Below, piece by piece: positions 1 through 64,000 of a stretch of DNA of 64,000 bases. Under the pieces are notes generated by a model. The model was not told the DNA's origin. It did no database searches and saw nothing but the letters and a program-made list of their open reading frames with translations. Source of the stretch: an uncultured bacterium (GTDB lineage Bacteria > Hydrothermota > Tepidihabitantia > SM23-42 > CAYGYG01); contig CAYGYG010000001.1 of NCBI GenBank assembly GCA_964354155.1, positions 139,121 through 203,120 on the forward strand. Reading direction: 5' to 3'. The translations under genes were made by a program, and so were the position numbers. The number at the start of each line of letters is the position of its first letter. Position 1 is the stretch's first letter.

Positions 1-1130
1 TGTCCGAAAGCGAACATTCGGACGCGGTAGGACTCCTCGATTGCCTTCAACTGGTTCAGTAACTCGGGTATGTGACTGCGCGGAACGACCAGGTCATCCC
101 GGGACACCACGCGCCCCTGTGCCTTCAGCATCTCGCCGGTCTTCTTTCGAGGCTCCCAGATCCGTTCCTGGGTTGGCCGGTCTTCGCCGACCAGAACATC
201 CTCAGCACCGGTTTCCAGGGCAATCTCGCCGGCCGGTTCATATTGCCGCCGGACGTGTTCCAGGCTGTCGCCGTCAAACTGAACAATGAGGTGGACTCCG
301 GCTTGGGCGAAGGGTATTGGCCGCCCGAGAAACTTCTCGCAAGCCCTGACGACTTCCCCGTCCATCAGCTCAACCGCGCTGGGCAGGAGTCCGGCCTGGG
401 TTATCCGCGTGGCGAACTGGGCGGCCTGTTCGGCGCGGGCATAGGGAACCAGCATGTCGACTCTTGAGCGGGGCAGCGGCAAGACCTTGAGGGTAGCCTC
501 GGTTATCAAGGCCAACGTGCCTTCGGAACCGATCAATAAGTCCATGATGCTGTATCCGGTCACGTTCTTCAGCAGTTTGCCCGACATTCGGAGAACGGTT
601 CCCTGGGGCAGCACGACTTCCATGCCCATGACATAATTTCGGGTTACTCCGTACTTGACGGCCTTGGGTCCGCCGGCATTCTCCGCGATATTGCCGCCGA
701 TGCAGCACGAGTCGATGGAAACCGGATCTGGAGGGAAAAAAAGGTTCTGCTTCTCCAGACTTTTGGCCAGGTCGCCGGTGATGAGGCCGGGCTCGACCAC
801 GACCATCGAATTGGCAACGTCGACCTCCTTCAGCCGGTTCATCTTCTCGAACGCGATGACGATGCCGCCGCAAGCCGGGATTGCTCCACCCGAAAGGCCG
901 GTCCCGCCCGCACGTGGTGTGACGGGAACGTGCTCTTTGCTTGCGAGCTTCATTACGGCCGACACCTGCTCAGTGCTTGCTACGCGGACCACGACCTCGG
1001 GCCACGCCTGGTGCATCGGCGTTTCGTCGCGGGAATAGGGTTCCACTTTCTCCGGGGTTGACAGGCAATTCTCCGGGCGGACAATGTCTTTCAAGGCTTC
1101 GAGCAAGCCCGGCGCGACCTTGTTGAACAT
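1..1130 (-). CDS. FAD-binding oxidoreductase, glycolate oxidase GlcD / D-lactate dehydrogenase family (partial; C-terminus beyond window start)
   Basis: Minus-strand translation from the ATG at 1130 gives MFNKVAPGLLEALKDIVRPENCLSTPEKVEPYSRDETPMHQAWPEVVVRVASTEQVSAVMKLASKEHVPVTPRAGGTGLSGGAIP... with no stop before position 1. The FAD-binding PCMH N-domain pattern (RAGGTGLSGG, IDSCCIGGNIAENAGG) is present. The ORF is absent from the supplied track only because it has no in-window stop. Confidence 0.8.
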   Translation of the reverse strand, partial: MFNKVAPGLLEALKDIVRPENCLSTPEKVEPYSRDETPMHQAWPEVVVRVASTEQVSAVMKLASKEHVPVTPRAGGTGLSGGAIPACGGIVIAFEKMNRLKEVDVANSMVVVEPGLITGDLAKSLEKQNLFFPPDPVSIDSCCIGGNIAENAGGPKAVKYGVTRNYVMGMEVVLPQGTVLRMSGKLLKNVTGYSIMDLLIGSEGTLALITEATLKVLPLPRSRVDMLVPYARAEQAAQFATRITQAGLLPSAVELMDGEVVRACEKFLGRPIPFAQAGVHLIVQFDGDSLEHVRRQYEPAGEIALETGAEDVLVGEDRPTQERIWEPRKKTGEMLKAQGRVVSRDDLVVPRSHIPELLNQLKAIEESYRVRMFAFG

Positions 1131-1338
1131 TGGCAATTGTAGTCGAAAAACGCCGAATTTCAATAGCAAACTGACCCCCACACTGGTTTCCATAACTCGG
1201 CGTTGTCTATCTTACAGATTGAGCCCGGCTCAAAATGTACAATGAACGGGCGCAAAGACCGGGGTGGCCATGATCAAGATGCGCAAAGGCTTGACTATCG
1301 GCGCAGTTTGCCTACAATTGGACTACTGGAGGAAACGC

Positions 1339-2916
1339 ATGTTGAATTTGCTACTGTTTCTGGTTGCGGTTGAGGTCAATTCCAAGGTCGATTCGGTGGT
1401 GGTCTACCCGGATCGGGTCCTGGTTTCGCGGGTCGCCTATGTGAACCTTCAGGCCGAAACGAAACTCGTATTCTCCAACCTGCCCGGCGGTCTTGACGAC
1501 CAGTCGGTAAGGATCAAGGCGCAAGGCGTGACGATCGGGGAGATTCAGGTTTTGCGTGGCTATGCCAAGGAACCACATCCCCGGGTCAAAGAGCTTGAGG
1601 CGAGAATTAAAGCGCTAGAAATCGAAGACCGAACGCTCACCGACGAGACGACCGTGATGCAGGCCAAAGAAAAACTCTTAAGTTCGATTTCGGTCGGCTC
1701 CGCCGATGTCATTTCCAAGGAGATTTACACCGGCAAGGTGGCCCCGGCCGCGTGGCAGCAGGGCGTAAGGTTTGTGGTCGATGAACTGATGAAGACCAGG
1801 ATCAGGGTCGCCGAGATTGAGCGTGCGAAAATCACTTTGAGCGAGAAACTCGATGCGCTGCGGCGCGAGCTGGGCGATGTCAAGGCGGTCGAAGAGAACC
1901 GGAAGGCAGTCGTCTTCGATGCCCAGCCCAAGACCGCTCAAAGCTACAAGCTTGAACTCAGCTACCTGATCAGCGGCGCGAGCTGGCGTACTTATTATGA
2001 TCTGAGAGCCGATCCTTCGGCGCGGCAGGTCTCCATTTCCTATTACAGCAAGACGAGCCAGCGCACCGGCGAAGATTGGGACGAAGCCAAGATCGTCTTA
2101 TCTACGGCCCAGCCCGTGTTCGGGGGGGCGGCGCCGACACCTGATCCCTGGTATATCACTATTCGGGAACCGGAATACGCCGAGAGGAAAGATGCCGAGG
2201 GCCTGATGAGGGCGGCCGAGGCCGCCAAACCCCTCAGTATGCCGGCGGTACTGGCCCCGGCGGCTCCGCCGTCGGCCCCTCCGGTTGAGGCCGGCATTTC
2301 CATTTGGTACCCTCTGCCCGGCCGCTACACGATCAAGAGCGGCGATCAGGAGCGGAAGATCTTGATTACGAACCGGGAATTCGAGGCCTCGTTCGACTAC
2401 TTCATCATGCCGCGCGTGACGCAGTTCGCCTACTCAATCGGCAATGCCAAGAACACGAGCGATTACCTCTTTTTAGCCGGCCATGGCGGAACCTATGTGG
2501 GCGATGATTTTACCGGCAATACCTACGTGTCCGACATTGCGCCGGAAGAGTCTTTGCGGCTTTCCTTCGGGGTGGATGAACGGATCCGAATCAAGCGCGA
2601 GACGAAGAAAATGAAAGTGAACAAGGGCGGCATGTTCGGCGGCAAGACCAAGTACGAGTTTGTCTACGAGAATGTCATTGAAAACTTCCACACCAAAGAG
2701 GTCTCCTGCCGTATCGTCGACCAGGTCCCCTTGCCCAACCATCCGGACATCAAGGTGGTCGACGTGAAGCTCGTGCCCAAGCCCGACGAGGAAGATAAGG
2801 ACCGCGGCATCTACTCCTGGTTGACCAAGCTCGGCGCCAAGGCGAAGTACACAGTAACGGTTTCGTTTACGGTCGAAGCCCCGTCCGATGCGCGGATCGA
2901 CGGGCTCATCTACTAG
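1339..2916 (+). CDS. DUF4140/DUF4139 family protein (TIGR02231-like, mucoidy-inhibitor MuiA-like), secreted paralog A
   Basis: GGAGG sits 8 nt upstream of the ATG at 1339 (MLNLLLFLVAVEV...). Conserved N-terminal block VVYPDRVLVSRVA...FSNLPGGLDDQSVRIKAQG. A central coiled-coil region precedes a C-terminal DUF4139-like beta region. The protein is a paralog of the next gene. Confidence 0.65.
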   Translation: MLNLLLFLVAVEVNSKVDSVVVYPDRVLVSRVAYVNLQAETKLVFSNLPGGLDDQSVRIKAQGVTIGEIQVLRGYAKEPHPRVKELEARIKALEIEDRTLTDETTVMQAKEKLLSSISVGSADVISKEIYTGKVAPAAWQQGVRFVVDELMKTRIRVAEIERAKITLSEKLDALRRELGDVKAVEENRKAVVFDAQPKTAQSYKLELSYLISGASWRTYYDLRADPSARQVSISYYSKTSQRTGEDWDEAKIVLSTAQPVFGGAAPTPDPWYITIREPEYAERKDAEGLMRAAEAAKPLSMPAVLAPAAPPSAPPVEAGISIWYPLPGRYTIKSGDQERKILITNREFEASFDYFIMPRVTQFAYSIGNAKNTSDYLFLAGHGGTYVGDDFTGNTYVSDIAPEESLRLSFGVDERIRIKRETKKMKVNKGGMFGGKTKYEFVYENVIENFHTKEVSCRIVDQVPLPNHPDIKVVDVKLVPKPDEEDKDRGIYSWLTKLGAKAKYTVTVSFTVEAPSDARIDGLIY

Positions 2917-3219
2917 TGGTCTGTGACATAAGTTAAGGTCAACGAACATTGACCCCAATACAGACCGCTGCGGGGGGTTTTAGGGGCGTGAAGTCTCACC
3001 CCCTAAGGGGTTACAATTACGAAAGTTGCCGGTGGCAAGTTTCGTAATGTCATAGGGGCGAGAGCCCCTGTGAAAGTGCTGTGTTACCTCACAACAAGTT
3101 GCCGAAATTCATGTAACACAGCACTAGTATCGTGCCCCGGACGGGTTTTTGCGCCGGGGCATAACGACTTATCGGAAGGGTCGCACTGGTTCAGTTGAGG
3201 ATACCACAAGGAGGACAGC

Positions 3220-4782
3220 GTGTCGGACAAGCCAGCAATCCAGGCCGATTCAAAGGTAAGTTCAGTAATTATCTACAATGACCGAGCCTTGGTCACCCGC
3301 ACGGCCAAGGTCACCGTGGAGAAGGAGTCAGATCTGGTCTTTGCCGGACTACCCGGCGGTCTTGACGACCAGTCGGTGCGGGTCAAAGCCAAAGGTTTGA
3401 CGATCGGCGAAATCCAAATCCGGACCGGCTACGAAAAGCAACCCCACCCTCGGGTCAAAGAGATCCAGGATCGAATCAAGGCGCTTGAAATCGACGACCG
3501 CAAGTTGGCTGACGAGTATGCCATCACCAAAGAGAAAGAGAAATTCCTAAGCTCGATTGCGACCAGTTCGGCAACGCTGATCACGAAAGAGATAAACTCG
3601 GCGCAAGTATCGCCCCAATCCTGGCGGGAAGGCCTCAAGTTCATCGTTGAAGAGTTGACCAGGTCCCGGACGCGGGTTGCCGAAATTGAACGGGAGCGGA
3701 CCGAACTCAAGGAAAAGATCAGCGCGGCGAATCAGGAGCTAAACGATATTCGGGCTGATGTTGAACAACGGAAGGCGATTACGTTCGATGTTCAGCCGGA
3801 GAAGGCGCAAGGCTACGAGATCGAGCTGAGCTACGTCATCTACGGGGCAAGCTGGTGGACTTACTATGAACTGCGCGGCCACCCGGTCGAGAAACAGCTT
3901 GAGATTTCGTACTTCGGCAAGGTTAGTCAGCGTACCGGCGAAGACTGGGATGATACCAAGCTCATTCTGTCGACCGGCATGCCGGCGCTCGGCGGTGTGG
4001 CGCCGGAACCATCGCCGTGGTACATCAGCTTGTACCGCGCCCGACCCCAGGGCGTGGCCTATGCCGCGGATGAGTGCCGTTCCGTTGCCCAAGCCCCCAA
4101 GGCGAAGCGGGAGATGACGGAAGAAGAAGCTCCGCCTGAGCCGGTGCCGGTCGAAGCCGGCATTGCCATCTTGTATCCCTTACCCGGCAAGTACACGATC
4201 AAGAGCGGTGACCAGGAGCGGAAGATCTTGATCAAGAAGATGCCGTTTGAGGCCGAATTCGCATACTCAACCCTGCCCCGCATTTCCCAGCTTGCCTATC
4301 TCACCGGCAAGATCAAAAACGCGACCGATTTTCTCCTGCTGGCCGGGGAAGGCAATACCTACGTCGGGGACGATTTCACGGGCCGGGTCTACGTACCGAC
4401 GGTGGTGCCGGACGATTTCCTCACCGCATCCCTGGGCGTGGACGAGCGGGTCAAAGTCAAGCGCGAGCTAAAGAAGATGAAGGTTGACAAGGGCGGCATT
4501 TTCGGCTCCAAGACCAAACACGAGATGGCCTACGAGAACTCAATCGAGAACTTCCACAGCAAGGAACTGACCTGCAAGATCGTCGACCAGGTTCCGGTTC
4601 CGACCGACCCCAGTATAAAAGTGAGCGACGTCAGGTTCGAACCGAAGCCGACTGAAGAGAACAAGGACCAGGGCATATACACCTGGAAAGTCGTGCTGCA
4701 GCCCAAGGCTAAGTTTGTTATCAAGGTCTCGTTCTCGGTCGAAGCCCCGGGCGAAGCGGAAATCCAGGGGCTTTCTGCTTAA
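3220..4782 (+). CDS. DUF4140/DUF4139 family protein, paralog B (no obvious signal peptide)
   Basis: AGGAGGA RBS followed by a GTG start at 3220. Conserved blocks are shared with paralog A (IIYNDRALVTRTA...FAGLPGGLDDQSVRVKAKG ... KRELKKMKVDKGGIFGSKTK...ENFHSKE...KIVDQVPVP). Confidence 0.65.
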   Translation: MSDKPAIQADSKVSSVIIYNDRALVTRTAKVTVEKESDLVFAGLPGGLDDQSVRVKAKGLTIGEIQIRTGYEKQPHPRVKEIQDRIKALEIDDRKLADEYAITKEKEKFLSSIATSSATLITKEINSAQVSPQSWREGLKFIVEELTRSRTRVAEIERERTELKEKISAANQELNDIRADVEQRKAITFDVQPEKAQGYEIELSYVIYGASWWTYYELRGHPVEKQLEISYFGKVSQRTGEDWDDTKLILSTGMPALGGVAPEPSPWYISLYRARPQGVAYAADECRSVAQAPKAKREMTEEEAPPEPVPVEAGIAILYPLPGKYTIKSGDQERKILIKKMPFEAEFAYSTLPRISQLAYLTGKIKNATDFLLLAGEGNTYVGDDFTGRVYVPTVVPDDFLTASLGVDERVKVKRELKKMKVDKGGIFGSKTKHEMAYENSIENFHSKELTCKIVDQVPVPTDPSIKVSDVRFEPKPTEENKDQGIYTWKVVLQPKAKFVIKVSFSVEAPGEAEIQGLSA

Positions 4783-4868
4783 GTCAAGCCATACTGTTGG
4801 GTTCCAGCCGGTATGGCCGATATTGGCGCTTTTATATCCAATTATGACTAATTATATATAAATTCATA

Positions 4869-4896
4869 TTGACAAAACAGTGGATTTATGTATAAT
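4869..4896 (+). promoter_or_regulatory. sigma70-like promoter (TTGACA-16-TATAAT) for the outer-membrane protein gene
   Basis: ttgaca at 4869-4874 and tataat at 4891-4896, in an AT-rich island. The RBS aaggaggtaaaATG at 4988 follows. Confidence 0.55.
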
Positions 4897-4987
4897 TGTG
4901 CCCAGAACAGGCAAGAGGAGGTGAGGTCTTCTCAAAGAACAAGTGTTTTCTTGCTTTGCGAAGGGTCAACTTTAACAAGGAGGTAAA

Positions 4988-6631
4988 ATGAAATACCTGA
5001 TGACCCTTATGGTCCTGGTTGGGATTGGCTTGGCTTTCACGCCCAACTCGTTTCGACTGCAGTCGACAGCGTACCTGTTTGAAGATGACTACGACCTGAT
5101 ATTCGATCCTGCGCGGCTGCCCCTTATCGAAGGTTCCCGTCTTTATACGAACCTATCCAATCTCGTCAGCAGTGATGAGGATGTGTTCGGTCCGATCAGC
5201 ATGGACTACTACCTTTTTGCTGGCTCGACCAAGCTCGGCTCGGTCTATCCGGGGATGATCTACGACAACTACTCAGCCAAGGATCCTAACTACACCGGCC
5301 TGCGGGACCGTTTCGGTGATTCGCTGTACGGCGATGCGCAGACCGACTCGATCAGCCTGTTCGACCTGGACGGCAACGGCCTGTATGACTACAAGACCGT
5401 TGATGCGCGCAAGGCCAGCGCCTGGGATAAAGAAACCAACGTCAACTTCCTGCTCGGCTTCGGCAAGCGAGTGGGTGAGAACATGCGCGTCGGGTTCGGC
5501 TACTACCGGTTCGTCGACCGGTTCAAGAACATCTCGCCCGCCTTCAACCACGTCTACGATCGAAAGGACTCCAATCTCGTCAGTTCGATCTGGACTTATT
5601 CGCGTTATGATTCAGCGACCGGTGAATACAACAGCTTCGACAACGGGCACGAGTTCCATCTCAGCGGCTGGCGCGATGCGGAGAAGATGAATGTGGGTCT
5701 CGGAGTCAAATTCATCATGGAGTCGTACGGTTACGAAAATATGACTACCTCCATGCTGGATGAGAATCGCAGTCCGAACAATCCCGCGGTTGTCGACTAC
5801 AAGAAAGTCAACGTTACCGATTCGACCGACTTCACGCACTCCGGTTTCAGCATTCCGGTCACGGCGAAAGTGTTCTACAACTGGAACGAGAAGACCCAGA
5901 GCCGATTCTACCTGACCTACGAAATGGGGAACTTCAACATCGTTGACGATGCGCGGGGCTACGGCGTTGTCTCGGCTGACAGCACCTGCCGGCCCGGCTT
6001 GATGCTGGTCAACGATACGATCAACCACAACTACTTCGGCAAGTATAGCGAGAGCAACATCACGCTCAACACCCAGCACTTCTTCAAGGTCTCGGACCGC
6101 GTCGACCTGGCCTTCGGCCTCGGCGTGGCCAACGAGACCTACTCGGACGAGGTGAATGACAGCATGGTAACCTACCGGCACCTTTCATACAATGACGGCG
6201 ACACGCTGGCGGATCGCGATGACTCGACCGTCGTGACGAACGGCGTCGAGTACTGGAAGTCGATGGGTACCGGGGTCACCAGGTCGCTCTGGCTGCCTGT
6301 AGGCGTTGAATTCAAAGTGATCAACCCGCTGGTGCTGAGACTCGGTGCCATCCACACGATCACGATGTACGATGACACCCAGACCGAGAACTTGGTCGAG
6401 ATCAATCCGCTCAAGACCAAGGTCACGTATGGCGACGGTACAACCCGTGAAGCGATCGCGAACCAAACCCGCAAACCTTCGACCGTAACACCGAAACCGA
6501 CCACGAGTGTCACGACCTACACCTACGGCATCGGCTGGGCGGCCGCCGAGAACCTGCAGATCGACCTGATGGGCTTTGCCCGACTCACCGATCTGACGAA
6601 CTGGAAGCTGTCCGCAACCTTTAAATTCTAA
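4988..6631 (+). CDS. putative outer-membrane beta-barrel protein
   Basis: N-terminal signal peptide (MKYLMTLMVLVGIGLAFT). Rich in alternating aromatic/polar residues. C-terminal motif ...LSATFKF ends in Phe, the classical OMP terminal signature. Confidence 0.6.
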   Translation: MKYLMTLMVLVGIGLAFTPNSFRLQSTAYLFEDDYDLIFDPARLPLIEGSRLYTNLSNLVSSDEDVFGPISMDYYLFAGSTKLGSVYPGMIYDNYSAKDPNYTGLRDRFGDSLYGDAQTDSISLFDLDGNGLYDYKTVDARKASAWDKETNVNFLLGFGKRVGENMRVGFGYYRFVDRFKNISPAFNHVYDRKDSNLVSSIWTYSRYDSATGEYNSFDNGHEFHLSGWRDAEKMNVGLGVKFIMESYGYENMTTSMLDENRSPNNPAVVDYKKVNVTDSTDFTHSGFSIPVTAKVFYNWNEKTQSRFYLTYEMGNFNIVDDARGYGVVSADSTCRPGLMLVNDTINHNYFGKYSESNITLNTQHFFKVSDRVDLAFGLGVANETYSDEVNDSMVTYRHLSYNDGDTLADRDDSTVVTNGVEYWKSMGTGVTRSLWLPVGVEFKVINPLVLRLGAIHTITMYDDTQTENLVEINPLKTKVTYGDGTTREAIANQTRKPSTVTPKPTTSVTTYTYGIGWAAAENLQIDLMGFARLTDLTNWKLSATFKF

Positions 6632-6646
6632 CTGCAGGAGGCAGAG

Positions 6647-7867
6647 ATGAAAAAGCTCCTAATCATTTCCGCGGCAATCCTTCTGGTGCTTGCCTGCGGT
6701 AAGAAAGACAATCCCCTGGAGATTGACAAGATCCTGGTCGGGGGCGGCGATGCCGATCTTTGCACCGTGGCGGGTGTGAGTCCGGGCAACCGAACCCAAC
6801 TCGTAGATGAAAATCCGTCTACCACGCCGATCGAAGCAACGGTCCAGGTCGTTTTCAGCAACTTCATGGACCCGGCATCTCTGACCAGCACGAGTGTGAA
6901 GGTCAAGAGCACGACGTCCGGCAGCGAGATCACGACCGTGCTGAACTACAACAAGGACGCCAGGGTGCTGTTCATCCGTTCCGATAACTGGCCTACGTCC
7001 CAGGCGTTTCTGCTGACGATCGTGTCCGGTGCGAGTGGCGCGAAGAACGTGTTCGGCACGGCGATCGACGGTGATGCCGACAACTTCGACGACGGTACGC
7101 CATATGATGACTATCTCTCGACCTTCTTCACCGCGGGCAGTGCCGCCGACAGCTGCGTTGGTGTGATCGCGGACCAGGCGCGGATCGCCTCGATCACGCC
7201 GGCCCGGGCCATGAACACCAACCTGCGGCCAGCGGTCGCGGTTACGTTCAATCGCGCCATGGATACGTTGACCTTCACCGGCTCGACGATCCAGCTGGCG
7301 GCCGAAGGCGGCGCACCGGTCTCGGTGACCTGGGCGCCTAAGACGCCAACCGTGGCTTCGTTCACGCCCTCGGCGGATCTGAGCTACGGCACCAAGTACA
7401 TCATCAAGGTCGTGAGCAAAGACACAAAGAGCATCCAACTGGCTAATACACCGGCCTATCTGGTTCCGCTCGACGGCAACCGCAACGGACCGCAGCAGAC
7501 CGAGCCGGATACAATAACCTACTTTGTCTGCGATACGGCCGCGGCTCCGACCGTGACGGCCGCGAGGATCACTGGTGGCGTCAGCTTCACCTTCTCGCGG
7601 ATCATGGATACGACCACGACCTCGACGGTGAATGTCAAGGTCTTCGACCGCGATGGCTATGTGCCCGGAAGTTTCGTCTTCTCGACCCCGGGCGGCAACA
7701 CGACCAGGATCGAGTACTACTTCCAGCGTACCGTGACCCTCCCCCTGGACGCCTTCGTCAGCAAGGAAGCGAAGGCCACTAACGGCAAGAAACTGGATGG
7801 TGAGACGACCCCCAACGGTATCGGCGGCGAACCATGGGATGATTACTGGAGAAGGAACGTGCCGTAG
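6647..7867 (+). CDS. lipoprotein with repeated bacterial Ig-like (SbsA/Big_5-like) domains
   Basis: Lipobox LVLAC-G after the signal peptide. Repeated blocks ITPARAMNTNLRPAVAVTFNRAMDTLTF / VTAARITGGVSFTFSRIMDTTTTSTVNV. The gene lies 16 nt downstream of the OMP gene. Confidence 0.6.
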   Translation: MKKLLIISAAILLVLACGKKDNPLEIDKILVGGGDADLCTVAGVSPGNRTQLVDENPSTTPIEATVQVVFSNFMDPASLTSTSVKVKSTTSGSEITTVLNYNKDARVLFIRSDNWPTSQAFLLTIVSGASGAKNVFGTAIDGDADNFDDGTPYDDYLSTFFTAGSAADSCVGVIADQARIASITPARAMNTNLRPAVAVTFNRAMDTLTFTGSTIQLAAEGGAPVSVTWAPKTPTVASFTPSADLSYGTKYIIKVVSKDTKSIQLANTPAYLVPLDGNRNGPQQTEPDTITYFVCDTAAAPTVTAARITGGVSFTFSRIMDTTTTSTVNVKVFDRDGYVPGSFVFSTPGGNTTRIEYYFQRTVTLPLDAFVSKEAKATNGKKLDGETTPNGIGGEPWDDYWRRNVP

Positions 7868-7885
7868 AGTCGGTAAAGAATCAAA

Positions 7886-7916
7886 GGGAAGGCCGGCAAC
7901 GGCCTTCCCTTTTTTT
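7886..7916 (+). terminator. Rho-independent terminator
   Basis: gggaaggcc-ggcaac-ggccttccc is a 9-bp GC-rich stem, followed by TTTTTTT. Confidence 0.8.
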
Positions 7917-8207
7917 GTACCATCAAGTGAGTCTGGTGTAGCGCGCGATAGATCACTCGACGTTCAAGTGACTTCGGCAAGCCTTCGGAATATCGTCAGT
8001 ACCGGGATTGCCACGGGTCGATTGCATCGGCTCTCGCAATGACACACACGGAGTTTGCTGAATACCCACAATCATGAGAAGAAGCTCCCAGAATGTGAAA
8101 ATCTGTTGGACGCATCACACTGGGAAAGCGATATCGTAGAAAATCGCCCAAAATCGTTGTTGCTATGTCATGGGAAATTGCTATAATCGATGCGAACAAG
8201 ATATCTT

Positions 8208-8501
8208 ATGCTCGGCATGACGCTTAACGAATACCAGACGCTCATCAAAGACATTTATTATGACAAAGACGCCAAGCGCGGTCTGGCCCGGACCTTCGGC
8301 TGGCTCGTCGAGGAGATCGGGGAGCTATCAAGGGCAATAAGGCAGGAAGACAAGGCCGCGATTCGAGAAGAGCTTGCCGACTGTTTTGCCTGGCTCTTGA
8401 GCGTGGCTTCCATTCTGGAAGTCGACGCCGAGTCGGCGCTGGCCAAGTACCGGGACGGTTGTCCCAAGTGTCGTAAAAAACCGTGCACATGCACAGAATG
8501 A
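8208..8501 (+). CDS. MazG-like nucleoside triphosphate pyrophosphohydrolase domain protein
   Basis: MTLNEYQTLIKDIY...WLVEEIGELSRAIRQEDKAAIREELADCFAWLLSVASILEVD is the MazG/EEIGE-type all-alpha NTP-PPase fold. TATAAT lies at about 8176. The start codon (8190, 8208 or 8217) is uncertain. Confidence 0.6.
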   Translation: MLGMTLNEYQTLIKDIYYDKDAKRGLARTFGWLVEEIGELSRAIRQEDKAAIREELADCFAWLLSVASILEVDAESALAKYRDGCPKCRKKPCTCTE

Positions 8502-8673
8502 AAGGAAAACCTGCAGAGGATCAGATCATCAGGGCATCAGTAGGTAGAACACCAGCGTACCAGGATATCAGGAGCTAGCATCTCCGTGATCTATCCGCAC
8601 ATCACTGTAATCATCGATGCCTTGCACCGTCTCCACTGTAATCAGCGCCAACTCCAGTTGGCGAGGAGGTTTC

Positions 8674-9792
8674 ATGCTTGAAGTCATTTTGGCCCTGAGC
8701 ATCACCGCGCTATCCCCGCCGTCTGACGTCAGGGCCGTCGATACCCCCAACGACGGCGGAGGATCGATCGGTGTCCGCTGGCAGCTTTCCCCGGATGACG
8801 CGCTGGTCAGCGCTTATCGTATTGAAAGGGCTGAGGCCGGCAAGGATTTTGTGGATATCGGTTTTGTACCCCGGGCCACGGGTGTATTTGTCGATACCCG
8901 GGCGGCAGGCCGAGTCAAGTATTCCTATCGCATCGTTGCCCTCCAGGACACCATGCGGTCTGCTTCAGAACCGACCGGCGACGTATTCAGTTACGGACAG
9001 TGGTTTCATACCGAGCGGGTCAATGTCATCGTCGGGATCATCATTTTTTGTGCACTGATCCTCTGGTTTGTATATCATGCCCGCCGGGGCAAGGAGCTCT
9101 TCATAAGACGAATCGCCGGACTGGATGCGGTCGAGGAAGCCGTGGGTCGGGCCACCGAAATGGGCAAGGCAATTCTCTACGTGCCGGGCCTGGGATCGGT
9201 GGGTGATGTCGCGACGATTGCTTCGCTCAACATATTAGGCGAGGTGGCCCGCAAGACTGCCAAGTACGACACAACGCTGCTGGTGCCGAATCGCGACGCC
9301 ATCGTCTTTACGGTCGCCCAGGCCATGGTTAAGGAGGCCTATACCCGGGAAGGCCGGCCCGACGCGTACAAAGAGGAGAATGTCTTCTTCATCACCGACA
9401 GCCAATTTGCCTATGCCGCGGCCGTCGACGGTCTGATGGTGCGGGAGAAACCGGCAACCAATTTCTTCCTGGGCATGTTCTGGGCCGAATCATTGATCTT
9501 GGCCGAAACCGGGGCAACGACCGGGGCCATCCAGATTGCCGGTACGGACTCGGTCTACCAGCTGCCGTTTTTCATCACGGCGTGCGACTACACGCTGATC
9601 GGCGAAGAACTTTACGCCGCCTCGGCCTATCTTTCCCGCGAAGCCACCCTGCTCGGTTCGCTCAAAGCCCAGGACTACGGTAAGATAATCATCATCACCC
9701 TCATCATCCTTGGTTCGGCGCTCATGCTGGCCGGCACGATCGGTGGTCTCGGATTCCTCAGAGAGATCTACGGCTTCTTCTCGGTCAGCTAA
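8674..9792 (+). CDS. membrane protein with N-terminal FN3-like ectodomain, TM helix, about 230-aa cytoplasmic domain and C-terminal TM helix; function unknown
   Basis: GAGGAGG RBS before the ATG at 8674 ([14 protein letters not shown]). TM segments: [19 protein letters not shown] and [25 protein letters not shown]. It is the first of four translationally coupled genes. Confidence 0.6.
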
Positions 9793-9803
9793 GGAGGTTG
9801 ACA

Positions 9804-10424
9804 ATGCAACGACGCATTCCCATGACGATCTGTCTCGTAATGGGGATTTTCATGATCGTCCAGTACATGATTCCTCATCGAGTCTCGACCCAGGCCTACG
9901 AAGAGATGCTGAAGTGGGACCGGATCATCATCGCCTTCGCCTTGATTCTCTCGACCGGAAGTCTGGTGACGCACCACTGGTCGAAAATCAGGCGGAAGAA
10001 ACAAGGTTGGTACTTTAGCATTGTCACCCTGATCGGCCTGGCCATTACCGCATTCATTGGTGTGGGCTGGGGTATCCGGGCGGGCACGGCGCTTCACACC
10101 ATCTTCATAAATATGATTGTGCCTCTGGGTTCGTCGATGTTTGCCATCCTGGCGTTCTACATGGCTTCGGCGGCCTATAGGGCATTCCGGGCGCGTAACA
10201 AGGAAGCGACCCTGCTTTTGATCGCGGCGTTTATCGTGATGCTGGGCATGGTGCCGATCGGTTCGTTTCTTTGGGACAAGCTGCCCGATGTCGCACAGTG
10301 GATTCTCAATGTGCCTAACCTGGCGGCCAAGCGGGCGATTTTCTTCGGCGTGGCGCTGGGCGTAATCGCGACTTCAATCAAGATTATCTTCGGCATCGAA
10401 CGCGGCTGGATAGGAGGCAAGTGA
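9804..10424 (+). CDS. multipass integral membrane protein, unknown function
   Basis: AAGGAGG RBS. About 6 hydrophobic helices. Its start lies 12 nt after the upstream stop. Confidence 0.6.
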
Positions 10425-10425
10425 C

Positions 10426-11268
10426 ATGAAAGCATTCGAATGGCTTTTCAAGATTGACCGTCGGATCATCTTTCTGATCCTGGCCGCAGTCGTGATCCTG
10501 CCCTTGCTGGTCCCACTCAACCTGGGCGTGAAGATATCTCAGCCGGTCAAGGACTTGTTTGACGAGATCGACCGTCTTGAACCACGGAGCAAGCCGCTGA
10601 TGATTTCGGTCGATTTTGACCCTAACTCGATGCCCGAATTGTACCCGATGTATTTGGCGGTTCTGCGTCATGCCTTTGCCCGGAATATCAAAGTTGTGAT
10701 TCTGGGGCTCTGGTTGACCGGCATCAACATCGGCGAGGAAGGTTTGCGCGAGGTGTCGGCCGACTTCAAAAAGGTCAACGGACAGGATTACGTGTTCCTG
10801 GGTTGGAAGGCCGGGATCGCGGCCGTAATCCTGGGGATGGGCGAGAGCATAGAGCGGGTTTTCCCGGCCGACTATTACAACACGCCGCTCGATTCGCTTC
10901 CGCTGATGAGAGATGTCCGGAACTACTCGGACATCCCGTTTTTCGTCTCGCTGTCCGCGGGCGACCCCGGCTACCGGCAGTGGGTCACCTATGCCGGGTC
11001 CAGCTACAGCCTGCGTATCGGGGCGGGCGTCACGGCCGTTTCGGGCGCTGATGCCTATCCGTACCTTCAGACCGGTCAATTGGTCGGATTGCTGGCCGGC
11101 ATGAAGGGCGGCGCCGAATACGAGAATCTCCTCGGCAAGGCGGGTTACTACACGGGAGCTCAGATTGCGACCAAGGCGATGGATTCCCAGTCTCTGGCTC
11201 ACCTGGCTATCATGATCCTGGTGATCCTCGGCAATGTCGGGTTTCTGTTGGCAAGGAGGAAGAAATGA
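10426..11268 (+). CDS. bitopic membrane protein with large extracytoplasmic domain and C-terminal TM anchor, unknown function
   Basis: N-terminal TM helix (IIFLILAAVVILPLLV) and C-terminal TM helix (LAIMILVILGNVGFLL). Its start lies 2 nt after the upstream stop. Confidence 0.6.
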   Translation: MKAFEWLFKIDRRIIFLILAAVVILPLLVPLNLGVKISQPVKDLFDEIDRLEPRSKPLMISVDFDPNSMPELYPMYLAVLRHAFARNIKVVILGLWLTGINIGEEGLREVSADFKKVNGQDYVFLGWKAGIAAVILGMGESIERVFPADYYNTPLDSLPLMRDVRNYSDIPFFVSLSAGDPGYRQWVTYAGSSYSLRIGAGVTAVSGADAYPYLQTGQLVGLLAGMKGGAEYENLLGKAGYYTGAQIATKAMDSQSLAHLAIMILVILGNVGFLLARRKK

Positions 11269-11894
11269 CGGTATTCTGGACCTGGGTTGGTGCGCTGTTG
11301 ACACTCTGCATATTCTCCTTCCTGTACAAGGATAACCCGTTCTACAAGTTCGCCGAGCACCTTTTTGTCGGTATTTCGCTCGGCTACAGCATCGCCGTGA
11401 CGTGGCATAACGCGGTCTTCCCCGAGCTCTACGTGCCCTTGTTCCGGGACTTCCACCTTGCCAATCTGCGGCTGCTCATACCGTTCATACTGGGGCTCAT
11501 GTACCTTACGCGGTTTATCCCGAAGCTGTCGTGGATGTTCAAGCTGCCGATTGCGTTTCTGCTTGGCCTGTTCTCAGGCGCGGCGATCCCCCGCGAGTTC
11601 CAGGCCAATATCATAAAACAGATTCAAGGAAGTCTGCTGACGGCCGACTCATTCGCGAGATGGGATATTGCCCTTTTTGCGATAGTCGGGTTTGTCGGGG
11701 TTCTCTGTTCGCTTCTCTACTTCTTCTTCTCGCGCGAACGGAAGGGCATCCTGAAGCCGGCGTCGGAGATCGGCATTGTCTTCCTGATGGTTGGATTCGG
11801 CGCTTCGTTCGGCTATACGGTGATGGCGCGCGTCAGCCTGCTGATCGGCCGGGTACAGTTTCTGCTGGGTGACTGGCTGCATATCATCAAGTAG
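11265..11894 (+). CDS. multipass integral membrane protein, unknown function
   Basis: ATGA overlap with the upstream gene. About 6 TM helices. Confidence 0.6.
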   Translation: MTVFWTWVGALLTLCIFSFLYKDNPFYKFAEHLFVGISLGYSIAVTWHNAVFPELYVPLFRDFHLANLRLLIPFILGLMYLTRFIPKLSWMFKLPIAFLLGLFSGAAIPREFQANIIKQIQGSLLTADSFARWDIALFAIVGFVGVLCSLLYFFFSRERKGILKPASEIGIVFLMVGFGASFGYTVMARVSLLIGRVQFLLGDWLHIIK

Positions 11895-12379
11895 GGGGTC
11901 AGGCCGTTCTGGCGCAAAGTGACCGAGTCGCCCTAGAAGCCTTGCTCCGTATGCCGTAGGGGCAATTCACGTTGAAAATCCCGGCCTGAGGGAAATTGCC
12001 CTTCTCTTGGGCGGTTCTTGTTGAAAATCCCCACCGAGACAAAACGCCCCTACATAATCCTTTGCCGATGAGCCTATTGATCTCGGCATTGATTCGTTTA
12101 CAGAAGTGAATAGAATCCAAATGCTTCTCCCTACGGCACGCCTGTGTCCCCCCACGGGGCCTTAGGCCGGAGGGAGACACAGAGGTGACTTCGTTCAAGA
12201 TGACAAGCAGGAGTGTCATTCTGAGTCCCGCTTTGCGGGACGAAGAATCTCAATTAGAGCCTTAGGCCGTCGTCAGACATAGGATCAACGATACTAACGT
12301 TATAGCGATCATAAGGTCTGTCATCACTGTAATCTGCCGTTCTATCGTCCTAATCTATGTGCCTCTGGCACAAAGAAAA

Positions 12380-12405
12380 GGGTAGAAGAGAGATCTCTTC
12401 TACCC
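12380..12405. terminator. bidirectional intrinsic terminator (perfect 26-nt palindrome flanked by A-run and T-run)
   Basis: gggtagaagagaGAtctcttctaccc with aaaag upstream and tgattctttt downstream. It sits 22 nt past the stop of the convergent minus-strand lipoprotein gene. Confidence 0.7.
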
Positions 12406-12427
12406 TGATTCTTTTGGTCGAGCGTCT

Positions 12428-13027
12428 TTACTTAATGTCGGACGAGGTCAGTACAACATCAGCAATAGTCTTTATTCCAACTACCGTATTCTCAGAATGC
12501 GTGTGAACACTGCCAACACCTTTGGCAAGCCATGAATAGGAAATGAAGCCGGCGATGTTGTATTCGACCTTCCAGGCTGTGTAGTCGCCCGCCTCAACGG
12601 TGACGTCCTCTTCGGCAATCACCTTGGCGGTGACGCCGCTGTCCGGGTGCCAGGTTTTGCCGGCTTCAAGCGGCAGCGCCAGCACCGTGTCCGGCTTGGT
12701 GTCGTCAAGCTTGGCGTACGAGAGAATGTAGTCGCCGGCGTCAAGCAGATAGTAGGTGCTGGTTGATGAGGTCGTCTGGCCGGTTGATTTGATGGTCGTG
12801 TTTGTGGTGGAGGAGAATTGGACGACGTCTTCGCCGCTGGTCAACTTGGCTTCGGCCTTTGCCTCGGTCTTTGAAGTGCTGGTGGTTACGATCGTCGTAT
12901 CGGTTTTGGTATAGCCCGCGTAGTTCCACACGCTGCCTACCGCCATTGGCGAATAGTCAGCTCCGCCGCCGAAGATACCACAGCTGACAAACATCAAGAT
13001 CGGCAAAGCTAAGAGTAGTTTTTTCAT
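12428..13027 (-). CDS. lipoprotein, Thr/Ser-rich, unknown function
   Basis: MKKLLLALPILMFVSCG is a signal peptide plus lipobox. An ORF extension to 13057 is possible. Confidence 0.55.
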   Translation of the reverse strand: MKKLLLALPILMFVSCGIFGGGADYSPMAVGSVWNYAGYTKTDTTIVTTSTSKTEAKAEAKLTSGEDVVQFSSTTNTTIKSTGQTTSSTSTYYLLDAGDYILSYAKLDDTKPDTVLALPLEAGKTWHPDSGVTAKVIAEEDVTVEAGDYTAWKVEYNIAGFISYSWLAKGVGSVHTHSENTVVGIKTIADVVLTSSDIK

Positions 13028-13272
13028 TTTTCTTGTCACCTTTTCGGTCTGGTTCAATCATCTTGACCCGTTTGCTGCTATCTGGAATCGGGCCGCATAA
13101 AGGGCATGGCACCCTGGACAGGATAGTCGGTGCTGTGCATGTTTCCGCAGGGAGGTTCCTTGTTGAGCCGAGGAACAGGTGCCAATCATATTCCGGAAGA
13201 TGTAGTTAATTGGCAATTATAGCGGGAATCCTCGAAATGTCAAGTGTCCGGATATTCTCTAGCCGTTTCAGG

Positions 13273-13728
13273 TCAGGCCTGGGCCCCGGACTGAGGCCGA
13301 GCCGGGTCAGGATACTTCTGCTTAACAAAGTCGTTTATCTTGTCCCGCAGGTCGCCTTCAGATGGGAGGTAGAGAAAGAGGCCCCGGAAGTTGTTGAGGA
13401 AAGTCCGTTTGGCAAAAGGGCTCAGCAGGATACCGTTCTTGCCGGAATAATAGCGGCGGAATTCCTTGAATTCCCGCCGGTTCGTGTAGTAGAGCTTCTT
13501 GATGGTGACGCTATCCTGATCGAGTACATATACGGTCGGGAGAAAGAACGAATTGAGCGAGGCGAATAGAAAGAGAAGACCGAGGACGACCCAGAAGGCA
13601 CCGTAGAAGATCTGAATTAAGGTCAGAAAGAATACGATTATCGCCAGAGAAATTACCGTCTTGATCGGTGCGTACCGAGCCGGATGAAACGTCCAGGTTA
13701 TCGGGGCGGCCGACGGGATATCATTCAC
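13273..13728 (-). CDS. small membrane protein (2 TM helices plus a soluble domain), unknown
   Basis: The ORF has hydrophobic helices IKTVISLAIIVFFLTLIQIFYGAFWVVLGLLFLFASL. The overlapping plus-strand ORF 13210-13569 lacks features and was rejected. Confidence 0.5.
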   Translation of the reverse strand: MNDIPSAAPITWTFHPARYAPIKTVISLAIIVFFLTLIQIFYGAFWVVLGLLFLFASLNSFFLPTVYVLDQDSVTIKKLYYTNRREFKEFRRYYSGKNGILLSPFAKRTFLNNFRGLFLYLPSEGDLRDKINDFVKQKYPDPARPQSGAQA

Positions 13729-13855
13729 AATACCGCCGCGTCGTTTCCAATTTCAAGTCCCCGCCTGCCGAGTACACTGTGCAAGAAAAGACGGGTTGCC
13801 TGATGTGATCAGTTGAAACCAGCATTTTGATATTTGATTATTGATATGGATAAAA

Positions 13856-13929
13856 TGGGCCCGATCCGACTTGAACGGATGACCAGCTGATTATGAGTCA
13901 GCTGCTCTAACCAACTGAGCTACGGGCCC
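13856..13929 (-). tRNA. tRNA-Met (anticodon CAT; could alternatively be tRNA-Ile2 if C34 is lysidinylated)
   Basis: The reverse complement GGGCCCGTAGCTCAGTTGGTTAGAGCAGCTGACTCATAATCAGCTGGTCATCCGTTCAAGTCGGATCGGGCCCA folds as a cloverleaf (7-bp acceptor, D-loop AGTTGGTTA, anticodon loop CTCATAA, T-arm GTTCAAGTC). Confidence 0.85.
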
Positions 13930-14054
13930 AAAGATGCGCCAAAGGCCGCCGGAAACCGACGGTACTAAACAATCGAACAGCGTCAATATAATCGTAACGG
14001 CTGAGTTGTCAAGGGCGCGATTCGCCCTCGGGCCTTCATGGTCCGAGCTTCTTC

Positions 14055-14082
14055 TTGACATGAACTGCTTTCCGTATATGAT
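14055..14082 (+). promoter_or_regulatory. sigma70-like promoter (TTGACA-16-TATGAT) for the lipoprotein/DUF362/polyferredoxin operon
   Basis: ttgaca at 14055-14060 and tatgat at 14077-14082, immediately downstream of the divergent tRNA. Confidence 0.5.
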
Positions 14083-14089
14083 ACTGCCT

Positions 14090-14647
14090 ATGAAAAAGCT
14101 AATGCTAATTTCCATTATTTTCGCGCTTTGTTTCGTTGCCTGCCGCAAGGATGACGATGATGGGCCGCCGCCACCACCGCCGCCGGCTCAGAAGAACGCA
14201 ATCGACCTGCTCCCCAAGGATAACGAAATCAGCGGCTGGACCAAGAGCGAAGCGGTCAGGATTGCCGGCACTCCCGATGAATTGACCGCGATCATCGACG
14301 GCGAGGCCGTTCCCTACATCAACAACAACTTCAAAGATGCGGTTTTCCAGAAGTACCAGGGAGTCATTGGTTCAAACACTATAACTCTGGAGGTTCGCAT
14401 CTTCGACATGCGCGACACGGCCAATACCCGGAAGGTCTACCAAGATGTCGCCGCGGGTGGCGAACAACCCTGGAATAACCATCCCGGCGTTGAAGGCCGT
14501 ATCAATGACAGTTTCCTGTTCGACTACATGGTCGAATTCTGGGAAGCCAAGTTCTACACGCGCATTTTCATTCAAGAGAGGAGTGCGGCGGCGCTGGACA
14601 TTGCCAAGACTTTCGGCCTCAACATCTCGGCGGCAATCAAAGAGTAG
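14090..14647 (+). CDS. lipoprotein with poly-Pro linker, unknown function
   Basis: MKKLMLISIIFALCFVAC lipobox followed by RKDDDDGPPPPPPPAQ. The supplied ORF starts at 13934, but the signal peptide begins at 14090. Confidence 0.6.
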   Translation: MKKLMLISIIFALCFVACRKDDDDGPPPPPPPAQKNAIDLLPKDNEISGWTKSEAVRIAGTPDELTAIIDGEAVPYINNNFKDAVFQKYQGVIGSNTITLEVRIFDMRDTANTRKVYQDVAAGGEQPWNNHPGVEGRINDSFLFDYMVEFWEAKFYTRIFIQERSAAALDIAKTFGLNISAAIKE

Positions 14648-14653
14648 TCTCGT

Positions 14654-15577
14654 ATGAAGAATATCTCGCGCCGCGATTTTTTGAGACAGGCGATGGCGGC
14701 GGCCTTATCCGCCGCCCTTCTGCACAACGGCCGTGGTCTTTTTGCCCAGGAACCGGAGACGATGGACCTGGTGGTCGCAAAAGGAGACAAGGTTAAGGCG
14801 CTGAAAAAGGCCCTTGAGGCCTACGGCGGTATCGGCCGGTTCGTCAAGCCCCAAGATCGGGTCCTAATCAAACCCAACATCTCTTTTGCGAGCCCGCCGG
14901 AGTGGGGCGCAACCACGAGTCCGGAGCTGATCGTCGAGGTCGCTCGGGCTTGCCTTGAGGCCGGGGCCAAAAAAGTTATTATCGCTGACTACCCGCTGAG
15001 TGCTGCCGAGGTCTGTTATGCAAAGTGCGGACTCAAAAAGGCGATGGAGCAACTCCCACAAGTCGATGTTGTACTGTTGACCCAGGAGCGATTCTTTGTC
15101 GAGACCGAGGTGCCGCAAGGACTGGTCCTCAAGTCGACCAGGCTGGCCCGGGAGCTCTCCAAGAGCGATGTCCTGATCAGCATGCCCACGGCCAAGTCGC
15201 ATTCGGCTACCGGCGTGAGTCTGGGCTTGAAGGGCCTGATGGGTCTGATCTGGGACCGCGGTTACTTCCATCAGGATGTTGACCTAAATCAGGCGGTCGC
15301 GGACCTGGCCACAATTGTCAAACCAAACCTGGTGATCATGGATGCCTCGCGGCCACTGACATCGGGCGGCCCCGGTGGTCCGGGTGTGGTCAAGGAGCTG
15401 AACAAGGTGATTGTCGGTGTTGATCCGGTGGCGGTCGATTCCTATACGGTCGGTCTCGTCAAGTGGTATAACAAAGTGTTCGCCGGCAAGAACGTTAAGC
15501 ACATCGCCTTAGCCGCCAAGATGGGCTTGGGGGAGATTGATGTTACGAAACTGAAGATAAAGGAGCTCCTGGCCTAG
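14654..15577 (+). CDS. Tat-exported DUF362 domain protein
   Basis: Twin-arginine motif SRRDFLRQAMAAALSAALL. The body shows DUF362-type alpha/beta blocks (VLIKPNISFASPPEWGATTSPELIVEVARACLEAGAKKVIIAD). Confidence 0.7.
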   Translation: MKNISRRDFLRQAMAAALSAALLHNGRGLFAQEPETMDLVVAKGDKVKALKKALEAYGGIGRFVKPQDRVLIKPNISFASPPEWGATTSPELIVEVARACLEAGAKKVIIADYPLSAAEVCYAKCGLKKAMEQLPQVDVVLLTQERFFVETEVPQGLVLKSTRLARELSKSDVLISMPTAKSHSATGVSLGLKGLMGLIWDRGYFHQDVDLNQAVADLATIVKPNLVIMDASRPLTSGGPGGPGVVKELNKVIVGVDPVAVDSYTVGLVKWYNKVFAGKNVKHIALAAKMGLGEIDVTKLKIKELLA

Positions 15578-15612
15578 TATCCGGCCTTGCCGGGGCCTGC
15601 GCCGGAACCAGC

Positions 15613-17124
15613 ATGCCAAAGCGAACCCCATCTACGATGGCGAAGTGGCTCAAGGCAACGCGTATTGCCTCGCAGATCCTTTTCCTGGTTCTATTCGTCT
15701 ACCTTTTCAGGGCCTCGGCCAGCGTCGCCCGCCCGCTGTTCACCAATCCTTTCTTTCAGTCCGACCCATTGCTCTTTATCGCGACCTCGCTAGCCAACCG
15801 CAGTCTGCTTCCGTTCTTGCTGCCCTTGCTTTTCATGCTCGCGACGGCTGTCCTGGGCCGCGTTTTCTGCGGTTTTGTCTGCCCGCTCGGTTCGCTGATT
15901 GACGGTTTTGACGCTGTGGTCGGCCGGATAAAATACCGCAAGCTGGACTTCAGATTCCTCAAATACTATCTGCTTTTCTTTCTCCTTGTGCTGGCGCTGT
16001 TGGGCAGTACCTTGGTTTTCTTCTTTGACCCGATAGTCATCACCGGGCGCAGTTTTGTTGGTGTCATTCGGCCGGTTGTGTCCTTGCTGACCGGCAGTCC
16101 AGTCATGCACAACGGCATCATTTTCTTTGCTATCATGGCCGGAATTTTGATGTTTGGTTTCATTCAAAAGCGTTTCTGGTGTCGCAATCTATGCCCGCTG
16201 GGCGCACTGCTCGGGCTGGTCGGTCGTTTTTCCCTGCTGCGATACCGACTCGATGATGACTGCAAAGAATGCAGTCTCTGTGCCCGGCTCTGCCCGACCC
16301 AGGCGATTGACTCGGACGAGCGGGTGATAACCAGCAGCGAGTGTATCCGGTGCATGAATTGCCTGGGCGATTGTCCCGAAAAGAAGATCCACATTGGTTT
16401 CGGCGTAGGTCCGCTTCCCGGTCCGGGTCCGGATCTGAGCCGGCGTGGTTTCTTGGCCTCAGTCGGTTTAGGTATCATTGCCGCGCCCTTGCTCAAGACC
16501 GATTTTTTGACCAAGATCAACCTAGGCAAAGTGATTCGTCCGCCGGGAGCGATTCCCGAAAGCCTCTTTCTTAATGCCTGTGTACGCTGCGGCGAATGTG
16601 TGAAAGTTTGTCCGACCCGAGGCTTGCAGCCGGTCATGTTTCAAGGTGGCCTTGCTGGCCTGTTTGCGCCACGGTTGGAGGCACGGATCGGAGGGTGTGA
16701 GCGGAACTGCAACGGTTGCGGGCAGGTCTGCCCGACCGGGGCGATCCGCAAGCTGTCGCTTGACGAGAAGAGCTACGTGAAGATGGGCACGGCCGTGATT
16801 CATAAAGAGATGTGCCTGGCCTGGGAGCAAGACAAGGTGTGCCTGATCTGTGATGAGGCCTGTCCGTATAATGCGATCACTTCGCGGCTGGCCGAGGCAG
16901 CGGGCAGCCGTTTGTTAAGACCTTTCATAGACGAAGAGTTATGCACCGGCTGCGGCATCTGCGAGTCGCGGTGCCCGATCGCCGGTCCTTCGGCGATTGA
17001 AATCTTGCCGATCGGTGAAGAGCGGTTGAGTAAGGGTTCATACATGACGGCGCGAAAGAGGGAGCTTCGAGAACAGCTGGAGCGGGGCACCAATGAAGAT
17101 ATTCCTTCAGGGTTCATTGAATGA
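15613..17124 (+). CDS. membrane-bound polyferredoxin, NapH/MauN-like (two CxxCP membrane-domain motifs plus several 4Fe-4S CxxCxxCxxxCP clusters)
   Basis: CGFVCPLGSLID and CRNLCPLGALLG lie within the TM region. Downstream clusters: CKECSLCARLCP, CIRCMNCLGDCP, CVRCGECVKVCP, CNGCGQVCP, CLICDEACP, CTGCGICESRCP. Confidence 0.8.
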   Translation: MPKRTPSTMAKWLKATRIASQILFLVLFVYLFRASASVARPLFTNPFFQSDPLLFIATSLANRSLLPFLLPLLFMLATAVLGRVFCGFVCPLGSLIDGFDAVVGRIKYRKLDFRFLKYYLLFFLLVLALLGSTLVFFFDPIVITGRSFVGVIRPVVSLLTGSPVMHNGIIFFAIMAGILMFGFIQKRFWCRNLCPLGALLGLVGRFSLLRYRLDDDCKECSLCARLCPTQAIDSDERVITSSECIRCMNCLGDCPEKKIHIGFGVGPLPGPGPDLSRRGFLASVGLGIIAAPLLKTDFLTKINLGKVIRPPGAIPESLFLNACVRCGECVKVCPTRGLQPVMFQGGLAGLFAPRLEARIGGCERNCNGCGQVCPTGAIRKLSLDEKSYVKMGTAVIHKEMCLAWEQDKVCLICDEACPYNAITSRLAEAAGSRLLRPFIDEELCTGCGICESRCPIAGPSAIEILPIGEERLSKGSYMTARKRELREQLERGTNEDIPSGFIE

Positions 17125-17180
17125 GAAGAACCTCTAAGGCGGCCAATGGCTGAAGCGTACATCAAGACCAGGCAGGCCGG

Positions 17181-20100
17181 GTGACCCTCTTTCTTGTCTT
17201 GACGCTTCTTGCCGAGAGCGGCAAGGCCCTGGAAGGCCGGCCGATGGCTCTGTCAGCCGAGGGATACATCTTTATGACAACCCCGTCCGGCGTCTATCGC
17301 TTCGACAAGAACGCGCTGGAATGGTCGGTCCTTACCGTCAAAAACGGCCTGCCTCAAAACCTGGTTACGACCCTGGGGGTCGATGAAGGCTTGTTGTGGG
17401 TGGGCACCGATTCTGGTCTGGCCGTGGCCGACTTGAAACTGCTCAATTTCCGCGTCGTGGACACCTCGACCATTGGCGGCATCGGCTTTGATGCCGACTA
17501 TGTCTATGCCGGCGGTCCGGCCGGGATTCTGCGTTACGACAAGTATAAAGACCAACTGGAACTATTCGAGACCGGCGCCGCGGTTCGTGATCTAGTTCTG
17601 GTTGAAGACCGGATCTTCGCCGCGACTGATTCGGGTCTCGTCGTCTTCAACACGCGATACGAGAAGACGGAGGCCACTCCCTACGAAATAAGCGAGCCGC
17701 TCAAACATATCGTTACCACGAACTTCAGTCTGTTTTTTCTTGGTAACCAGAACTGCTATCAGTATCACAAGACGACCCGGGGCTGGCGCCGATTTGATGG
17801 GTTCAAGGCGAACGACTATGCGGTGCGCGGCGATTCGGTTTGGGTGGCGACGGACGACGAGGTGATGATATATGATGATGTCCTTGGTGGCTGGTCGCGG
17901 TATCGACAGGAAGAGTGGCTACCGGCACCGAGAATCACGGCACTCTCGGTAACCGCCGGCTATCTAGTTTTCGGCAGTGAACAAGGGATTATCGTGGTCG
18001 ACAACAAGAACCGAACTTGGAAGAAGTATAACCTGGCCAACGGTCTGGTTGAAGAAAGCGTGCTGAGAATCGTTGAAGAAGGGGGCGAGATTTACCTGCT
18101 TTCTCCGGGTTGGCTGCAAAGGTTTGACCGCAAAGGAGACTGGAAGCGTCTGAAGATCGAAGGTCTCCAGGTTGCCAAAGAAGGGCTTTTCACGGTCGAT
18201 GAGGCGGGCGGCCATATCAACCTGTCGAACGATGTCAAGGCGACCCTGCAGGGTCGCATCTCCGGTCAGTATGAGATGCAGGACACGATGGTTCTGAAGA
18301 GCGAGACCATCGACAGCCGGTTCATGCTTGGTCGAACCGGCGGACGGTTGCTGGCGGCTTACTACGACGATACGGAAAAACAGAGAAAACTCTATGGCGC
18401 GGTTTACCAGGATCCCAAAGGAATCGTTGCGCGGGCCAGCGCCGGCAAGCTCCGGTCCGAATTCTACAAATCGGGCCTGATCCCGCCCGGTTCCTATCTG
18501 GGCGGCAGCGGACGTCTGGAGACAAAGGTTGCGGCGCTGACCATGGCCGGGGGCGCAAAGCGTTCGGCCTTCACCGCCGACTATTTTACTGGAAACAGCA
18601 CCAACCGATTGCTGTCCATCGAGGACATCGCCTACCTCAAGAACGTATTTTTCGCGGTCGACACGATCGACCCACAGATCGATTTCGAGAGCGAATCGTT
18701 GTTCGTCGACAACCGGGTTGCTCTCGACAACGACGAGAACACGCGGCTTGGCCAGCGGATTGCCGGATTGGTCGGCGATTTCGACCCACGACACCGCGGC
18801 ATTGACTACGCGGTCGACTATGCCCGGGGAATGATTCGGTTTCTAACCCCACTTGCCGATTCGGCGGTTGTAGTCATCAAGTTCAGTGGCGGACAGGAAG
18901 CAGTGCTGCAGGGGCGGGGCCAGGACAGTCTGGAATTGAAGAATCATTACCAGCTCGGGGCCATCGAGATACTGCCCCGCAGTCTTTCAATCCGTATCTT
19001 CGACACAACCAATGTCGAATACCCCCTGGACCGATTTGGACTCGACAATAACCGTGACGGTGCGGTCGACGACGAGTACGTCAACTACTTCAACGGCATA
19101 CTACGTTTCCCCGCGCGGCGGCCTTTCCCGGATACCGTGTACCAGTCAACCCCGGCCAGCTGTTACCGGATGATGATTTCCTACCGGTCAAAGATGTCGA
19201 CTTACCAGCTGTCACAGGCACCGGTGGTTACTAACAGCGAGGAGGTGATTCTGGATGGGGTGAGTGTACGCCGCGGCATCGACTACATCATCGACTACAG
19301 TACCGGCAATGTCGTTTTTCTGGAGAAAGGTCGCGTGTTGACTAAGAGTGAGATCGAAGTTCGCTACGAGTATGAGTATCCGGAAGGTGGGACCAGTTCG
19401 GATACCGCGGTTCTGGGCGGACAGCTGGCCGTGGCGCCCGGCGGCGGATTTGAGTTTGTTCCCGGCTTCTATCGTTCGGGCGAACAGCAGGTGGCCAATG
19501 TTGTTTCGGAGTGGGAGCTAAAGCGGCCTGCGCTTGGCCTGAGGCTTGTGCCCGAGATCGGTATCAATGCGGACGATTCCCGGGCAAAGGGGGGCCGAGT
19601 TTCCGCGTTCGGCAGCTTGAGGCGCTTGCGGCTCAATTCCATCGTCGAGACGTACGAACCTGCCTTCAAGGCATTTGGGCGACGCACGAGTCGGTACGGC
19701 GAACTGACCTCGCGGTATTACCTGTACAGCAAGTACGAATTCTCGGATTTCGTTGCCGTCGATGGTTCTTATGATCGGCGCCAGGCTGAAGATACGGTCG
19801 CCGGCTCTCAGTTCGACCGCGAGACCGGCGTCGGTGGAGTGTACTTCAATCTCCCCAGCCTGCCGGTTCTGACCCTGGGCGGCGGGCAGCGCACGTACTC
19901 CGGTGACCTGCCCCAACCCCAGGAGAAACGCTACTCTGGGCACGCCAGTATTGACTATAGCGTACCCCCCGGCGTTGCACGGCGGGCACGCTTGAGCAAT
20001 CTGAAACTGGGCGGGTCGTTCTCGGCCGAGATGATCACCGAACCTGGCGAGATGGATCTTTGGGAGGAGAACCGGATTCTCAGTGCCTCGTCCACGCTTC

Positions 20101-21095
20101 CGCTGTCGAATGATATCGGGGTTTACTACCGCGGCGTGGATGAGCGGGAGGTCGGCACAAGCCTGCCCCTGGAGAAGGGGGACAACTTTCGGTTGACCTC
20201 ACGCCACGATTTCATTCCTGGTATCTACGTTGCCAATAGCTATGAGCTGGACGATGGATTGGCGCTGGCCCAGGAGGACCGACTGCTCAGCCTGGATCAT
20301 TCGCTCCTCTCCATGGCCAAGATAGGACCCGGCGCCTGGTTTCCCGACCTCAGCTTCATCAATTTCGAGGTAAGCTACGGTCGCAGCATGACCGCATCGG
20401 TCAGCGGGCCGGGTCTTAGCCGGGTCTTTTTCAGTCTTATGATCCCGGAGCAAGGCGATATCCTGTACCAAGGTCTTTCCAACAGCTATACGTTTACGGC
20501 CGATCTTCGGCCGGCATCCAGCCTTATCATCAGTCCGGCATATTCTCTGGCCCGGGGCGAGACCGGCTACTGGGACGGCTTGACCAGATTTGTTGAGCAC
20601 AACCTTAGTCCTAAGCTGGAGACATACCTCGGACCCAACACGACCTTAACCGGCCAGTACTTTCTCAAGGATGAAGAGCGCGCCGGCATATCCTCGAGGG
20701 TATCGAATAACCCGGTGGCCGAGTGGCAGAATCGCTGGTCACGAACTATCAGAACCAAAACCAGGCTGTCGGTTCGGCGTGAAGTGTACAACGAGGGCAA
20801 CATCGAACAGACGGATGACGACGTGTCGCCGTCAGTACAATTCGGCTACTACGACGACCGGTTCTTCAAGGAATTCGAATTTCTGACCACGCTCGGGTTG
20901 AGTTACGGGCGGACCATGAATGGAGTCACGTCGGAAGAGATGCGCGTTGTGCCGGTGTTCGAATTGAACATGCGGCCGACGACTTTCTTTGTGGTGAATA
21001 CTTCCTTCCAACCCACCTACACCTATGACCTGGGTGATCCTGACTTGAGTGAGTTTGATCCTTACCTTAAGCTGAAGGGAACACTCCAGTTCTGA
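17181..21095 (+). CDS. very large (about 1300 aa) protein with N-terminal two-component-regulator-propeller-like (Reg_prop) beta-propeller repeats and a C-terminal beta-rich region ending in Phe (outer-membrane-like)
   Basis: Repeats of type GLPQNLVTTLGVDEGLLWVGTDSGLAVADL / IFAATDSGLVVFN / VWVATDDEVMIYD. The C-terminus KLKGTLQF. The start codon is uncertain (GTG 17181 or ATG 17244). Confidence 0.5.
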   Translation: MTLFLVLTLLAESGKALEGRPMALSAEGYIFMTTPSGVYRFDKNALEWSVLTVKNGLPQNLVTTLGVDEGLLWVGTDSGLAVADLKLLNFRVVDTSTIGGIGFDADYVYAGGPAGILRYDKYKDQLELFETGAAVRDLVLVEDRIFAATDSGLVVFNTRYEKTEATPYEISEPLKHIVTTNFSLFFLGNQNCYQYHKTTRGWRRFDGFKANDYAVRGDSVWVATDDEVMIYDDVLGGWSRYRQEEWLPAPRITALSVTAGYLVFGSEQGIIVVDNKNRTWKKYNLANGLVEESVLRIVEEGGEIYLLSPGWLQRFDRKGDWKRLKIEGLQVAKEGLFTVDEAGGHINLSNDVKATLQGRISGQYEMQDTMVLKSETIDSRFMLGRTGGRLLAAYYDDTEKQRKLYGAVYQDPKGIVARASAGKLRSEFYKSGLIPPGSYLGGSGRLETKVAALTMAGGAKRSAFTADYFTGNSTNRLLSIEDIAYLKNVFFAVDTIDPQIDFESESLFVDNRVALDNDENTRLGQRIAGLVGDFDPRHRGIDYAVDYARGMIRFLTPLADSAVVVIKFSGGQEAVLQGRGQDSLELKNHYQLGAIEILPRSLSIRIFDTTNVEYPLDRFGLDNNRDGAVDDEYVNYFNGILRFPARRPFPDTVYQSTPASCYRMMISYRSKMSTYQLSQAPVVTNSEEVILDGVSVRRGIDYIIDYSTGNVVFLEKGRVLTKSEIEVRYEYEYPEGGTSSDTAVLGGQLAVAPGGGFEFVPGFYRSGEQQVANVVSEWELKRPALGLRLVPEIGINADDSRAKGGRVSAFGSLRRLRLNSIVETYEPAFKAFGRRTSRYGELTSRYYLYSKYEFSDFVAVDGSYDRRQAEDTVAGSQFDRETGVGGVYFNLPSLPVLTLGGGQRTYSGDLPQPQEKRYSGHASIDYSVPPGVARRARLSNLKLGGSFSAEMITEPGEMDLWEENRILSASSTLPLSNDIGVYYRGVDEREVGTSLPLEKGDNFRLTSRHDFIPGIYVANSYELDDGLALAQEDRLLSLDHSLLSMAKIGPGAWFPDLSFINFEVSYGRSMTASVSGPGLSRVFFSLMIPEQGDILYQGLSNSYTFTADLRPASSLIISPAYSLARGETGYWDGLTRFVEHNLSPKLETYLGPNTTLTGQYFLKDEERAGISSRVSNNPVAEWQNRWSRTIRTKTRLSVRREVYNEGNIEQTDDDVSPSVQFGYYDDRFFKEFEFLTTLGLSYGRTMNGVTSEEMRVVPVFELNMRPTTFFVVNTSFQPTYTYDLGDPDLSEFDPYLKLKGTLQF

Positions 21096-21115
21096 ACCGC
21101 TGGAGTCAACGTCGT

Positions 21116-22033
21116 CTAGTTCTTGGCGATGTAGCCCAGGAAGAAACCGCTGGTTTGATTATCCTGGGGCAAGACACGCCCGCATTGGGTGACTCGTTCA
21201 TCGAGCCGATGCCCTTTCCATTCGGTCACGCCGGGGCGTATCTTCAAACCATTAACTTGAACCGGCATCACCTCGGCCTGGGGATGACGTCTCAGCAGGT
21301 AGTTGACCACGATTTCGTTCTCCTCGGGTGCGTAGGTACAGGTTGAGTAGACAAGCGTACCTCCCGGCTTCAAGGCGCGGAATCCGGCCAGCAGCAGCCC
21401 GATCTGGATGGTAGCCATGCGTTCGATGTTTTTTTCCCCCCAGTGATAGAGAACCGCACGCGACTTGTTGATTGTTGCTTCGGCCGAACAGGGCGCGTCG
21501 ATCAGCACTCGGTCAAAGTAATCGGGCAGCAGGTGACCGAAGCGGTTGCCGTTGAAATTCGTGATCACGGTATTGAGTACGCCCATCCTGTCCAAGTTGA
21601 AAGCCAGGGCCTTGATGCGATCCGGACGAACATCGTTGGCGACGATGAGACCGCTGTTCTCCATGACCTGGGCCAACTGAGTCGTCTTGGACCCGGGGGC
21701 CGCGCAGAGGTCAAGGACTTCGTCGCCGGGCTGGGGCGCGAGCAGCAGTGGTGGCAGCATTGAAGCAGCTTCCTGGATGTAGATGTGACCGAGAAAGTGG
21801 GCAAGATGATTACCAAGGGGCAGGCGGTCGTCATTGAGTACGTAGCCATCGGTGCAGAAGGGAAGCGGAGAGATCGGAAGATTACAGAGTAGGTCGAGTA
21901 TCTTGGCTCGCGCTGATTTCAGCGGGCTCAAGCGGAAGGTCGTCCGGAGCGGCCGGCTCAAAGCCTGGAGGAATTCGTCATAGTCAGGGATGATCGACTG
22001 GTACCGGCCGGCAATGTCTTCAATCGATTTCAT
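21116..22033 (-). CDS. RsmB/RsmF (NOP2/Sun) family RNA m5C methyltransferase
   Basis: AdoMet motifs LDLCAAPGSKTTQLA and DAPCSAEATI, plus the catalytic TC of YSTCTYAPEENE. The start is at MKSIEDI, with GGAGGG 7 nt upstream. Confidence 0.75.
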   Translation of the reverse strand: MKSIEDIAGRYQSIIPDYDEFLQALSRPLRTTFRLSPLKSARAKILDLLCNLPISPLPFCTDGYVLNDDRLPLGNHLAHFLGHIYIQEAASMLPPLLLAPQPGDEVLDLCAAPGSKTTQLAQVMENSGLIVANDVRPDRIKALAFNLDRMGVLNTVITNFNGNRFGHLLPDYFDRVLIDAPCSAEATINKSRAVLYHWGEKNIERMATIQIGLLLAGFRALKPGGTLVYSTCTYAPEENEIVVNYLLRRHPQAEVMPVQVNGLKIRPGVTEWKGHRLDERVTQCGRVLPQDNQTSGFFLGYIAKN

Positions 22034-22515
22034 TGGAGGGCCCTCCATCGATTACAATGATGAACAGATAGATTACTGTGATGGAGGAGCTGATCCCTCG
22101 TTTTACTCGGGACGATGCGTGGCATCGGATTACGGAGATAGAACGATTCAGACAGATTCACCCCGTTAGAATAATTGTATCGGAACGATTGCTCTGGCTC
22201 GTATGATGCGTCGACTATTACTGACGACACAACTACAAATCGGTAGAACCCAGGTATTTCTAACGGGGTAAAGCGGATGCACACTGATGCTCTGCAAGTA
22301 GCGAGTGGCAAGGAGCAAGTAGAGAGTTGGGAGATCACGTTTAGAACGTTGCAAACGTTAGTAACGTTAATGACGTTCAGATTACCCCGTATCTCCATGG
22401 CTCTTAGCCGGTACTCATTGCTCATTGCAGTATCCCCTCCGCGCCTCTGCTCCTCCGCACCCCTGCGGTTTTTGTCGTAGTCCATTACTCCATCATTCCA
22501 TGCTTCCATCATTCG

Positions 22516-23436
22516 CTACCTCAGCAGTGCCTCAACACTTGGCAGGTCTCCCATTGAAGAGAAGCTGGCAGTCACTGCATCCGGCAGTATCCGCTTGACC
22601 AAGCCGGTGAGCACCTTGCCCGGTCCGACCTCGACAAAGGTCTCAACTCCCATGCTTTCTATCTTTCGGATCGAATCAGACCAGCGAACCGGAGACAGGA
22701 TCTGGATGGCAAGATTCCCTTTGATCGTTTTGGCGTCGGTCGTCGGTTCGGCGGTGGCATTCATCACCACCGGAAAGCGAGCATCGGCGATAGGCACCCG
22801 CGCGAGGTACTTTTCGAATTCGACCGCCGCGGTGCGCATTAGGGGAGAATGAAAGGCACCGCCCACGACCAACGGAATTACCCTCTTGGCTCCGGCGGTT
22901 TTTGCCTCGTCGCAGACCGCCTTGAGCACTTCTTCTTCACCGGCAATGACCAGCTGGTCCGGTGCATTGTAGTTGGCGATAACGACTCGGCTATCGGTCT
23001 TCTCGCACAATCCTTTCAGTCTGTCCTCGGCTAAGCCGATGATTGCCGCCATGGCCCCGGGATTCTTGATACTCATGAGCGCACCCCGCTGCTTGACGGT
23101 GCTGAGAACGCCGCTTAAGTCAAAAGCTCCGGCTGCATAAAGTGCGTTGTACTCGCCAAGCGAATGGCCGGCAGTCACCGATGGGCAGAACCCACGTTCT
23201 TTTAGAAGTTCCAGCGCAGCAATCGATGTTACGCTTATCGTAGGCTGGGTATTCTTGGTCTGTCTCAACTCATCTTCAGGGCCTTCGAAGCAGAGCTTCC
23301 TGACATCCATCTTGAGTATATCCTGGGCAGTATCAAAGACCTTTCGGGCGGTGTCGCTATTCTCGTAAAGATTCTTCCCCATGCCAACGGCCTGAGACCC
23401 CTGGCCCGGGAAGATGAATGCATATTGCTTGGCCAT
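22516..23436 (-). CDS. fabD: malonyl CoA-acyl carrier protein transacylase
   Basis: MAKQYAFIFPGQGSQAVGMGKNLYE..., active-site GHSLGEY, and length 306 aa. Confidence 0.9.
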   Translation of the reverse strand: MAKQYAFIFPGQGSQAVGMGKNLYENSDTARKVFDTAQDILKMDVRKLCFEGPEDELRQTKNTQPTISVTSIAALELLKERGFCPSVTAGHSLGEYNALYAAGAFDLSGVLSTVKQRGALMSIKNPGAMAAIIGLAEDRLKGLCEKTDSRVVIANYNAPDQLVIAGEEEVLKAVCDEAKTAGAKRVIPLVVGGAFHSPLMRTAAVEFEKYLARVPIADARFPVVMNATAEPTTDAKTIKGNLAIQILSPVRWSDSIRKIESMGVETFVEVGPGKVLTGLVKRILPDAVTASFSSMGDLPSVEALLR

Positions 23437-23480
23437 ACACTCCTTTCAGTCTGCCGCGGAAACGGCAGACTTCGCAGGGA

Positions 23481-24302
23481 CTAATCCAACTTGAACTTGT
23501 ACTGGATCTTCGGCAAAAGCAGCCGGTCCATTGGCTCAAAGAATATATCGATTAGGCTCTTTTTCTTCTTGGGATAGATAAGTCTTGGTTCGCCGGCCAT
23601 GCCGACCAGGTTCTTCGTAATCGTCACCGCGTCTTCAAGCGAACCCAGCGTGTCAACAAGCCCCAGCTCCTTGGCCTGACGCCCCGTGAAAATCCGACCG
23701 TCGGCCATCGCGATGACGCTGTCCACGGGAAGCTCGCGTTCCGTGCTGACCGTGGCCACAAACTGGTCATAGACGTCAGTGATGACGCCCTGGAGCAGTA
23801 CCTTCTCTTTTTCGGTCATCGTTCGAAACGGCGAGCCAATATCCTTGTGCTCTTTTGACTTGATAGTCTGGACTCCGACCCCGATCTTGCTCATCAACTG
23901 TTCGACGTTGACGAACTCCATCAGCACCCCGATTGACCCGGTCAATGTCCCGGGATTGGCAACAATGATGTCAGCCGGGGCCGACACATAGTAGCCGCCT
24001 GAGGCGGCAAGCGTACCCATGGACACGACCACTTTCTTGGCCGCCTGTGCCTTCTTGACGGCTTCGTAGATTTCTTGAGAGGCCGCGACTCCGCCGCCCG
24101 GACTATCAACGCGGAGGATAATCGCCCGGATCGATTTGTTCTGGGTGAATGACTTGAGTTGCGAAACCGTCTCTTTAGCCTCGATGATGGTGCCGAGCAC
24201 CTCGACGACACCGATCCGGTTCGACTCAAACGTGGCCTGGATAGACAAAACCGCGACGGCAACGACTGCCATCAAGGGTATAATGAACAATAGCTTTTTC
24301 AT
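23481..24302 (-). CDS. sppA: signal peptide peptidase SppA (36K type, ClpP/crotonase fold)
   Basis: N-terminal TM helix. VDSPGGGVAASQEIYEAV and GTLAASGGYYVSAPADIIVANPGTLTGSIGV are SppA signature blocks. Confidence 0.85.
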   Translation of the reverse strand: MKKLLFIIPLMAVVAVAVLSIQATFESNRIGVVEVLGTIIEAKETVSQLKSFTQNKSIRAIILRVDSPGGGVAASQEIYEAVKKAQAAKKVVVSMGTLAASGGYYVSAPADIIVANPGTLTGSIGVLMEFVNVEQLMSKIGVGVQTIKSKEHKDIGSPFRTMTEKEKVLLQGVITDVYDQFVATVSTERELPVDSVIAMADGRIFTGRQAKELGLVDTLGSLEDAVTITKNLVGMAGEPRLIYPKKKKSLIDIFFEPMDRLLLPKIQYKFKLD

Positions 24303-24600
24303 GTTGGGTCTCCTGCCGAATTATACCGCGTTCAGGCGAAAAATCAAGGGCGGGTCGGGACCCATCCGAGAAAGGGAGATCTAAGTCCTAAATCCGAAGC
24401 TCTAAACACTAAACAAATCCCAAATCACAAACTCCAATGTTCGAAATGAAACGGGGTTTAGAATTTCGGTATTGGGATTTCCCGTCAGCCCTCGTAGGGT
24501 CGGGTTTTAAACCTGACCAGATCTCGCCAGGTTTGGACAACAAAAGGGGCGATTGTCGAATCGCCCCTGCCGGGAAACGGAGAACGCTCGGTATCGAGCG

Positions 24601-25989
24601 TCAGTTTGCCACGACCATGGTTTTGGAAACCGAGCGACGTCCCGCCTTGATTGTATAGACGTACACACCAGCCGCGGTCTTGCGGCCCACGCGGTCGCGA
24701 CCATTCCACATCACCTCGAAGATACCCGGGTTGTGCATCTTGTCCGCCAGCGTCCTGACCGCGCGACCCGCCTTATCGGTGATCTTGACGGTGACTCTTG
24801 TTGGTTCTTTCACGGCATACCGTATGATGGTCGTCCCGCTGAACGGGTTGGGCTGATTCTGGTACAGCACAATACCGTCAACGCGTTCCGCACGCTCTTC
24901 TTCAACTCCGGATGGATTCTGAATCCTGATCAGGTTGATGTCCATGGTGCCGAGATTATAAGGGGCCTGCGCCGCGGTCCTGATGTGTGCCGCGTCTTTG
25001 GCGGGCAAACCGCGCCGGGCACGTTCCGCATCGATTATTTGCTCGCCCTGGTAGTCGATGGCAACCGGGTCTCGTGACATAAGAAGACTATCCGGCGTAT
25101 TCTTGGGTGCGAAAGTCAACCATGACTGGGGACTGCCGCCCGGTCCGCCGTTATAGATACCGAAGAGACCGTCGACGATGAAGATCTTTTCCTGTTTATT
25201 CAGGACATCCCTTATCTGCTGGTTGAGCGACGGGATTTCCGGGCTGTTATTGCCGTCGCCGGCGCCGCACGGGACCGGGTTGCACGAGCCGTAGTGGTTT
25301 TTCAGGCAGAAAGTCATGGCTGGTGCCCCGTGGTCTTTGAGGCAGGCGACGTTGATCATGTAGTTCGAGAGCGCCGACATGATCCGGCTCGGCTGGACGC
25401 TGATCGTGCCGCTGTCCCGCTGGATGGTCAAGGGTCGGGTTGCGTCATACCCGATACCGGTCTGGTTTGTGCCGAATACCCGGTGCTGGGTGGGCGTGCC
25501 GCCGGTGTAGATTGTGTAGCCGGCTCCGGTCAGTTCACCATTGGTCCGGTCCCATATGATAGCGTTGTTCCGGATGAAGTTCTGGCCGCCGATGTTCATC
25601 TGAGCCAGCCCATTGATCACGGTCTCGACCAGGAGCCGATGCGACGAGAGCGCACTATTTATGCAGTTGACTTTGATGCAGATCACGCTGGCGGTAGTAA
25701 TACCCGGAAAGAGGGAGCGCCAGGCGTCACCGAGGTTGGATATACCGGTCAGGCGGCGCATCGATGTATCCATCATTATCTGCACGATGGACTGGTTGAT
25801 CGTCGTTCCGGTAGTGGCCGCAACATCATTGCACCAGATGACATCGCTGGCCGGCAGAAGCTTACCCGGCTTCTGCTTACTATCGGCAAAAAGCCCGGGC
25901 ACAACTGCCGCACCCGCGGCGCCGGCCGCAAGCTTCTTCAAGAAATCACGACGAGAAATCGGCTTGCTCATAAACCTCCTTATGTTCAA
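24601..25989 (-). CDS. DUF362 domain protein with Tat signal and C-terminal T9SS sorting domain
   Basis: Twin-arginine motif MSKPISRRDFLKKLAAGAAGAAVVPGLFA (alternative start at 25971). DUF362-like core. C-terminal IVLYQNQPNPFSGTTIIRYAV...GVYVYTIKAGRRSVSKTMVVAN is a type-A T9SS tail. Confidence 0.7.
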   Translation of the reverse strand: MNIRRFMSKPISRRDFLKKLAAGAAGAAVVPGLFADSKQKPGKLLPASDVIWCNDVAATTGTTINQSIVQIMMDTSMRRLTGISNLGDAWRSLFPGITTASVICIKVNCINSALSSHRLLVETVINGLAQMNIGGQNFIRNNAIIWDRTNGELTGAGYTIYTGGTPTQHRVFGTNQTGIGYDATRPLTIQRDSGTISVQPSRIMSALSNYMINVACLKDHGAPAMTFCLKNHYGSCNPVPCGAGDGNNSPEIPSLNQQIRDVLNKQEKIFIVDGLFGIYNGGPGGSPQSWLTFAPKNTPDSLLMSRDPVAIDYQGEQIIDAERARRGLPAKDAAHIRTAAQAPYNLGTMDINLIRIQNPSGVEEERAERVDGIVLYQNQPNPFSGTTIIRYAVKEPTRVTVKITDKAGRAVRTLADKMHNPGIFEVMWNGRDRVGRKTAAGVYVYTIKAGRRSVSKTMVVAN

Positions 25990-26016
25990 ATTTCTAATAG
26001 TTCAGTAACTCGATAG

Positions 26017-29000
26017 CTACTTCAAATAGATGATCTTCGCGACTGACGAGCCGCTCGGTTTCTCTATTTTGACAAAATAGACGCCATTGGGTAAATCCAA
26101 AGGTTGCCACCGGACGCGTCCTTTGCCCTGGGTTTCCGCGCTGAATAGATTATCGACCAGCCGGCCCGAGGCGTCAAAGATGTCGATGGTCAGCCTTTCG
26201 CGAGTCGGCAGGCTGTAGGTTATGTTGACCGCCTTATAGAACGGACTCGGTGTGATGTTGACGGTGGGCACGTTAGTTATCCGGACGTAAGTCTCCTCTT
26301 CGATGCCGATATTCCGATCCCACCAGGATTGGGCACTATCCGAATTGATCAGCGCCAGGGTCGTATCATTGCCGCCGACCACGGCGTAGGCAACGCGGAC
26401 CTTGCCGCCGACCGGCAGGTTAAACGGCCCGGCCGACGCGCAGATCGACCAATTGAACGCGCGGTCGCTGAAGCGCATTCTGATCAACCCGGAAAGGAAG
26501 CTGTCTTTCGCCGCTTCGGTCATCATCGTGGCGGGCAGCACGTAACGCGCGTGGTCAATCGCCGACAGATTCCGTGCGGCTCGGGGTTGGAGCACCCGAA
26601 TGCCGCAGACCGGGTACATCGTGGTTGACCGCCTCATGTAGATGAACCTTCGTACGCTGTCCGACCTCACGATATTGCTGGTCACGTTATTGTAGACGTC
26701 GAAGTCAAACATCATGCCGGAGGAGAGGTTATTGATCGGATTCGTGCCGCGGTTGTAGTAGTCGAAGCAGACGATGACCCAGTCGTCATAACCCGGCTGG
26801 GACAGCGACAGACTCCACTGCTTGACTTCCAGGCCTTTGGGCGAAGCATGGTTGGCATCGTTGTACACCGCTTCATACTCTTCTTGCGCGGCCCGGGGCG
26901 GCAACACAGGCCGGAGCGAATCAACCACGCGGAAATCCTGGTTGATGGTGGTGTAGGGACGGCCGTAGAACCGGTCGACGACGTAATTGGCGTCAGTTCC
27001 GGCGAGCATGCTGGCGTACTGCAGGTTGCCATAAGATGATAGCTTCGAATACTTGAAACCAGAACCCTCACCATAAGGATAGGTTACGCCGAAACTGCCA
27101 TTGGTCGTTACCGTGAAGGCCGGGAGACAGGTGTCATGGTCAGCCCAGGCGAGTCGGGCGTCAGGCGGTACTCCGACGGTGAGTCTCAGGAAAGGTTCCC
27201 AGCCGCCCTCAGAAGCGGTCGCATTGACGAGGAACTCAATCCCGGTTCCCTGTGGGGTGGACGGAGACACGGTGAACCGATAGGTGTCACCGCGGCTCGT
27301 ATCGCCGGCCGCGACATTGCCGTAAACGGAAGTCGAGTCGACGAAGCTGATGAAGCCGGAGCTGTTGCGCAGGCGGCCCTGGAGGTTCGTCGCGCCCGCG
27401 TTACCAGCATTCTTAAGCGTCATGTAGAAGTTGACAGTTTCGCCCGGATCAAGACGCCCGTTGTTGTTGCCGCCGGAATCGTCGATGCGGTGTGACTGGT
27501 AGACGATACAGGGTCTCGGTGATCCCGAGCTCACGGTGCAGGTTCCCTCGTAGGGAATCAGGTCCTTGTACGTAACCGTGATGCTCAAGGCTCCGGTTGT
27601 AGTCGGGCTGACAAAAAGATCTATCCAGCCCTGACTGTTGGTCCGTCCAACCGCGTATACCTCAGTACCCTTCAGAGCACAGACTAGGGCATTGACGACC
27701 GGCGTGCCGGAAAGAGTTGTTGTCACCCGGAGCATCTGAGGCGATGCGGGTATCGTGGCAACGTGGGTGACCGTTGGACGCCGTGGCGCGACACTGTACA
27801 TGGGCAAATTGGGATCGCCAAACAGCGTGTTTTCGTAGACGCACCATCGGGTGGCCGCCTGGGACATTGCCATGTTCCGGCAATTGTCCTTTGCCATATC
27901 GTGGGCGATGCCGACTTCAAAGGCCGATTTAAGCCAGAAGCATTTGTAGAATTCAAGATCGAGGATCTCCGAAGGTCCCAGCCCCGGTGGATAGCCAAGT
28001 CCGTAGCGGGAGTTGAGCATGTTCGCGACGCAGCCGCCGGTCGGACAGTTGACGAGACTCTCCGCGATGCAATCCTTGGCATCGAAACTGCCGACGTCAC
28101 AGTTGATGGCATTCATGATGTCCAATCGTATCCCGTTGGTCAGCGTGGGTATATGGCTCATGCTGAGCACGCTCAGCGACGTGTAGCTGCCGTGCGCCGC
28201 GATGTGGCAGAACTGATACCCGCGGTTTATCGAGTCCCGGGTCGCAGTCGAGGCCGGGTCTTTCAGTTTGGCTTTTTTCCAGGTCGGCGGAAAGTAACTA
28301 GCGATTATGTTGTTCGGAAATTCGCCGTGATAAGGCGAGAACAGCATCTGAGAGGGGAGGAGCAGTGACTTCACGTACGCCGTATCCGGATATTTCTCGA
28401 AGGTCGTATCTTTCCTGATGAATGTCGGCAGGTTTGTCGCGTTGTCGATCGGGGCGCGCCCGATGTAGACGTCGTGGAGTAGATCCACGGTGTCACCCAT
28501 CTCACCGAAAAGGCTGTTCCGGTTGCCGTCCCACGACCATTGCAGGTCGGCGTAGTACATGTCGGTAGGGATACTCCCGGTTATCGTGCTTTCTTCGATC
28601 ACCAGCCTTGTCTTGCGGTCCGGCACAATCATGTCATCACCACCGAGCAGAACGTACTTTAGTCCCTTGGTGCGCCAGTAGTCGGCGATGAAGTTTCTGA
28701 TCTTCTCCTGGTTGTCGCGGCCAGCATAGCGCGCATAGATCGAATCAGTCCCCATAACAACGGTGTTGATGCCTTTTTTGACCTTCCAGTTCTTGAAGGC
28801 GTCCCAGCTCGGAACGAGGGTCCGGCTCGTAATGATGACGTAATCGATCTCCCCGGCATCCAATTCCTTGACCTGAGGCGCCCAGGATGCTACGGCCTCA
28901 GGATTGGCTACCAATCCCTTGACCTCGCGGCCGAACAGCTCCTGCTGACTGGTCGTGAGGGCGACCGGTTCATGCCGGCCGGTCTCGTAGTGAACGTTTA

Positions 29001-29499
29001 ACGTAATACGATTGTAGAGAAGGAGATGTTTCTCGGATGGCAAATACTGAACCGGATAGAGCAAGACTCCGGCAATCCGGTAGCCGGAAAGGCTTCCCGA
29101 GGGGATCAGTTTGACGATTTCGGCCGGATAAGGGTTTGATGAACCATAGACCTTCTGATCCGGTTCGACAAAAGGATAGACATTCTTCGACGAGAACGGT
29201 CTTATCGTCTGAACTGGATGGGGTAGATACTCACCAGGCAGAACCTGACTCTGACTCGAAACGACCTCCACTTTAGTCACTTCAGCGGTGGGGGGAATCA
29301 AGAAGCACAGACTGACCACGGGCAATAGCGGCTTGCCCTTTTCCCAGGTCGCGCCGTTTCTTTCCAATGTAACAAAGTCGTAGCCGTCGACCTTGGTAAT
29401 TGTCAGGTCGCTTGCGGAAAACGAAATACTCTTGGTTACTATGCCGCCCAAGAGCAGGGCGGGCAGGATTACCGCCAGAACGAGCGCACGGTGCAGCAT
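26017..29499 (-). CDS. gingipain-like cysteine peptidase (peptidase C25 family) with T9SS C-terminal domain
   Basis: 1160 aa. Signal peptide, then a C25-like catalytic region (CHIAAHGS... catalytic His; NAINCDVGSFD catalytic Cys), then a T9SS tail ...GVYFVKIEKPSGSSVAKIIYLK. Confidence 0.7.
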   Translation of the reverse strand: MLHRALVLAVILPALLLGGIVTKSISFSASDLTITKVDGYDFVTLERNGATWEKGKPLLPVVSLCFLIPPTAEVTKVEVVSSQSQVLPGEYLPHPVQTIRPFSSKNVYPFVEPDQKVYGSSNPYPAEIVKLIPSGSLSGYRIAGVLLYPVQYLPSEKHLLLYNRITLNVHYETGRHEPVALTTSQQELFGREVKGLVANPEAVASWAPQVKELDAGEIDYVIITSRTLVPSWDAFKNWKVKKGINTVVMGTDSIYARYAGRDNQEKIRNFIADYWRTKGLKYVLLGGDDMIVPDRKTRLVIEESTITGSIPTDMYYADLQWSWDGNRNSLFGEMGDTVDLLHDVYIGRAPIDNATNLPTFIRKDTTFEKYPDTAYVKSLLLPSQMLFSPYHGEFPNNIIASYFPPTWKKAKLKDPASTATRDSINRGYQFCHIAAHGSYTSLSVLSMSHIPTLTNGIRLDIMNAINCDVGSFDAKDCIAESLVNCPTGGCVANMLNSRYGLGYPPGLGPSEILDLEFYKCFWLKSAFEVGIAHDMAKDNCRNMAMSQAATRWCVYENTLFGDPNLPMYSVAPRRPTVTHVATIPASPQMLRVTTTLSGTPVVNALVCALKGTEVYAVGRTNSQGWIDLFVSPTTTGALSITVTYKDLIPYEGTCTVSSGSPRPCIVYQSHRIDDSGGNNNGRLDPGETVNFYMTLKNAGNAGATNLQGRLRNSSGFISFVDSTSVYGNVAAGDTSRGDTYRFTVSPSTPQGTGIEFLVNATASEGGWEPFLRLTVGVPPDARLAWADHDTCLPAFTVTTNGSFGVTYPYGEGSGFKYSKLSSYGNLQYASMLAGTDANYVVDRFYGRPYTTINQDFRVVDSLRPVLPPRAAQEEYEAVYNDANHASPKGLEVKQWSLSLSQPGYDDWVIVCFDYYNRGTNPINNLSSGMMFDFDVYNNVTSNIVRSDSVRRFIYMRRSTTMYPVCGIRVLQPRAARNLSAIDHARYVLPATMMTEAAKDSFLSGLIRMRFSDRAFNWSICASAGPFNLPVGGKVRVAYAVVGGNDTTLALINSDSAQSWWDRNIGIEEETYVRITNVPTVNITPSPFYKAVNITYSLPTRERLTIDIFDASGRLVDNLFSAETQGKGRVRWQPLDLPNGVYFVKIEKPSGSSVAKIIYLK

Positions 29500-29907
29500 T
29501 TTGCCTCCTTATGAAGAGCGATTTAAAAAAGCTTATTCACATCGGGCGCTTTGTCAAGGAGATTATCAGCTAAGTCCTCTCCACTTCTTTCTAACACTAC
29601 TTTTGCATTTTATAAAGAAGATAAAATTTAGGCTGGTGGTCTCATATTCGCCCGATAGTGCTTAGTCTCAAGAAAGCAAAGGTTGTTAATATTAGCCCAG
29701 TAAGTCAGAGGGCGGTCGCCACTCTCAGCCAGCGACCCTTAGGTCGCAGAGTGGCTTAGCTAATGCTCGTGGCTCAGATGAGCCTCACGGCGCCTAAAAT
29801 CTATCTTTCTTTATTCTTACAAAAGTCGTGCAGTTCATACGTTGTAGGAAAAGTGGAGAGGAATCAGGATTATCAGAGCGCAGGGGCGGCGCATCGCTCA
29901 AAAAGGA

Positions 29908-29935
29908 TTGACATTTGAATCACACAAGGTATAAT
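29908..29935 (+). promoter_or_regulatory. sigma70-like promoter (TTGACA-16-TATAAT)
   Basis: ttgaca at 29908-29913 and tataat at 29930-29935, about 65 nt upstream of the ATG at 30001. Confidence 0.55.
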
Positions 29936-30000
29936 TCCTTTCGGAATCTGCCGAACCTTACGGGCATTTATGTTAACGGTCAGAGAAAGAGAGGTTAACG

Positions 30001-30717
30001 ATGAAGCGGTTCGCGACGCTTGCTGCCCTGGCGGTGCTGTCTTTTTCGAGTTCCCTTTCGATGCTCAACATTGAGACCGGCTATGAGGTGGAGACACCTT
30101 CGGCCGAATTGGACATCTGGCACCGTTATGCCGGTGACTTGACTGAAGACCCGAAGAACACGGTGTTTGGCCTGGGGCTTGGGGCCAATACAGCCTTGGG
30201 GATGAAGGTCTTTGTTATGAACTTCGGCATATCTGGTGCTTACGCGATTCGAGCGCACGAGACCAGGGTCGGCGCCGACTACTACTTTAGGACACCGTTT
30301 CTCAGTAACCGCCTGAACGTCGAATACTTCGGCTATCCGCAGGGGCCGGACCGAATTGACGGCATGTTTGCTGAAATCGTGATGCAGGCGGAACCGATCA
30401 GGGAGCGAGTCTACATGGCGGCTGACGTCGGCTACAACAATGAAACTGAGGACATTGGTTTAGGGTTTGGTCTTTCGGTCAAAGTCCTTGAAGATATCAT
30501 GTATTTCAAGAGCGTAAACGTCGTGGCGGAGTACTTTTCTTTGAAGAGCGCAGCCGAGAACTCGTTCGCCGGCGGTGTGGCTTTGAAGACGCACGGTCAT
30601 CAATTCATGGTTTGTGTCCAGAACTGTCAGGCGCCCTGGTCCCGGCATCTAATGTACGGGGCCAATGATCGCGCTCTGCGGCTTGGATTCAACATCAAGC
30701 GTACAATCAGGATTTAG
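30001..30717 (+). CDS. secreted beta-rich hypothetical protein (possible small outer-membrane protein)
   Basis: Signal peptide MKRFATLAALAVLSFSSSLS. Alternating hydrophobic pattern. No recognisable catalytic motif. Confidence 0.5.
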   Translation: MKRFATLAALAVLSFSSSLSMLNIETGYEVETPSAELDIWHRYAGDLTEDPKNTVFGLGLGANTALGMKVFVMNFGISGAYAIRAHETRVGADYYFRTPFLSNRLNVEYFGYPQGPDRIDGMFAEIVMQAEPIRERVYMAADVGYNNETEDIGLGFGLSVKVLEDIMYFKSVNVVAEYFSLKSAAENSFAGGVALKTHGHQFMVCVQNCQAPWSRHLMYGANDRALRLGFNIKRTIRI

Positions 30718-30728
30718 CTCTGAGAACA

Positions 30729-30920
30729 ATGGAAATCTATCGTCTTATAAAACCATTTGGTATCTTGACGTATGCCTTGGTTCTGTTTGCCGTGATAAGC
30801 GGTCTGTTTCTACGCAAGCTGGGGCTCAGGCTGCAGCACCACAAGATCATCGCGCTGGTCGCGCTCATCCTGGCGACGCTGCACGGCATTTTGGTGCTGA
30901 TTGTTCTGTTGGGAACGTAG
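30729..30920 (+). CDS. small two-helix membrane protein
   Basis: 63 aa with two hydrophobic helices, lying 11 nt after the upstream stop. Confidence 0.4.
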   Translation: MEIYRLIKPFGILTYALVLFAVISGLFLRKLGLRLQHHKIIALVALILATLHGILVLIVLLGT

Positions 30921-30971
30921 TGCCGGCTCTTTTCAGACCGGGCCTGCGGAGCTTCGCATTCGGAGCGTGAA

Positions 30972-31931
30972 ATGAAGAAAATCAGGAAAGTCCATATCGC
31001 CAGTCTACCGACGCCAATTGAGGTGATGCGCGACTTCCCGCATCCGGCCACGATTTTCGTGAAGCGGGATGACCTTACCGGGCTGCTGACCAGCGGCAAC
31101 AAGGTGCGCAAGCTCGAATACTCGCTGGCCGACGCCCTAAGCTACAAAGCCGACACGGTCATTACGTGCGGGGGCATCCAATCGAATCACTGCCGGGCGA
31201 CGGTCGCCTGTTGCCGCATACTGGGATTGAACCCGGTTATCGTTCTGCGGGGCGAACCGGTGCAACCCTATGACGGCAACCTCCTGCTCAATCAGCTGCT
31301 GGGGTGTGAAATCAGGTACATCACGCGGCGGGAGTACGATCATGTTGACGATTTGATGGAATCAATGGCCGCGGAGCTCATGCGGCAGGGCAAGCATCCT
31401 TACATAATTCCCGAAGGTGCTTCGAACGAAGTCGGTCTTCTCGGCTACATCGAGTGCATGGCTGAGATGAAAGAGTTCATCAAGCGGGAGCGGATCGAGG
31501 CGGTGTATGTCGCCGTAGGATCAGGCGGCACTTATGCGGGCCTGCTGTTGGGCAGAGTCATCCACAAGGTTGATGTTGATGTGTTCGGTGTCATCATCTG
31601 TGATACCGTCGAATTTTTCACCGAGAAGGTGTGCCGCATCGCTCAAGTCGCAGTTGACCGGTACGGCCTGGGCGCGGGAATTGATAAAGACGATGTCACG
31701 CTGGTTGACGGCTACATCGGCAAGGGTTACGGGATTCCTTATCGCGCCGAGATTGAGACGATCAAGAAGGTCGCGAAATTCGGCATCATTCTTGACGTGG
31801 TTTACACGGGCAAGGCTTTCCACGGTATGCTGAATCACGCCAAGGCCTACAAGAAGGTTCTATTCATTCATACCGGGGGCATATTCAGCCTGTTCCCGTA
31901 CCGGGAGGAATTCTATGGCCATCGGTCCTAA
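30972..31931 (+). CDS. PLP-dependent D-cysteine desulfhydrase / ACC deaminase family protein
   Basis: LPTPIEVMRDF...VKRDDLTGLLTSGNKVRKLEYSLADAL...TCGGIQSNHCRATVAAC...AVGSGGTYAGL are fold-type II PLP blocks typical of the DcyD/ACCD family. Confidence 0.75.
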   Translation: MKKIRKVHIASLPTPIEVMRDFPHPATIFVKRDDLTGLLTSGNKVRKLEYSLADALSYKADTVITCGGIQSNHCRATVACCRILGLNPVIVLRGEPVQPYDGNLLLNQLLGCEIRYITRREYDHVDDLMESMAAELMRQGKHPYIIPEGASNEVGLLGYIECMAEMKEFIKRERIEAVYVAVGSGGTYAGLLLGRVIHKVDVDVFGVIICDTVEFFTEKVCRIAQVAVDRYGLGAGIDKDDVTLVDGYIGKGYGIPYRAEIETIKKVAKFGIILDVVYTGKAFHGMLNHAKAYKKVLFIHTGGIFSLFPYREEFYGHRS

Positions 31932-31947
31932 CACAAGTCGTTTCGGC

Positions 31948-34560
31948 ATGCTGATGGCATCGATCGCGGCGCTCTCACTGGCCGCGCCGATCACGTTCGA
32001 CCCGGCGCAGACCCAGCCCTCGCGCTGGGTCGATCCCTACGGCCGGCAGCCGCAGTCTCATGCGCAGTGGGCAGCCGGGGTCGGGAGGGACGCCCTTGCG
32101 TACCTGGTCATTGGTGAGGCGGTCGGGACCGGTAAAGGGGCGAATCAGAATGTCGTCGATATCGTCGTCAATAGCCAGGTGTATCCTGACGTGGTATCGG
32201 AACTGGCCCAGTTCCGCACCGATCTTGTTGCCGCCGGATACGAGGTCCGCATTGATACGATACGCGGCATGTCGGCGCCGGCGCTGCGAACCCATCTGGC
32301 CGGCCTGGCCGGTTTGGTCGGCGCATTGTTTGTCGGCGAGTGTCCGGTCGAATGGTATGAAATCAATGGCTGGGGTGCGTGGGAAGAGTTTCCGATCGAT
32401 CTTTACTTTACGGACCTGAACGGGACCTGGGCCGATACCGACCTTGATGGTATTCTTGACTCGCACACCGGCAATGTCGCGCCCGAGATCTGGTTGGGCC
32501 GCCTCTATGCCCGCACCCTGACCTGGGATAGTGAGACGCGGCTCTACAAGAGGTACTTTCAGAAGAATCATCTGTATCGTACACACCAACTGACGTTACC
32601 GCAACGGGCCCTATCTTATGTTGACGATGACTGGTACGGTTGGGGTTCATGCTCGGTCAACCTGGTGTACCCAATAACCACCACGATTGAAGACATGGCG
32701 CTGACGACCGCCCAGGGTTATCGTCAGCAGCTTCAACAGGGTTACGAGTGGATTCACCTCTGCTCGCATTCTTCGCCCTGGGGTCACACCTTCAAGTACC
32801 CCGACGTCACAATTCAGTATAAAGGAACGGTCTTCAACTACGAACTCTTCGTGCTTGAGCCCAAGGCTCATTTCTACAATCTCTTTGCCTGTTCCGGAAC
32901 CAGATTCGTCGAAGAGAATTATTCAGCAGGCTGGTACGTATTCCACGATTCGTGCGGTCTCCTTGCCTTAGGCAGTGCAAAAACCGGGGGTATGCTGACC
33001 TTTCAGGATTTCTACACCCCCTTGAGTCAGGGACTGTCAATCGGCAATGCCTTCAAGGCTTGGTTTGTCAGAAACGGCGAGTCGAGCCGTGCCTGGTTCT
33101 ACGGACTGAATCTCTTGGGCGACCCAACTTTGAAGCCAAAGGAACAGGGCGGCGACTATGTTGCTCCACCGCCCCAGCAGTTCCACGGGGCTTTCGCCGA
33201 AGTCGTGGCGCCTGATTCTGAGAGCGACGGGATGCCGGCCATAGCAAGTGAGCCGTCCGGCCGCATCTGGGCGGTGTGGGAAACCGGCCGGTCGATTACG
33301 AACGGCCGCTGTGACATCTTCTCAGCCTACCGGACAACGGCTTGGTCAAGCGGTATGCCGGTTGGTTCCTTCATCTATTGGGACTACAATCCAACGGTCG
33401 GGCTGGACAGTCTTGACCGGCCGCTCGCGGTCTGGGCCGGCTGGGAGAATATTGGCGGCAACTACCAATATGACCTGTTCTGGAGTTACTACACCGGGTC
33501 AGCGTGGTCGAACCGGGCGCTGGTCCATCCGCTCGACCCGACATCGGATATGAAGCCATCACTGGCACGTGACCGGAACAAGCGCCCCTGGATTGCCTGG
33601 CAGACCAAACGCGACGTCAATTCCAATATCTATGTCACATACTACTCGGGGTCGGGCTGGAGCACACCGCGCGCCGTGAGCAACAATCCGGCCGAAGAGG
33701 TCGGGCCAAAGATCATCTGCGACAATACGGGTCGGCTCTGGGTGTCTTACAGCCGGCGTAGCGCAGACCGATCCCAGATATGGGGAAGCTATTACGACGG
33801 CGTGAACTGGATTGAGACCGGTCCGGTTTCGCAGAATCAGGAGCGGGCATACAATCCATCGGCTGCCGTCACCGGCACCGGAAAGGTCTGGGTGACCTGG
33901 CAGTCTTATGATGGCGGCAATGGTGAGATCTTCGGCAGCTACTACACCGGCACCGGCTGGTCAGCCCCGATCAACATCTCCAACCATGTGCTCAACGATA
34001 TGAGTCCGAGTATGGCGGCGGATGGTAATGGCCATGCCTGGGTTGTCTGGCACACTAACCGCGACGGCAATTGGAACATCTACTATGCTACCTGTCAAGA
34101 CCAGAGCTGGACTGCGCCTCAGGTGCTCGATGCTAATCCGGGGGTCGACATGAACCCTGCGATCGCTTCGGCACCGTCGAACAAAATGTGGGTTATCTGG
34201 CAGAACTATTCGGCAAACAACTGGGAAATCTATGCTCTGCAAAAGGATGCGGTAGAAATAGAAGAGAAAGAAGCAAGAGATAAGATGCTGGAAGCAAGAT
34301 TCACGATTTGGCCGAATCCTGCAAGGAGCGACGTTAGATGTCAGATTTCCGGTGTCAGTATGAAGAATACAAAAATCAAAGTCTATAATATCGCCGGAAA
34401 GATGGTTAAAGAAATGCCATTATCAGTTGGGGGTGGCAGTGCAGGAGCCCACTCATATCAATTCGTTCTGAATCTCTCAGATTTGGCTGCAGGAACCTAT
34501 TTTATTGGGTTGGAGAGCGGTGCGGGAAATGAAGTCCAAAAACTATCCATAGTCAAGTAA
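31948..34560 (+). CDS. second C25/gingipain-like peptidase-domain protein with W-rich repeat region and T9SS C-terminal domain
   Basis: Signal peptide MLMASIAALSLAAP. HLCSHSSPWGH and NLFACSGTRF look like a His/Cys dyad. At least 8 repeats of type Y(Y)xGxGWSxP. The T9SS tail is ...AAGTYFIGLESGAGNEVQKLSIVK. The ORF track starts it at 31915, overlapping the upstream gene. Confidence 0.6.
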   Translation: MLMASIAALSLAAPITFDPAQTQPSRWVDPYGRQPQSHAQWAAGVGRDALAYLVIGEAVGTGKGANQNVVDIVVNSQVYPDVVSELAQFRTDLVAAGYEVRIDTIRGMSAPALRTHLAGLAGLVGALFVGECPVEWYEINGWGAWEEFPIDLYFTDLNGTWADTDLDGILDSHTGNVAPEIWLGRLYARTLTWDSETRLYKRYFQKNHLYRTHQLTLPQRALSYVDDDWYGWGSCSVNLVYPITTTIEDMALTTAQGYRQQLQQGYEWIHLCSHSSPWGHTFKYPDVTIQYKGTVFNYELFVLEPKAHFYNLFACSGTRFVEENYSAGWYVFHDSCGLLALGSAKTGGMLTFQDFYTPLSQGLSIGNAFKAWFVRNGESSRAWFYGLNLLGDPTLKPKEQGGDYVAPPPQQFHGAFAEVVAPDSESDGMPAIASEPSGRIWAVWETGRSITNGRCDIFSAYRTTAWSSGMPVGSFIYWDYNPTVGLDSLDRPLAVWAGWENIGGNYQYDLFWSYYTGSAWSNRALVHPLDPTSDMKPSLARDRNKRPWIAWQTKRDVNSNIYVTYYSGSGWSTPRAVSNNPAEEVGPKIICDNTGRLWVSYSRRSADRSQIWGSYYDGVNWIETGPVSQNQERAYNPSAAVTGTGKVWVTWQSYDGGNGEIFGSYYTGTGWSAPINISNHVLNDMSPSMAADGNGHAWVVWHTNRDGNWNIYYATCQDQSWTAPQVLDANPGVDMNPAIASAPSNKMWVIWQNYSANNWEIYALQKDAVEIEEKEARDKMLEARFTIWPNPARSDVRCQISGVSMKNTKIKVYNIAGKMVKEMPLSVGGGSAGAHSYQFVLNLSDLAAGTYFIGLESGAGNEVQKLSIVK

Positions 34561-35158
34561 GTCACAGAGATTTCTAACTGGTCATGAATCGTTAATCATG
34601 TCGATGCAATAATTGAGATTACCGGGCTGCAAAGCTTTAGATAGTGAGTTTTTCCGATCGGCTATCAAAGATGCGATTTCTTCACACCTCCGCATATCAA
34701 GACCATCATTTAGACAATTAACTAAATGACAAAATGAGGAATATCCGACAAATAGCCGCAACGCAGAAGCCGGTTGTGCGACATTTTGCCGAGGTTTGTG
34801 ATAGAGACTTGAGAGCAGGTGGAGATCACGAGTTACAGGGGCTCGGCATGCTCTATCCTCATTTTTTCTCTGTTACGCCACAGCTAAAATGTCCCCATAA
34901 CTGCATAGCGATATGTCCCCTTCTTATGTTACTTGAATACATTTATTAGCGTAACCCACCGTAATTATTGTTAAGAGCCTACCCCCTTCAGTCATTGCGA
35001 GCGAACGCAGTGAGCGTGGCAATCCCCTTTTTTTCTTGAACAAATGAGATTGCTTCGTCCCTATCGGGACTCGCAATGACATATCGTGAGGGGACATCCT
35101 CCCTGTGGAATTAAAGGGGACATTTTCTCTGTGCGCCGACACTATCGTCATTTTTCTC

Positions 35159-35187
35159 TTGACTTTTTTTAAGAATATAGATATAAT
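35159..35187 (+). promoter_or_regulatory. sigma70-like promoter (TTGACT-17-TATAAT) for paralog 1
   Basis: ttgact at 35159-35164 and tataat at 35182-35187. The RBS gaggaggtaagATG at 35235 follows. Confidence 0.5.
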
Positions 35188-35234
35188 GCTGAACATCGGG
35201 TAAAATTTTCATTTTTTATCTTAGAGGAGGTAAG

Positions 35235-36974
35235 ATGAAAATGATATTTGTTCTTGCGATTTTGTATTTCACTCGTGTCTATGCTGTTGATTCGAGGGTT
35301 ACACCGATGGACAAAGCTTATGGACCGCCTGATCTGCACGCACGACGAAATAGTAGTTATGTTGCTGCACGTTCAAGAACGCCGATTATTATTGATGGAT
35401 GTAATGATAGGAGCTCTACATTGGGCGCAGCTGGGAAGAATATCTGTGCGGATACAACCGGAAGAAACATTGCGGTCCAGTATGGTGGTACTACACTGGA
35501 TACCACCAACTTCCAATCGAATAAATTTGCCTACTCGACCAACCAAGGAGCGACCTGGACAAGATTTGGACCTATCTCGGTAAGTCGGCCCTATTTCCGA
35601 AGACTATACGGCGGTTGCGATGCGCGTCCTGACTACTGGACTGATAACGAGATTATTTACACATGCTGGCATGAGGGTTATCGACGCGCTGGTGGCACAA
35701 ACGTGGATTCAAGCCCTGCAGCCTGTTGTCGCGACGATGGTACTTTCCCAACCGGCATGTGGAATAGGGCTCGTATGCCCCATACCGGCGACCCAGAACA
35801 TAATATCTGGATGACTTGCATTGCAGTAGCGCCTGATAACCGATCGATCATATATGAAACTGGTGGTGATTACGATTTCGGAGCGGGTGGGCTAAAAGAC
35901 CTGTTTTTGTGGGAATCGACCAACGCTGGTTGGAATTGGTCACAGCCACGACTGGTTATTCCCGGCTCAGCGACGATCGGTAGACACGATGGGATGCACA
36001 TCCGGTCAGGAACCGGTGGCTATTTATTTGCCTATTTCCAAAGAGATACTGTGGTCGGTGGTGAAACCCTGTGTTGGCCATACTACATTGAATCCACTGA
36101 TTTTGGAAATACCTGGATTCCGACCGCGGGCCGAGCCCTGATCACGACCATCCCTTATCCACAATACTCTCTCTCGTGGTACAACTATGACTGCGAAGTC
36201 GTAAACAACATACCCTATGTTGTCCTGACCCCAGGCGTGCCTGGTAATCACCGTAACCGGGTTGAGTTCTGGAAGGCGAGCGGCACTCCGGGTAACCGGA
36301 CCTGGACCATGATCCTGTTGGGCGGCACCAATCCGCCGGGAACAGATACGATTATGCGCGATGTTTCAATCACAAGCGGAAAGGCCTTTTTAAGGTTTGC
36401 GGATGTTATCATTGTCACATCTTTGGCCAGTAATGCTGTGGGAGTTGATCCGAGACTGTGGGTTTCGTCGAACCTGGGAACTGACTGGTCATATCGGGGC
36501 AATCCGGTGAATAACTCGTTGATTGAAGCATCCCTCGAAGTAGCACACACTCCGGGAAGAGGAACAAACCCCGATACTGACATTCGGCTCCATATGATCT
36601 GTAATGATGCAGGCGATTATCCTGTTTGCGGCTATGTTTATTATGAAGGATGTAATGTTCCTATTCTCGGGATCGAAGAAGAATTGAATAAAAACCTCAA
36701 CGCCTTCAATCTGCGGGTTGAACCGAATCCTTTCAGCCAGCGTACAAGCATAAACTACTACCTGCCCAAACCTGACCAGGTGAAGGTAAGAGTTTACAAT
36801 TCCCTTGGTGTTCAAATTGCTACGCTGTGCGATGGAGATCAGTTGAGTGGCACAAGAATGCTTGTCTGGCAAGGCACTGATGACAAGGGCAAGTCGCTAC
36901 CAGGAGGAGCGTATTTTGTGCAATTCAGAAGCTCGAGTGAAGAAAGGTGTGAGAAAGTAGTTCTCTTAAGGTAA
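35235..36974 (+). CDS. BNR/sialidase-like beta-propeller protein with T9SS C-terminal domain, paralog 1 of a tandem family
   Basis: Signal peptide. Family blocks VTPMDKAYGP, AGKNICADTTGRNIAVQYG, YSTNQGATWT (BNR), WHEGY, MPHTGDPEHNIWMTCIAV, YFQRDTVVG, WPYYIESTDFGNTWIP, WYNYDCEVVNNIPYVV. The T9SS tail ends KVVLLR. This copy is AT-richer than its neighbours. Confidence 0.75.
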   Translation: MKMIFVLAILYFTRVYAVDSRVTPMDKAYGPPDLHARRNSSYVAARSRTPIIIDGCNDRSSTLGAAGKNICADTTGRNIAVQYGGTTLDTTNFQSNKFAYSTNQGATWTRFGPISVSRPYFRRLYGGCDARPDYWTDNEIIYTCWHEGYRRAGGTNVDSSPAACCRDDGTFPTGMWNRARMPHTGDPEHNIWMTCIAVAPDNRSIIYETGGDYDFGAGGLKDLFLWESTNAGWNWSQPRLVIPGSATIGRHDGMHIRSGTGGYLFAYFQRDTVVGGETLCWPYYIESTDFGNTWIPTAGRALITTIPYPQYSLSWYNYDCEVVNNIPYVVLTPGVPGNHRNRVEFWKASGTPGNRTWTMILLGGTNPPGTDTIMRDVSITSGKAFLRFADVIIVTSLASNAVGVDPRLWVSSNLGTDWSYRGNPVNNSLIEASLEVAHTPGRGTNPDTDIRLHMICNDAGDYPVCGYVYYEGCNVPILGIEEELNKNLNAFNLRVEPNPFSQRTSINYYLPKPDQVKVRVYNSLGVQIATLCDGDQLSGTRMLVWQGTDDKGKSLPGGAYFVQFRSSSEERCEKVVLLR

Positions 36975-36983
36975 GGAGGGTAA

Positions 36984-37230
36984 ATGAAAACATTCATAGT
37001 CTTGATGTGCACATTATGCTCAACAGGTTGGCGATTGATACGCGAGTCACTCCGCGGGACCCAGGGTACGGGCCGCAGTATTATCGATCGAGTGGACCGC
37101 CGAGTCCGACCGCAGTGAGGATCGATGGAATACCAGACATACCATACGCACCAACCTATACCAATCGGGGTCATACCAATCCCAATGACCCCATGACCCC
37201 AAGTGCACCCGTAACAAGGATTTCTTAGGG
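36984..37230 (+). pseudogene. decayed 5' fragment of a paralog of the same BNR/T9SS family
   Basis: aaggagggtaaATG leads into MKTFIVLMCTLCS (signal-peptide-like), then a frameshift. In another frame the sequence reads AIDTRVTPRDPGYGPQYY...AVRIDG, which matches the family N-terminal block, followed by unrelated sequence and a stop. Confidence 0.55.
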
Positions 37231-37341
37231 CGAAAACCATCGGTTCCATATCGTCCGTTATTATTAAGGTTATGTGATTCGACGTTAATTCCGCAACGTT
37301 TCCGCAACGTTTCTTCAGTACAATATACTCAAGGAGCAGAG

Positions 37342-38997
37342 ATGAAAAAGTTATGGTTCACACTCATCATTCTTTGCACGTTTGGGTCGGCAATCGAAAC
37401 CACCGTCACGCCTCGTGACCCGCAGTATGGTCCATCAAGCCCGGCCAAGGGCCGACCACCCGGCCGGCTTGGCGTCAGGATTGATGCCGGTCCGGACTTA
37501 AGGTGCATTACCGGTGCTGCCGGCAAGAACATCTGCGCCGATACGACCGGTCTCAACGTTGCGGTCATCTACGGCTTCACCTCGGGTAATCCGGACAATA
37601 TCATGCAGACAAAGATTGGCTACTCGACGAACCGGGGCGTGACCTGGCGGCTATTGGGGCCGTTTTCAATCCACTGGCACCAGTATCGCCGGTGCTACTC
37701 CGGGATTGACGCCCGGGCAGGGTACTGGCCGAACAGCGAGAACGTCTACGGCACCTGGCACGAAGCGTATTTCCGGGGCGGTGCCTATATTGACACAAGT
37801 CCAGTGGCCGCAGCGTTCTGGCTATTCCCCAGCGGATCCATGGAAGTCAGGCACATGCCGCAGTCTATGGAAGGCAACTTCTGGCTCCCGTGCATTGCGG
37901 TCCGGCCCGACAACCCGGATTTCGTCTATGTCACGGCGGGTAACTACGACTTCGGTATTGGCGGTGTGGAGAGCATTGTTGGTTGGTTGTCCACCGACGG
38001 TGGCGATACATGGTCAGAGCCGATACATATCGTTGGCCGGGCATCCGACGCACCGCACATTCGTTTCGGCAGCGGTGGTTATCTGTTCGCCTATTTCCAG
38101 CGCGATACGGTAGTCGGCCCGGATACTTTGTTGTGGCCTTATTACATCGAGTCGACCGACAACGGATTGACCTGGATACCGCCCACTGGGAAGTGCCTCT
38201 TCACTTCGGCCCCTTACCGTCAGTGGTCGGGCTGGTGGTACAATTACGATTGTGAGGTTGTCAACAATGTTCCCTATGTGGTCATCTCGCCCGGGGTGCC
38301 GGGTCAACACCGGGACCGGACCGAATTCTGGAAAGCAAGCGGTCCGGTTGGTAATCGGACCTGGACAATGACGCTTTTGGGCGGGTCTAGTCCACCGGGC
38401 CAGGATTCGATCGTGCGCGAGGTTTCGATTGTGACCGGCAAGGACTATGCACGATTTGCCGAGAACATTGCGGTCATATCCAAGATCGGCACGGCAAGCG
38501 GCACCAGCCCGCGGTGCTGGGTGTCCAATGACTTGGGGTCAACCTGGCGCTACCTGGGCAACCTGAATATTCCGCTGGCGGCGGCGGACAATCCGCTCGA
38601 GTGTGCGCATGTGCCGGGCCGGGGCACCAATCCGGTGACCGATGTCTGGCTCCATTTTGTCTACTGGTCGGGGAATAGCGTCTACTATGATGGCAAAAAC
38701 ATCACGTGGGCAGAACTTGGCAGGGTAAGCGGCACCGACGGATCATCCGTCACGCGACCAATCACAATCTATCCCAATCCTGCCCGCAAGGGAATATGGT
38801 TGACGAAGCGCGATGACGACCGGCTGAAATATTTGGTCAGAATCTACGACGTCGCCGGGAAACTCGTTATGACGGCGGCAATAGATCAGGACCGAAGCGG
38901 GTGGGTCAATCTCGCCGCGCTGACTCCAGGGACGTACTTCGTCGAGGTGACGAGCCGGACATCATGGTTGGTTGAAAAGCTGATCATTGCAAGATGA
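37342..38997 (+). CDS. BNR/sialidase-like T9SS cargo protein, paralog 2
   Basis: RBS aaggagcagagATG. Blocks VTPRDPQYGP, AGKNICADTTGLNVAVIYG, YSTNRGVTWR, WHEAY, YFQRDTVVG, WPYYIESTDNGLTWIP, WYNYDCEVVNNVPYVVISPGVPGQHRDRTEFWKASGPVGNRTWTMTLLGG. The T9SS tail ends KLIIAR. Confidence 0.8.
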   Translation: MKKLWFTLIILCTFGSAIETTVTPRDPQYGPSSPAKGRPPGRLGVRIDAGPDLRCITGAAGKNICADTTGLNVAVIYGFTSGNPDNIMQTKIGYSTNRGVTWRLLGPFSIHWHQYRRCYSGIDARAGYWPNSENVYGTWHEAYFRGGAYIDTSPVAAAFWLFPSGSMEVRHMPQSMEGNFWLPCIAVRPDNPDFVYVTAGNYDFGIGGVESIVGWLSTDGGDTWSEPIHIVGRASDAPHIRFGSGGYLFAYFQRDTVVGPDTLLWPYYIESTDNGLTWIPPTGKCLFTSAPYRQWSGWWYNYDCEVVNNVPYVVISPGVPGQHRDRTEFWKASGPVGNRTWTMTLLGGSSPPGQDSIVREVSIVTGKDYARFAENIAVISKIGTASGTSPRCWVSNDLGSTWRYLGNLNIPLAAADNPLECAHVPGRGTNPVTDVWLHFVYWSGNSVYYDGKNITWAELGRVSGTDGSSVTRPITIYPNPARKGIWLTKRDDDRLKYLVRIYDVAGKLVMTAAIDQDRSGWVNLAALTPGTYFVEVTSRTSWLVEKLIIAR

Positions 38998-39055
38998 TGC
39001 AGCACAGGAGATGGGGAAACCGAAATCGAAGCGGCCTTGGGGATTGAGAAATCAC

Positions 39056-39083
39056 TTGACTTTTTCCGGCGGACTTGTATAAT
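39056..39083 (+). promoter_or_regulatory. sigma70-like promoter (TTGACT-16-TATAAT) for paralog 3
   Basis: ttgact at 39056-39061 and tataat at 39078-39083. The RBS aaggagg and a TTG start at 39141 follow. Confidence 0.6.
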
Positions 39084-39140
39084 CTTGGCATCCGAGGGTT
39101 GGCGCTCGGGTGTTGATCTGAATATGGGTAAGGAGGCGAA

Positions 39141-40841
39141 TTGAAGAGGGTCGTTTTCGTGTCGCTCATGTGGTCATACTTGCTATGTGCCGTGGATGCC
39201 AAGGTCCGGCCCCGGGACCTTATCTACGGGCCGACGGTTGACTGCCGCAGGACCAACCAGACAGCCGAGTCGCCAGGGGTCTACATCGATGACGTTCGGG
39301 ATGAACACAGCATTTTGGGCCCGAGCGGAAAGAACATTTGCGCCGACACGACGGGCCGAAACATTGCGGTCCAGTACGGCATGAACGCAGCCGGCCTGTT
39401 TACCTGAGCGCAGGGTACCCAGTGTAGAATAGGCTATTCTACCGATGGAGGGAATACCTGGCAGCGCCACGGGCCATTCGCCGTACGATATCCCAGCTAT
39501 CGAAGGCTATACGGCGGCATCGACGCGCGTGCGGGCGACTGGGTGGACAGCAACGAGTTGATCTACAGTTGCTGGCATGAGGCCTACGTTCGAAACAATG
39601 TCTATGTCGATTCCAGTCCGATCGGAGTTGCTTTTGACACAATGAGTTTTCCTGGCGGCGGCTTTCAAAGACGAACCATGCCCCACAGCGGCGATCCCGA
39701 ACATAATATGTGGCTCACCGGTATCGCGGTCAGTCCTGAAGACCCCGCACTGGCCTTGGTTTCCGGCGGCAACTATGTACTTCCCCACGGGCCCGGCGAT
39801 GTATATCTCTGGAAGACGACGGACCACGGACGCAACTGGTCGCACCCCCAACTTCTGATCAGCGGTTCGGCAGCCGTCAGGGACCATGATTGCCCGCATA
39901 TCCGGTTCGGCACCAGCGGATATGTTTTTGCGTACTTTCAGAGAGATACGGTGGTCGACTTCGATACGCTGAGCTGGCCTTACTATATCGAGTCTACCGA
40001 CAATGGCCGGACCTGGATACCCCATAATGGCCGGTGCATGCTTACGGCAGTACCCTACCCGCAATGGTCAAGCGGGTGGTACAACTATGACTGTGAGGTT
40101 GTGGACAATGTGCCCTATGTCGTTGTCTCGCCGGGTATTCCCGGCAATCACCGGGATCGCGTTGAATTCTGGAAAGCAAGCGGTCAAGTCGGCAACAGGA
40201 CCTGGACCATGTCGGTGCTGGCTGGTTTGACTCCGCCGGGGGCTGATTCTGCCAGGCTCGAAGTATCAATTGTTACCGGCAAGGACTTTGCACGATTCCA
40301 AGACGTTATTGCGGTTGTTGCCCAGACCATTACACCTGCCGAGGCTGATCCCCGAGGATGGGTGAGCAATGATGCCGGCGCAACATGGAGGTATCTTGGT
40401 TGTCTTCTGAACGAGCCGATGATCTACGAGGTCGCCTTAGAATGCGCCCATGTGCCCGGTCGGGGTTTTCAGCCCGAGACCGACATCCTGCTGCATATTG
40501 CCTACATCAGTCGTTCGAGACTCTACTATGCAGGATTCAATGTTGCCGGTGTCGGGGTTCCTGCGTCAAGCGGCGCGATTTGCCGCCGGCCCCATCTAGA
40601 GACAACGCCAAACCCATGCCGGGGCAGGCTGAGGATCCGCCTGGCCGGGGCAGAGAACAGCATGATGTTATGCGGTCGACTAAGACCACGTGTCTGCATC
40701 TATGACCCGTCAGGGCGGCTGGTTCGGGTTGCGACAATGTCCGGGCCGACATGCGTGATAGATATCGGACAGCCAGGGGTCTACTACATCGTAGTTGCAG
40801 TCGGCGAACGCGTGCTGACCAAGAAGGTTGTCATTCTTTAG
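39141..40841 (+). pseudogene. BNR/sialidase-like T9SS cargo, paralog 3, interrupted by a single in-frame TGA at 39405-39407
   Basis: The N-terminal 88 codons (MKRVVFVSLMWSYLLCAVDAKVRPRDLIYGP...AGKNICADTTGRNIAVQYG) are in the same frame as the downstream 432-codon ORF (...RIGYSTDGGNTWQRHGP...WHEAY...KKVVIL). The two parts are separated only by the TGA at 39405-39407. The rest of the gene and the T9SS tail are intact. Confidence 0.65.
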
Positions 40842-40957
40842 ACCGCGGTCGGCCTTGACCGACAACCAAGAAAACCAGAATGAGAAAAAGACGTTTTTTC
40901 ACAGCTCTTTCCTTGATTTAGGTATTCTAATTTCTTGTATATATAAATGGAGGTTTA

Positions 40958-42637
40958 ATGAAGAAAGCGATTGTACTTGCCGCTATTCTGTATTCGCTTA
41001 TTTATAGCCTCGATTGTAAGGTTACACCGAGGGAATACTGCGGACCACCGAATTCTAATTATTACCGCAATTATACCCCAAGCCCGAATGCGGTAAGAAT
41101 TGATTGGGGATTTGACATAAGAAGTATTATGGGGACAGCGGGGAAGAATATCTGTGCAGATACGACTCAAAAGAATGTGGCAGTACAATACGGCGAAGGT
41201 GGTTTAGGGGAATCTCAGAATTATACTCGCTGCAAGATTGCGTATAGTACAAATGGTGGGAATGGTTGGCAGCTGTTTGGCCCTTTTCATATCCAGTATC
41301 CATCGTATCGGAGACTTTATGGCGGTATTGATGCCCGGGCGACAAATTGGTACAATAATGAAATCATCTATGCTTCATGGCACGAGGCCTATTACCGAAG
41401 TGTTTACGTCGATTCAAGCCCACTGGCCGTCGCTTTTGATGAAGGTAATTTCCCTAATGGTTCCTTTCGATTAGCAGCGATGCCCCATTCAGGTGATCCG
41501 GGGCATAATATCTGGTTGACTTGCATTGCGGTGCGGCCCGATGATGCAAATATTGTCATTGCCTCAGGCGGTGATTACGATTTTGGCGCGGGTGGACCAA
41601 AGGATATCTTTACCTGGAAATCCACTGATGGCGGCTATACCTGGTCGCCGCCTCAGCTTTTAATACCAGGATCAACCACAATTGGTCTACATGATGCCCC
41701 TCACATCCGGTTTGGAACTGGCGGTTACGTATTTGCCTATTTTCAACAGGAGACCATTTATGGTTTCGACACATTAATGTGGCCATACTGCATCGAATCC
41801 ACCGACAATGGCCAGACCTGGGTACCGCCAAACGGCAGGTGCATGTTCACGGCAATCCCCTGTCCGCAATGGTCAAGCGGGTGGTACAACTACGACTGTG
41901 AGGTTGTCAACAATGTCCCCTATGTGGTCATCTCGCCCGGGGTGCCGGGTCAACACCGGGACCGGACCGAATTCTGGAAAGCAAGCGGTCCGGTTGGTGA
42001 TCGGACCTGGACAATGACGCTGTTGGGCGGGTCTAGTCCACCGGGCCAGGATTCACTCGTGCGCGATGTTTCGATTGTGACCGGCAAGGACTATGCACGA
42101 TTTGCCGAGAACATTGCGATCATATCCAAGGTCACAAATCAGAGTGGCACAAGTCCACGCTGCTGGGTGTCGAACGACCTTGGGGCGAGCTGGCGCTACC
42201 TGGGCAACCTGAATATTCCGCTCGCGGCGGCTGACAATCCGCTCGAGTGTGCTCATGTGCCGGGCCGGGGCACTAATCCGGTTACCGATGTCTGGCTACA
42301 TTTTGTCTACTGGTCGACGGGCAGTGTCTACTACGAAGGTGTCAATCTGACCGGAGTTGCTATCGAGGAGGTGATCGGTCAGGGCACGGCCTTGCCCGAG
42401 ATACTGGTCATGCCGAATCCAGCAAGGGGACAAGTGCGGCTTGCGGTCGATAGTGATGGACTGCGGCCGGGATTGATAAGAATCTTTGACGTCACCGGCA
42501 AGCTCGTCAAACAGGCAGTGCTGAGACTTTCAGGTTTCGGCACGATCGACATCTCATCTCTTTCTCCTGGAATGTATTTCGTTGAAATCGGGAAGGGGCA
42601 AAAGAAGCAGACTAAAAAGCTGGTTGTCGTGCGGTAA
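40958..42637 (+). CDS. BNR/sialidase-like T9SS cargo protein, paralog 4 (mosaic: AT-rich 5' half, 3' half near-identical to paralog 2)
   Basis: Signal peptide MKKAIVLAAILYSLIYSLDC. The same family blocks. T9SS tail ...GMYFVEIGKGQKKQTKKLVVVR. Confidence 0.8.
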   Translation: MKKAIVLAAILYSLIYSLDCKVTPREYCGPPNSNYYRNYTPSPNAVRIDWGFDIRSIMGTAGKNICADTTQKNVAVQYGEGGLGESQNYTRCKIAYSTNGGNGWQLFGPFHIQYPSYRRLYGGIDARATNWYNNEIIYASWHEAYYRSVYVDSSPLAVAFDEGNFPNGSFRLAAMPHSGDPGHNIWLTCIAVRPDDANIVIASGGDYDFGAGGPKDIFTWKSTDGGYTWSPPQLLIPGSTTIGLHDAPHIRFGTGGYVFAYFQQETIYGFDTLMWPYCIESTDNGQTWVPPNGRCMFTAIPCPQWSSGWYNYDCEVVNNVPYVVISPGVPGQHRDRTEFWKASGPVGDRTWTMTLLGGSSPPGQDSLVRDVSIVTGKDYARFAENIAIISKVTNQSGTSPRCWVSNDLGASWRYLGNLNIPLAAADNPLECAHVPGRGTNPVTDVWLHFVYWSTGSVYYEGVNLTGVAIEEVIGQGTALPEILVMPNPARGQVRLAVDSDGLRPGLIRIFDVTGKLVKQAVLRLSGFGTIDISSLSPGMYFVEIGKGQKKQTKKLVVVR

Positions 42638-42727
42638 CCGCCGGGCAAGCCGGAATCATCATGGTTCCGTTCTTCACTACCCAATCTCTTGACTTATTAC
42701 GGGTTTTGGTGTAAAATATTCGTCCGT

Positions 42728-44422
42728 ATGAAGGGCTATTTGATGTTTGTGCTCCATTCGCACCTACCCTACGTGTTGGGGCATGGCCGCTGGCCGCACG
42801 GTACCGACTGGCTGAACGAAGCGGCGGCCGAGACCTATATACCACTACTCAACAGCCTCTTTCAGCTGGTCAGCGAGGGGTACCATCCGCACTTAACCAT
42901 CGGCATCACGCCGATTCTGGCCGAACAATTGACCGCCGACTCCTTCAAGAAAGAGCTTTTGACTTACCTGCAGTTCAAGATCGAGGCCGCCAAGAACGAC
43001 CGTTTCGAGTTCGCCCGCTACGGCGAGGGTGAGTTCGCGGCCCTGGCTGAATACTGGGGTAGTTTCTATACCAAGGTGCGCGATGATTTTGTCAGCCGGT
43101 ACAAGGGAAACATCCTCAACGGTTTCAAGATCCTTCAACAGACCGGATTCATCGAGATAATAACCTGCGCCGCAACCCACGGCTACCTGCCGTTGCTTAG
43201 AGACGACCGGTCGGTAGAGCTTCAGATTGCCCAGGGCATTGAAACCTACAAGCGGCACTTCGACATCAAACCGGCCGGGATCTGGCTGCCGGAATGCGCC
43301 TACCGTCCGGCCTACAACTGGGCTGCGCCGGTCGGCAAATACCCTTCCGAGCCCAGGAAAGGCATCGATGAATTCCTGAGCGACCACGGCATTGACTATT
43401 TCATTACCGACAGTCACATGCTCAAGGGGGGTAAGGCGATCGGCATGTACCTTGCCCGTTTTGATGCGCTCAAGAAGCTCTGGGAGCAGTACGAGAAGGA
43501 ATTCATCGAGATCAAGGAGGGTTTTCGCAAGACTCCCTACGAAGCATACCTGGTTGCCTCCAATCCACAGAAAAAGCCGGTCTCGGTGTTCACCAGGGAT
43601 CCGAAGACCGGGCTCCAGGTCTGGAGCGGAGAATGGGGCTATCCGGGTGATGGCAGTTATCTCGATTTCCACAAGAAGCGTTTTCCCGGCGGGCTGCGCT
43701 ACTGGCGCGTGACCAATCCAAAGATCGACTTAGCGCTCAAGGAGATCTACCGTCCGGAGGTGATCGAGGATAAGGTGAAAGAACAAGCGCGCCACTTTGT
43801 TCAGCTGGCCTCGACCATTCTGGCGGACAATTTCAAGAAAAGGAAACGGCCCGGCATCCTGTGCGCGCCGTTTGACAGCGAGCTTTTTGGCCATTGGTGG
43901 TTTGAGGGCCCGCGCTGGTTATATCACGTCCTGAAGATCATTGATGACGAGAAGGTCATCGGTCTTGCTACGGGCAGCGAGTATCTGAAAAAAGAGCCGC
44001 CGACCAAAGTCATATCCTTGCCCGAGGGCTCGTGGGGCGAAGGCGGTTTCCACTACATCTGGCTCAACGAATGGACCAAGTGGACCTGGGCGCACATCTA
44101 CGAGGCGGAGGACGAGTTCTACTCAATACTCGCCCGCGCGCGGGGCAAGGGCAGTGAGGTTTTGGACAGCGTGCTCCGGCAGCTGGCCCGGGAACTGCTG
44201 CTCATGCAGAGCTCGGACTGGCAGTTCCTGATATCGACTTTCAGTGCCCGGGATTATGCAGAAATGCGCTTTGTGCGCCATCAGCGTAATTTCAAGCGCA
44301 TCGGGGGGATGGCCGACCGATTACTTGGAGGAAACCAGCCGGATACTGCGGATTGGGCATTTTTCAAGGATGTCGAAGCTCAGGACAACATCTTTCCCAA
44401 GCTGGTTCTACCGTCCGCCTAA
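42728..44422 (+). CDS. glycoside hydrolase family 57 protein (GH57 1,4-alpha-glucan branching enzyme-like, with C-terminal DUF1957-like helical domain)
   Basis: MKGYLMFVLHSHLPYVLGHGRWPHGTDWLNEAAAETYIPLL is the classic GH57 N-terminus. ...WLPECAY... is also present. The ORF track starts at 42689, but the ATG at 42728 is preferred. Confidence 0.75.
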   Translation: MKGYLMFVLHSHLPYVLGHGRWPHGTDWLNEAAAETYIPLLNSLFQLVSEGYHPHLTIGITPILAEQLTADSFKKELLTYLQFKIEAAKNDRFEFARYGEGEFAALAEYWGSFYTKVRDDFVSRYKGNILNGFKILQQTGFIEIITCAATHGYLPLLRDDRSVELQIAQGIETYKRHFDIKPAGIWLPECAYRPAYNWAAPVGKYPSEPRKGIDEFLSDHGIDYFITDSHMLKGGKAIGMYLARFDALKKLWEQYEKEFIEIKEGFRKTPYEAYLVASNPQKKPVSVFTRDPKTGLQVWSGEWGYPGDGSYLDFHKKRFPGGLRYWRVTNPKIDLALKEIYRPEVIEDKVKEQARHFVQLASTILADNFKKRKRPGILCAPFDSELFGHWWFEGPRWLYHVLKIIDDEKVIGLATGSEYLKKEPPTKVISLPEGSWGEGGFHYIWLNEWTKWTWAHIYEAEDEFYSILARARGKGSEVLDSVLRQLARELLLMQSSDWQFLISTFSARDYAEMRFVRHQRNFKRIGGMADRLLGGNQPDTADWAFFKDVEAQDNIFPKLVLPSA

Positions 44423-45220
44423 GCCCCGGCTGGCGCCCAGCAAAACAAGCATTCCCGCCAATAGACAGTAGATCGAGAAGAGATAGAACGACTTCCGGAT
44501 CAAGAGCTTCTTGAGGCCGAGCAGGGCGCCGACCCCGACTGCATAACTCACCGTGACTCCCACCACTATCGAAGCGAAATCGATCGAGGCCGTGATGTTC
44601 TTAAACTCCGTGAGGTTGGCGCCGAGCATCGCCGGAATGGCAAGCAGAAATGAGAACTCGAATACTTCAGCCGGGTCCATGCCCTGAAACAAGCCGGCGG
44701 AAATAGTCATCCCGGAGCGCGAGATACCCGGGAAGATGGCGAGGGCTTGAAAGACCCCTATGACCAGGGCGCGGCGCCAGCGGTTCGGCAGCTCCCGGTT
44801 GCGCGCAAACTTGGTTGCAAGAAGAACGATGCCGGTGATCAGAAGACCCGCGCCGATGACGGCCGGGCTGCCAAAGCTTTGCTCGACGGTGTTTTTGAGC
44901 AGGAAGCCGGCAAGGGCGGCAGGAATTGACCCCAGGATGAGAAGGAGGAACACCCTCAAATAACGGTCGGTGATTTTGACGCGGCGGTCGATGACGATCC
45001 GTCCTTTGAGAACCCCGCGGATCATTCGGCCGATCGGCCGGTAGAATACCGTTATGATCGATAGCAGTGTGCCCAAATGGAGATAGACGGCCAGGTCAAA
45101 GATTTCTTGAATGCCAAAGAACTGCCCCAAAAGGGCCAGATGGCCGGAACTCGAAATCGGCAGGAACTCGGTAATGCCCTGGACAACAGCGAGAATGATG
45201 ATGACAACTATACCAGGCAC
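44408..45220 (-). CDS. uppP: undecaprenyl-diphosphate phosphatase
   Basis: VQGITEFLPISSSGHLAL and PGISRSGMTISAGLFQG are UppP/BacA signature motifs. 8 TM helices. Confidence 0.85.
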   Translation of the reverse strand: MPGIVVIIILAVVQGITEFLPISSSGHLALLGQFFGIQEIFDLAVYLHLGTLLSIITVFYRPIGRMIRGVLKGRIVIDRRVKITDRYLRVFLLLILGSIPAALAGFLLKNTVEQSFGSPAVIGAGLLITGIVLLATKFARNRELPNRWRRALVIGVFQALAIFPGISRSGMTISAGLFQGMDPAEVFEFSFLLAIPAMLGANLTEFKNITASIDFASIVVGVTVSYAVGVGALLGLKKLLIRKSFYLFSIYCLLAGMLVLLGASRGLGGR

Positions 45221-46032
45221 AAAGCCCCCAATCCCGCCGCCATGCCGACCTTGAGCAACCAGCTTGCGCGGGTCAACGTTCTGGTATCAGGATGCGAAAG
45301 CATTTTTAGAAGGATGAAGACCACCACCGGCACGACCGTTACTCCGGCCGCAATCAAGTAGCGGGAGTGAAACCGGCCGAGCACGACCGGAACCGGCAGT
45401 AGCAGCAGGAGTATGACCAGCCCACCCGCTGCGCCGCGCAGCGCCCGATCTGGTCCGATCGTCAGCGCCAGCGAGCGCCGCTTCGAGGTCCGGTCGCCCG
45501 AGATGTCGAGGATATCTTTGACGATCTCCCGGGAATAGTGAAAGCAGAAGGCAAAGGCGGCGGGGAAAACGGCAAGACCGTTCCCGGTGATCAGACCTCC
45601 GGTCAAAAAGGCAAGGCTGCAGAGCAAGGCGACGACGGCATTGGAAAAGAAGGTATTCTTGATCTTATAAGGATAGAGGAAAAGCAGAGCAAGCGCCGAC
45701 GCGACTACGGCCCCCACGGTAAGGCTTACGCAGAACGCGATTATGAGCGAGCATATGCCAAGCAGGATTGCCCAGGTGAGCGCGAGCCTCCTGGTGACCC
45801 GGCCCGAGGGGAGGGGCCGGGATGGATGGCTGATCCGGTCGGCCTCGATGTCATAGCAGTCGTTGATCACATTGCCGAACGCAGCCGAGAACGCCGCGGC
45901 CAGCGCGGTCAAAACCAGGGACAAGGGAAAGACAACCGGGCGACCGACCCATCCCCCGACCAGCACTGAAACGAAGACGATGCCTACGTTGACGGGCCGG
46001 ATGATTTCGACCAAGGCCAAGCGCCGCCTCAA
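45208..46032 (-). CDS. UbiA-family polyprenyltransferase
   Basis: NVINDCYDIEADRISHPSRPLPSG is the first Asp-rich motif; DILDISGDR is the second. Multipass membrane protein. Confidence 0.75.
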   Translation of the reverse strand: MRRRLALVEIIRPVNVGIVFVSVLVGGWVGRPVVFPLSLVLTALAAAFSAAFGNVINDCYDIEADRISHPSRPLPSGRVTRRLALTWAILLGICSLIIAFCVSLTVGAVVASALALLFLYPYKIKNTFFSNAVVALLCSLAFLTGGLITGNGLAVFPAAFAFCFHYSREIVKDILDISGDRTSKRRSLALTIGPDRALRGAAGGLVILLLLLPVPVVLGRFHSRYLIAAGVTVVPVVVFILLKMLSHPDTRTLTRASWLLKVGMAAGLGALCLV

Positions 46033-47383
46033 ATGCCAATCTGGGTCGTGACCAAGATCACGTTCTTGGTTGCCCCGCGGCCCGGCACATTATCTTCGTT
46101 GTTGATCCAGCGGCGGTTGTATTCGACTTTGACTCGTGCCGAAAGAACCGGAAAATACTCGAGTGCGAAACCGAGTTCCTTGGTCGTCTCCACGACGCCC
46201 GAGGGGAAAACAGGATTGGGGTCGCCGCCTTCTTCTTCCCAGGACCGGTCAATGCGGCCCTCGCCTTTTCGTTTCAAGGACGGACTGAAGCCGGCATTCA
46301 GGCCGAGCCTGGTTCGGTAATCGATCATGATCTTGTACAGGTCCGCGTCCGGGCCGAGCCAGTGGCCGATGCACTTGCCGTCTTTGACGTATTCGTTTAT
46401 CGCCTTGCGCTGGGTGTAGACCCACTTATCAATGTGAACATATTCAGCACCGAGAAGCCAGCCTTCAGCCGGGAATGCCGTCAAGCCGGCCAGATATCCG
46501 AGCTTGTTAGGTGCCGGCGGTACGGTGTCGTAACGATAGTCGTCAATCAGGAGTTCGCCGTACACCTTGCAGGGACCCACGAAAAACTTGCCGTCCAGCG
46601 CCCACATGATGTTGTCGTCTCGGTTGACGATCCACTGGGAAACGTAGTAGGGCACGAGGGGGTTTATGTAGAATGGCTCGAGCGCGCCTCCGACAAGGAT
46701 AAGTTCCGAGAAGCTGACCGATGATCGACCCCGCCGCAACTCAATACGGTGCAGGGCCAGGTACCGTCTCGTTTCCGCCAGCGAAAAGGCCGCCGTGAAG
46801 CAGAACGAACCGCTCGTCGTCTTCATGAAGAAACCGTTGAAGGAGCCGGAGAAGTCGGAGAGAAGCAGTCCACCGGTCCGTCCCGGCCCCAGAAGCCATT
46901 CTTTGCGGCCGACTTCGAGTTTCGTGGTCCGGGCGGTGTAGATAAACTCAGCATCTTCGATATAAAACTGGAAATGATGCCAGGGGTAGGGGAAGGAGTC
47001 TTCGATGGTTTTCGCGTACTGGATGTTGTAGCGGGTTGAGTAATTGAGACGGTCGGCAATTCGGCCGGCAAAGAGCAGTCTCGTATTGACATAATGATTT
47101 TCCGGTTCGCTGCGGTACCGGGAATTGATGCCCAGCAGGTAGAACTTGCTGTAGTCTTCCCGCACGAAGGGACGCATCTTGCGGAGGATATGGTTTTCGT
47201 AGCACCTAAGCTCGAGCGCGGCAGCTTCCAGATTCGATAATTCCGTCGTCACGGCGGGAATTTCGTAGGGTCGGCTCTCGGCAAGATCGATCAGCCCACG
47301 ACCTTCAAGATATTCAAGGTCAAAATTGAGCGACGAGCCGATGGGCATCGTCTGCGCAACTACGAATAGAAATAAGAGCATCA
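46029..47383 (-). CDS. putative outer-membrane protein (beta-rich, signal peptide), unknown function
   Basis: Starts at MLLFLFVVAQTMPIGSS and overlaps the stop of the upstream Omp85 gene. Rich in aromatic residues with alternating hydrophobicity. Confidence 0.5.
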
Positions 47384-48898
47384 CAGCCTCCTTTCGATTC
47401 GGACGTGTACCTTTCCGTCCTGCCATGGTTGTCCGGCGGGGAAGGCGACGTCAAGCTGGCCACTGAGCACGCGGCTTCGGGCTTCGACGCCGATTCCATA
47501 GGCCAGATGGCGCTCCGTCGAAGCCACCCCGTCGTCCAGGATGGCAAGGCCGTCCAGGAACGGATAGAGGGGGAACTTCTTGTATTCGAGACTGAACCAG
47601 ATTGCTTTCTCGGCGAGAAATTCATCTTCCCAGTAACCCCTCAGGGTACGGGCGCCGCCGAGGCGGAAAAGGTTCTGTTCCTGAATAGGTTCTTCCCAGA
47701 GCCAGGCCAGATGGTTAGCCAGGACGAAATCGCCGAGCATGTGGCGGCCGTCGATCCGGGCCGTCACCCGACGATCGTTGCGGTCGTAGAAACCGACTTC
47801 CACCCGCAGCGTATCCCGGATGCGATCCTGATCGATGATGGTGCCCAGGCTCACGAGTTGAAGTCGCTCGCCGCGTGAGTCTTCGATGCCCCAGGCCGCG
47901 GCGAGATGGAAATCGGTGAATATCTCTCGCAGAACTTGGGCTAGCACACGAATCTTGCGGCGATCGTCATAAGTCTCCTGGTCAAGGGAAAGCCGGATCC
48001 GGGCCGGGAAGATCAACCAGGGCTCACCGTAGGCAATGCCGAAGTCACGACCTTGATGGTCGTAATTTAGGAAAAAAGTGCGGGCGGTGCCGAGCAGATT
48101 GAAGAAGTTTAGATTCAAATCGAAATTGAACTTGGCCGGTTCGGGGCGATAGTCGGCCCGACCCTCGATGTAGTCCTGCTTCTGTTCGTCGACAACCAGT
48201 CTTAGATAGTATTGGTTGTCCCGGGCCACGACCGATTCTTCGATGCGGCTGAAAAGCCCGGTCTTGAAAAGCCGGGCTTTCTGTCGTCGAATCTGCGAGG
48301 ACTTGAACAGAGAATCACCGCTGAGCGCGAACATCCGGCGGATCACAAAATCGCGCGTTGCCCGGTTGCCGGCAACGTCGATACCGCCAAGATGAACGAC
48401 CGGTCCTTCGTTGATGACAAACGCCATGATCAACGTGTCGGTGCCCGCCGACGAATCACGTACCGATATCCGGACCAGGGGCAGGCCGGCATCGCCGTAG
48501 ACATCGAACAGCCGCTCGATGTTGCTCTCCACCCGTCGGCGGTCAAAGAACAGGGGAGCCGCGAACGGCAGTTTCCTGAGCATCCATGAGGTGGCAAAGG
48601 TGCGGTTACCTTCAAGGATGAATTCCTTGATGACGTGGCGGGAGCCGGGCCGTACTTGGTAGAGGATATGTCCATTTTTGATTTCGTGCTCAACTGCTGC
48701 GTCCAGATACCCGGCCTCATGGTGACGGCGGACAATCGTCGAGATATCGGAGGCAACGTGGACGGCCGTGGTCGTTTTCTTGTCCAGGGGATGGATTACG
48801 GCGCTGTTCCTGATTTTGACGCGGTAGATACTGTCTCTTGCTTCCGACCCAGGATCGGCCGTGGAAAGCATCAATGCAAAAACAAGTAGGGACGCCAT
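47381..48898 (-). CDS. Omp85-family outer-membrane protein (BamA/TamA-like, POTRA plus beta-barrel)
   Basis: Signal peptide. POTRA-like N-terminal region. Barrel region with ...NLFRLGGARTLRGYWEDEF... (the Omp85 GG..RGY motif). About 505 aa. Confidence 0.7.
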   Translation of the reverse strand: MASLLVFALMLSTADPGSEARDSIYRVKIRNSAVIHPLDKKTTTAVHVASDISTIVRRHHEAGYLDAAVEHEIKNGHILYQVRPGSRHVIKEFILEGNRTFATSWMLRKLPFAAPLFFDRRRVESNIERLFDVYGDAGLPLVRISVRDSSAGTDTLIMAFVINEGPVVHLGGIDVAGNRATRDFVIRRMFALSGDSLFKSSQIRRQKARLFKTGLFSRIEESVVARDNQYYLRLVVDEQKQDYIEGRADYRPEPAKFNFDLNLNFFNLLGTARTFFLNYDHQGRDFGIAYGEPWLIFPARIRLSLDQETYDDRRKIRVLAQVLREIFTDFHLAAAWGIEDSRGERLQLVSLGTIIDQDRIRDTLRVEVGFYDRNDRRVTARIDGRHMLGDFVLANHLAWLWEEPIQEQNLFRLGGARTLRGYWEDEFLAEKAIWFSLEYKKFPLYPFLDGLAILDDGVASTERHLAYGIGVEARSRVLSGQLDVAFPAGQPWQDGKVHVRIERRL

Positions 48899-49377
48899 CG
48901 CTCATCCGGCTTGCCCAGTGCGCTGACAATGAAGGCAAAAGCGTGGGGTTTCTTGGGCTTGCGCCGGAGCTGCATCGTGACCTCCTCGAGATTCCGGCCT
49001 CCCTTGTGGTTGTTACAGGCAACGCATGCGCAAACGAGGTTCTCCCACGACTCGTCGCCGCCCAGTGACTTGGGCCGGACATGGTCGGTGGTCATTACTC
49101 CGGTTATCGTACCGCAGTACTGACATTGGCTGTTGTCGCGCCGGATGATGTTCTTCTTAGTCAAGGCGATCTCTTTTCTTTTGATATTGATGTAGTATTT
49201 CAAGCGGAGTACCGAGGGGATCGGCAGGGAAATCGACACCGAGCGAATACGCTCGTGATCCCGGTTCTCGAGGAGCTCAGCCTTGTCAAGGATCAACAGG
49301 TTGAGAGCCCGCCTCACCTTGCAGACGGTCAGCGGTTCATAATTCTGGTTGAGAACCAGGACCCGCGCATTGAGCAT
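48871..49377 (-). CDS. HNH endonuclease family protein
   Basis: CQYCG...HVRPKSLGGDESWENLVCACVACNNHKG is the canonical HNH motif (CxxC...H...N...CxxC.N.K). The start MLNARVLVLNQ overlaps the upstream stop (TAATG). The supplied ORF is longer (to 49662), but that N-terminal part overlaps the upstream gene in another frame. Confidence 0.7.
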   Translation of the reverse strand: MLNARVLVLNQNYEPLTVCKVRRALNLLILDKAELLENRDHERIRSVSISLPIPSVLRLKYYINIKRKEIALTKKNIIRRDNSQCQYCGTITGVMTTDHVRPKSLGGDESWENLVCACVACNNHKGGRNLEEVTMQLRRKPKKPHAFAFIVSALGKPDERWRPYLFLH

Positions 49378-49733
49378 TAGCCGCCGCCGGTCCCTTCGGT
49401 GACCTCGATTTTGATGATGTAGTCCTTTCGGAAGAGAGGCGTTTCCACCGCGTCGTCGTATTCGACGGCCACTTTCATCGAATCCTTGTGGGGTCGTGTT
49501 ATCACGACCTTTGCGGGGAGGATGACGATCCCCCGTTCCTTTCCGTAGGTGACGATATCTTCGATGAGCCACACGGGCATTTCGAAGAACCGGGTTTGAA
49601 TCGTATCGCGTACTTTGCCGGTCAGCCACTTCTTGGTAAACCACACTGAACCGAAGCTCCACACCAGGTAGATCAGAACACCGAAAAAGACAACGAGAAA
49701 AATCGCTGCTCCGGCACTCATGCCGCGTCTCAT
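49377..49733 (-). CDS. small membrane-anchored protein, unknown
   Basis: 118 aa with an N-terminal TM helix AAIFLVVFFGVLIYLVWSFGSVWF. It is the first gene of the minus-strand operon. Confidence 0.5.
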   Translation of the reverse strand: MRRGMSAGAAIFLVVFFGVLIYLVWSFGSVWFTKKWLTGKVRDTIQTRFFEMPVWLIEDIVTYGKERGIVILPAKVVITRPHKDSMKVAVEYDDAVETPLFRKDYIIKIEVTEGTGGG

Positions 49734-49766
49734 GCTAACCTCCTTGATTCTAAGCTCAACATACAG

Positions 49767-49839
49767 TGGAGCCGACGGGATTCGAACCCGTGACCTTCTG
49801 ACTGCCAGTCAGACGCGCTCCCAACTGCGCCACGGCCCC
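49767..49839 (-). tRNA. tRNA-Ala (anticodon GGC)
   Basis: The reverse complement GGGGCCGTGGCGCAGTTGGGAGCGCGTCTGACTGGCAGTCAGAAGGTCACGGGTTCGAATCCCGTCGGCTCCA has the G3:U70 Ala identity pair, anticodon loop CTGGCAG, and T-arm GGTTCGAATCC. Confidence 0.9.
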
Positions 49840-50001
49840 GAAACGGCAAGCAGGGCAGAGGATACAGGGAACAGCCCGTAACCAGACCCTGACTTCCGGA
49901 GATAGCAGCAAGGTGCAAGCACCCACACCGATATCCCGCTTCAATACTACGTAGGAATCGAGGAATGTCAACAGAAAACAGGGGTTAGCGGGCAGCGAAG
50001 G

Positions 50002-51921
50002 TTATTTTCTGTCCTTCAGAACGCGGATATCGCCGCGGCGGAGTGTGATACCCTTCATGTCAAAGTGGCCCAGCAGGGGGATCGCATACTTACGGGAGGT
50101 GCCGAGTTTTTCCTTGAAATCACCGGCCCTCATTTCAGCATTTGCCGCGAAATGGTTTCTGGCAACCTGCTCGGCTTCCTCGATTGCGCGCCGGTGGAAG
50201 ACCATGTTTTCGCCGACATTGACAAGTTTGCCGGAATTGACCAGAAAAGCGAAGAGTTCTTTGACTTTAGCCTCGTTTCCCTTTACCGCCTTAATGGTCT
50301 CTTCGAGCGACGGCGGTGCGAACTTGTTCGCCAGGAACAACTGCTCAATCCGGTCACACAGCGCCCGGTCGGCCTCGGTGAGGGCAACCTGGAAATCAGG
50401 CAAGGTGATGGAAACGCCGCCCTCGAACTTGAGCTTGCCCTGGCGGGCAAGTGCCTTGAGCAGCGTGTTAAAAAGCTCCAGTTTCATTTCACTGGGGAAA
50501 AGGGCTCTGAGTTCCGAGTGTTTTACCTCAAACTTGAGGGGATTGTCTTTCAAGAGCTTCCCAACCGACTTGATGATTGCTGCCTGGTTGTCCGCGAAAT
50601 TGGCGCTATTGTAGTATGCGGTGCGCCCCTCGGAGTCCAGGGCAATGATGCTCTTCTCGCTCTGCAGCCGATCCAGGAGCGGGGCTAGTTTGGCCAGTTC
50701 AATACCCGCGTGGTGAGATATCTGCTCGGCGCTCAGCGGACCGGCCCGGGAACCGCGGATAACTTCGCTGACGATATCTTCGGGCCGCTCGGTGGTCAAG
50801 GCGGCCAGGCGCTCGATCAGTGGGCGGTCGTAACGGACGGCTCGTTCGGGATTCGGTTCGAGCACGACCCCACCGCCGATCGTCTTCTGGGGCGAGTAGA
50901 AACGAATGACAAAACGGTCGGTTCGGTCGCAGACGGCAGGTCTTTCCATTTTGAACTGAACGAGTCCGGTCTCGCCGGCATGCAGGTCTTTCCGGTCAAT
51001 GAGGAAGACGCGGCACATGATTTCGGACGTGCCGACATGAAGCCGTACCCGTGCCATGTGCTTGAGCGGCCCGGCGAAGTCCTTGAGCATGGAGAGAGAC
51101 CCGTTCATGATGCTGGTCGGCTTGAAGTAGCCGGGCGCTGCGATCACGTCACCCCGGTTGATAATTTCCTTTTCGATGCCCAGCAGGTTGAACGCGGCCC
51201 GTTCGCCCAGCTTCGCGGTGTCAACCGACTGGTTGTGAACCTGGATACCGCGGATTCGAACGTCTCTCCGGTGGGGCAGGAGTTCCAGCTGGTCACCGAC
51301 GTGGGCCCGGCCGGACAGCACGGTTCCGGCGACAACGGTGCCGAAACCTTTCATTGAGAAAATCCGGTCGATGGGCAGTCGAAAGATGCCGCGGTCGACT
51401 TTCGGGTGCACTTCCTCCAGGAGCCGGCCCAATTCCTGCTTCAGGTGCTCGATACCCTCGCCGGTGACCGACGACACGGGCACGATCGGGGCATCGGCCA
51501 AGAACGAGCCTTCGAGGAATTTTCGGACATCACTGGTGACCATGTCAACCCAGTCTTTTTCCACGATATCGATCTTGTTGATGACGGTAAGTCCTTTCTT
51601 GATGTTGAGCAACCGGGCGATTTCGAAATGCTCAATCGTCTGGGGCATGATGCCGTCGTCGGCGGCGATAACCAGGATGATGAAGTCAATAGTCGTCGCG
51701 CCGGCCAACATGTTCTTGACGAATTTCTCGTGACCGGGTACGTCGATGAAGGTGATATTCTCACCCCAGAAGGCAAATCCGAGGTCAATCGTCATGCCCC
51801 GTTCTCTTTCTTCGGGGAGGCGGTCAGGGTCGGTTCCGGTAATCGCCTTGACCAGGGCGCTCTTGCCGTGGTCGATATGCCCGGCGGTACCGATGACGAT
51901 GTGTCGGCCTGCGAAATCCAT
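50002..51921 (-). CDS. selB: selenocysteine-specific translation elongation factor
   Basis: [29 protein letters not shown] is the GTPase G1 motif; DVPGHEKF is the G3 motif. The long C-terminal extension of winged-helix domains gives 640 aa. The stop of selA lies 2 nt upstream. Confidence 0.85.
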
Positions 51922-51922
51922 A

Positions 51923-53323
51923 CTAAAGAACCGTTTGCAGGGCCTTGATGATAATCGGTACTTCGTCCGGCCGTATTGTACGGAAGTCCAGCAGCAGCTT
52001 TCCTCCGGCAACGCGGCCGAAGATCGGGATGACGTTGTTCCGCAGCCTCAGGGCAAGCTCTTCGACTTTCATGTTCTTCGGCGTGAGCGTGGCAACGAAG
52101 GTCGGCAGACTCTCGGTCGCGAGTGAGCCGCCGCCGATCTCAGAGCGGTCTTCGGCAACCGTGACGGCCAATCGGCCGGCAAGTGATTCCGCGACCTGCA
52201 CGGCAAACGCTTGAGCTTGCGCACGAATGGTGTCCGTGTTTTCCGCAATCATGCCCAGGGTTGCGTGGTTGGCAAAGAGAGTTTTCTCGTCTAAGAACAG
52301 ACGCAAAGTTGCCTCCAATGCGGCGTAAGTCAGTTTTCCGCACCGGAGCGCGCGGGTCAACGGATTCTTCTTTATGGAATCGATGTACTTTTTCCGGCCG
52401 ACGATGATCCCGGACTGCGGACCGCCGATCAGCTTGTCACCGCTGAAACAAATGACATCCGCACCGGCCTCGACGCTTTCCTGCACCGTCGGTTCCTTGG
52501 GGAGTCCGTGTTTTGAAAGATCGACCAGGGCGCCGCTGCCGAGATCGTCAATCACCAACACCTTGAATTCGCGTCCCAGGGCGACCAAGTCGGCGAGGGA
52601 CACTTCGGCGACAAATCCGGTTATCTTGTAGTTGCTGGTGTGCACCCGGAGCAGGGCCGCCGTGTTGGGCGTAATCGCCGAGCGGTAATCCTTGAGATGT
52701 GTCCGGTTGGTCGTACCAACTTCAACCATGGTTGCCCCGCTCTTGGCCATGATGTCGGGGATGCGGAACGAACCGCCGATCTCGACGAGCTGGCCGCGCG
52801 AGACTATGACTTCCCGGCCGTTGGTCAGGGTATCAAGAATCAAAAGCGTTGCGGCTGCATTGTTGTTGACGACCACCGAAGCCTCGGCGCCGGTGAGAAA
52901 GCCGAGCAGCTTCTCGACGTGGCGGTATCTTTCGGCGCGTTTGCCCTTTTCCCGATCGATGGCGAGATTGGAGAAGTTCTCGGCGGCAGCGGCGATGGCC
53001 TGACGGGCGGCCGGACTGAACGGCGCCCGGCCCAGTCCGGTGTGAAGAATGACGCCCTGGGCATTGACCGCGCGAACCAAGCTGGGCCGCATGAAGTCCT
53101 CGACTTCGTGGATGATACCGTTGACGAGCAGATCTTCTTCTATTGGCGGAGTTTTTCCCTTGGTCTCCTTAAGCGTCTGGCGGCATGCATCAAGCTTCTT
53201 ACGCACTGTCTCCACGACAATGCCGCGTTGGGTCCGTTCAATCAGCTTGACGATTTCAGGCCGAGTGAGGATGTACTCGACCGAGGGAATCTTACTCAAC
53301 AACCTGCTTCTGTCTACAGCCAT
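51923..53323 (-). CDS. selA: L-seryl-tRNA(Sec) selenium transferase
   Basis: 466 aa. N-terminal [19 protein letters not shown]. The PLP fold includes ...[17 protein letters not shown]... with the Lys of the SelA active-site block. It is adjacent to selB. Confidence 0.85.
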
Positions 53324-53432
53324 AGAGTTTTCTCCGCTATTCTATTGGTATTTGAGGATAAGTCAACAGGTATGTGGCGTACGCCATTCTGTGATTGACA
53401 ATCGGCCGATATCTGCTATTAATAGTACCGCA

Positions 53433-53948
53433 ATGGACGCGAAGTTTCTCGGCGATGCCATGCTCGGCAAGCTGGTCCGATACCTGAGAATACTTGGCTT
53501 TGATACCAGCTATCTGAAGAATACCTCCAAAGAGAAGCTATTACTCGAGTCACGTCGCGACCACCGCATCATCCTGACCCGTGACCGCAAGATGACCGGG
53601 AGGCCCGAAGTATTGATCGTGGATTCCGAAGACGCGGATGAGCAACTGCGCCAGGTGACGAGGGCCCTCAAGCTGGCGCCAAAAGGCAGATATTTCTGCC
53701 GCTGCATTGTCTGTAACACTTCCTTGGTTCCGATCAACAAGCTGGAAGTCGCCGGCCGCGTTCCGTACTACACCTATAAGCATTTCGACAACTTCTCGGT
53801 ATGTCCCGCGTGCCGGCGCGTCTACTGGGCTGGCAGTCATCATGCCAATATGAAGAAGAAGATTGAAGAAATGCTGGGAACAGCTTCGCCGAGCAAGCGG
53901 CGACGAAGAACGGTAAAGAGTAAGCGAGATGAGAAACCGAGCGGCTAA
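53433..53948 (+). CDS. Mut7-C RNase domain protein (DUF82, PIN-like plus Zn-ribbon)
   Basis: MDAKFLGDAMLGKLVRYLRILGFDT... with a C-terminal CRCIVCN...CPACRR zinc ribbon. The supplied ORF begins at 53049, but the conserved domain starts at 53433. Confidence 0.65.
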   Translation: MDAKFLGDAMLGKLVRYLRILGFDTSYLKNTSKEKLLLESRRDHRIILTRDRKMTGRPEVLIVDSEDADEQLRQVTRALKLAPKGRYFCRCIVCNTSLVPINKLEVAGRVPYYTYKHFDNFSVCPACRRVYWAGSHHANMKKKIEEMLGTASPSKRRRRTVKSKRDEKPSG

Positions 53949-55107
53949 ACTGACGTTGGTCGTCTTGTTGTTGATTTGCGGTGGCTGCATGCACTTTGTG
54001 GCCAAGCCGCCGAAACTACCTGACGATCATATTCGTGTTGCTGTGCTCACCCAGTTCGACTCGTTCGCCTTTTCGTGCGACGGGCGGTACAAGATCGTCG
54101 TCGGCGGTCGATCCTTCAAAGGTCGACCGCGCGATGCGGTGATGATTTCGGTTGACGGCACCGACATACGTCTGCGGCTTGGCCGGGGCACCGCACGAAT
54201 CGAGGATTCGATCGTCTACTTCTTACCCCAGAGCAAGTCCTTCAAGATCGATACGAAGCTCTATCGCGGCATTCTGATTTTGCGTTCGGTCGGGGCTCAG
54301 AACTACCTCATCAATGTTCTGTCCCTTGAAGACTATCTTAAGGGCGTGGTACCGGCCGAGCTCGGTTCGACCCGGCCCGAGGTCTTTGAAGCCATGAAGG
54401 CGCAAGCGGTCGCGGCCCGGACGTATGCTCATGCCCATAAGGGGAAGAACTCCCGGCTTGGTTTTGACCTTTTCGCAACGGTTCAGGACCAGGTCTATGG
54501 CGGGATTAACGTTGAGAATGACCTGGTCAATCGCGCGATAAGAGAGACCAAAAACGAGATCTTGACCTACCAGGGACGGCCGATCGAAGCCAAGTACCAC
54601 TCGACATGCGGTGGTCGAACAGCAAATTCCTACGACATCTGGGCGGATACCGCGATTCCCTACCTCAAGAGCGTTGACGACCCTTATTGCAGCAAGTCCC
54701 CGCACACCTCATGGCAGGAAGATATCTCGTTTTCGAAATTGATGAAGAACTTGGGCTATGATTCATTGAGCAACGAACGAATTACAAAGATTTTACTCAG
54801 ACGCAACACCCAGTCCGGCCGGGTTATCGAGATGACCATTGTTACCAACCTACGAGAAGAGAAGATACCCAAGTGGAAGATAAGAAAGGCGCTGGTTGGT
54901 GAATTGGCCTCAACGGGAATGCTGAGAAGCACATATCTTGACATGGCCACCATCCGGGGACAGATAAGGATCAGCGGCCGGGGCTATGGGCACGGTGTTG
55001 GGCTGTGCCAGTATGGCTCAATGGAAATGGCCCGGCAGGGAAAGGACTACGCCAAGATACTCGAGTTTTACTACCCTGGGAGTAGGCTACGAAAGAAGCG
55101 CCTTTGA
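53929..55107 (+). CDS. SpoIID/LytB domain lipoprotein
   Basis: Lipobox LLICGGC. INVLSLEDYLKGVVPAELG...EAMKAQAVAARTYA...KYHSTCGGRTAN are SpoIID/LytB signature blocks. Confidence 0.8.
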   Translation: MRNRAAKLTLVVLLLICGGCMHFVAKPPKLPDDHIRVAVLTQFDSFAFSCDGRYKIVVGGRSFKGRPRDAVMISVDGTDIRLRLGRGTARIEDSIVYFLPQSKSFKIDTKLYRGILILRSVGAQNYLINVLSLEDYLKGVVPAELGSTRPEVFEAMKAQAVAARTYAHAHKGKNSRLGFDLFATVQDQVYGGINVENDLVNRAIRETKNEILTYQGRPIEAKYHSTCGGRTANSYDIWADTAIPYLKSVDDPYCSKSPHTSWQEDISFSKLMKNLGYDSLSNERITKILLRRNTQSGRVIEMTIVTNLREEKIPKWKIRKALVGELASTGMLRSTYLDMATIRGQIRISGRGYGHGVGLCQYGSMEMARQGKDYAKILEFYYPGSRLRKKRL

Positions 55108-55713
55108 TCGGGCGAAACGATTTATGCCGCGCGGCGAGGCGACGCGGAAAATCTTCATGCCGATTTTTAAGGCCGGGATGAGGTCGACGTCGACCCGGTC
55201 ACCCACCGAAAAACACTCATGCGGCTGTACCTTCAACTTCCTTGCCACTTCGAGAAAAACCCTCCGATCGGGTTTGAGCAAACCGCTATCGGTGAAGCTT
55301 TGGATGACACTGAAGAATTGCCTGACGCCGAGGGCTTCAAGAATACGTTCCGTTTGGACCCGGTTATTATTTGTCACCACGGCAAGTCGGTAGTGCCGCC
55401 CTAGTTTCCGCAAGACCTTTATCAATCCAGTATTTTTCTTCAGATGGTCGCCCGGGTCAAAGAATCTCGTATTATGGCGGTGCCAGTACTTCACGGGGAC
55501 CCCGAACGAACGCAGCGTATGGGCATAGGGTATGCGGAAGCCTTTTTGTCTTGACCGCTGAGCGCGTTGCTGCTCGACTAGTTTCCGTGCTTCTTCCAGG
55601 TCGATCCTCGAGAATCGAGCAAGGGTGAAGTGGGCGGCTTCCGCGAATCTGCGTTCGATCGTCCTGCTCTTGTACAGGGTGCCGTCGAGGTCGAAAATCA
55701 CCGCCCTAATCAT
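55087..55713 (-). CDS. HAD-superfamily hydrolase
   Basis: VIFDLDGTL (motif I), ...VVTNN... (motif II), VGDRVDVD (motif IV). Confidence 0.75.
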   Translation of the reverse strand: MIRAVIFDLDGTLYKSRTIERRFAEAAHFTLARFSRIDLEEARKLVEQQRAQRSRQKGFRIPYAHTLRSFGVPVKYWHRHNTRFFDPGDHLKKNTGLIKVLRKLGRHYRLAVVTNNNRVQTERILEALGVRQFFSVIQSFTDSGLLKPDRRVFLEVARKLKVQPHECFSVGDRVDVDLIPALKIGMKIFRVASPRGINRFARSKALLS

Positions 55714-56414
55714 GCTCGGAATCTTCGGCCCGTGAAAAGCTCTTTGATCAGAAACTTCACAAACATGATGCCGACCGGGATCGATTTAGCCTTGCTCACG
55801 CCGCCGATCCGGTCACCTTCATACGATGCAATCTCGGCCACCGGCATTTTCAATTTCATTGCCCGGATTGACAGCTGATATTCAATAGTGAAGGCGTGCG
55901 TCGTTGGGTTCATGCGAAGAAAGGCTTCTTTCTTGATCCCCCGGAAACCATTGATGGTATCGGTAATGCGGCCGCGCCAGATCGAATTGGCCATGAAGCT
56001 GAAGCACCGGTTGGCCCAGGCGCGCCAGGGGAAAGTCAGATCGTCTTCTTCGTTGCGTGCCCCGGCCATGAAGCGTGAGGCGATGGCCATGTCGCAGCCG
56101 GATTCGAGCAAGTTGAATAACCTCATGATGTCGGCCGGGTCTTCATTGCCGTCCGGGCTGAAAAACACGATGTTTTCACCCTTGGCCTCACGGATGCCGA
56201 TGCGGAAAGCATCACCGCGTCCTCTCCGGTCTTGAAACACCACTGGTGTTTTCTTGGTCTGGAAGAACTCAATCGTACCGTCGGTCGAACCGCCGTCGAT
56301 GACAAAGCACTCATCGACTTTGGAGAAGGGGATTTTGTCGAACAACGTCTTGATTCCTTCAATCTCATTGTATGTCAGCAAGACCAGGGTATTCTTTATT
56401 TTCCTCTCATTCAT
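55710..56414 (-). CDS. family 2 glycosyltransferase (polyprenyl-phosphate sugar synthase, DPM1/ArnC-like)
   Basis: VLLTYNE...IDGGSTDGT...FFSPDGNEDP is a GT-A fold with the DxD-like motif. Length 234 aa. Confidence 0.75.
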   Translation of the reverse strand: MNERKIKNTLVLLTYNEIEGIKTLFDKIPFSKVDECFVIDGGSTDGTIEFFQTKKTPVVFQDRRGRGDAFRIGIREAKGENIVFFSPDGNEDPADIMRLFNLLESGCDMAIASRFMAGARNEEDDLTFPWRAWANRCFSFMANSIWRGRITDTINGFRGIKKEAFLRMNPTTHAFTIEYQLSIRAMKLKMPVAEIASYEGDRIGGVSKAKSIPVGIMFVKFLIKELFTGRRFRA

Positions 56415-56427
56415 GGAACCTCAACTT

Positions 56428-59769
<3,342 letters not shown>

Positions 59770-59833
59770 CGATTAGAGAATAGCGCTTCTGGCGGGACAA
59801 TCCACTCGACTAGAATGCAGGCGGGCGGCAAAT

Positions 59834-61987
59834 CTATCGCAGAACGAGGAGCTTCTTGGTCACCGACCGCGTGCTCGTCTGTAAGTTGACTCGATAGACG
59901 CCGTTCGGCAGTAAGGCCCCGGCATCGCTTCGGCCGTCCCACACCAGGGTGCGGGCTCTTGGGTCTTGTTTTGAACTCATCAGTGTTCGCACACATCGTC
60001 CGGCAACGTCAAAGATCTTCAGCGAGACGATGTCATTCGGGTCGGCGTTGCCCAGGCTGAACGCGAGCCGCTTGTTCGACTTCGACAACACCGGACAAGG
60101 GGAAATATCTATGTCGAGCAGCTCATCCGATGGGTTGATGACCTCAACCGTGTCCTGTCCGGCGAATCCGGTGCCATCCCGGAGATTGCCCGAGACCGTC
60201 AAGATGGCGAGCCCGGGTTGAAGAATCGATATGACACGCTGCCGGTCGAACTTAGCCATGAAGTCGGGAACACCATTACCATTGTAATCACCAACCCCGC
60301 AGGGCACACGATTGGCACTGACGGCACGGCCTTGATATTCCAGCTTCACAGTATTGATGTCGATACTGTCAACCGGAAGCCCGGCAAGTTCGATGTAGGC
60401 GGTGATGGGTTTGCCCACGCTCTTGAGGTTTATGACATTGGGATCGATATCGATCCGTGCGTTCGTTGTCGAACCGTACTGTACTTTCACTTCGTACAAC
60501 AATGGGAAACGGGTCAGATTGGCATATCCGAACCGTGCCCGGTACTGCAGGAAGCGGGCGTTGAGCTGGGCCGGTATTTCTGAATTGTTCGTGACGGTAA
60601 CCCAGGTGCTCCAACTGGTGTCCGGGATTGGTGTACGGCCGCTTCTCACCGCCATCGTAATGCCGGTTCCGGCCGGCAGGCTATCCAGCCAGGTGATTCG
60701 ACCCCAATCAACGGCCGAGGCAGCGTCGAACACAGAAGACAGATAGTCGTCGCAGTATTCGCGGCTATAGACATTGCCTCCCTCCCGGTACATGCCGTGG
60801 CCGCCGTGGTCACTCGGCAGCGCAAGCCATGAAGTGAAGGATGGGCCCCAGGCGATGTAGCTGGAAGTCCCGTTCCACCGATTGAGAAACATGTCAAGAT
60901 CGCCGTCGGCGTCAAGGTCGGCAAGAAAGGCGCCGCTACAGTCCAGGGTCGGACCGACCTGGCTTCGATTGCTGTCTGAGTAGCCGTTCGCGCTACCCCA
61001 GTAGATCCATGGCATAGTCACCGGGCCGTAACCGGTGAAGAAAAGAATGTCGAGGAACCCATCACCGTTCATGTCGGCCACCGAGCTGCCTCCAAAGCAG
61101 CTACCCGGACTGAGAACGGTGCGATTGCCCGTCGAGTACCCCGATGGGTTACCCCAGTAGATGTGGGCGACTGATGAACCGGCATACGTGCTCAGCACGA
61201 GATCGAGGTATCCATCGCGGTTTAGGTCAGCCACCGAAGACCCGTGGGAAAGGGACGCATAGTAGGGCAGGAGTGTCCGGTCCGCCGACGAAAACCCGGT
61301 GTTTCGTCCCCAGTAGATAGTGTTACTGCCGTTTATTGAAAGGAGCAGTAGGTCAAGCCAGCCGTTCCTATCGAAATCACCAACCTCGGCATTGTGGTCA
61401 CCACCTACGTTAGGTAGTTCCGTACGCCGGCCTTCGGAATACCCGGTGCTGCTGCCCCAGAAGACCGCTGCGGTCGAGCCGGTGTAGGCCTCGGCGACGA
61501 TATCAAGGTGGCCGTCCTTGTTGAAATCGGCAATGGCCATGGCCTCATTCGATCCGTAGTATAAGCCAAACCGAAAATAGTTGAATGGATCAGGTCCAGA
61601 GCTCGTACCCCAGTAAATGGTTAGATAAGGGTAGTTGATCCAGAGCAGGTCGGGAAATCCATCGACATTGAGATCGGCGGCATCGCAGTTCCCGCCGCGG
61701 CTTGCGCCGTATGCGGTGCGGTTGACCGGGTCGTACCCGCTCGCACTGCCCCAGTATACGTAACTGGTTGAGAAGCAGTGCGACATGGCAAGGTCAACAT
61801 ACCCATCGTTATTAAGGTCGAATCGACAAGTAAACTCAACCGCCCCGCCCTGACGGTGCGACGCGTAGATATTGCGTTCGAACGTGCCGTCACGGAAATC
61901 CTGTTGGCTCGTCTCGAGCCACGAGCATTCGGCAGTGGAGCCGGGCGACTGCCCTAAAGCGATTAACCAGATAAGCAGTCCCAGCAT
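59834..61987 (-). CDS. FG-GAP/VCBS-repeat (integrin-alpha-like beta-propeller) protein with T9SS C-terminal domain
   Basis: At least 8 repeats with DxNxDGxxD Ca-binding loops (DLNNDGYVDL, DLNVDGFPDL, DFNKDGHLDI, DFDRNGWLDL, DLNRDGYLDL, DMNGDGFLDI, DLDADGDLDM). T9SS tail ...GVYRVNLQTSTRSVTKKLLVLR. AAGGAGG RBS before the ATG at 61987. Confidence 0.75.
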   Translation of the reverse strand: MLGLLIWLIALGQSPGSTAECSWLETSQQDFRDGTFERNIYASHRQGGAVEFTCRFDLNNDGYVDLAMSHCFSTSYVYWGSASGYDPVNRTAYGASRGGNCDAADLNVDGFPDLLWINYPYLTIYWGTSSGPDPFNYFRFGLYYGSNEAMAIADFNKDGHLDIVAEAYTGSTAAVFWGSSTGYSEGRRTELPNVGGDHNAEVGDFDRNGWLDLLLLSINGSNTIYWGRNTGFSSADRTLLPYYASLSHGSSVADLNRDGYLDLVLSTYAGSSVAHIYWGNPSGYSTGNRTVLSPGSCFGGSSVADMNGDGFLDILFFTGYGPVTMPWIYWGSANGYSDSNRSQVGPTLDCSGAFLADLDADGDLDMFLNRWNGTSSYIAWGPSFTSWLALPSDHGGHGMYREGGNVYSREYCDDYLSSVFDAASAVDWGRITWLDSLPAGTGITMAVRSGRTPIPDTSWSTWVTVTNNSEIPAQLNARFLQYRARFGYANLTRFPLLYEVKVQYGSTTNARIDIDPNVINLKSVGKPITAYIELAGLPVDSIDINTVKLEYQGRAVSANRVPCGVGDYNGNGVPDFMAKFDRQRVISILQPGLAILTVSGNLRDGTGFAGQDTVEVINPSDELLDIDISPCPVLSKSNKRLAFSLGNADPNDIVSLKIFDVAGRCVRTLMSSKQDPRARTLVWDGRSDAGALLPNGVYRVNLQTSTRSVTKKLLVLR

Positions 61988-62173
61988 AATGTCCTCCTTT
62001 GTCAAGAAACATCGCACAACTCATTACACACCCTGACGCGAACTGAATCGATTTATTCGAAGATAGTATACCTGAATGCCCCGGCATGTCAAGCCTTTTT
62101 TTTGGGTACGGCGCGATGGGTTTCAGCTTGACTTTGCTGGGGTGTCCGCTATAATCTACCAGAAGGAGGAACA

Positions 62174-63775
62174 ATGAAACTAGCTGTCGTTGTTGTTCTG
62201 TCATGCGCGTTGGCTTTCAGCCAGATTGGATTTACCAACCATCGGGTTAACAAGGATGCCACGGCCGAAGTTCAGAATGAACAGCAGATCATGGTCAATC
62301 CCGCCGATTCTGCCAACTTCGTCGCGGTCTGGCGCGACTTCCGGGTCGGGTACCGCCAGGTCGGACACGCCGCGAGCTTTGACCGCGGTCAGACCTGGGT
62401 GGCGGAAACCCTGTTTGTTGAACCGACCTACAACTGGGATTCAGATCCGGGGTTGACGGTTGACGCCAATGGCAATTTCTTCGCCATCATTCTCTCTTTC
62501 AATTCTACGTCCGAGCCCGACGGTTACTTTGTCTTTGAATCGACGGACAAAGGCCGGACCTGGAGCGCGCCGCGCACCGTCATCAATCAGGTGCCGGGCG
62601 TTTTTGAGGATAAGGAGCTGATGACCTGTGACCGGACAGCAAGCCCTTACCGGGGTAACCTCTACGTGACCTGGGCGAGGTTCTACGCGATCGACATCAT
62701 GAACACACGGTCGACGAACCGCGGCTTCAACTGGTCAACACCGGTCCCGGTAAGCGATGCTTCCTCAAGTTACCAGTGGCCGGTTCCGGCGGTCGGCCCA
62801 TCCGGCGATCTCTACATCGCCTGGTGCGCTTCTAACGCGATAAGATTCGACCGGTCGACCGATGGCGGGCTTACCTTCGGAACCGACCGCACCATCCAGA
62901 GCATCTCCTCAATGTCACGAAACCTCAAGGGCGGGCTGATTGCGACCTATTCCTACCCCGCAATGGATGTCGACATCACCGGTGGACCGTACAACGGCAG
63001 CATTTACGTTGCGTTCATGGACAATGGCCCGGACGGGTTCCCGGACATGTACGTAACGAAATCAACCGACCGGGGCCAAACCTGGAGTGCCCGGCGCCGT
63101 ATCAACGACGACCCGCTAAATAACCGCATCGATCAATTCCATCCCTGGCTTACCGTCGACCGGACCGGATGCATATCGGTCATCTTCTACGATTCGCGGC
63201 TTGATCCCAATAACATGCTCTGCGACGTCTATATGGTCCAGTCGACCGACGGCGGCAGCACGTGGTCGAATAACATCAGGGTCACCACGGTTTCGTCCGA
63301 TCTCCGTTTGAAGGGGAAGGTGCTCGAACCGCCGGACCCGGGCAAACCCCTGGCCGGCATGTTTGCCGGTCACATCGGTGAATACAATGGAGTGGCCGCT
63401 TCATCACGGTTCAACGTCGTGCCGATCTGGACCGACACGCGCAACGGCAATCAGGATACCTATGTCGGGGTTTTCCATTATTCGGGGATCGAAGCGATTG
63501 CCGGCGCGGGCGGCGGCGCACGGTTTTCGTTCAAACCGAATCCGGTCCGGGATCGTCTCAAGATTGAGCTCTCGGTTGAACAAGCGGGGCATTATGAGAT
63601 TTGTATCTATGACGGGCTCGGGCGGAGGATGCAAGAGGTGTTCGACGGGGCTTTGCTCCCGGGCCGTCACCGCCTGGCATCCGGGGGGCTCAGCGAATTG
63701 CCGCCTGGCGTATATTTTATCGAGATGAAAAGCTCTTGCAGCAGGGACTGCCAGAAGCTTGTTAAGCAGCGATGA
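62174..63775 (+). CDS. BNR-repeat (sialidase-like beta-propeller) protein with T9SS C-terminal domain
   Basis: Canonical BNR motifs SFDRGQTW, STDKGRTWS, STNRGFNWS, STDGGLTFG, STDRGQTWS, STDGGSTWS. Signal peptide. T9SS tail ...GVYFIEMKSSCSRDCQKLVKQR. Confidence 0.8.
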   Translation: MKLAVVVVLSCALAFSQIGFTNHRVNKDATAEVQNEQQIMVNPADSANFVAVWRDFRVGYRQVGHAASFDRGQTWVAETLFVEPTYNWDSDPGLTVDANGNFFAIILSFNSTSEPDGYFVFESTDKGRTWSAPRTVINQVPGVFEDKELMTCDRTASPYRGNLYVTWARFYAIDIMNTRSTNRGFNWSTPVPVSDASSSYQWPVPAVGPSGDLYIAWCASNAIRFDRSTDGGLTFGTDRTIQSISSMSRNLKGGLIATYSYPAMDVDITGGPYNGSIYVAFMDNGPDGFPDMYVTKSTDRGQTWSARRRINDDPLNNRIDQFHPWLTVDRTGCISVIFYDSRLDPNNMLCDVYMVQSTDGGSTWSNNIRVTTVSSDLRLKGKVLEPPDPGKPLAGMFAGHIGEYNGVAASSRFNVVPIWTDTRNGNQDTYVGVFHYSGIEAIAGAGGGARFSFKPNPVRDRLKIELSVEQAGHYEICIYDGLGRRMQEVFDGALLPGRHRLASGGLSELPPGVYFIEMKSSCSRDCQKLVKQR

Positions 63776-63834
63776 CAGATGTGACTTGGGGGTCCGGACC
63801 GAGCGTGGGCCGCAATCCGCGACCCGGTTCATGC

Positions 63835-64000
63835 TACTTCTTCAAGACTAAGATGAGGAGTAGTACAACCATCACAAAGACGGAGCTGGTAATGATCATG
63901 AGGAAGAGCCGGATAAGACTCCGGTTCTTCTTCATGTCGTTGTCGTGTCCCATCACATAATTGATGAGGAAGTTTTCCAGGCGCGAGATCGCGGTCTTGG
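63835..64000 (-). CDS. C-terminal end of a hypothetical protein with a terminal TM helix (partial; start beyond window end)
   Basis: The minus-strand frame ending at the TAG at 63837-63835 reads ...NFLINYVMGHDNDMKKNRSLIRLFLMIITSSVFVMVVLLLILVLKK*. Confidence 0.35.

Follow-up and report, generated by a model that had tools for sequence, protein, structure and literature searches.

What do the four consecutive membrane-protein genes at positions 8674 to 11894 of the window (the whole 64-kb stretch of DNA analysed here) encode, and do they belong to any system already described? Judged by sequence comparison, the four-gene operon is a real and widespread machine that matches no characterised system. 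Environmental data contain all four families in great numbers, and three of them are without a family entry. With conserved domains to either side of the membrane and no ATPase, a four-subunit complex likely plays a basic role in the cell envelope or the membrane transport of these lineages. Working out what it does would give an annotation to thousands of "hypothetical proteins" at once, and a new type of membrane machine might come to light. By itself the operon answers no long-standing question, and uncultured phyla have no shortage of operons that are conserved yet uncharacterised.

Organization of the operon

The first-pass annotation had described a single operon of four integral membrane proteins. 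All four genes are open reading frames at the positions it gave, and gene packing together with membrane-helix analysis bears out the operon. The genes and their flanking features are as follows.

8190..8501, plus strand: MazG-like nucleotide pyrophosphohydrolase gene, 103 aa (Pfam MazG, 7e-12), 172 nt before g1
8674..9792, plus strand: g1, 372 aa; N-terminal hydrophobic leader, FN3 ectodomain, membrane helix, DUF6754 core, membrane helix
9804..10424, plus strand: g2, 206 aa; about six membrane helices; outside known families
10426..11268, plus strand: g3, 280 aa; membrane helix, Rossmann-like domain, membrane helix; outside known families
11265..11894, plus strand: g4, 209 aa; about six membrane helices; outside known families
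12379..12406, no strand assigned: terminator-like hairpin, 12-bp stem with T-runs on both strands; kept in the closest relative (locus L045)

The junctions are as tight as had been claimed, and two of the three lengths needed correction. The gap between g1 and g2 is 11 nt after the TAA and not 12, with an AGGAGG inside it; the gap between g2 and g3 is 1 nt and not 2, and here the AGGAGG lies within the 3′ end of g2. The −4 nt junction of g3 and g4 is an ATGA overlap preceded by AAGGAGG, and a Shine-Dalgarno site is present at every junction (g1/g2, g2/g3 and g3/g4). The GGAGG at 8664-8668 and the N-termini of orthologues support the ATG at 8674 as the start of g1, not the first in-frame ATG at 8617. 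At the other end, the hairpin sits between g4 and a convergent DUF3108-like lipoprotein gene (12428-13057, minus strand) and is the probable end of the operon transcript.

Conservation across phyla and genomic context

The four genes occur in the same order and with tight junctions in about 45 fetched loci. By the names of the metagenome-assembled genome records, the phyla with the cluster are WOR-3, TA06, Stahlbacteria, Hydrothermae, Zixibacteria, Fermentibacteria, Eisenbacteria, Latescibacteria and Poribacteria, at least nine bacterial phyla in which the whole operon persists and most of which are uncultured. The window itself comes from a candidate division WOR-3 bacterium. The co-occurrence that the first-pass annotation had proposed to look for is there: of 36 distinct genome loci (L003-L038), 33 have the complete set in this order, and the same cluster recurs in additional loci of Eisenbacteria, Poribacteria, Fermentibacteria and Zixibacteria. 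Over 32-33 loci the junctions have medians of 9, −1 and −1 nt. g2 adjoins g1 in all loci. One Zixibacteria locus, L028, carries an additional g1′+g2′ pair 3′ of g4, the g1′ of which is without FN3 and has a cleavable-looking signal peptide; in locus L029 the gene order is g3-g4-g1-g2. The families are large, with g1 homologues forming more than 8000 clusters at 90% identity and g3 having 4302 representatives at 50% identity, and all four show 45-65% identity between phyla. Sediments, hot springs and anaerobic digesters are habitats where their hosts are common, Candidatus Fermentibacter daniensis being one example.

The neighbouring genes are inconsistent, and on the flanks of many loci lie housekeeping genes with no relation to the cluster (EF-G, transketolase, DNA polymerase III). 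Genes for nucleotide pyrophosphatases (MazG, type I phosphodiesterase) lie nearby; MazG stands 5′ of g1 in most WOR-3 loci and overlaps g1 by 4 nt in locus L040. In differing lineages the neighbours include genes for Wzi-like outer-membrane proteins, an SLBB (Wza-like) protein and phosphoglucomutase/phosphomannomutase, and a PMT_2 GT-C glycosyltransferase gene that occurs together with GT4 and epimerase genes. A PF13941 ASKHA-type ATPase is a recurrent neighbour in Zixibacteria and Fermentibacteria. Since envelope genes are common in these genomes, their enrichment near the cluster may be due to chance.

Topology and domains of the four proteins

The annotation's layout for g1, an FN3-like ectodomain, a membrane helix, a cytoplasmic domain and a second membrane helix, is borne out, with a cytoplasmic domain of about 200 aa. 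The FN3 domain (residues ~17-106, nt 8722-8991) has a profile match to titin FN3 at 5e-9, is modelled at a pLDDT of 80-90 over residues 17-106 and reaches a Foldseek TM of 0.78 to FN3 domains; Pfam fn3 is found in 5 of 29 g1 orthologues. Membrane helices occupy residues 116-134 and 338-356, and counts of K+R over the alignments place the ~200-aa domain between them on the K/R-rich side. The FN3 domain would thus be extracellular and the very conserved DUF6754 core inside the cell.

All four products had been taken to be of unknown function. Of the four, g2, g3 and g4 fall into no known family, and g1 belongs to Pfam DUF6754 (PF20539), with an E-value of 2.4e-121 and 404 bits against a cut-off of 27. 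The match spans residues 108-353 (nt 8995-9732) and model positions 3-248 of 257, and searching member by member recovers it in 29 of 29 g1 orthologues. DUF6754 is a catalogue entry without function, structure or literature, which covers one of the four subunits and is silent on the operon; a literature search found no paper that mentions DUF6754 or PF20539. Across the 29 sequences, which are 50-77% identical to the window protein, about 65 core residues are invariant. AlphaFold models the core poorly (pLDDT 30-50, and below 50 over residues 139-167 and 243-333), and Foldseek with the g1 model returned FN3 matches only and none for this low-confidence region.

The two proteins annotated as polytopic are indeed so: g2 and g4 have about six hydrophobic helices each. 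From the K+R counts over alignments, the N-terminus and C-terminus of g2 are both cytoplasmic. In g3, by contrast, the annotation had seen a bitopic protein with a large extracytoplasmic domain; instead it has two membrane helices, one at each end (residues 12-28 and 247-279), with a domain of about 200 aa between them. That domain (residues 39-239, nt 10540-11142) is a six-stranded Rossmann-like alpha/beta fold in a confident AlphaFold2 model (pLDDT 92.3, pTM 0.88). The termini of g3 are K/R-rich by the same counts, and the domain is predicted to be periplasmic; one g3 homologue has a CARDB insert within it. Conserved acidic residues (D63, D65, E71, D121 and D149) lie at its strand ends. The K+R counts, the signal peptide on the FN3-less g1′ and the CARDB insert together indicate that the operon's products carry domains on both faces of the membrane.

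Comparison with known families and systems

The earlier statement that no known transporter signature is present agrees with searches of the four proteins against Pfam, NCBIfam and PADLOC, of Pfam member by member and of PDB profiles. Proteins g2, g3 and g4 match no Pfam or NCBIfam family and have no PDB sequence relative. Remote-homology searches, with PDB profiles and with Foldseek for g1 and g3, place none of the proteins in a characterised system, and no subunit showed homology to a glycosyltransferase, to a flippase or transporter, or to any secretion component. HMMs for MFS, RND and other secondary transporters gave no match. Neither Pfam nor NCBIfam contains an ABC-type permease match for g2, g4 or 31 orthologues of each, the only signal being a noise-level match to TMD0_ABC in 4 of 31 orthologues at 1e-3. 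An ATPase subunit with Walker A/B motifs is absent from the window cluster and from the ~45 orthologous loci. In PADLOC three of the proteins have no match, and g2 has only a 16.8-bit match to a transmembrane region (E 0.001).

For the g3 domain, Foldseek against the PDB gave no match with E<1e-3 and a best TM of about 0.3-0.44. The best of these weak matches are GT-B Rossmann halves. We rejected g3 as a GT-B glycosyltransferase (Foldseek E ≥2.6e-3, TM 0.2-0.35, rmsd 13-16 Å): it has a single lobe-sized domain, on the periplasmic side, whereas GT-B enzymes are two-lobed. Likewise, DUF2249 appears in 9 of 30 g3 orthologues with a best E of 7e-4, below the cut-off, and reflects a local strand-DxDP-helix resemblance only; a likeness to oxaloacetate decarboxylase beta-subunit motifs was discarded because, in the confident model, the segment forms a strand and a helix buried within the soluble g3 domain. 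In g1, the GxGxxG (G172-G174-G177) occurs in the window protein and is not conserved as a nucleotide-binding motif, the family consensus being PGLSxxSD, and GRATEMGK does not fit the Walker A pattern GxxxxGK[ST]. Ancient paralogy of g1 with g3 or of g2 with g4, and internal repeats in g2 and g4, gave hhalign probabilities of ≤2.6% in all settings; the likeness of strand/helix patterns by eye is not evidence. The 533-bp region 3′ of g4 was considered as a non-coding RNA and rejected: it has no Rfam match, is single in the window and is absent from other loci, a similar stretch being found in the closest relative only (77% over 244 nt). Rfam returned no match in 8400-12500 with E up to 1, and two tRNAs only in the whole window at the gathering threshold.

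Three kinds of known systems resemble the operon in part. Synthase-dependent exopolysaccharide secretion of the BcsA-BcsB type is ATP-independent and combines a cytoplasmic alpha/beta domain, a membrane path and an anchored periplasmic partner that holds alpha/beta and beta-sandwich domains. The four-gene operon is alike in logic only, not in homology, and some of its neighbours are glycan-related; it lacks GT-2, PilZ and any Pfam match to cellulose, alginate or PNAG components, and Foldseek pairs g3 convincingly with neither BcsB nor another PDB entry. The GldA/GldF/GldG gliding ABC-2 system pairs a permease of ~6 helices with a periplasmic alpha/beta-domain partner that has N- and C-terminal membrane helices. 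Our operon shares with it and with other ABC-2 sets a permease-sized ~6-helix protein beside a helix-flanked periplasmic alpha/beta protein, and systems of the GldA/GldF/GldG type occur in the same broad bacterial group. However, no ATPase gene lies in or beside the operon loci, no Walker motif is present, and no member matches ABC2_membrane or ABC_transp_aux. Finally, Wzz/PCP proteins and the vWA proteins BatA/BatB have the topology of g3 (helix, periplasmic domain, helix, both ends cytoplasmic), but neither g3 nor 30 of its orthologues has a Pfam match to them. The fold of g3 is six-stranded and Rossmann-like, vWA and PCP structures are missing from its 50 best Foldseek matches, and at the end of the first strand, where a vWA protein would have its MIDAS DxSxS, g3 has DFDP.

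A proposed four-subunit membrane machine

What, then, might the four proteins do together? Their gene order and tight junctions, conserved across many phyla, argue strongly for a physical complex. Our best guess, of low confidence, is that this complex works on an envelope component as an inner-membrane machine independent of ATP; as an account of the whole operon, a four-subunit cytoplasmic-membrane complex working as such an envelope machine is a tentative proposal, possible and well short of probable. The complex would contain about 16 membrane helices arranged as two two-gene modules, g1+g2 and g3+g4, as suggested by the extra g1′+g2′ pair of L028 and the g3-g4-g1-g2 order of L029. The cytoplasmic DUF6754 domain may bind or process the substrate, g2 and g4 could form the membrane path, and the g3 domain and the FN3 domain may receive or hold the product at the outer face. 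An envelope component, for example a glycan or a lipid-linked precursor, would in this way be made or moved across the cytoplasmic membrane. Catalysis or transport, as opposed to a pure scaffold, is favoured by the ~65 invariant residues of the g1 core and the conserved acidic residues of g3, and the envelope role is hinted at by the neighbour genes in different lineages and the weak GT-B Rossmann matches of g3.

A bolder version of the same proposal, which we consider quite unlikely, is that the machine belongs to a previously unrecognised envelope class built from two ancient modules in opposite orientations and specific to candidate phyla related to Fibrobacteres-Chlorobi-Bacteroidetes. Each module would consist of a Rossmann-like domain between two membrane helices and a six-helix partner, the alpha/beta domain of g1 facing the cytoplasm and that of g3 the periplasm. 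The matching sizes (265 aa for the g1 core and 280 aa for g3; 206 aa for g2 and 209 aa for g4), the placing of the g1 and g3 domains on opposite sides of the membrane and the behaviour of the pairs as units are consistent with this arrangement.

Other readings give the same parts different work. An unlikely one is that a small solute passes through the complex as through a secondary (ion-coupled) transporter or a channel of several subunits, with g2 and g4 as the permease and the soluble domains of g1 and g3 as the cytoplasmic regulatory and the periplasmic substrate-binding domain. Some 16 membrane helices without an ATPase would suit it, as would the glycine-rich, highly conserved helices of g2 and g4, and the membrane-anchored periplasmic alpha/beta domain could act as a tethered binding protein. 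Yet the proteins resemble no transporter family in Pfam, NCBIfam or the PDB, the g3 domain is single-lobed and unlike known binding proteins, and g2 and g4 are unrelated to each other, have no internal repeats when their N- and C-terminal halves are compared by hhalign, and in their alignments carry no acidic residue that is both invariant and placed midway along a membrane helix.

The complex could instead be a structural or morphogenetic platform that moves no substrate and ties the cytoplasmic membrane to the cell wall, the outer membrane or cytoplasmic filaments. The FN3 ectodomain, the coiled-coil inserts in Stahlbacteria g1 and the large CARDB/Ig or HEAT-repeat inserts that g3 homologues tolerate in a surface loop fit such a role, and in some phyla a bactofilin gene, a ParA-like gene or the PF13941 ASKHA ATPase adjoins the cluster. 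We regard it as improbable, since invariant polar residues in the DUF6754 core, g2 and g4 are denser than expected for a tether and no subunit has a peptidoglycan-binding or known cytoskeletal domain. Most improbable of all is that four unrelated membrane proteins are merely adjacent or form part of a defence or mobile island. An element boundary could have been suggested by the third repeat copy, past the 3′ end of the operon (see below), but the order and coupling kept over at least nine phyla contradict this; PADLOC gave no significant match, the flanks are housekeeping genes that differ between lineages, and the window holds no second copy of the intergenic DNA. A defence-island or phage origin was rejected on the PADLOC result and the housekeeping context.

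The upstream region and its repeat

The direct repeat that the first-pass annotation placed upstream of the operon exists, and so does its further copy beyond the 3′ end, with coordinates that were off by 2-5 nt: the upstream copies are at 8603-8613 and 8634-8644, 31 bp and not 34 bp apart, and the third, ATCACTGTAATC, is at 12323-12334 and not 12319-12330.

8601..8613, plus strand: distal repeat ATCACTGTAATCA, core CACTGTAATCA at 8603-8613; not conserved in L045
8632..8644, plus strand: proximal repeat TCCACTGTAATCA, core CACTGTAATCA at 8634-8644; 30 nt 5′ of the g1 start codon
8646..8663, plus strand: palindrome/hairpin CGCCAAC-TCCA-GTTGGCG, directly 5′ of the ribosome-binding site
12323..12335, plus strand: third copy ATCACTGTAATCT, in an intergenic part not conserved in L045
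12344-12356: degenerate copy ATCGTCCTAATCT, 21 nt after the third copy

Could these copies be the sites of one regulator? In the 64-kb window, exact copies of the 10-mer number 3 against 0.11 expected, a count reached in 0 of 100 shuffles, and with up to 2 mismatches there are 6 against 0.94 expected. They form same-strand pairs spaced 31, 21 and 21 bp, approximately whole helical turns, and the proximal copy is kept in the nearest relative. Against a regulon of CACTGTAATC sites that includes this operon stand the loss of the distal and 12.3-kb copies in that 89%-identical relative (L045), the absence of the exact 10-mer from 37 of 39 loci (the two that have it, L001 and L002, are one organism), the 64 kb of genome that the scan covers and the position of the other window pair. 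This pair falls within the 3′ end of an unrelated ORF; the RsmB/F rRNA methyltransferase gene that follows is ATGA-coupled to that ORF and has no functional link to the operon. We consider the regulon unlikely, and as first put forward it is not supported; it is doubtful that the third copy is part of the operon.

In L045 the proximal repeat, the adjacent palindrome and the ribosome-binding site are conserved, the repeat reading ATCACTGTAATCA there and in L046. Together, the proximal CACTGTAATCA and the palindrome probably contribute to a promoter or operator peculiar to this lineage; they are not a family-wide signal. No promoter-like site was called in 8502-8673, and the repeats were rejected as a sigma-70 −10/−35 pair, TGTAAT being without A at position 2 and the sole TTGCAC lying 9 nt upstream. 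When 8630-8690 is folded, UCUCC pairs with the GGAGG of the Shine-Dalgarno site; L045 does not keep this pairing, which was likewise discarded. The palindrome itself is present in the minimum-energy fold of 8630-8690 (z = −2.45), and its stem is conserved in L045 with a different loop (TTGA in place of TCCA).

Conservation and layout of the four-gene unit

What kind of system do the four consecutive membrane-protein genes encode? By every test run, the unit appears unrelated to any characterised system and for that reason is classed here as new, a judgement that rests on negative searches and on a usable structure model for one of the four subunits. The finding is real and merits follow-up. 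The genes, here called g1 to g4, are the following, and their coordinates match exactly those of the first-pass annotation, which had described a coupled membrane-protein operon.

8674-9792 (+), g1, ORF, 372 aa
9804-10424 (+), g2, ORF, 206 aa
10426-11268 (+), g3, ORF, 280 aa
11265-11894 (+), g4, ORF, 209 aa

Between g1 and g2, TAA is followed by 11 nt that include AGGAGG; g2 and g3 are 1 nt apart, and the 3' end of g2 contains AGGAGG; and g3 and g4 share an ATGA overlap with AAGGAGG 5' of it. The junctions of 12, 2 and −4 nt originally reported differ from these only in gap-counting convention. Both GGAGG at 8664-8668 and the orthologue N-termini favour ATG 8674 as the g1 start over the first in-frame ATG (8617).

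Proteins identical to those of the window are present on metagenome contigs, and among genome-resolved relatives the nearest are MAGs of candidate division WOR-3 (identity up to 77%). When the four proteins were compared by tblastn with 36 distinct genome loci, assigned by record title to WOR-3, TA06, Stahlbacteria, Hydrothermus, Zixibacteria, Latescibacteria and Fermentibacteria, all four genes were found in the same order in 33; among the remaining three, locus L019 breaks off after g2, and L029 and L037 differ in order. The same cluster occurs in Eisenbacteria, Poribacteria, Ca. Fermentibacter daniensis (Hyd24-12), Ca. Sabulitectum and further Zixibacteria. Median junctions are 9, −1 and −1 nt (32-33 loci). 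The unit is co-inherited and coupled, and of all the evidence to hand this conserved order and spacing speaks most strongly for joint action of the products. The g1 family comprises at least 8000 clusters at 90% identity, and the g3 family 4302 representatives (50% identity, E<1e-3), 877 of them at E<1e-30.

The unit behaves as two pairs, g1+g2 and g3+g4, to judge from rearranged and extra copies. For example, a Zixibacteria locus (L028) carries a second g1-g2 pair 3' of the cluster (L028:3894-5596), its g1 copy having a signal peptide and no FN3 domain; gene order in L029 is g3-g4-g1-g2; L051, also from Zixibacteria, contains two clusters, the second a whole one at L051:12859-14861; and in Fermentibacteria a lone extra DUF6754 gene lies beside an acetyltransferase gene (L044:16770-17924). 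Because the pairs are similar in size and the g1 and g3 soluble domains face opposite membrane sides, one might speculate that the pairs descend from an old inverted duplication; profile comparisons give this no support.

Domains and topology of the products

Residues 108-353 of g1 match Pfam DUF6754 (PF20539; E 2.4e-121), and its N-terminal ~100 residues form an FN3 domain, which has titin FN3 as a profile-search match (5e-9) and a good local structure model (Foldseek TM 0.78). Membrane helices at 116-134 and 338-356 flank the ~200-aa DUF6754 core, where the structure model is poor; about 65 core positions are invariant among 29 sequences 50-77% identical to the window protein. K+R counts over the g1 alignment suggest that FN3 lies outside the cell and the DUF6754 core in the cytoplasm, and the typical cleavable-looking signal peptide of the FN3-less Zixibacteria paralogue agrees with this topology.

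The AlphaFold2 model of g3, built from a 125-sequence alignment, is confident (pLDDT 92.3, pTM 0.88) and places a six-stranded alpha/beta Rossmann-like domain (39-239) between a membrane helix at the N-terminus and a long one at the C-terminus. Since both termini are K/R-rich, the domain is probably periplasmic, in agreement with the CARDB repeats inserted in a surface loop of one homologue. Foldseek of the model against the PDB gave no match with E<1e-3; the best matches were single Rossmann halves of GT-B enzymes (TM ~0.3), and the fold is thus generic, with no identifiable relative. We note that in g3 homologues the loop following residue ~113 can accommodate insertions of great length: ~550 aa of repeats in P0356, one of them matching Pfam CARDB, and ~350 aa of HEAT repeats in P0391. 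In P0435 the whole domain is duplicated in tandem.

Neither the window proteins nor 30-31 orthologues each, scanned singly, matched a Pfam or NCBIfam family for g2, g3 or g4, and PDB profile searches with g1-g4 returned nothing except FN3. The g2 product is predicted to have six helices and cytoplasmic termini (K+R 11.4 vs 5.0); the corresponding orientation test for g4 gave 6.5 vs 5.7 on its two sides. Together, K+R counts and hydropathy point to a unit with ~16 membrane helices and conserved soluble domains on both membrane faces.

A proposed mechanism

Formation of a complex by the four proteins is itself very probable. We propose that they would assemble stoichiometrically in the inner membrane, that the cytoplasmic DUF6754 domain would bind or process a substrate, and that this substrate would travel by way of g2 and g4 to the g3 and FN3 domains on the periplasmic side. 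The cargo that we judge most likely, and advance only tentatively, is a component of the envelope, for instance a glycan or lipid-linked precursor. No ATPase or known transporter signature was found in the operon, and the earlier statement that known transporter motifs are missing held in Pfam, NCBIfam and PDB profile searches. That g1-g4 act as a small-solute secondary transporter seems unlikely, and a structural or morphogenetic platform somewhat more so. Database names are limited to 'hypothetical protein', 'DUF6754 domain-containing protein' and 'fibronectin type III domain-containing protein', and the literature searched contained no mention of DUF6754 or PF20539.

With regard to an envelope cargo, the neighbouring genes offer a hint, not a result. 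No neighbour is universal across the cluster loci. A MazG-like gene usually lies 5' of g1 in WOR-3, and a Wzi-like outer-membrane protein gene lies 3' of g4 in many WOR-3 loci; elsewhere the flanks include SLBB/Wza-like, phosphoglucomutase/phosphomannomutase and PMT_2 GT-C glycosyltransferase genes, the last with GT4 and epimerase genes, a type I phosphodiesterase gene overlapping the g4 stop, and clearly unrelated genes (EF-G, transketolase, DNA polymerase III). A PF13941 gene ('MutL/GlmL-like', ASKHA-type ATPase) recurs near the cluster in Zixibacteria and Fermentibacteria and is absent from the window. It adjoins the four-gene cluster at:

L044:10712-13462, PF13941 gene
L051:9077-10891, PF13941 gene
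L029:5-742, PF13941 gene

The Fermentibacteria protein is fused to one that Zixibacteria encode in a gene of its own (378 aa). This ATPase may be a partner of the complex on the cytoplasmic side.

Repeats and flanking DNA

Exact copies of CACTGTAATC lie at 8603-8612, 8634-8643 and 12325-12334 (three in the window vs 0.11 expected), and ATCACTGTAATCA with up to two mismatches has six sites (0.94 expected). Among these six are two copies of the ATCAnnGTAATC motif, 21 bp apart, that make up another same-strand pair at 22049-22082 (−); the pair spacings are 31, 21 and 21 bp. The final codons of a 160-aa ORF (22512-22030) contain this pair, and an RsmB/F-type rRNA methyltransferase gene (22033-21116, −), ATGA-coupled to the ORF, follows closely. 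In the closest relative (L045; g1 89% identical), the copy proximal to g1, the palindrome CGCCAAC-nnnn-GTTGGCG and the ribosome-binding site are all kept, the distal copy is not, and the third copy sits in non-conserved DNA. The exact 10-mer was not found in 37 of 39 loci scanned. Plausibly, the proximal element belongs to a promoter or operator particular to this lineage; the regulon suggested in the first-pass annotation gained no support within the 64 kb scanned.

Downstream, an unusually long 533-bp spacer (11895-12427) separates convergent genes. The closest relative shares similarity with its first ~300 bp, and indels of 22, 21 and 39 nt argue that it is non-coding; two window-specific inserts (11971 and 12020) both start with GTTGAAAATCCC. 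The spacer matches no Rfam family and recurs neither in the rest of the window nor in other loci. The gene convergent to g4 (12428-13057, −) encodes a DUF3108-like lipoprotein, and a Poribacteria locus (L043) has two DUF3108 genes (1888-2739, 5313-6101) 5' of the cluster, a link that may be coincidence.

Upstream of the MazG gene, 4988-6631 encodes a 547-aa protein of outer-membrane beta-barrel-like sequence that ends in Phe and belongs to no Pfam family, and 6647-7867 encodes a Big_5 Ig-like lipoprotein. This block is kept only in the closest relative; two DUF4139/DUF4140 genes precede it in L045 and in L001, another cluster-bearing locus. Finally, the surroundings of the cluster in several lineages are rich in genes whose secreted products end in FlgD_ig or Por_Secre_tail domains (type 9 secretion-type sorting signals):

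59834-62017 (−) of the window, FlgD_ig/Por_Secre_tail gene
L040, L042, L049 and L050, FlgD_ig/Por_Secre_tail genes

Their frequency suggests that secretion in these bacteria probably follows a type 9-like route.

Follow-up and report, generated by a model that had tools for sequence, protein, structure and literature searches.

The window, by which we mean the whole stretch of 64,000 nt analysed here, contains four co-directional open reading frames encoding a small lipoprotein, a short DUF362 protein, a membrane polyferredoxin and a 1304-aa protein, with a second, longer DUF362 gene nearby (Table 1). The four reading frames are present as the earlier note described them, closely spaced with gaps of 6, 35 and 56 bp. 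The start it gave for the first of them, 13934, is only mechanical, the real start being the ATG at 14090, which yields a protein of 185 aa. A promoter had also been placed upstream of this gene; a sigma-70-like site does lie there, but as a consensus match only. The ATG lies 8 nt past the -10 hexamer, so that the transcript would be nearly leaderless, provided that the promoter is real. We found no credible terminator inside the cluster, where seven terminator-like sites compare with about ten expected by chance.

Table 1. Features of the locus, in window coordinates
Feature	Position	Strand	Remarks
tRNA-Met gene	13855-13930	-	abuts mechanical ORF start at 13934
Sigma-70-like promoter match, TTGACA-16-TATGAT	14055-14082	+	11/12 matches; consensus match only, may not be the phylum's own
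Small lipoprotein, 185 aa, DUF6599-like	14090-14647	+	start MKKLMLISIIFALCFVAC...; length matches homologues
Predicted Tat-exported periplasmic DUF362 protein, 307 aa	14654-15577	+	signal MKNISRRDFLRQ...; Pfam PF04015
Membrane polyferredoxin, 503 aa, NapH-NapG fusion (PFD family)	15613-17124	+	NCBIfam NapH/NapG, Cys motifs
Internal twin-arginine motif SRRGFL, residues 276-281	16438-16455	+	precedes weakly hydrophobic fifth transmembrane segment
N-terminal part of 1304-aa protein: short hydrophobic leader, then predicted beta-propeller, ~330 aa	17181-18167	+	PorZ_N / two-component regulator propeller type
C-terminal 975 aa: predicted SprA/Sov-type giant outer-membrane beta-barrel, ends GTLQF	18168-21095	+	AlphaFold2, Foldseek, profile alignment
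Neighbouring gene 3' of cluster	21116-22048	-	converges on the four genes
Long DUF362 paralogue: Tat signal, DUF362 domain, T9SS type A C-terminal sorting domain	24601-25971	-	displaced fifth member

The lipoprotein, the DUF362 proteins and the polyferredoxin

The lipoprotein consists of a signal peptide ending in Cys18, a DDDD-poly-Pro linker and a conserved D[LV]LPxDNEISGW motif, in that order. Although the lipobox pattern used here fits only 5 of 17 homologues, a Cys closes the N-terminal hydrophobic stretch in all 17, at positions of about 14-28 in those from outside the window. The Pfam model DUF6599 gives the window protein 25.8 bits, below its cutoff of 27, and matches the homologues at E<=1e-5.

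The short DUF362 protein matches PF04015 (160 bits, E 9e-47). That it is periplasmic and Tat-exported, as the earlier note proposed, is borne out by a twin-arginine signal whose RR-x-F motif is shared by 90% or more of 26-38 homologues. Its invariant core comprises K73, P74, N75, D112, K181, H183, K193, H206, D230 and D262, together with C100, which is invariant among 26 aligned sequences and present in 37 of 38 in a larger set; C121 is nearly invariant. The long paralogue, a fifth member that the earlier note overlooked, passes the models for Tat signals (TIGR01409, 26.4; cutoff 16.7) and for Por_Secre_tail (TIGR04183, 25.0; cutoff 23), and Pfam detects both DUF362 and FlgD_ig in it. Tat signals are conserved in both types, as are the core K/N/D/KxH/K/D/D/D residues, and the pair of Cys conserved in the short form is missing from the long one. 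The spacing of H183, K193 and H206 may resemble that of the catalytic His, the cofactor Lys and the Ni-binding His of LarA. DUF362 and the DUF2088 domain of the LarA lactate racemase superfamily also belong to one Pfam clan, CL0471 (PMC11770544), but DUF362 differs from LarA in its export by Tat and in having an Fe-S electron carrier as partner. The Lar_N Pfam model does not match DUF362, no solved structure matching it by sequence was detected, and literature searches returned no functional study of it.

Searches with NCBIfam models uphold the NapH-like character noted earlier for the polyferredoxin and add a NapG-like half, NapH aligning over residues 10-261 (94-95 bits; cutoffs 213-234) and NapG over residues 293-480 (89-104 bits; cutoffs 179-269), both under the family cutoffs. 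Its 28 Cys make up two membrane motifs and six four-Cys groups, but the membrane motifs, at C86 and C190, are CxxxCP rather than CxxCP, and four of the groups (at 217, 244, 323 and 444), not all six, are canonical CxxCxxCxxxCP motifs, the others being CxxxCxxCxxxCP (362) and Cx8CxxCxxxCP (401-417). The public gene call of the polyferredoxin begins 8 codons downstream. Within the internal twin-arginine motif R277 is conserved in 14 and R278 in all 16 of 16 sequences; the following transmembrane segment, TMD5, has a Kyte-Doolittle hydrophobicity of 1.71, versus 2.2-2.8 for TMD1-4, and is succeeded by conserved K/R at positions 295, 301, 306 and 309. These features agree with those shown, in the account of it given by Tooke et al. 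(2017, PMC5449189), for the polyferredoxin Q1NSB0 of the delta proteobacterium MLMS-1, which was found experimentally to be inserted jointly by Sec and Tat. There too a NapH-like four-helix half is joined to a NapG-like four-cluster half, and a twin-arginine directly precedes a weakly hydrophobic TMD5 with positive charges after it, but TMD5 of Q1NSB0 lies at 338-359, with seven clusters predicted, whereas the protein described here has about 500 aa and its TMD5 at 279-295. On its sequence features the polyferredoxin is a member of this known family, a NapH-NapG fusion inserted by Sec and Tat, with four predicted Sec-type helices and with two CxxxCP and two [4Fe-4S] motifs assigned to the cytoplasmic side; the twin-arginine motif and the weak fifth helix should place four more [4Fe-4S] motifs in the periplasm. 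Both modules and their predicted sidedness resemble the NapGH quinol dehydrogenase of E. coli and Wolinella succinogenes as that paper presents it (PMC5449189), which suggests that electrons pass between quinol and a periplasmic partner. NapGH differs in having its modules on two chains, the scores here fall far under its family cutoffs, and DUF362 takes the place of NapAB or NapC as the partner; genes for nitrate reductase were not found in the surroundings of the cluster.

The propeller and the barrel of the large protein

The earlier note assigned Reg_prop-type repeats to the 1304-aa protein, and at the level of the family this holds: the family profile retrieves Reg_prop proteins with E values down to 7e-19, multi-propeller proteins are matched repeatedly, and 8 of 19 members match Pfam PorZ_N_b_propeller (best E 4e-7). 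The window protein alone has no significant Pfam match, Reg_prop not being detected directly, and it is at family level only that we regard the propeller as probable. The leader ahead of it is very short and has no charged n-region. PorZ, of the type 9 secretion attachment complex, is surface-exposed and has two propellers and its own sorting domain. The likeness to it lies in the PorZ_N matches just given; PorZ is, however, a separate protein, whereas here a single putative propeller is fused ahead of a barrel. It is to the C-terminal part of the NCBIfam T9SS_PorZ model (757 positions) that the long DUF362 protein aligns in its sorting-domain region.

A beta-barrel at the C-terminus, also anticipated in the earlier note, is supported by an AlphaFold2 model of the 975 aa (58-sequence alignment; pLDDT 92.5, pTM 0.81, about 40 long strands) and by the terminal Phe, which is present as described, an aromatic end being kept in almost all homologues (...K[IV]TGQF). 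The best four PDB matches in Foldseek, by a wide margin, are the SprA chains 8gl6_A, 8gl8_A, 6h3i_A and 6h3j_A (E 3e-19 to 7e-13); the first match after these has an E value of 2e-7, and the weak matches include MtrB (2e-5) and TonB-dependent and SusC-type transporters. An exhaustive profile search with the barrel family gave 806 hits, whose second tier contains proteins passing the SprA model TIGR04189 (cutoff 200), such as P0289 (210 bits) and P0345 (309 bits), and one such hit adjoins a PorV gene. With the proteins passing this model the family profile aligns collinearly in both halves. Like SprA/Sov (PDB 6H3I, 6H3J, 8GL6, 8GL8), the protein also ends in an aromatic residue and is genetically associated with cargo bearing a type A sorting domain. 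Sequence comparison and the predicted model together identify the C-terminal 975 aa as a giant barrel and a homologue of the type 9 secretion translocon SprA/Sov. In both sequence and fold the homology is to this translocon and not to a porin-cytochrome sheath.

The differences from SprA are considerable. Solved SprA chains run to about 2,000-2,400 residues, and the nearest SprA-like proteins, with an extra 450-500 aa mid-protein, to about 1,550-2,000, whereas the compact barrel here has 975; with TIGR04189 the window protein reaches 45 bits, the cutoff being 200; and the barrel gene is in an operon with redox genes. The N-terminus of SprA is periplasmic, and in the extended translocon SkpA and SprE attach to its N-terminal region (PMC10994853); here the putative propeller stands in place of that region.

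Distribution of the cassette

We surveyed the cassette neighbourhood at 54 genome loci. The order lipoprotein, Tat-DUF362, polyferredoxin and 1300-aa protein recurs amid unrelated flanks in about 35 WOR-3-type genomes, and the neighbourhood check proposed earlier thus finds the order conserved. Among WOR-3-like loci, the gene immediately 5' of the polyferredoxin encodes DUF362 in 29 of 29 testable cases, and the gene immediately 3' of it encodes the barrel protein in 32 of 35 (in the other three the barrel is not the next gene downstream). The long DUF362 is the immediate upstream neighbour of the lipoprotein gene in 21 of 22 testable cases; the lipoprotein gene itself is found in the cassettes of nearly all. 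In other phyla DUF362 precedes the polyferredoxin at 12 of 14 loci (13 counting L053, where the two ORFs overlap), and neither the barrel downstream (0/13) nor the long DUF362 upstream (0/12) is seen. The four genes are thus one conserved system and not chance neighbours.

The cassette is kept, with differing flanks, in relatives at 64%, 29% and about 25% identity. Some cassettes have lipoprotein, DUF362 and barrel without the polyferredoxin, and at one locus the barrel comes first and DUF362 second. The barrel is accordingly tied to DUF362 and not to the electron carrier, and DUF362 is the hub of the cassette. A more distant relative of the large protein, from Coatesbacteria, shows no such link with DUF362.

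Possible roles of the cassette

We propose, at a probability of roughly one half, that the cassette is a conserved envelope module, found in the uncultured candidate division WOR-3 and centred on exported DUF362, in which a quinone-linked periplasmic DUF362 redox enzyme is combined with a SprA-type portal. The polyferredoxin would move electrons between the quinone pool and periplasmic DUF362, as NapGH does for its partner, a flow suggested by the adjacency of the two genes, and DUF362 would be the catalytic redox subunit. The barrel would serve as the outer-membrane portal of the DUF362 system, most likely passing, or anchoring at the cell surface, the folded, cofactor-loaded DUF362 protein with the sorting domain; it would not itself conduct electrons. 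By analogy with the N-terminus of SprA, the propeller would face the periplasm and may act as a docking platform. The earlier note held that this was not a described complex, and literature searches indeed returned no description of a polyferredoxin, DUF362 and a SprA-like barrel in combination.

A different and rather doubtful reading is that the 1304-aa protein is the general type 9 translocon of WOR-3 for all sorting-domain cargo, its place beside the DUF362 and polyferredoxin genes being due to inherited synteny, or to a single abundant cargo, and not to a shared dedicated role. Proteins with a T9SS type A sorting domain are numerous in the window, and no second SprA-like gene was found in its 64,000 nt; none of the 12 named full-size, second-tier SprA-like proteins (25 looked up) comes from WOR-3, so the barrel may be the lineage's general translocon and not a dedicated one; and the Coatesbacteria homologue stands alone. 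Yet barrel and DUF362 stay adjacent at 20-29% identity, where flanks and even gene order have changed, which is unusual for mere synteny, and both the replaced SkpA/SprE-binding region (PMC10994853) and the low TIGR04189 score speak against this reading.

It is improbable that the locus encodes an MtrCAB-like conduit, with electrons passing from the polyferredoxin to periplasmic DUF362, through the barrel lumen as an insulating sheath to surface DUF362 and from there to an acceptor outside the cell. Such a conduit would suit the very large predicted barrel, the four clusters in the periplasmic domain of the polyferredoxin, the positions predicted for the DUF362 paralogues on either side of the outer membrane (one has a Tat signal only, the other a Tat signal and the sorting domain) and the weak match to MtrB. 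The likeness to MtrCAB, however, goes no further than the general plan of an electron source in the membrane with a carrier in the periplasm and a barrel in the outer membrane: CxxCH is absent from all four proteins, and there are no multiheme cytochromes; the large protein has no heme or Fe-S motif and only two Cys, both non-conserved, and neither Cys nor His is invariant at any position of its family alignment; no redox cofactor is established for DUF362, and its long form does not have the two Cys of the short one; the barrel is retained where the polyferredoxin is missing; and the match to SprA, a protein translocon, is at least 12 orders of magnitude better than that to MtrB (3e-19 vs 2e-5). 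Of the redox conduit envisaged in the earlier note, then, the envelope-spanning system with an outer-membrane barrel is supported and the electron-carrying outer-membrane component is not.

Somewhat less probable again is an import gate letting into the periplasm a bulky or polymeric extracellular substrate, which the propeller would bind and periplasmic DUF362 would transform with electrons from the polyferredoxin. Two-component-regulator-type propellers are described as ligand-binding sensor domains, fusions of DUF362 with CBM9 and dockerin modules have been found in communities that degrade lignocellulose (PMC5742341), and transporters of the TonB-dependent and SusC type are among the weak fold matches; but no importer is known within the SprA family, the propeller would by analogy with SprA be periplasmic and not surface-exposed, and a sorting-domain DUF362 in the cassette suggests export. 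That the four genes are unrelated same-strand neighbours, as the earlier note allowed should barrel or signal peptide and a conserved neighbourhood be lacking, is scarcely credible, since about 35 genomes share the cassette while the genes flanking it differ.

What the survey establishes is that the pairing of Tat-DUF362 with the polyferredoxin holds across several phyla, and that the WOR-3 cassette adds to it three genes, for the lipoprotein, the sorting-domain DUF362 and the propeller-barrel protein. A search by terms in the text of PMC5449189 returned no mention of neighbouring genes, and, as far as that account of the PFD family extends, the pairing with DUF362 would be an addition to what is known of it.

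Gene order and conservation of the cassette

The cassette consists of four co-directional genes with short gaps between them, as an earlier note on this DNA had described; the gaps measure 6, 35 and 56 bp, and no internal terminator stands out among the genes (7 terminator-like sites against ~10 expected by chance). Its beginning has to be moved from position 13934, where the same note had placed it. The first open reading frame (ORF) cannot start there because a tRNA-Met gene occupies the adjoining positions (Table), and it begins instead with the ATG at 14090 and encodes a putative lipoprotein of 185 aa with the N-terminus MKKLMLISIIFALCFVAC, equal in length to its homologues. Just 8 nt separate this ATG from the -10 hexamer of the promoter-like site, and a functional promoter here would give the operon an mRNA with little or no leader.

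A genome scan with the polyferredoxin alignment, restricted to one genome per species, gave 54 loci, and the window proteins were compared with all ORFs of these loci. In the 37 WOR-3-like loci (WOR-3, Stahlbacteria, TA06 and some unclassified or 'Cloacimonadota' MAGs) a DUF362 gene lies directly upstream of the polyferredoxin gene in all 29 that are testable, the large protein is encoded directly downstream of it in 32 of 35, and a long DUF362 paralogue (~440 aa) followed by the lipoprotein is found further upstream in 21 of 22. The flanking genes vary between these loci, and the five-gene order is identical even where the large protein is only ~25% identical, so that neighbourhood conservation in related genomes, suggested earlier as a check, is borne out. 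In the 17 loci from other phyla (Desulfohalobiaceae and other Desulfobacterota, Eisenbacteria, Hebobacteria, Armatimonadota and one MAG labelled Bacillota) the DUF362-polyferredoxin pair alone is kept, in 12–13 of 14, and the large protein is absent (0 of 13).

Divergent members of the propeller-barrel family occur in three other arrangements. One, which lacks the polyferredoxin, has the order long DUF362, DUF6599 lipoprotein, short DUF362, barrel; a second has DUF6599 lipoprotein, DUF362, barrel; a third has the barrel followed by DUF362; and a Coatesbacteria member of the family stands alone. DUF362 is thus associated with the polyferredoxin in several phyla and, within WOR-3 and related groups, with the lipoprotein and an SprA-type barrel, and since the two associations overlap at DUF362, this protein is the hub of the system. 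The DUF6754 group upstream of the cassette is syntenic only in the two closest relatives (loci L001 and L006) and lies outside the conserved cassette. Elsewhere in the window, the presence of selB and selA, both well above their cutoffs, indicates that the organism makes selenoproteins.

Features of the window discussed in the text
Feature	Position	Strand	Remark
DUF4140 + DUF4139 proteins	1264-2916, 3220-4782	+	two tandem paralogues
DUF6754 protein, then three ORFs	8617-11894	+	the three ORFs without family match
tRNA-Met (CAT)	13855-13930	-	immediately upstream of cassette; abuts mechanical ORF start
Promoter-like site	14055-14082		sequence match, TTGACA-16-TATGAT
Lipoprotein	14090-14647	+	cassette
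Short DUF362	14654-15577	+	cassette
Polyferredoxin	15613-17124	+	cassette
Large protein	17181-21095	+	cassette; 1304 aa
RsmB/F-type methyltransferase	21116-22048	-	next gene after cassette, converging on it
Long DUF362	24601-25971	-	displaced from cassette
C25-family peptidase	26017-29499	-	1160 aa; propeptide and T9SS type A sorting domain; adjoins long DUF362
Further proteins passing type A sorting-domain model	31915-34560, 37342-38997, 40958-42637	+	three
Proteins with FlgD-Ig-like C-terminal tails	35235-36974, 59834-62017	+, -	two
505-aa ORF	47381-48898	-	partial BamA similarity, 89 bits vs cutoff 297
selB	50002-52011	-
selA	51923-53323	-

The polyferredoxin, the DUF362 proteins and the lipoprotein

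The NapH/MauN architecture that had been assigned to the polyferredoxin holds for its first half, which is spanned by NCBIfam NapH (residues 10-261, E 4e-27), but the second half is spanned by NapG (residues 293-480, E 7e-30), so that the whole protein is a NapH-NapG fusion. Both matches fall short of the curated cutoffs (TIGR02163 NapH/MauN, 94.2 against 213 bits; TIGR00397 NapG/MauM, 89.0 against 178.9 bits), and judged from sequence the protein is homologous to the Nap and Mau proteins while lying outside both subfamilies. Its 28 Cys form two membrane motifs and six four-Cys groups, the numbers counted in the earlier note, but the former are of the type CxxxCP (C86, C190), not CxxCP, and only four of the groups are canonical. 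The groups at residues 217 and 244 fall in the NapH part and those at 323, 362, 401-417 and 444 in the NapG part, which matches the NapH/NapG pattern of two CX3CP motifs with two 4Fe-4S sites followed by four 4Fe-4S sites. Between the halves, directly before the fifth transmembrane domain (TMD5), is the twin-arginine motif SRRGFL (residues 276-281; R278 in 16/16 sequences); TMD5 has a hydrophobicity of 1.71, as against 2.2-2.8 for the other TMDs, and is followed by conserved K/R at 295, 301, 306 and 309. These features place the protein in the PFD family, the NapH-NapG fusion of Tooke et al. 2017 (PMC5449189), which is very large (>5,000 matches at E<=1e-20). In a homologue studied there, Tat is dispensable for the insertion of helices one to four and required for helix five and the Fe-S domain; in that account the experimental evidence for Tat-dependent translocation of the C-terminal domain comes only from Q1NSB0 fusions in E. 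coli, and PFD is interpreted as a fused NapGH quinol dehydrogenase (PMC5449189).

The short DUF362 protein matches Pfam PF04015 with 160.2 bits (gathering score 24). Like the long form it carries an N-terminal twin-arginine signal, SRRDFL, with a hydrophobic stretch, and for the short form 90% or more of the homologues, which come from several phyla, keep this Tat signal. The residues K73-P74-N75, D112, K181, H183, K193, H206, D230 and D262 are invariant, a set that suggests the site of an enzyme or cofactor rather than an Fe-S cluster motif. The spacing of His183, Lys193 and His206 may resemble that of the catalytic His, the cofactor-binding Lys and the nickel-binding His of lactate racemase LarA. 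DUF362 and the N-terminal domain of LarA belong to one Pfam clan (PMC11770544); when 26 DUF362 proteins were scanned permissively against Pfam, none matched Lar_N. C100 is invariant in an alignment of 26 sequences and present in 37 of 38 in another set, and C121 is nearly invariant. In the cassettes that lack the polyferredoxin, both Cys are absent from two of the three short DUF362 proteins compared (absent in those at 2587-3492 of locus L064 and 3543-4595 of L066; the third is at 1214-2149 of L065), which hints, in this very small sample of three cassettes, at a connection of Cys100 and Cys121 with electron input.

The long DUF362 protein (34 bits against Pfam DUF362, gathering score 24) has the same polar core as the short one, minus the two Cys. 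It combines a Tat signal (TIGR01409, 26.4 bits vs 16.7) with a type 9 secretion (T9SS) type A sorting domain at residues 380-460 (TIGR04183 Por_Secre_tail, 25.0 bits vs 23), and in the window its gene is displaced to a position beside that of a C25-family peptidase. This peptidase shows a weak similarity to the PorU sortase model, at 52 of the 420 bits required, and is about as long as PorU of Porphyromonas gingivalis; it may be the T9SS sortase of the lineage. T9SS cargo is unusually dense in the window (Table), and within its 64 kb no T9SS machinery gene was recognised, PorV, SprE/PorW, SkpA and the GldKLMN motor and ring, the partners with which SprA works, being absent.

The lipoprotein is a borderline match to DUF6599 (PF20244, 25.8 bits against a cutoff of 27), with clearer matches among its relatives. 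In 17/17 homologues the N-terminal hydrophobic stretch ends in Cys; the residues before this Cys are often non-canonical, and the lipobox pattern, in our own definition, fits just 5 of the 17. Comparison with PDB sequences gave no useful match for the lipoprotein or the large protein, nor for DUF362 as a single sequence or as a profile.

The propeller-barrel protein

The leader of the large protein is short and hydrophobic, lacks a charged n-region and is plausibly a signal peptide. The Reg_prop-type repeats reported for it are supported within the N-terminal ~330 residues in so far as the family profile retrieves Reg_prop proteins and the repeats are related to two-component regulator propellers, but the window protein itself has no Pfam match at E<=0.01 to PF07494 or PF21544 in this region; among 19 members of its family, eight match PorZ_N (PF21544) and one matches Reg_prop. 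A word-index search that returned 8 matches made the protein seem nearly unique. This was an artefact, as the genome scan and an exhaustive search showed. When the search was repeated with a family profile, the candidates were swamped by propeller proteins.

The remaining 975 residues form an SprA/Sov-type barrel. When 1.84 billion representatives were searched exhaustively with a profile of this part, 806 matched, among them ~60 family members of 1,130-1,490 aa and a second tier of 1,550-2,000 aa. Of the second-tier proteins tested, two pass the SprA/Sov model (P0289, 210 bits; P0345, 309 bits; cutoff 200), and the gene for P0289 adjoins a PorV gene. The family profile of 58 sequences is collinear with the SprA-like proteins, at E 1e-50 to 1e-70 over its first half and E 1e-5 to 1e-24 over its second half, which reaches the C-terminus; the SprA-like proteins differ by 450-500 extra residues in mid-chain. 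The SprA/Sov model TIGR04189 scores 45.2 bits on the large protein (cutoff 200), in the single stretch of residues 660-731.

An AlphaFold2 model of the barrel reached a pLDDT of 31 with 4 sequences and of 92.5 with 58 sequences (pTM 0.81), and is almost all beta, with ~40 long strands by DSSP; SprA has a 36-strand barrel with an extracellular cap and a lateral opening. Its best four Foldseek matches in the PDB are SprA chains (8gl6_A, 8gl8_A, 6h3i_A and 6h3j_A; E 3e-19 to 7e-13; TM-score 0.50-0.54 normalised by query length); they are followed by a match at E 2e-7, and ordinary barrels, including MtrB, have E around 1e-5. Together with the conservation of a C-terminal ...K[IV]TGQF in the family, the model supports the suggestion of a beta-barrel ending in an outer-membrane-type Phe. 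The sequence RG[IV]DYxxDYxxGxxxF occurs twice (residues 539-556 and 698-716, window about 18795-19328) and marks two copies of a small beta-domain, which weakly matches phage distal-tail and tail-tube models and SprA positions 581-653. At residues 662-734 the large protein matches DUF2460 and phage tail models; a phage origin was rejected, since what is matched there is the small beta-domain that SprA has too.

By fold and homology the barrel probably acts like SprA. With a score below the SprA cutoff, about half the mass missing and an N-terminus of another kind, it is better described as a variant of SprA than as a member.

Possible function and significance

What the analysis shows is how the proteins are built, on which side of the membranes their parts are predicted to lie, what they are homologous to and how their genes are linked; to a composite reading of these results we give a probability of about one half. 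By analogy with NapGH, the polyferredoxin would exchange electrons between the quinone pool and periplasmic DUF362, which would be the catalytic subunit. The SprA-type barrel would be the outer-membrane portal of the system and would most probably export or anchor the Tat-folded, sorting-domain-bearing DUF362. The periplasmic N-terminus of SprA binds SkpA and SprE in Flavobacterium (PMC10994853); here the N-terminal propeller would replace it and could dock periplasmic partners.

The main rival is that the barrel serves as the general type 9 translocon of the phylum. When a full-size WOR-3 SprA was sought among 25 second-tier proteins, none of the 12 named ones came from WOR-3 (they bear only the label 'bacterium' or 'hypothetical protein', or belong to Caldisericota, Firestonebacteria, Elusimicrobiota, Aerophobetes or Desantisbacteria), a result compatible with a general role, which we consider unlikely. 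The periplasm-spanning electron conduit proposed in the earlier note fares worse and is improbable: MtrCAB-type porin-cytochrome conduits join multiheme c-type cytochromes to a barrel, whereas CxxCH is absent from all four cassette proteins, the barrel has no redox motifs (the large protein holds two Cys, neither conserved), and cassettes without a polyferredoxin exist that keep the barrel. An import gate, with which the reported fusion of DUF362 to CBM9 and dockerin modules (PMC5742341) would agree, seems to us very doubtful.

Our literature searches found no description of DUF362 function, of DUF6599, of a compact SprA or of the cassette, in agreement with the earlier statement that the combination is not a described respiratory complex; parts of known kinds (PFD polyferredoxin, DUF362, SprA-type barrel) are combined in an undescribed way. 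DUF362, a large family of no known function, gains from this a constant redox partner, a NapGH-type polyferredoxin, in several phyla, together with a defined invariant site. To our knowledge the one role found for SprA so far is that of the sole general translocon in type 9 secretion; a compact, propeller-fused and operon-embedded version would reveal a minimal barrel and prove the fold open to specialisation. A Tat signal combined with a T9SS sorting domain on one protein implies that a cytoplasm-folded, cofactor-bearing protein is handed to the type 9 pathway, a hand-over of which we know no documented case. We also know of no cultured representative of WOR-3, and the cassette is one of few handles on the envelope physiology of this group.

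In a bolder version of the composite reading, to which we allow only a slim chance, a T9SS-derived barrel has been recruited for non-cytochrome redox chemistry at the cell surface: a dedicated compact SprA, its propeller serving for docking, would place DUF362 proteins, folded and loaded with their cofactor in the cytoplasm and exported by Tat, in and beyond the outer membrane, and these proteins would stay linked electrically or functionally to the quinone pool through the Sec/Tat polyferredoxin. Were this surface-redox reading true, it would give DUF362 its first function and provide the first specialised SprA paralogue and the first Tat-then-T9SS route for a cofactor-bearing protein.

Follow-up and report, generated by a model that had tools for sequence, protein, structure and literature searches.

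The gene at the center of this analysis lies on the minus strand of a 64-kb stretch of DNA (the window) and encodes a DUF362 protein, hereafter long DUF362, with a predicted twin-arginine (Tat) signal at one end and a predicted type IX secretion system (T9SS) sorting tail at the other (Table 1). The product is 100% identical to a database protein (P0001), and the stop codon occupies 24601–24603. The mechanically called open reading frame, 24601–25989, opens with TTG, but translation almost certainly begins at ATG 25971: the AGGAGG ahead of it speaks against initiation at TTG 25989. The N-terminal residues of the 456-aa product are MSKPISRRDFLKK. The same window holds, between 14090 and 21095, genes 2–5 of a conserved cluster in which orthologs of long DUF362 are usually the first gene.

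Table 1. Features of the window that bear on the long DUF362 gene and its cluster partners.
Feature	Position	Strand	Basis or remark
Long DUF362 gene (Tat signal, DUF362 core, tail)	24601..25971	-	456 aa plus stop; translation
Shine-Dalgarno sequence AGGAGG	25975..25980	-	3 nt 5' of ATG 25971; read from sequence
Twin-arginine signal peptide, aa 1-29, MSKPISRRDFLKKLAAGAAGAAVVPGLFA	25885..25971	-	TIGR01409, motif conservation
DUF362 core, aa 40-355, predicted LarA-like alpha/beta fold	24907..25854	-	
Segment aa 224-240, KNHYGSCNPVPCGAGDG, without the family His and Cys	25252..25302	-	family alignment column
C-terminal beta-sandwich, T9SS type-A sorting-domain-like, aa 366-456	24604..24876	-	
Intrinsic-terminator-like hairpin plus T-run	24545..24568	-	pattern scan, consensus match only; ~33 nt after the stop
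Gingipain-like C25 peptidase, prodomain and T9SS tail	26017..29499	-	Pfam and PDB matches
DUF6599 lipoprotein, cluster gene 2	14090..14647	+	lipobox LCFVAC; start moved from 13934 to ATG 14090
Short Tat-DUF362, cluster gene 3, predicted periplasmic	14654..15577	+	PF04015, 160 bits, full length
NapH-NapG fusion polyferredoxin, cluster gene 4	15613..17124	+	NapH and NapG model matches
1304-aa outer-membrane-like protein, cluster gene 5	17181..21095	+	beta-propeller, SprA/Sov-like segment, beta-rich C-terminus

The N-terminus of long DUF362 shows the motif SRRDFLK, an h-region (LAAGAAGAAVVPGLFA) with a hydropathy of 1.80, and a predicted A-x-A-type cleavage site, with cleavage likely before D30. 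NCBIfam TIGR01409 matches above its cutoff (26.4 versus 16.7), whereas Pfam PF10518 (TAT_signal) falls marginally short (22.1 versus 22.7). The pattern S/T-R-R-x-F-L-K is kept in 119 of the 120 closest homologs and in 122 of 149 representatives clustered at 50% identity, where the exceptions are mostly visibly truncated sequences; at the level of genomic loci, the RR motif is present in 77 of 78. The eight other ORFs of the window that bear a tail all lack RR (0/8), and six of them begin with short, strongly hydrophobic Sec-type leaders whose 12-residue hydropathy is 2.1–3.1 compared to 1.8 for long DUF362; the called starts of the other two are uncertain. These scores and this conservation confirm the Tat signal proposed in the first-pass annotation. 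No tatA or tatC gene was found in the 64-kb window, and in related genomes tatA/tatC adjoin the gene cluster in a series of loci (L003/L034, L012, L016, L019, L024, L026, L027, L042, L044). An ordinary Sec signal resembling Tat, which would make the protein a conventional Sec-dependent T9SS cargo, would fit the Pfam near miss and the lack of Tat genes in the window, but we consider it highly improbable given the near-invariance of the motif, the passing TIGR01409 score, the much lower hydrophobicity of the h-region compared with Sec leaders of neighboring cargo, the repeated adjacency of tatA/tatC to the cluster, and the conserved RR of two further cluster products, the short DUF362 protein and the polyferredoxin.

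At the C-terminus, TIGR04183 scores 25.0 bits against a cutoff of 23. In the window copy, Pfam PF18962 (Por_Secre_tail) stays below its cutoff (17.8 versus 27) and FlgD_ig reaches 35.8 bits, whereas precomputed PF18962 matches exist for many members of the long DUF362 family. The tail sits at the extreme C-terminus, starts with PNPF and closes with G.Y...K.v.v, as is typical of type-A tails. In the structure predicted from the family alignment (A1), it is an Ig-like beta-sandwich that resembles the solved T9SS C-terminal domains (CTDs) of PorU (6za2), PorZ (5m11), and mirolase (8qb1), as well as the cargo CTDs bound to the SprA translocon (8gl8/8glk). The type-A tail of about 90 residues described at first pass is therefore backed by both the curated model and the structural matches. 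The tail HMM also matches other T9SS-type cargo in the window, where at least eight other tail-bearing ORFs are present. Within named lineages, FCB-type phyla account for almost all occurrences of the tail; Poribacteria, Spirochaetota, and Acidobacteriota lack it, and L083 is the one unusual case. Judging from the sequences, Tat signal and T9SS-type tail alike are family-wide traits.

The tail could, instead, be a structural or binding Ig module of the FlgD_ig type with no role in secretion, in which case Tat export would leave the protein in the periplasm, where it might dock to the large outer-membrane protein of the cluster or to peptidoglycan. The window copy scores better with FlgD_ig than with Por_Secre_tail, no T9SS machinery (SprA/Sov, PorV, PorU, PorK-N) was detected among the scanned ORFs of the 64-kb window, and no Tat-dependent T9SS cargo is known, all of which would suit such a module. 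We nevertheless judge this alternative unlikely because TIGR04183 exceeds its curated cutoff, the position of the tail and its opening and closing motifs are those of sorting domains, the best structural matches are T9SS CTDs, the same HMM recognizes other T9SS-type cargo in the window, and the tail tracks FCB-type phyla among named lineages.

To our knowledge, DUF362 is a large domain family with no solved structure and no known function. Pfam PF04015 matches long DUF362 with 34 bits against a cutoff of 24, covering residues 201–307 only (profile positions 96–196 of 200); the N-terminal half of the core is divergent, yet it aligns to the short DUF362 proteins at K100, N102, and D141. The structure model of long DUF362 (pLDDT 86) shows a predicted LarA-type fold, with a conserved polar set, K100, N102, D141, K212, H214, K224, D267, D301, and D306, on the loops that follow the central beta-strands. 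In Pfam, DUF362 belongs to the same clan as the N-terminal domain of LarA (PMC11770544). No match to the Lar_N or LarA_C domains was found on long DUF362, and hhalign comparison of the long DUF362 family with LarA, using both narrow and broad profiles, gave probabilities below 1%; the alignment is co-linear, with similar motif spacing, but non-significant. The family pattern H214-x9-K224-x13-H recalls LarA H174-x9-K184-x15-H200 at the level of pattern only, and the non-significant hhalign result offers no sequence-level proof of active-site equivalence with LarA. No larB, larC, or larE gene was seen in the 64-kb window; in one related locus (L008), a true LarA gene lies 2.2 kb from the cluster, evidence that some relatives do use the nickel-pincer nucleotide (NPN).

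The conserved residues of the core, where the first-pass annotation proposed to look for Cys/His ligands, are Lys, Asn, Asp, and His; neither the long nor the short DUF362 protein contains Cys clusters of the CxxC type or CxxCH heme motifs. Long DUF362 is therefore no Fe-S or heme redox protein in its own right. A redox or cofactor-binding role is plausible in view of the predicted Tat export, the LarA-fold ancestry, and the Fe-S partner encoded in the cluster.

In order, the cluster encodes tailed long DUF362 (in one to three copies), a DUF6599 lipoprotein, a short Tat-DUF362 protein, a NapH-NapG polyferredoxin (in WOR-3 and some other lineages), and an outer-membrane-like protein (OMP) of ~1300 aa. 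We found it in phyla that are for the most part uncultured, among them WOR-3, Zixibacteria, KSB1, Eisenbacteria, Calditrichota, and Cloacimonadota, and also in Bacteroidales and Fibrobacteraceae. In WOR-3, the four partner genes lie co-directionally downstream of long DUF362 in 16 of the 18 judgeable named loci, and 7 of 14 other named FCB loci combine DUF6599, the short DUF362, and the OMP. The connection with a NapH-like polyferredoxin is stronger than first noted: in most WOR-3 relatives, the long DUF362 ortholog shares one co-directional cluster with this gene and that for the short DUF362. Another locus (L010) combines tatA/tatC co-directional with a tail-less paralog and a DUF362-ferredoxin protein that is a classic cytoplasmic fusion.

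Upstream of the window cluster, no canonical gene 1 or remnant of it was found, and a tRNA-Met gene marks the boundary; the ORF starting at 13934 overlaps this tRNA (13855–13930). The DUF6599 protein encoded from the revised start scores 25.8 bits with PF20244, just under the cutoff of 27, and its orthologs measure 179–196 aa, all with lipoboxes. The short DUF362 protein was initially taken for a second Tat-DUF362 paralog; its DUF362 domain and Tat-type N-terminus hold up (RR in 46 of 46 full-length orthologs), but BLASTP between the long and short proteins gives 22% identity at E=1.4 over the core, which is not significant. Thus, we reject recent paralogy and regard the two as distinct subfamilies within one cluster.

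The polyferredoxin matches NapH (E 4e-27) and NapG (E 7e-30) without reaching the equivalog cutoffs, which a fusion would not be expected to do. It comprises four NapH-like membrane segments with two cytoplasmic clusters, followed by a NapG-like four-cluster domain, and contains two CX3CP motifs and six Fe-S motifs. An internal twin-arginine precedes the fifth, weakly hydrophobic membrane segment (RR in 7 of 7 and 24 of 26 orthologs), and polyferredoxins of this fusion type have been shown experimentally to be inserted by a dual Sec/Tat route (Tooke et al. 2017, PMC5449189).

The gene 5 product starts with a beta-propeller (PDB 4a2l, E 9e-27), continues with a SprA/Sov-like segment of ~70 aa, and closes with a beta-rich region ending in Phe, a terminal residue found in 6 of 6 orthologs. 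Homolog searches with this 1304-aa protein were dominated by generic propeller proteins. The NCBIfam SprA/Sov model TIGR04189 matches locally, over 72 residues (E 2e-12, 45 bits versus a cutoff of 200), and does so in 8 of 14 orthologs; the family profile did not match solved SprA in the PDB. We reject SprA homology on the grounds that only this local match exists, which supports a shared module at most. PorZ_N propeller matches appear in 3 of the 14 orthologs and probably reflect generic Reg_prop similarity, no Cys or heme motifs for electron passage over the outer membrane were found in the protein, and its structure model (pLDDT 33, from six sequences in the alignment) yields no usable fold.

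The tail might be read by this OMP rather than by a general T9SS, so that the cluster would constitute a self-contained export-and-anchoring device. The recurrence of the TIGR04189 match across several phyla and the Reg_prop/PorZ-like propeller are compatible with such a reader, as is the distribution of the two features: 30 clusters have both tail and OMP, three the tail only, none the OMP only, and three neither, so that the three tail-less clusters all lack an OMP, in counts that ignore kinship and with the tail-less cases coming from two lineages. This explanation is, however, quite unlikely: the SprA/Sov similarity is short and far below the cutoff, the profile search against PDB SprA and the structure model lend it nothing, SprA is roughly twice as large as the OMP, the propeller likeness is of a generic type, and the window copy of long DUF362 no longer adjoins the OMP gene.

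That copy differs from its relatives in several respects. It lies 3.5 kb from the cluster in inverted orientation, and members of its sub-clade stand apart from the cluster in the window and in two related loci (L006, L011). In the family alignment, the third conserved His, present in 94% of 123 members, is replaced by Gly238 in the window protein, and the Cys that follows the family His is likewise missing from the sub-clade; the segment contains Cys230 and Cys235. By alignment and gene position, then, the window copy is a diverged paralog that has become detached from the cluster, and the loss of the conserved His may make it catalytically non-equivalent to other members.

The C25 peptidase gene ends 45 bp before long DUF362 and is upstream of it on the coding strand, so that the arrangement first reported, with DUF362 directly upstream of the peptidase, is to be reversed. 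The two genes are probably co-transcribed because of this short gap and because a terminator-like hairpin follows only the DUF362 gene. PDB matches of the peptidase to gingipain R and to the Kgp and Rgp prodomains agree with its earlier description as gingipain-like. PorU was not among the matches at the threshold used, and an NF033707 match is weak and reflects generic C25 similarity; identity with the sortase PorU was rejected on the basis of the gingipain catalytic and prodomain matches and the absence of PorU from them. Adjacency to C25 is a feature of the window's lineage alone, being restricted to the window and one relative that is 89% identical (L006) and absent in L007/L013 and L011.

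Detachment from the cluster, the missing His and Cys, and the probable co-transcription with the peptidase also raise the question of whether the window copy is a non-catalytic, degenerate paralog that retained its sorting signals, lost its ancestral function, and has come to serve the C25 peptidase as a partner or as an accessory that binds substrate. We regard this as decidedly unlikely. The other conserved polar residues, some nine in number, are intact, the sub-clade is conserved at 69–89% identity with the replacement Cys235 conserved as well, and the C25 neighbor is lacking in L007/L013 and L011; moreover, an independent replacement of the His by a Cys-rich sequence in Eisenbacteria suggests a ligand switch, not decay.

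Reading the sequence features, conservation, predicted fold, and synteny together, we favor, with moderate confidence, an interpretation in which long DUF362 is an enzyme-like protein that acts outside the cytoplasm and whose two sorting signals are used one after the other, first Tat and then T9SS. Translated from ATG 25971, the protein would fold in the cytoplasm, where it probably takes up a cofactor, and would cross the inner membrane via Tat by means of its 29-residue signal peptide. The 90-residue C-terminal beta-sandwich would then direct the folded protein over the outer membrane, for release or surface attachment; since T9SS is known to transport proteins that are already folded, passage from Tat to T9SS is feasible in mechanistic terms. 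The catalytic core would be the DUF362 domain with its predicted LarA fold, that of the nickel-pincer-nucleotide 2-hydroxyacid racemases, and by analogy to LarA hydride-transfer chemistry the substrate may be hydroxy-acid-like. The family is part of a conserved envelope system in FCB-type phyla that would work in two stages, with the tailed protein acting at the surface and the short DUF362 in the periplasm; electrons would pass between the short DUF362 and the membrane via the polyferredoxin. The polyferredoxin would place four [4Fe-4S] clusters in the periplasm, such that the quinone pool could be connected to a periplasmic partner. The interpretation offered at first pass is thus supported in part, with regard to the two signals and the polyferredoxin link.

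A still broader possibility, which we put forward as doubtful, is an unrecognized envelope-spanning system of FCB-type bacteria: Tat-exported, folded LarA-fold enzymes with a cofactor assembled in the cytoplasm (possibly of the pincer type or another metal), a short form in the periplasm and a tailed form at the surface, wired to the quinone pool via a dual Sec/Tat polyferredoxin and served by a dedicated OMP that shares a module with SprA. If true, Tat-to-T9SS secretion would here have its first example and the LarA/DUF362 superfamily its first extracytoplasmic branch, with new redox or hydroxy-acid chemistry in the extracellular space or the periplasm.

The pairing of Tat and T9SS signals has not been described for type IX cargo. 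Reviews state that T9SS cargo use Sec, and the T9GPred rule set, based on 102 experimentally confirmed cargoes, demands 'no Tat signal', in agreement with the first-pass remark that T9SS substrates are normally Sec-exported; with all 102 confirmed cargoes treated as Sec substrates, a Tat route is without precedent. Literature searches on Tat-dependent T9SS cargo, T9SS in WOR-3, DUF6599, periplasmic NPN enzymes, and PF04015 turned up no earlier description. Type-A cargo such as RgpB and Kgp of Porphyromonas gingivalis share with long DUF362 the C-terminal CTD fold of ~80–90 residues and the occurrence in FCB-type lineages, and the window region is rich in other CTD proteins. These cargo use Sec, whereas the long DUF362 family has a conserved twin-arginine signal and its secretion is predicted. 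Tat export followed by the type II secretion system (T2SS) is used by PlcH of Pseudomonas aeruginosa and by DmsAB, the extracellular DMSO reductase of Shewanella, both folded in the cytoplasm before Tat and DmsAB also containing a cofactor. That route crosses the outer membrane via T2SS without a linear sorting tag, whereas the one proposed here would employ T9SS with a CTD tag.

Proteins of the LarA superfamily, 2-hydroxyacid racemases and epimerases (PDB 5HUQ, 7S91, 9EIA, 9Q3J, 4NAR), are cytoplasmic enzymes without significant sequence-profile similarity to long DUF362; their catalytic and cofactor residues are His108, His174, Lys184, and His200, the last of which would, if the pattern-level correspondence holds, be Gly238 in the window protein. 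In fusions of DUF362 to a 2x[4Fe-4S] ferredoxin, the domain is the same, whereas the Fe-S association would here be established in trans, via the polyferredoxin. DUF362-CBM9-dockerin fusions suggest that DUF362 can be extracellular (PMC5742341), but none of the known DUF362 fusions has been described with a Tat signal and a T9SS tail, or with a gene cluster of this kind. The NapGH quinol dehydrogenase and NapH-NapG fusions have the same architecture as the product of gene 4, which is linked here to DUF362 rather than to nitrate reductase.

For DUF362, these findings supply a predicted LarA-like fold, candidate active-site residues, a Tat signal, and fixed genetic partners that include an Fe-S electron conduit, and the occurrence of the cluster in Bacteroidales and Fibrobacteraceae may make genetic tests feasible in a culturable relative. 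Current predictors discard proteins that combine a Tat signal with a T9SS tail. If both signals are used, T9SS would accept Tat cargo in addition to Sec cargo, widening the definition of its substrates, and cofactor-loaded, pre-folded enzymes could be placed on the surface of FCB-type bacteria.

The ORF finder listed the long DUF362 gene as 24601-25989 (-), opening with TTG; because a perfect AGGAGG lies three bases 5' of an internal ATG, we place the start at that ATG (Table), where the protein described in the first-pass annotation also begins. Profile scans of this protein, which is identical to one NCBI MAG protein, detected all three elements read there from the sequence, with two of the Pfam scores being marginal: a twin-arginine (Tat) signal (TIGR01409, 26.4 vs cutoff 16.7; PF10518, 22.1 vs 22.7), a DUF362 domain (PF04015, 34 vs 24, over residues 201-307 only) and a T9SS type-A tail (TIGR04183, 25.0 vs 23; PF18962, 17.8 vs 27), together with an Ig-like FlgD_ig domain (35.8 vs 27). 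As an internal control, none of the eight other tail-bearing ORFs of the window carried the twin arginines (RR), and six of the eight had short, strongly hydrophobic Sec leaders (12-residue hydropathy 2.1-3.1); the values for the window's two DUF362 proteins were 1.80 and 1.67.

A protein search that took in 5.8 billion proteins returned at least 373 relatives of the long DUF362. The top 120 (all E < 1e-100, about 435-455 aa), the named members of which are labeled 'DUF362 domain-containing protein [candidate division WOR-3 bacterium]', contain S/T-R-R-x-F-L-K near the N-terminus in 119 cases, the one exception beginning within the motif, and most close with a G.YF.RL...KV.V.N tail. When 1.84 billion representatives were searched exhaustively by HMM, 406 clusters reached E <= 1e-30; RR is found in 122 of the best 149, the others being for the most part visibly truncated. 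Thus, both signals are kept across the family, and we read the predicted Tat signal and tail as family traits, not accidents. The representative search also returned P0121 (1384 aa), in which the whole DUF362 core is repeated four times in tandem between one Tat signal and one terminal tail; in another homolog, P0122 (1071 aa), three core repeats follow one Tat signal and precede one terminal tail. Such proteins may represent multi-domain forms, or they may be gene-fusion artefacts derived from the tandem arrays that occur at several loci.

Ortholog look-ups showed that the long DUF362 opens a compact cluster of genes with a common direction at loci L003, L004/5, L008, L009 and L012, where it is followed by DUF6599, a short Tat-DUF362, a NapH/NapG-like polyferredoxin and a ~1260-1300-aa protein without a Pfam match (the large outer-membrane-like protein, OMP), which upholds the suggested link between DUF362 and the polyferredoxin. 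The window contains genes 2-5 of this cluster; the supposed second paralog is gene 3, and recent paralogy with the long DUF362 is wrong. The long gene itself lies 3.5 kb past the cluster on the opposite strand, beyond rsmF, a small ORF, fabD and sppA, a layout shared by L006, an 89%-identical relative, and no second long-family gene or remnant was found within the window. On the coding strand, the gingipain-like C25 peptidase gene is upstream of the long DUF362, not downstream as first described. The 45 bp between its end and the long DUF362 start codon, and the hairpin with a T-run 3' of the DUF362 stop, indicate that the two genes probably form one transcript, with the DUF362 gene second. 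Among the ortholog loci examined, C25 adjoins the long DUF362 only in the window and L006; the relevance attached to this neighbor is wrong.

Table. Features of the window
Feature	Position	Strand	Remarks
Tandem DUF4139/DUF4140 proteins	1264-2916, 3220-4782	+	MuiA-family, TIGR02231
DUF6754 protein	8617-9792		strong match, 404 bits
Three ORFs	9798-11894		right after the DUF6754 gene; no family match
tRNA-Met(CAT)	13855-13930	-	exactly at 5' edge of the DUF6599/DUF362/polyferredoxin/OMP cluster
DUF6599, mechanical ORF	13934-14647	+	start 13934 abuts tRNA-Met
Cluster genes 2-5	14090-21095	+	
Short Tat-DUF362	14654-15577		cluster gene 3
Polyferredoxin	15613-17124	+	
OMP	17181-21095		
Hairpin + T-run	24545-24568		after long-DUF362 stop codon
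Long Tat-DUF362-tail gene	24601-25971	-	ATG start at 25971, 456 aa
C25 peptidase	26017-29499	-	
Dense T9SS-tail ORFs	31915-42637 (+), 59834-63775		include 881-aa and 579-aa proteins; RR in none, Sec-type leaders in most
T9SS-tail BNR/Asp-box repeat paralogs	37342-38997, 39543-40841, 40958-42637, 62174-63775		
tRNA-Ala	49766-49839		
selB	50002-52011	-	
selA	51923-53323	-	
T9SS-tail FG-GAP repeat protein	59834-62017		

The true start of DUF6599 is probably ATG 14090, from which the product reads as a lipoprotein, with MKKLMLISIIFALCFVAC preceding a poly-Pro linker; a zixibacterial locus (L048, 8906-10279) encodes a DUF6599-like protein with its own T9SS-type tail. Elsewhere in the window, the presence of selB and selA implies that the organism probably makes selenoproteins.

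A scan with a single genome for every GTDB species identified 78 long-DUF362 loci, which we then screened with HMMs for the individual cluster components; the long gene is commonly present there in tandem copies. The RR motif is present in the long protein at 77 of the 78 loci, at all 46 short-DUF362 N-termini and, internally, in 24 of 26 polyferredoxins. All 25 named WOR-3 loci have the tail, and 16 of the 18 with at least 6 kb of flank have all four partners co-directionally downstream. In other named phyla, namely, Zixibacteria, TA06, Cloacimonadota, Ignavibacteriota, Eisenbacteria, KSB1, Calditrichota, Bacteroidales, Fibrobacteraceae and LCP-89, which we take to belong to the FCB group, DUF6599, the short DUF362 and the OMP occur together at 7 of 14 loci and the polyferredoxin at 2 of 14. 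Two Spirochaete loci combine a tail-less long protein with the short protein, polyferredoxin and DUF6599, the OMP being absent, and the long proteins of Poribacteria and Acidobacteriota likewise have no tail. A tailed long DUF362 in a 'Hyphomicrobiales' (alphaproteobacterium) MAG (L083) is on a contig that is probably mis-binned. Across clusters with enough flank, 30 have both tail and OMP, 3 the tail only, none the OMP only and 3 neither (Fisher p = 0.003, uncorrected for phylogeny).

The tatA and tatC genes directly adjoin the cluster at L003/L034, L012, L016, L019, L024, L026, L027, L042 and L044; no tat genes were found within the window. A WOR-3-like genome (L010, 3044-10257) has, in addition to the canonical cluster, a second, entirely co-directional type encoding a 368-aa cytoplasmic DUF362 + 2x[4Fe-4S] fusion, a 1209-aa T9SS-type-tail protein and a 354-aa tail-less Tat-DUF362, a paralog followed by tatA and tatC. 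In the polyferredoxin, an N-terminal half with four NapH-like membrane segments, two CX3CP motifs and two Fe-S motifs is followed by a conserved internal RR with a weakly hydrophobic segment and a NapG-like domain with four Fe-S motifs. The twin-arginine segment of the window's protein, LSRRGFLASVGLGIIAAPLL (aa ~275-297, between the two halves), is kept in orthologs, which makes it a classic candidate for insertion into the membrane by Sec and Tat together. Such a NapH-NapG fusion architecture is inserted by Sec and Tat jointly, with the NapG half delivered to the periplasm (Tooke et al. 2017, PMC5449189). Given this architecture and the conserved RR in the long DUF362, short DUF362 and polyferredoxin, the cluster is predicted to encode three Tat-dependent products.

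All OMP orthologs have a signal-like N-terminus and a terminal Phe, and a motif check of their sequences detected no heme motifs and few or no Cys. A Reg_prop-type beta-propeller makes up the N-terminal third (PDB 4a2l, E 9e-27); the rest of the OMP had no matches beyond this propeller, apart from a local NCBIfam match of residues 660-731 to the SprA/Sov translocon model TIGR04189 (E 2e-12, 45 bits vs cutoff 200) that recurs in 8 of 14 orthologs, spanning several phyla. Because the family profile does not match solved SprA in a PDB search, we limit the apparent commonality between the OMP and SprA/Sov to this ~70-residue module. An RGIDY.VDY..G motif in the vicinity of aa 541-560 resembles the module, which also shows weak likeness to phage tail-tube and distal-tail proteins.

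The AlphaFold model of the long DUF362, resting on a 62-sequence alignment, has a mean pLDDT of 86, with the core mostly > 90. Foldseek matches in the PDB were confined to the C-terminal domain, with the PorU C-terminal domain (6za2) at the top, followed by FlgD, PorZ (5m11) and an SprA-translocon-bound cargo CTD (8gl8_D); because a profile search of PDB sequences gave no match to the core, the core has no close sequence relative of solved structure. Alignment of a diverse set of 123 DUF362 proteins, long and short, revealed near-universal K100, N102, D141, K212, H214, K224, G228, D267, D301 and D306, and a His in 94% of the proteins at the column of the window's Gly238. A motif check of both types found no Cys motif of the kind that ligates Fe-S clusters. 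The resulting pattern, H214-x9-K224-x13-H, is reminiscent of ES-H174-x9-K184-x15-H200 in L. plantarum LarA (from a PDB alignment), and N102 and D141 come after beta-strands in the same order as LarA D72 and H108. This active-site correspondence is suggestive at the pattern level, and unproven; profile-profile alignment of DUF362 with LarA was not significant. At L008, a bona fide LarA (6495-7754 (-); Lar_N + LarA_C; 227 bits to malate racemase Mar2) is encoded 2.2 kb upstream of the cluster, showing that this relative, at least, encodes an NPN-dependent enzyme; the proximity may be a coincidence.

In the window's sub-clade (the window and P0002-P0006, 69-100% identity), SPVPCGAGDGNNSPEIP stands in place of ...PGsL-H-xxx-C-xP, with the His and Cys lost and a conserved Cys235 gained. 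Eisenbacteria show an independent Cys-rich replacement of the His segment, SCCPASLCGN, the conserved His giving way to GSCCPASLCGN and GSCLPSSLCGD in the long DUF362 of L077 and L080; this change parallels GSCNPVPCGAGDG of the window's sub-clade and suggests a recurrent His-to-Cys ligand switch. The His-less sub-clade is detached from the cluster elsewhere too, occurring alone at L011, and at L007/L013 its member is second in a tandem pair in which the first copy retains the His. We regard the window's copy as a detached and atypical paralog whose putative ligand position is altered.

Secretion by Tat and then T2SS is known for PlcH in Pseudomonas and DmsAB in Shewanella. According to reviews, T9SS cargo pass the inner membrane via Sec, the proteins carried by T9SS are folded, and CTD proteins occur only in the FCB superphylum; the T9GPred rules, derived from 102 experimentally confirmed cargoes, demand 'no Tat signal'. 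DUF362-CBM9-dockerin fusions hint at extracellular DUF362 (PMC5742341), and our literature search found no paper on Tat-dependent T9SS cargo, the DUF362 cluster, DUF6599 or extracytoplasmic LarA-like proteins.

The best-supported reading makes the long DUF362 a LarA-fold protein that leaves the cytoplasm already folded, by Tat, before its T9SS-type tail directs its sorting; it forms part of a conserved multi-component envelope system. Insertion of a cofactor in the cytoplasm would provide the rationale for Tat export, the protein would reside at the surface, and its chemistry, as unproven as the redox function suggested in the first-pass annotation, might be hydride transfer or redox on hydroxy-acid-like substrates, coupled to the polyferredoxin. 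As T9SS-type cargo with predicted Tat entry, the long DUF362 would depart from the known, Sec-using cargo, and there is a real possibility that the whole cluster represents something new.

Follow-up and report, generated by a model that had tools for sequence, protein, structure and literature searches.

How do the members of a tandem array of surface-protein genes come to differ from one another, and can one of them, interrupted by an in-frame stop codon, still be expressed as a full-length protein? Both questions are raised by a locus in a 64,000-nucleotide stretch of DNA (the window) from a candidate-phylum WOR-3 bacterium. The reading that we favor, and regard as reasonably probable as a whole, is that of a recombining array of exported propellers in which the UGA of one copy is recoded as selenocysteine (Sec).

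Organization of the array and architecture of its products

The array comprises four paralogs arranged head-to-tail on the plus strand, copy 1 (35235–36974, 579 aa), copy 2 (37342–38997, 551 aa), copy 3 (39141–40841, 566 codons, TTG start) and copy 4 (40958–42637, 559 aa), together with a short relic. With amino-acid identities of 48–61%, the copies are old, deeply diverged paralogs in tandem. The four genes and their shared motif blocks had been delineated in a previous sequence-only reading, and both are recovered here; that reading took copy 3 for an uninterrupted full-length ORF, however, and overlooked a TGA at 39405–39407. The decayed 5′ fragment that it described at 36984–37230 (plus strand) is a genuine relic of a fifth copy, containing an SD sequence, an ATG and a signal peptide, followed by the family motifs TRVTPRDPGYGP...VRIDG in a different frame. 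The frameshift results from a 1-nt deletion near position 37033, and the counterpart in the sister strain L002 is an intact 81-aa ORF; one extra copy is thus decaying.

A GGAG-type ribosome-binding site precedes every copy. Strong sigma-70-like matches, each agreeing with the consensus at 11 of 12 positions and representing consensus matches only, are found upstream of copy 1 (TTGACT-17-TATAAT, 35159–35187, plus strand) and copy 3 (TTGACT-16-TATAAT, 39056–39083, plus strand), while the scan upstream of copies 2 and 4 gave nothing above threshold. The earlier proposal that every copy has its own promoter and ribosome-binding site is therefore correct for the latter and, for the promoter, applies to copies 1 and 3. 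The AT-richness noted for copy 1 and the 5′ part of copy 4 is evident from their GC contents of 0.488 and 0.461 (GC3 of 0.42 in the latter), compared with 0.577 in copy 2, 0.572 in copy 3 and 0.564 in the 3′ part of copy 4.

In each protein, a signal peptide is followed by a single seven-bladed Asp-box β-propeller and, at the C terminus, by a T9SS-type sorting domain. The AF2 model (pLDDT 73) shows seven four-stranded blades and a C-terminal sandwich, with CylK, GH145 and PL42 as the closest folds. The motifs previously assigned to an N-terminal module preceding the propeller belong to the propeller itself, as its closing strand and blade 1, and do not define a separate domain. The Asp-box S-x-[DN]-x-G-x-x-W occurs three to four times per copy. 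Asp-box repeats are common to many non-sialidase propellers.

The Asp-boxes, weak matches to BNR and BNR_2, a match to a P. gingivalis sialidase profile (E 1e-6, over 75 residues) and the presence of sialidases among the Foldseek matches at E 1e-9 would be compatible with ordinary GH33 sialidases that were duplicated in tandem. We consider this identity extremely improbable, since the model is seven-bladed and sialidases are six-bladed, and since the TM-scores of 0.34–0.39 to sialidases are far below the target-normalised 0.67–0.69 obtained for the seven-bladed GH145. BNR_2 scored 13.5–20.3 bits, below its cut-off of 31.4. The F/Y-R-I-P motif of sialidases is absent, and VRID is not conserved in distant members. 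Binding or cleavage of glycans at the cell surface is a function that we put forward tentatively.

The TIGR04183/PF18962 sorting domain (cut-off 23 bits) is recognized in copy 2 (43.2 bits, CTD core from about 38773) and copy 4 (47.6 bits, tail from about 42413). Copies 1 and 3 score 20.0 and 21.2 bits, just under the cut-off, although the tail of copy 1 (CTD core from about 36723) passes PF13860 FlgD_ig. A type-A T9SS tail, which had been attributed to all copies, is thus established for copies 2 and 4 and narrowly missed in the other two. The combination of signal peptide, propeller and T9SS-type sorting domain indicates that these genes encode exported or surface proteins. Of the T9SS machinery (PorU, SprA/Sov, PorK-N, PorV), the window shows only weak matches below cut-off, to a PorU-like (26017–29499) and a SprA-like gene (17181–21095).

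Fifteen close members of the family were found, along with 44 representative clusters at E<=1e-10, and the 13 loci recovered from species-representative genomes belong without exception to WOR-3/Stahlbacteria. The family is rare and WOR-3-restricted yet found beyond the source genome, and its description as a private family was an overstatement. L002 carries the same array, likewise adjoining GH57-BacA-UbiA, so that synteny extends to a related genome.

Exchange of sequence between the copies

A tract in copy 2 (38253–38670, plus strand) is shared with copy 4 (41899–42316). The sliding-window comparison gives an identity of 91.9% over the tract, with sub-blocks of 96–99%, against 40–60% outside it, which bears out the near-identical 3′ stretch reported for these two copies. 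Synonymous divergence (dS) is 0.23 within the tract and saturated outside. A second, shorter tract in copy 3 (39998–40100, plus strand) is shared with 41803–41905 of copy 4, and the homologous tract in L002 is 97.1% identical with a dS of 0.03. Both patches are significant by permutation (p<0.0005), also with third codon positions only, and the 5′ and 3′ trees of the copies are incongruent. The tract boundaries differ between the window strain and L002, which shows conversion to be an ongoing process. The proposed mosaic gene conversion thus withstands these analyses, and we conclude with high confidence that the locus is a tandem array with gene conversion between its copies.

Patches pass between the copies by non-reciprocal homologous recombination in their most conserved stretch, which begins at the WPYYIESTDNG block, ends shortly ahead of the tail and covers blades 4–7. 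The main recipient is copy 4. It is assembled from an AT-rich 5′ part (to about 41800), a c3-like patch of ~100 bp and a c2-like patch of ~420 bp, which together span 41803–42316 (plus strand), and a T9SS type-A tail.

Larger modules are also replaced between strains. In copy 1, the propeller body is 57% identical in amino-acid sequence between the two strains and the tail, from 36687 on, 97% identical; in copy 4, the 5′ part has a dS of 0.06 and the tail a dS of 0.89 and a dN of 0.46. The replacement of the copy 1 body and the copy 4 tail, along with the different stages of decay of the relic in the two strains, agrees with the birth-and-death turnover that had been suggested. Recombination may thereby diversify the propeller proteins.

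Could the similarity of copies 2 and 4 have arisen from protein-level constraint on conserved blades, or from misassembly? The tracts do start at the most conserved protein block, WPYYIESTDNG, and related contigs break at family genes, evidence that assemblers struggle with the region. We regard such an origin as very unlikely. The permutation result holds for third codon positions, dS is low in the tracts and saturated outside, and copies 1 and 3 carry the same protein motifs without the nucleotide identity. The disagreement of the 5′ and 3′ trees also argues for conversion, and three independent assemblies concur, L011 being 100% identical to the window and L002 matching L005.

The in-frame TGA of copy 3

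The TGA at 39405–39407 (plus strand) is codon 89 of copy 3, a candidate Sec codon located in the loop between strands B and C of blade 1, and splits this otherwise full-length family member into ORFs of 88 and 432 aa. It is found at the same codon in three lineages (the window, L002/L005 and L010), two of which are well separated while the third is close to the second, and the independent assembly L011 is identical to the window at this site. TGA serves as an ordinary stop in copy 2 and in the Wzi, POTRA and HNH genes; therefore the genetic code is not reassigned.

Copy 3 differs from its L002 counterpart by 143 substitutions, with no indels and no new stops. Its dN/dS ratio, 0.29 before the TGA and 0.25 after it, matches that of intact paralogs (0.24 for copy 2 between strains), and the synonymous excess is highly significant (binomial p=3e-13). 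In a neutral simulation of copy 3, the probability of acquiring no new stop is 0.008. Across the 45 codons from the TGA to the next possible start codon, six of the seven differences are at third positions. The promoter hexamers, the SD sequence and the TTG start are invariant in the three lineages, and the promoter spacer varies. These patterns indicate that copy 3 is very probably translated through its UGA.

A SECIS-like hairpin, GUAGAAUA-GGC-UAUUCUAC (39424–39442, plus strand), follows the UGA at a distance of 16 nt, and its loop begins 24 nt past that codon. The bSECIS model specifies a loop of 3–9 nt, a stem of 4–16 bp and an MFE <= -7.5 kcal/mol (PMC13188914), as well as a G in the first two loop positions, 16–37 nt from the UGA (PMC13188914, PMC8659212). 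The GGC loop, the 8-bp stem and the 24-nt spacing lie within the loop, stem and spacing ranges of this model, whose rules were applied here without a known selenoprotein gene of this lineage as positive control. The hairpin alone is weak (-5.4 kcal/mol) and the fold with 56–63 nt of context reaches -13.6 to -18.5 kcal/mol; the z-scores of the fold are unremarkable (-0.5 to -1.4), in stem length it is equaled by ~3% of TGA sites across the window, and an Rfam search returned no SECIS match. The hairpin is invariant in the three lineages and absent from the homologous site in copies 1, 2 and 4.

Two genes for selenocysteine incorporation, both on the minus strand, lie 9 kb from copy 3. These are selB (50002–52011), encoding the Sec-specific elongation factor including its SECIS-binding winged-helix domains, and selA (51923–53323, 494 bits), encoding selenocysteine synthase. 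Searches of the 64-kb window for tRNA-Sec and selD found neither.

Elsewhere in the family, in-frame TGAs were found at three more sites, one in L003 and two in L024, which are single sequences, the latter with runs of N. Each is followed by a triloop hairpin of 7–9 bp at 19–28 nt, an arrangement seen after 8 of 120 background in-frame TGAs (6.7%). Homologs have no Cys at the family UGA columns; the column of the copy 3 UGA holds Ser in copy 4 and D, N or P in other homologs. The UGA sites, including those of L024, fall in variable, indel-rich loops, at three positions and not at one common site.

From these observations, the residue inserted at the copy 3 UGA is probably selenocysteine, and copy 3 would be expressed at full length because its UGA is recoded. 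In this scheme, the hairpin downstream of the UGA would recruit SelB, which would supply Sec-tRNA, and the Sec residue would come to lie in a loop of blade 1, across the propeller from the face that bears the Asp-boxes. It also seems somewhat favored that the WOR-3-specific exported seven-bladed propellers gained UGA-Sec, together with a SECIS hairpin, in several independent events, at surface loops or linkers that are variable and lack Cys homologs.

Two other interpretations of copy 3 deserve consideration. It might be a nonsense pseudogene, retained only as a silent conversion donor for copy 4 in the manner of pilS or vls cassettes. The stop codon itself, the c3-to-c4 patches in both strains and the fact that no Cys homolog lends support to Sec would all suit such a role. 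We nonetheless judge it unlikely, because purifying selection covers the full length of the gene, signal peptide and tail included, and is thus not confined to the donated 100–150 bp. Neither does a decaying gene account well for 143 substitutions free of indels and second stops, for unchanged promoter hexamers, SD and start codon, or for a hairpin at SECIS distance that recurs after the three other family TGAs.

Less improbable, though still doubtful, is that the UGA is read through, or translation restarted, without selenocysteine. The hairpin could, for instance, promote near-cognate decoding by tRNA-Trp, resulting in a low yield of the complete protein or in a pair of products. Selection is seen on either side of the UGA, the family UGA positions do not look catalytic and have no Cys counterparts, and the UGA of L003 falls precisely at the junction of propeller and sorting tail, a position suited to a two-isoform switch. 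Yet the 45 constrained codons that follow the UGA contain no start codon, making a restart there unlikely, and a leaky stop would be expected to become TGG, whereas TGA is kept in three lineages. The proximity of selA and selB favors Sec insertion as well and, to our knowledge, SelB/SECIS is the sole established bacterial mechanism that pairs a UGA with a hairpin at such spacing.

Significance and comparison with known systems

Nearly all known selenoproteins have Cys homologs, and searches for new ones depend almost wholly on Sec/Cys pairs (PMC13188914). A family with UGA in variable loops and no Cys counterpart would be invisible to such searches, and in annotations its members appear as genes that are split or cut short, copy 3 among them. 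If the selenocysteine reading is correct, these would be extracellular bacterial selenoproteins whose Sec is not a Cys replacement, and it could provide selenium-based surface chemistry or tie protein production to selenium supply. Since the candidate Sec gene is inside a recombining four-gene array, the Sec-bearing copy would also donate sequence to its neighbors. Confirmation would add an exported, non-redox-looking selenoprotein family from an uncultured phylum and would imply that proteins can acquire Sec time and again at new sites. The array itself is a surface-protein locus that offers a clean, statistically supported case of ongoing conversion and of the swapping of modules, in a bacterium that is not one of the well-studied pathogens and with two strains at hand for comparison.

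In terms of fold, the family shares with GH33 sialidases the Asp-box S-x-D-x-G-x-T-W and a profile match that is weak and limited to two blades, and departs from them in having seven blades instead of six and no evident RIP/Arg-triad signature. GH145 (BT3686, BACINT_00347), PL42 (FoRham1) and the ulvan lyase PL25 are seven-bladed Asp-box-type propeller enzymes of the same fold. The likeness to these is known from the predicted fold, with sequence identities of only 10–13% and no sequence-profile link, and the enzymes have no T9SS tail; neither recombining arrays nor selenoproteins are known among them. The TIGR04183/PF18962 C-terminal domain and an N-terminal signal peptide visible in the sequence are shared with the T9SS type-A cargo of Bacteroidota, but the host is a WOR-3 bacterium and copies 1 and 3 score below the TIGR04183 cut-off.

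Bacterial selenoproteins that use SECIS/SelB, such as E. coli FdhF, resemble copy 3 in their in-frame UGA and in a downstream hairpin with G in the first loop positions, and SelA and SelB are encoded in the host genome. In contrast to FdhF-type selenoproteins, copy 3 has no Cys homolog at the UGA column, the family sites are in variable loops, and the predicted product is exported and non-redox-looking. The family loops are triloops (GGC or GUC), and the hairpins lack a U17-type bulge.

In its recombination, the array is similar to Neisseria pilE/pilS, Borrelia vlsE, Treponema tprK and Anaplasma msp2, where short patches are copied non-reciprocally from neighboring paralogs into an expressed gene and the resulting mosaics differ between strains. 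Unlike in those systems, all four copies here have their own SD sequence and start codon, copies 1 and 3 also have strong promoter matches, and there is no store of silent, promoterless cassettes from which a single expression site would be supplied. The patches of the array fall in the conserved core, while those of pilE/pilS-type systems fall in hypervariable regions.

Architecture of the array and of its proteins

Four paralogs, c1 to c4, lie head-to-tail at 35235–36974, 37342–38997, 39141–40841 and 40958–42637, carry a shared set of motif blocks and are 48–61% identical at the amino-acid level. The sequence-only reading, which proved largely right as a whole, had counted four full-length copies; c1, c2 and c4 are indeed ORF-length, but c3 is not a plain ORF, its frame being broken by one TGA at codon 89. 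GGAG-type ribosome-binding sites are present in all four copies. A sigma70-like promoter had likewise been assigned to each, but strong matches (11/12) are found only upstream of c1 and c3. No further family member was found outside the array within the 64-kb window.

The proposed decayed fragment between c1 and c2 is the relic of a fifth copy. It has a Shine–Dalgarno (SD) sequence and, from the ATG at 36984, encodes a signal peptide, after which the first family motifs follow in another frame. In L002, a sister strain with the same array, the relic is an intact 81-aa ORF, and the window version has a 1-nt deletion; decay is therefore still under way. The reported AT-richness is borne out by GC contents of 0.488 in c1 and 0.461 in the 5′ part of c4, versus 0.56–0.58 in c2, c3 and the 3′ part of c4. 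The AT-rich stretch (34161–35400) begins upstream of c1, in the sorting tail of an 881-aa T9SS-type cargo gene (31915–34560) whose final 400 nt have a GC content of 0.44, and continues across the spacer as far as c1.

In Pfam and NCBIfam searches, c1–c4 show the C-terminal sorting domain, weak signals for Asp-boxes and nothing else. A type-A T9SS tail had been claimed for every copy: the sorting domain exceeds its cut-off in c2 and c4, and c1 passes FlgD_ig, but c3 falls slightly below. The proteins are predicted to be exported, because a signal peptide is visible in the sequence together with the sorting domain. In an AF2 model of c4 (pLDDT 73, pTM 0.69), an N-terminal helix, taken to be the signal peptide, is followed by a closing strand (residues 46–50), seven four-stranded blades (65–110, 123–174, 185–236, 249–295, 311–357, 365–416 and 429–465) and a β-sandwich tail (482–557). 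Since the seven blades are closed by an N-terminal strand, the conserved N-terminal module described earlier corresponds in this model to the closing strand plus blade 1 and is no separate domain. The description as sialidase-like and two-module is thus wrong, with BNR_2 scoring under its cut-off in every copy.

The family is rare: a search of 5.8 billion clusters gave 15 close members, and one of 1.84 billion gave 44 representative clusters at E ≤ 1e-10; in species-representative genomes, 13 of 13 family loci belong to WOR-3/Stahlbacteria. Its fold neighbours and invariant charged residues (K63, R118, R119, D125, E143, R251, E280, D313, E315 and E430) suggest a possible role as a glycan-active or glycan-binding surface protein. 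A different WOR-3 MAG holds a tandem pair of family members (L017, 4940–8421) that are 55–57% identical to P0017, so tandem duplication of the family is not unique to the lineage of the window. In a more distant WOR-3 genome (L001/L013 and L016; GCA_965648915.1), a family member lies directly upstream of a GH57 gene. One contig there ends about 200–270 nt upstream of the family member and a second stops within a family gene, as would be expected if an array had broken the assembly.

T9SS clients are abundant in the window, where several further proteins have the same kind of tail. Of two extra cargo proteins with T9SS-type tails, one has an FG-GAP propeller and the other a BNR_2 propeller. SprA/Sov-like and PorU-like proteins are weak matches, both under curated cut-offs; these machinery-like and cargo genes are located at 17181–21095 (+; SprA/Sov-like), 26017–29499 (−; PorU-like), and 59834–62017 (−) and 62174–63775 (+; two cargo genes). 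A second duplicated pair in the window is formed by tandem MuiA-family (TIGR02231) paralogs at 1264–2916 and 3220–4782. Downstream of c4, the GH57 branching-enzyme ORF is listed from a TTG at 42689, and a promoter-like match, TTGACT-17-TAAAAT, occupies 42689–42717 (region 42689–42745). The sister-strain ortholog begins at an ATG equivalent to 42743, which makes 42743 the likelier predicted start.

Gene conversion and exchange between strains

Divergence between c2 and c4 is not uniform. Sliding windows show 40–60% identity in the 5′ half and again in the tail, and 92% identity between 38253–38670 of c2 and 41899–42316 of c4, with sub-blocks at 96–99%. In a GENECONV-style permutation test on all sites, this patch is significant at p<0.0005, as is a second one between c3 (39998–40100) and c4 (41803–41905). 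With third codon positions only, the c2/c4 patch kept p<0.0005 and the c3/c4 patch gave p=0.002. The dS between c2 and c4 is 0.23 within the tract and saturated beyond it, and trees of the two parts conflict: c4 and c2 are sisters in the 3′ tree and far apart in the 5′ tree. The mosaic gene conversion proposed from the sequence is therefore confirmed and extended. The composition of c4 breaks near 41800, where the patches begin; c4 is therefore the copy that received them, and the GC-rich c2/c3 type donated them.

In the sister strain, the same array adjoins GH57-BacA-UbiA-Wzi, and the patch limits differ from those of the window. Its counterparts of c2 and c4 (c2b/c4b) are 96% identical over alignment columns 1047–1418, and c3b/c4b are 97% identical over columns 896–1043 with a dS of 0.03. 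These shifted limits mean that at least three conversion events must be later than the strain split. Between the two strains, the propeller body of c1 has 57% amino-acid identity and its tail 97% nucleotide identity, while dS is 0.06 in the 5′ part of c4 and 0.89 in its tail (dN 0.46). This segment-by-segment mosaic implies that the locus both recombines within genomes and is exchanged between strains. Array genes overall have a dS of 0.19–0.33 (region 36687–42444), 2–3 times lower than the 0.54–0.61 of the flanking GH57, BacA, UbiA and Wzi-like genes (42681–46500), suggesting that the array passed between strains at a later time than the genome around it.

Likely translation of c3 through its in-frame UGA

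The most interesting feature of the locus, missed by the sequence-only reading, is the in-frame UGA of c3 (39405–39407), which is conserved, under selection, associated with a hairpin and recurrent in the family. The rest of the frame is open for 566 codons. The TGA occupies the same codon in the window, in an independent assembly 100% identical to it (L011), in two independent assemblies of the sister strain (L002 and L005) and in a third lineage (L010; identity 95.7% with L002 and 87.7% with the window). A search of genome contigs with c3 gave no match, and a metagenome search returned L005 alone.

The window and L002 versions of c3 differ by 143 substitutions, with no indel and no extra stop. 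The dN/dS of c3, 0.29 before the TGA and 0.25 after it, is on par with the intact c2 (0.24) and c4 (0.31). The synonymous excess is strong (binomial p=3e-13), and a neutral simulation gave P(no new stop)=0.008. Over the 45 codons from the TGA to the next possible start, six of seven differences fall at third positions. The −35/−10 hexamers, SD sequence and TTG start are invariant across the three lineages, and only the inter-hexamer spacer varies. A small hairpin, CCGAG...CUCGG (39092–39109), lies in the leader, downstream of the promoter match and ahead of the SD sequence; its stem is kept in the three lineages, the sole change being in the loop.

Reassignment of TGA can be rejected, since it is an ordinary stop in four clear genes of the window (c2, Wzi-like, POTRA and HNH). 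Repeated conversion from intact copies might keep the frame of c3 open, but outside a 100-bp patch c3 is only ~50% identical to them. Nor is a recent between-strain sweep of the TGA-bearing tract tenable, because local divergence, about 6–8%, equals the gene average. We conclude that c3 is very likely translated through its UGA.

Hairpins downstream of the UGA and the inserted residue

The window encodes SelA and SelB, the latter with its SECIS-binding winged helices, at 50002–53323. Between the POTRA gene and selB are genes for an HNH endonuclease and for tRNA-Ala (48871–49839); the HNH gene is at the same position in L001. An 8-bp hairpin, GUAGAAUA-GGC-UAUUCUAC, starts 16 nt past the c3 UGA, with its loop at 24 nt. 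It is invariant in the three lineages and lacking at the homologous sites of c1, c2 and c4, despite nearly the same encoded peptide. On its own this hairpin is weak evidence: ~3% of all TGA sites match c3 on stem length, its energy is −5.4 kcal/mol, and the fold-energy z-scores of all hairpin contexts are not significant, so thermodynamics alone gives the element no support.

Several results speak against selenocysteine. Rfam detected no SECIS, either at permissive thresholds on 39300–39560 or at gathering thresholds on the whole window, where it found two ordinary tRNAs and no tRNA-Sec; ARAGORN likewise found no tRNA-Sec within the 64 kb. No selD was seen in the window, and no known selenoprotein gene turned up, there or in any of the loci, that could act as a positive control for the SECIS of this lineage. 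No homolog carries Cys at the UGA columns, and the family UGA sites fall in variable loops with no single common site. P0040, considered as a member truncated at the c3 UGA loop, is merely cut by a contig end.

In-frame TGAs recur elsewhere in the family. A member from another organism (L003, 5692–7530) has a single one at 7186, between propeller and sorting tail, followed by the hairpin GGUGCCA-GGC-UGGCAUC with its loop 19 nt downstream. If this codon is recoded, stop versus readthrough would decide the presence of the secretion tail. In a distant WOR-3 "complete" chromosome (L024; CP070834.1), two diverged paralogs, at 7127–7891 (+) and 10356–10913 (−), each have a TGA in the same column, in the loop past the E-x-A-H motif of blade 7; one of them reads C-P-D-U. 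Both TGAs precede the same ACCCAUGGUCUAUGGGUA hairpin (identical 18-nt core), with the loop 24–28 nt downstream, the distance varying with its reading as GGUCU or GUC. The L024 locus is poorly assembled, with runs of N breaking family genes.

A stem of at least 6 bp with a GGC triloop at 16–37 nt follows only 0.34% of 5642 TGA sites. Hairpins of comparable quality follow 4 of 4 in-frame TGAs in the family versus 8 of 120 outside it, all with frames open on both sides. The residue inserted at the c3 UGA is probably selenocysteine, and in loop, stem and spacing the c3 hairpin agrees with the published bacterial SECIS model (PMC13188914).
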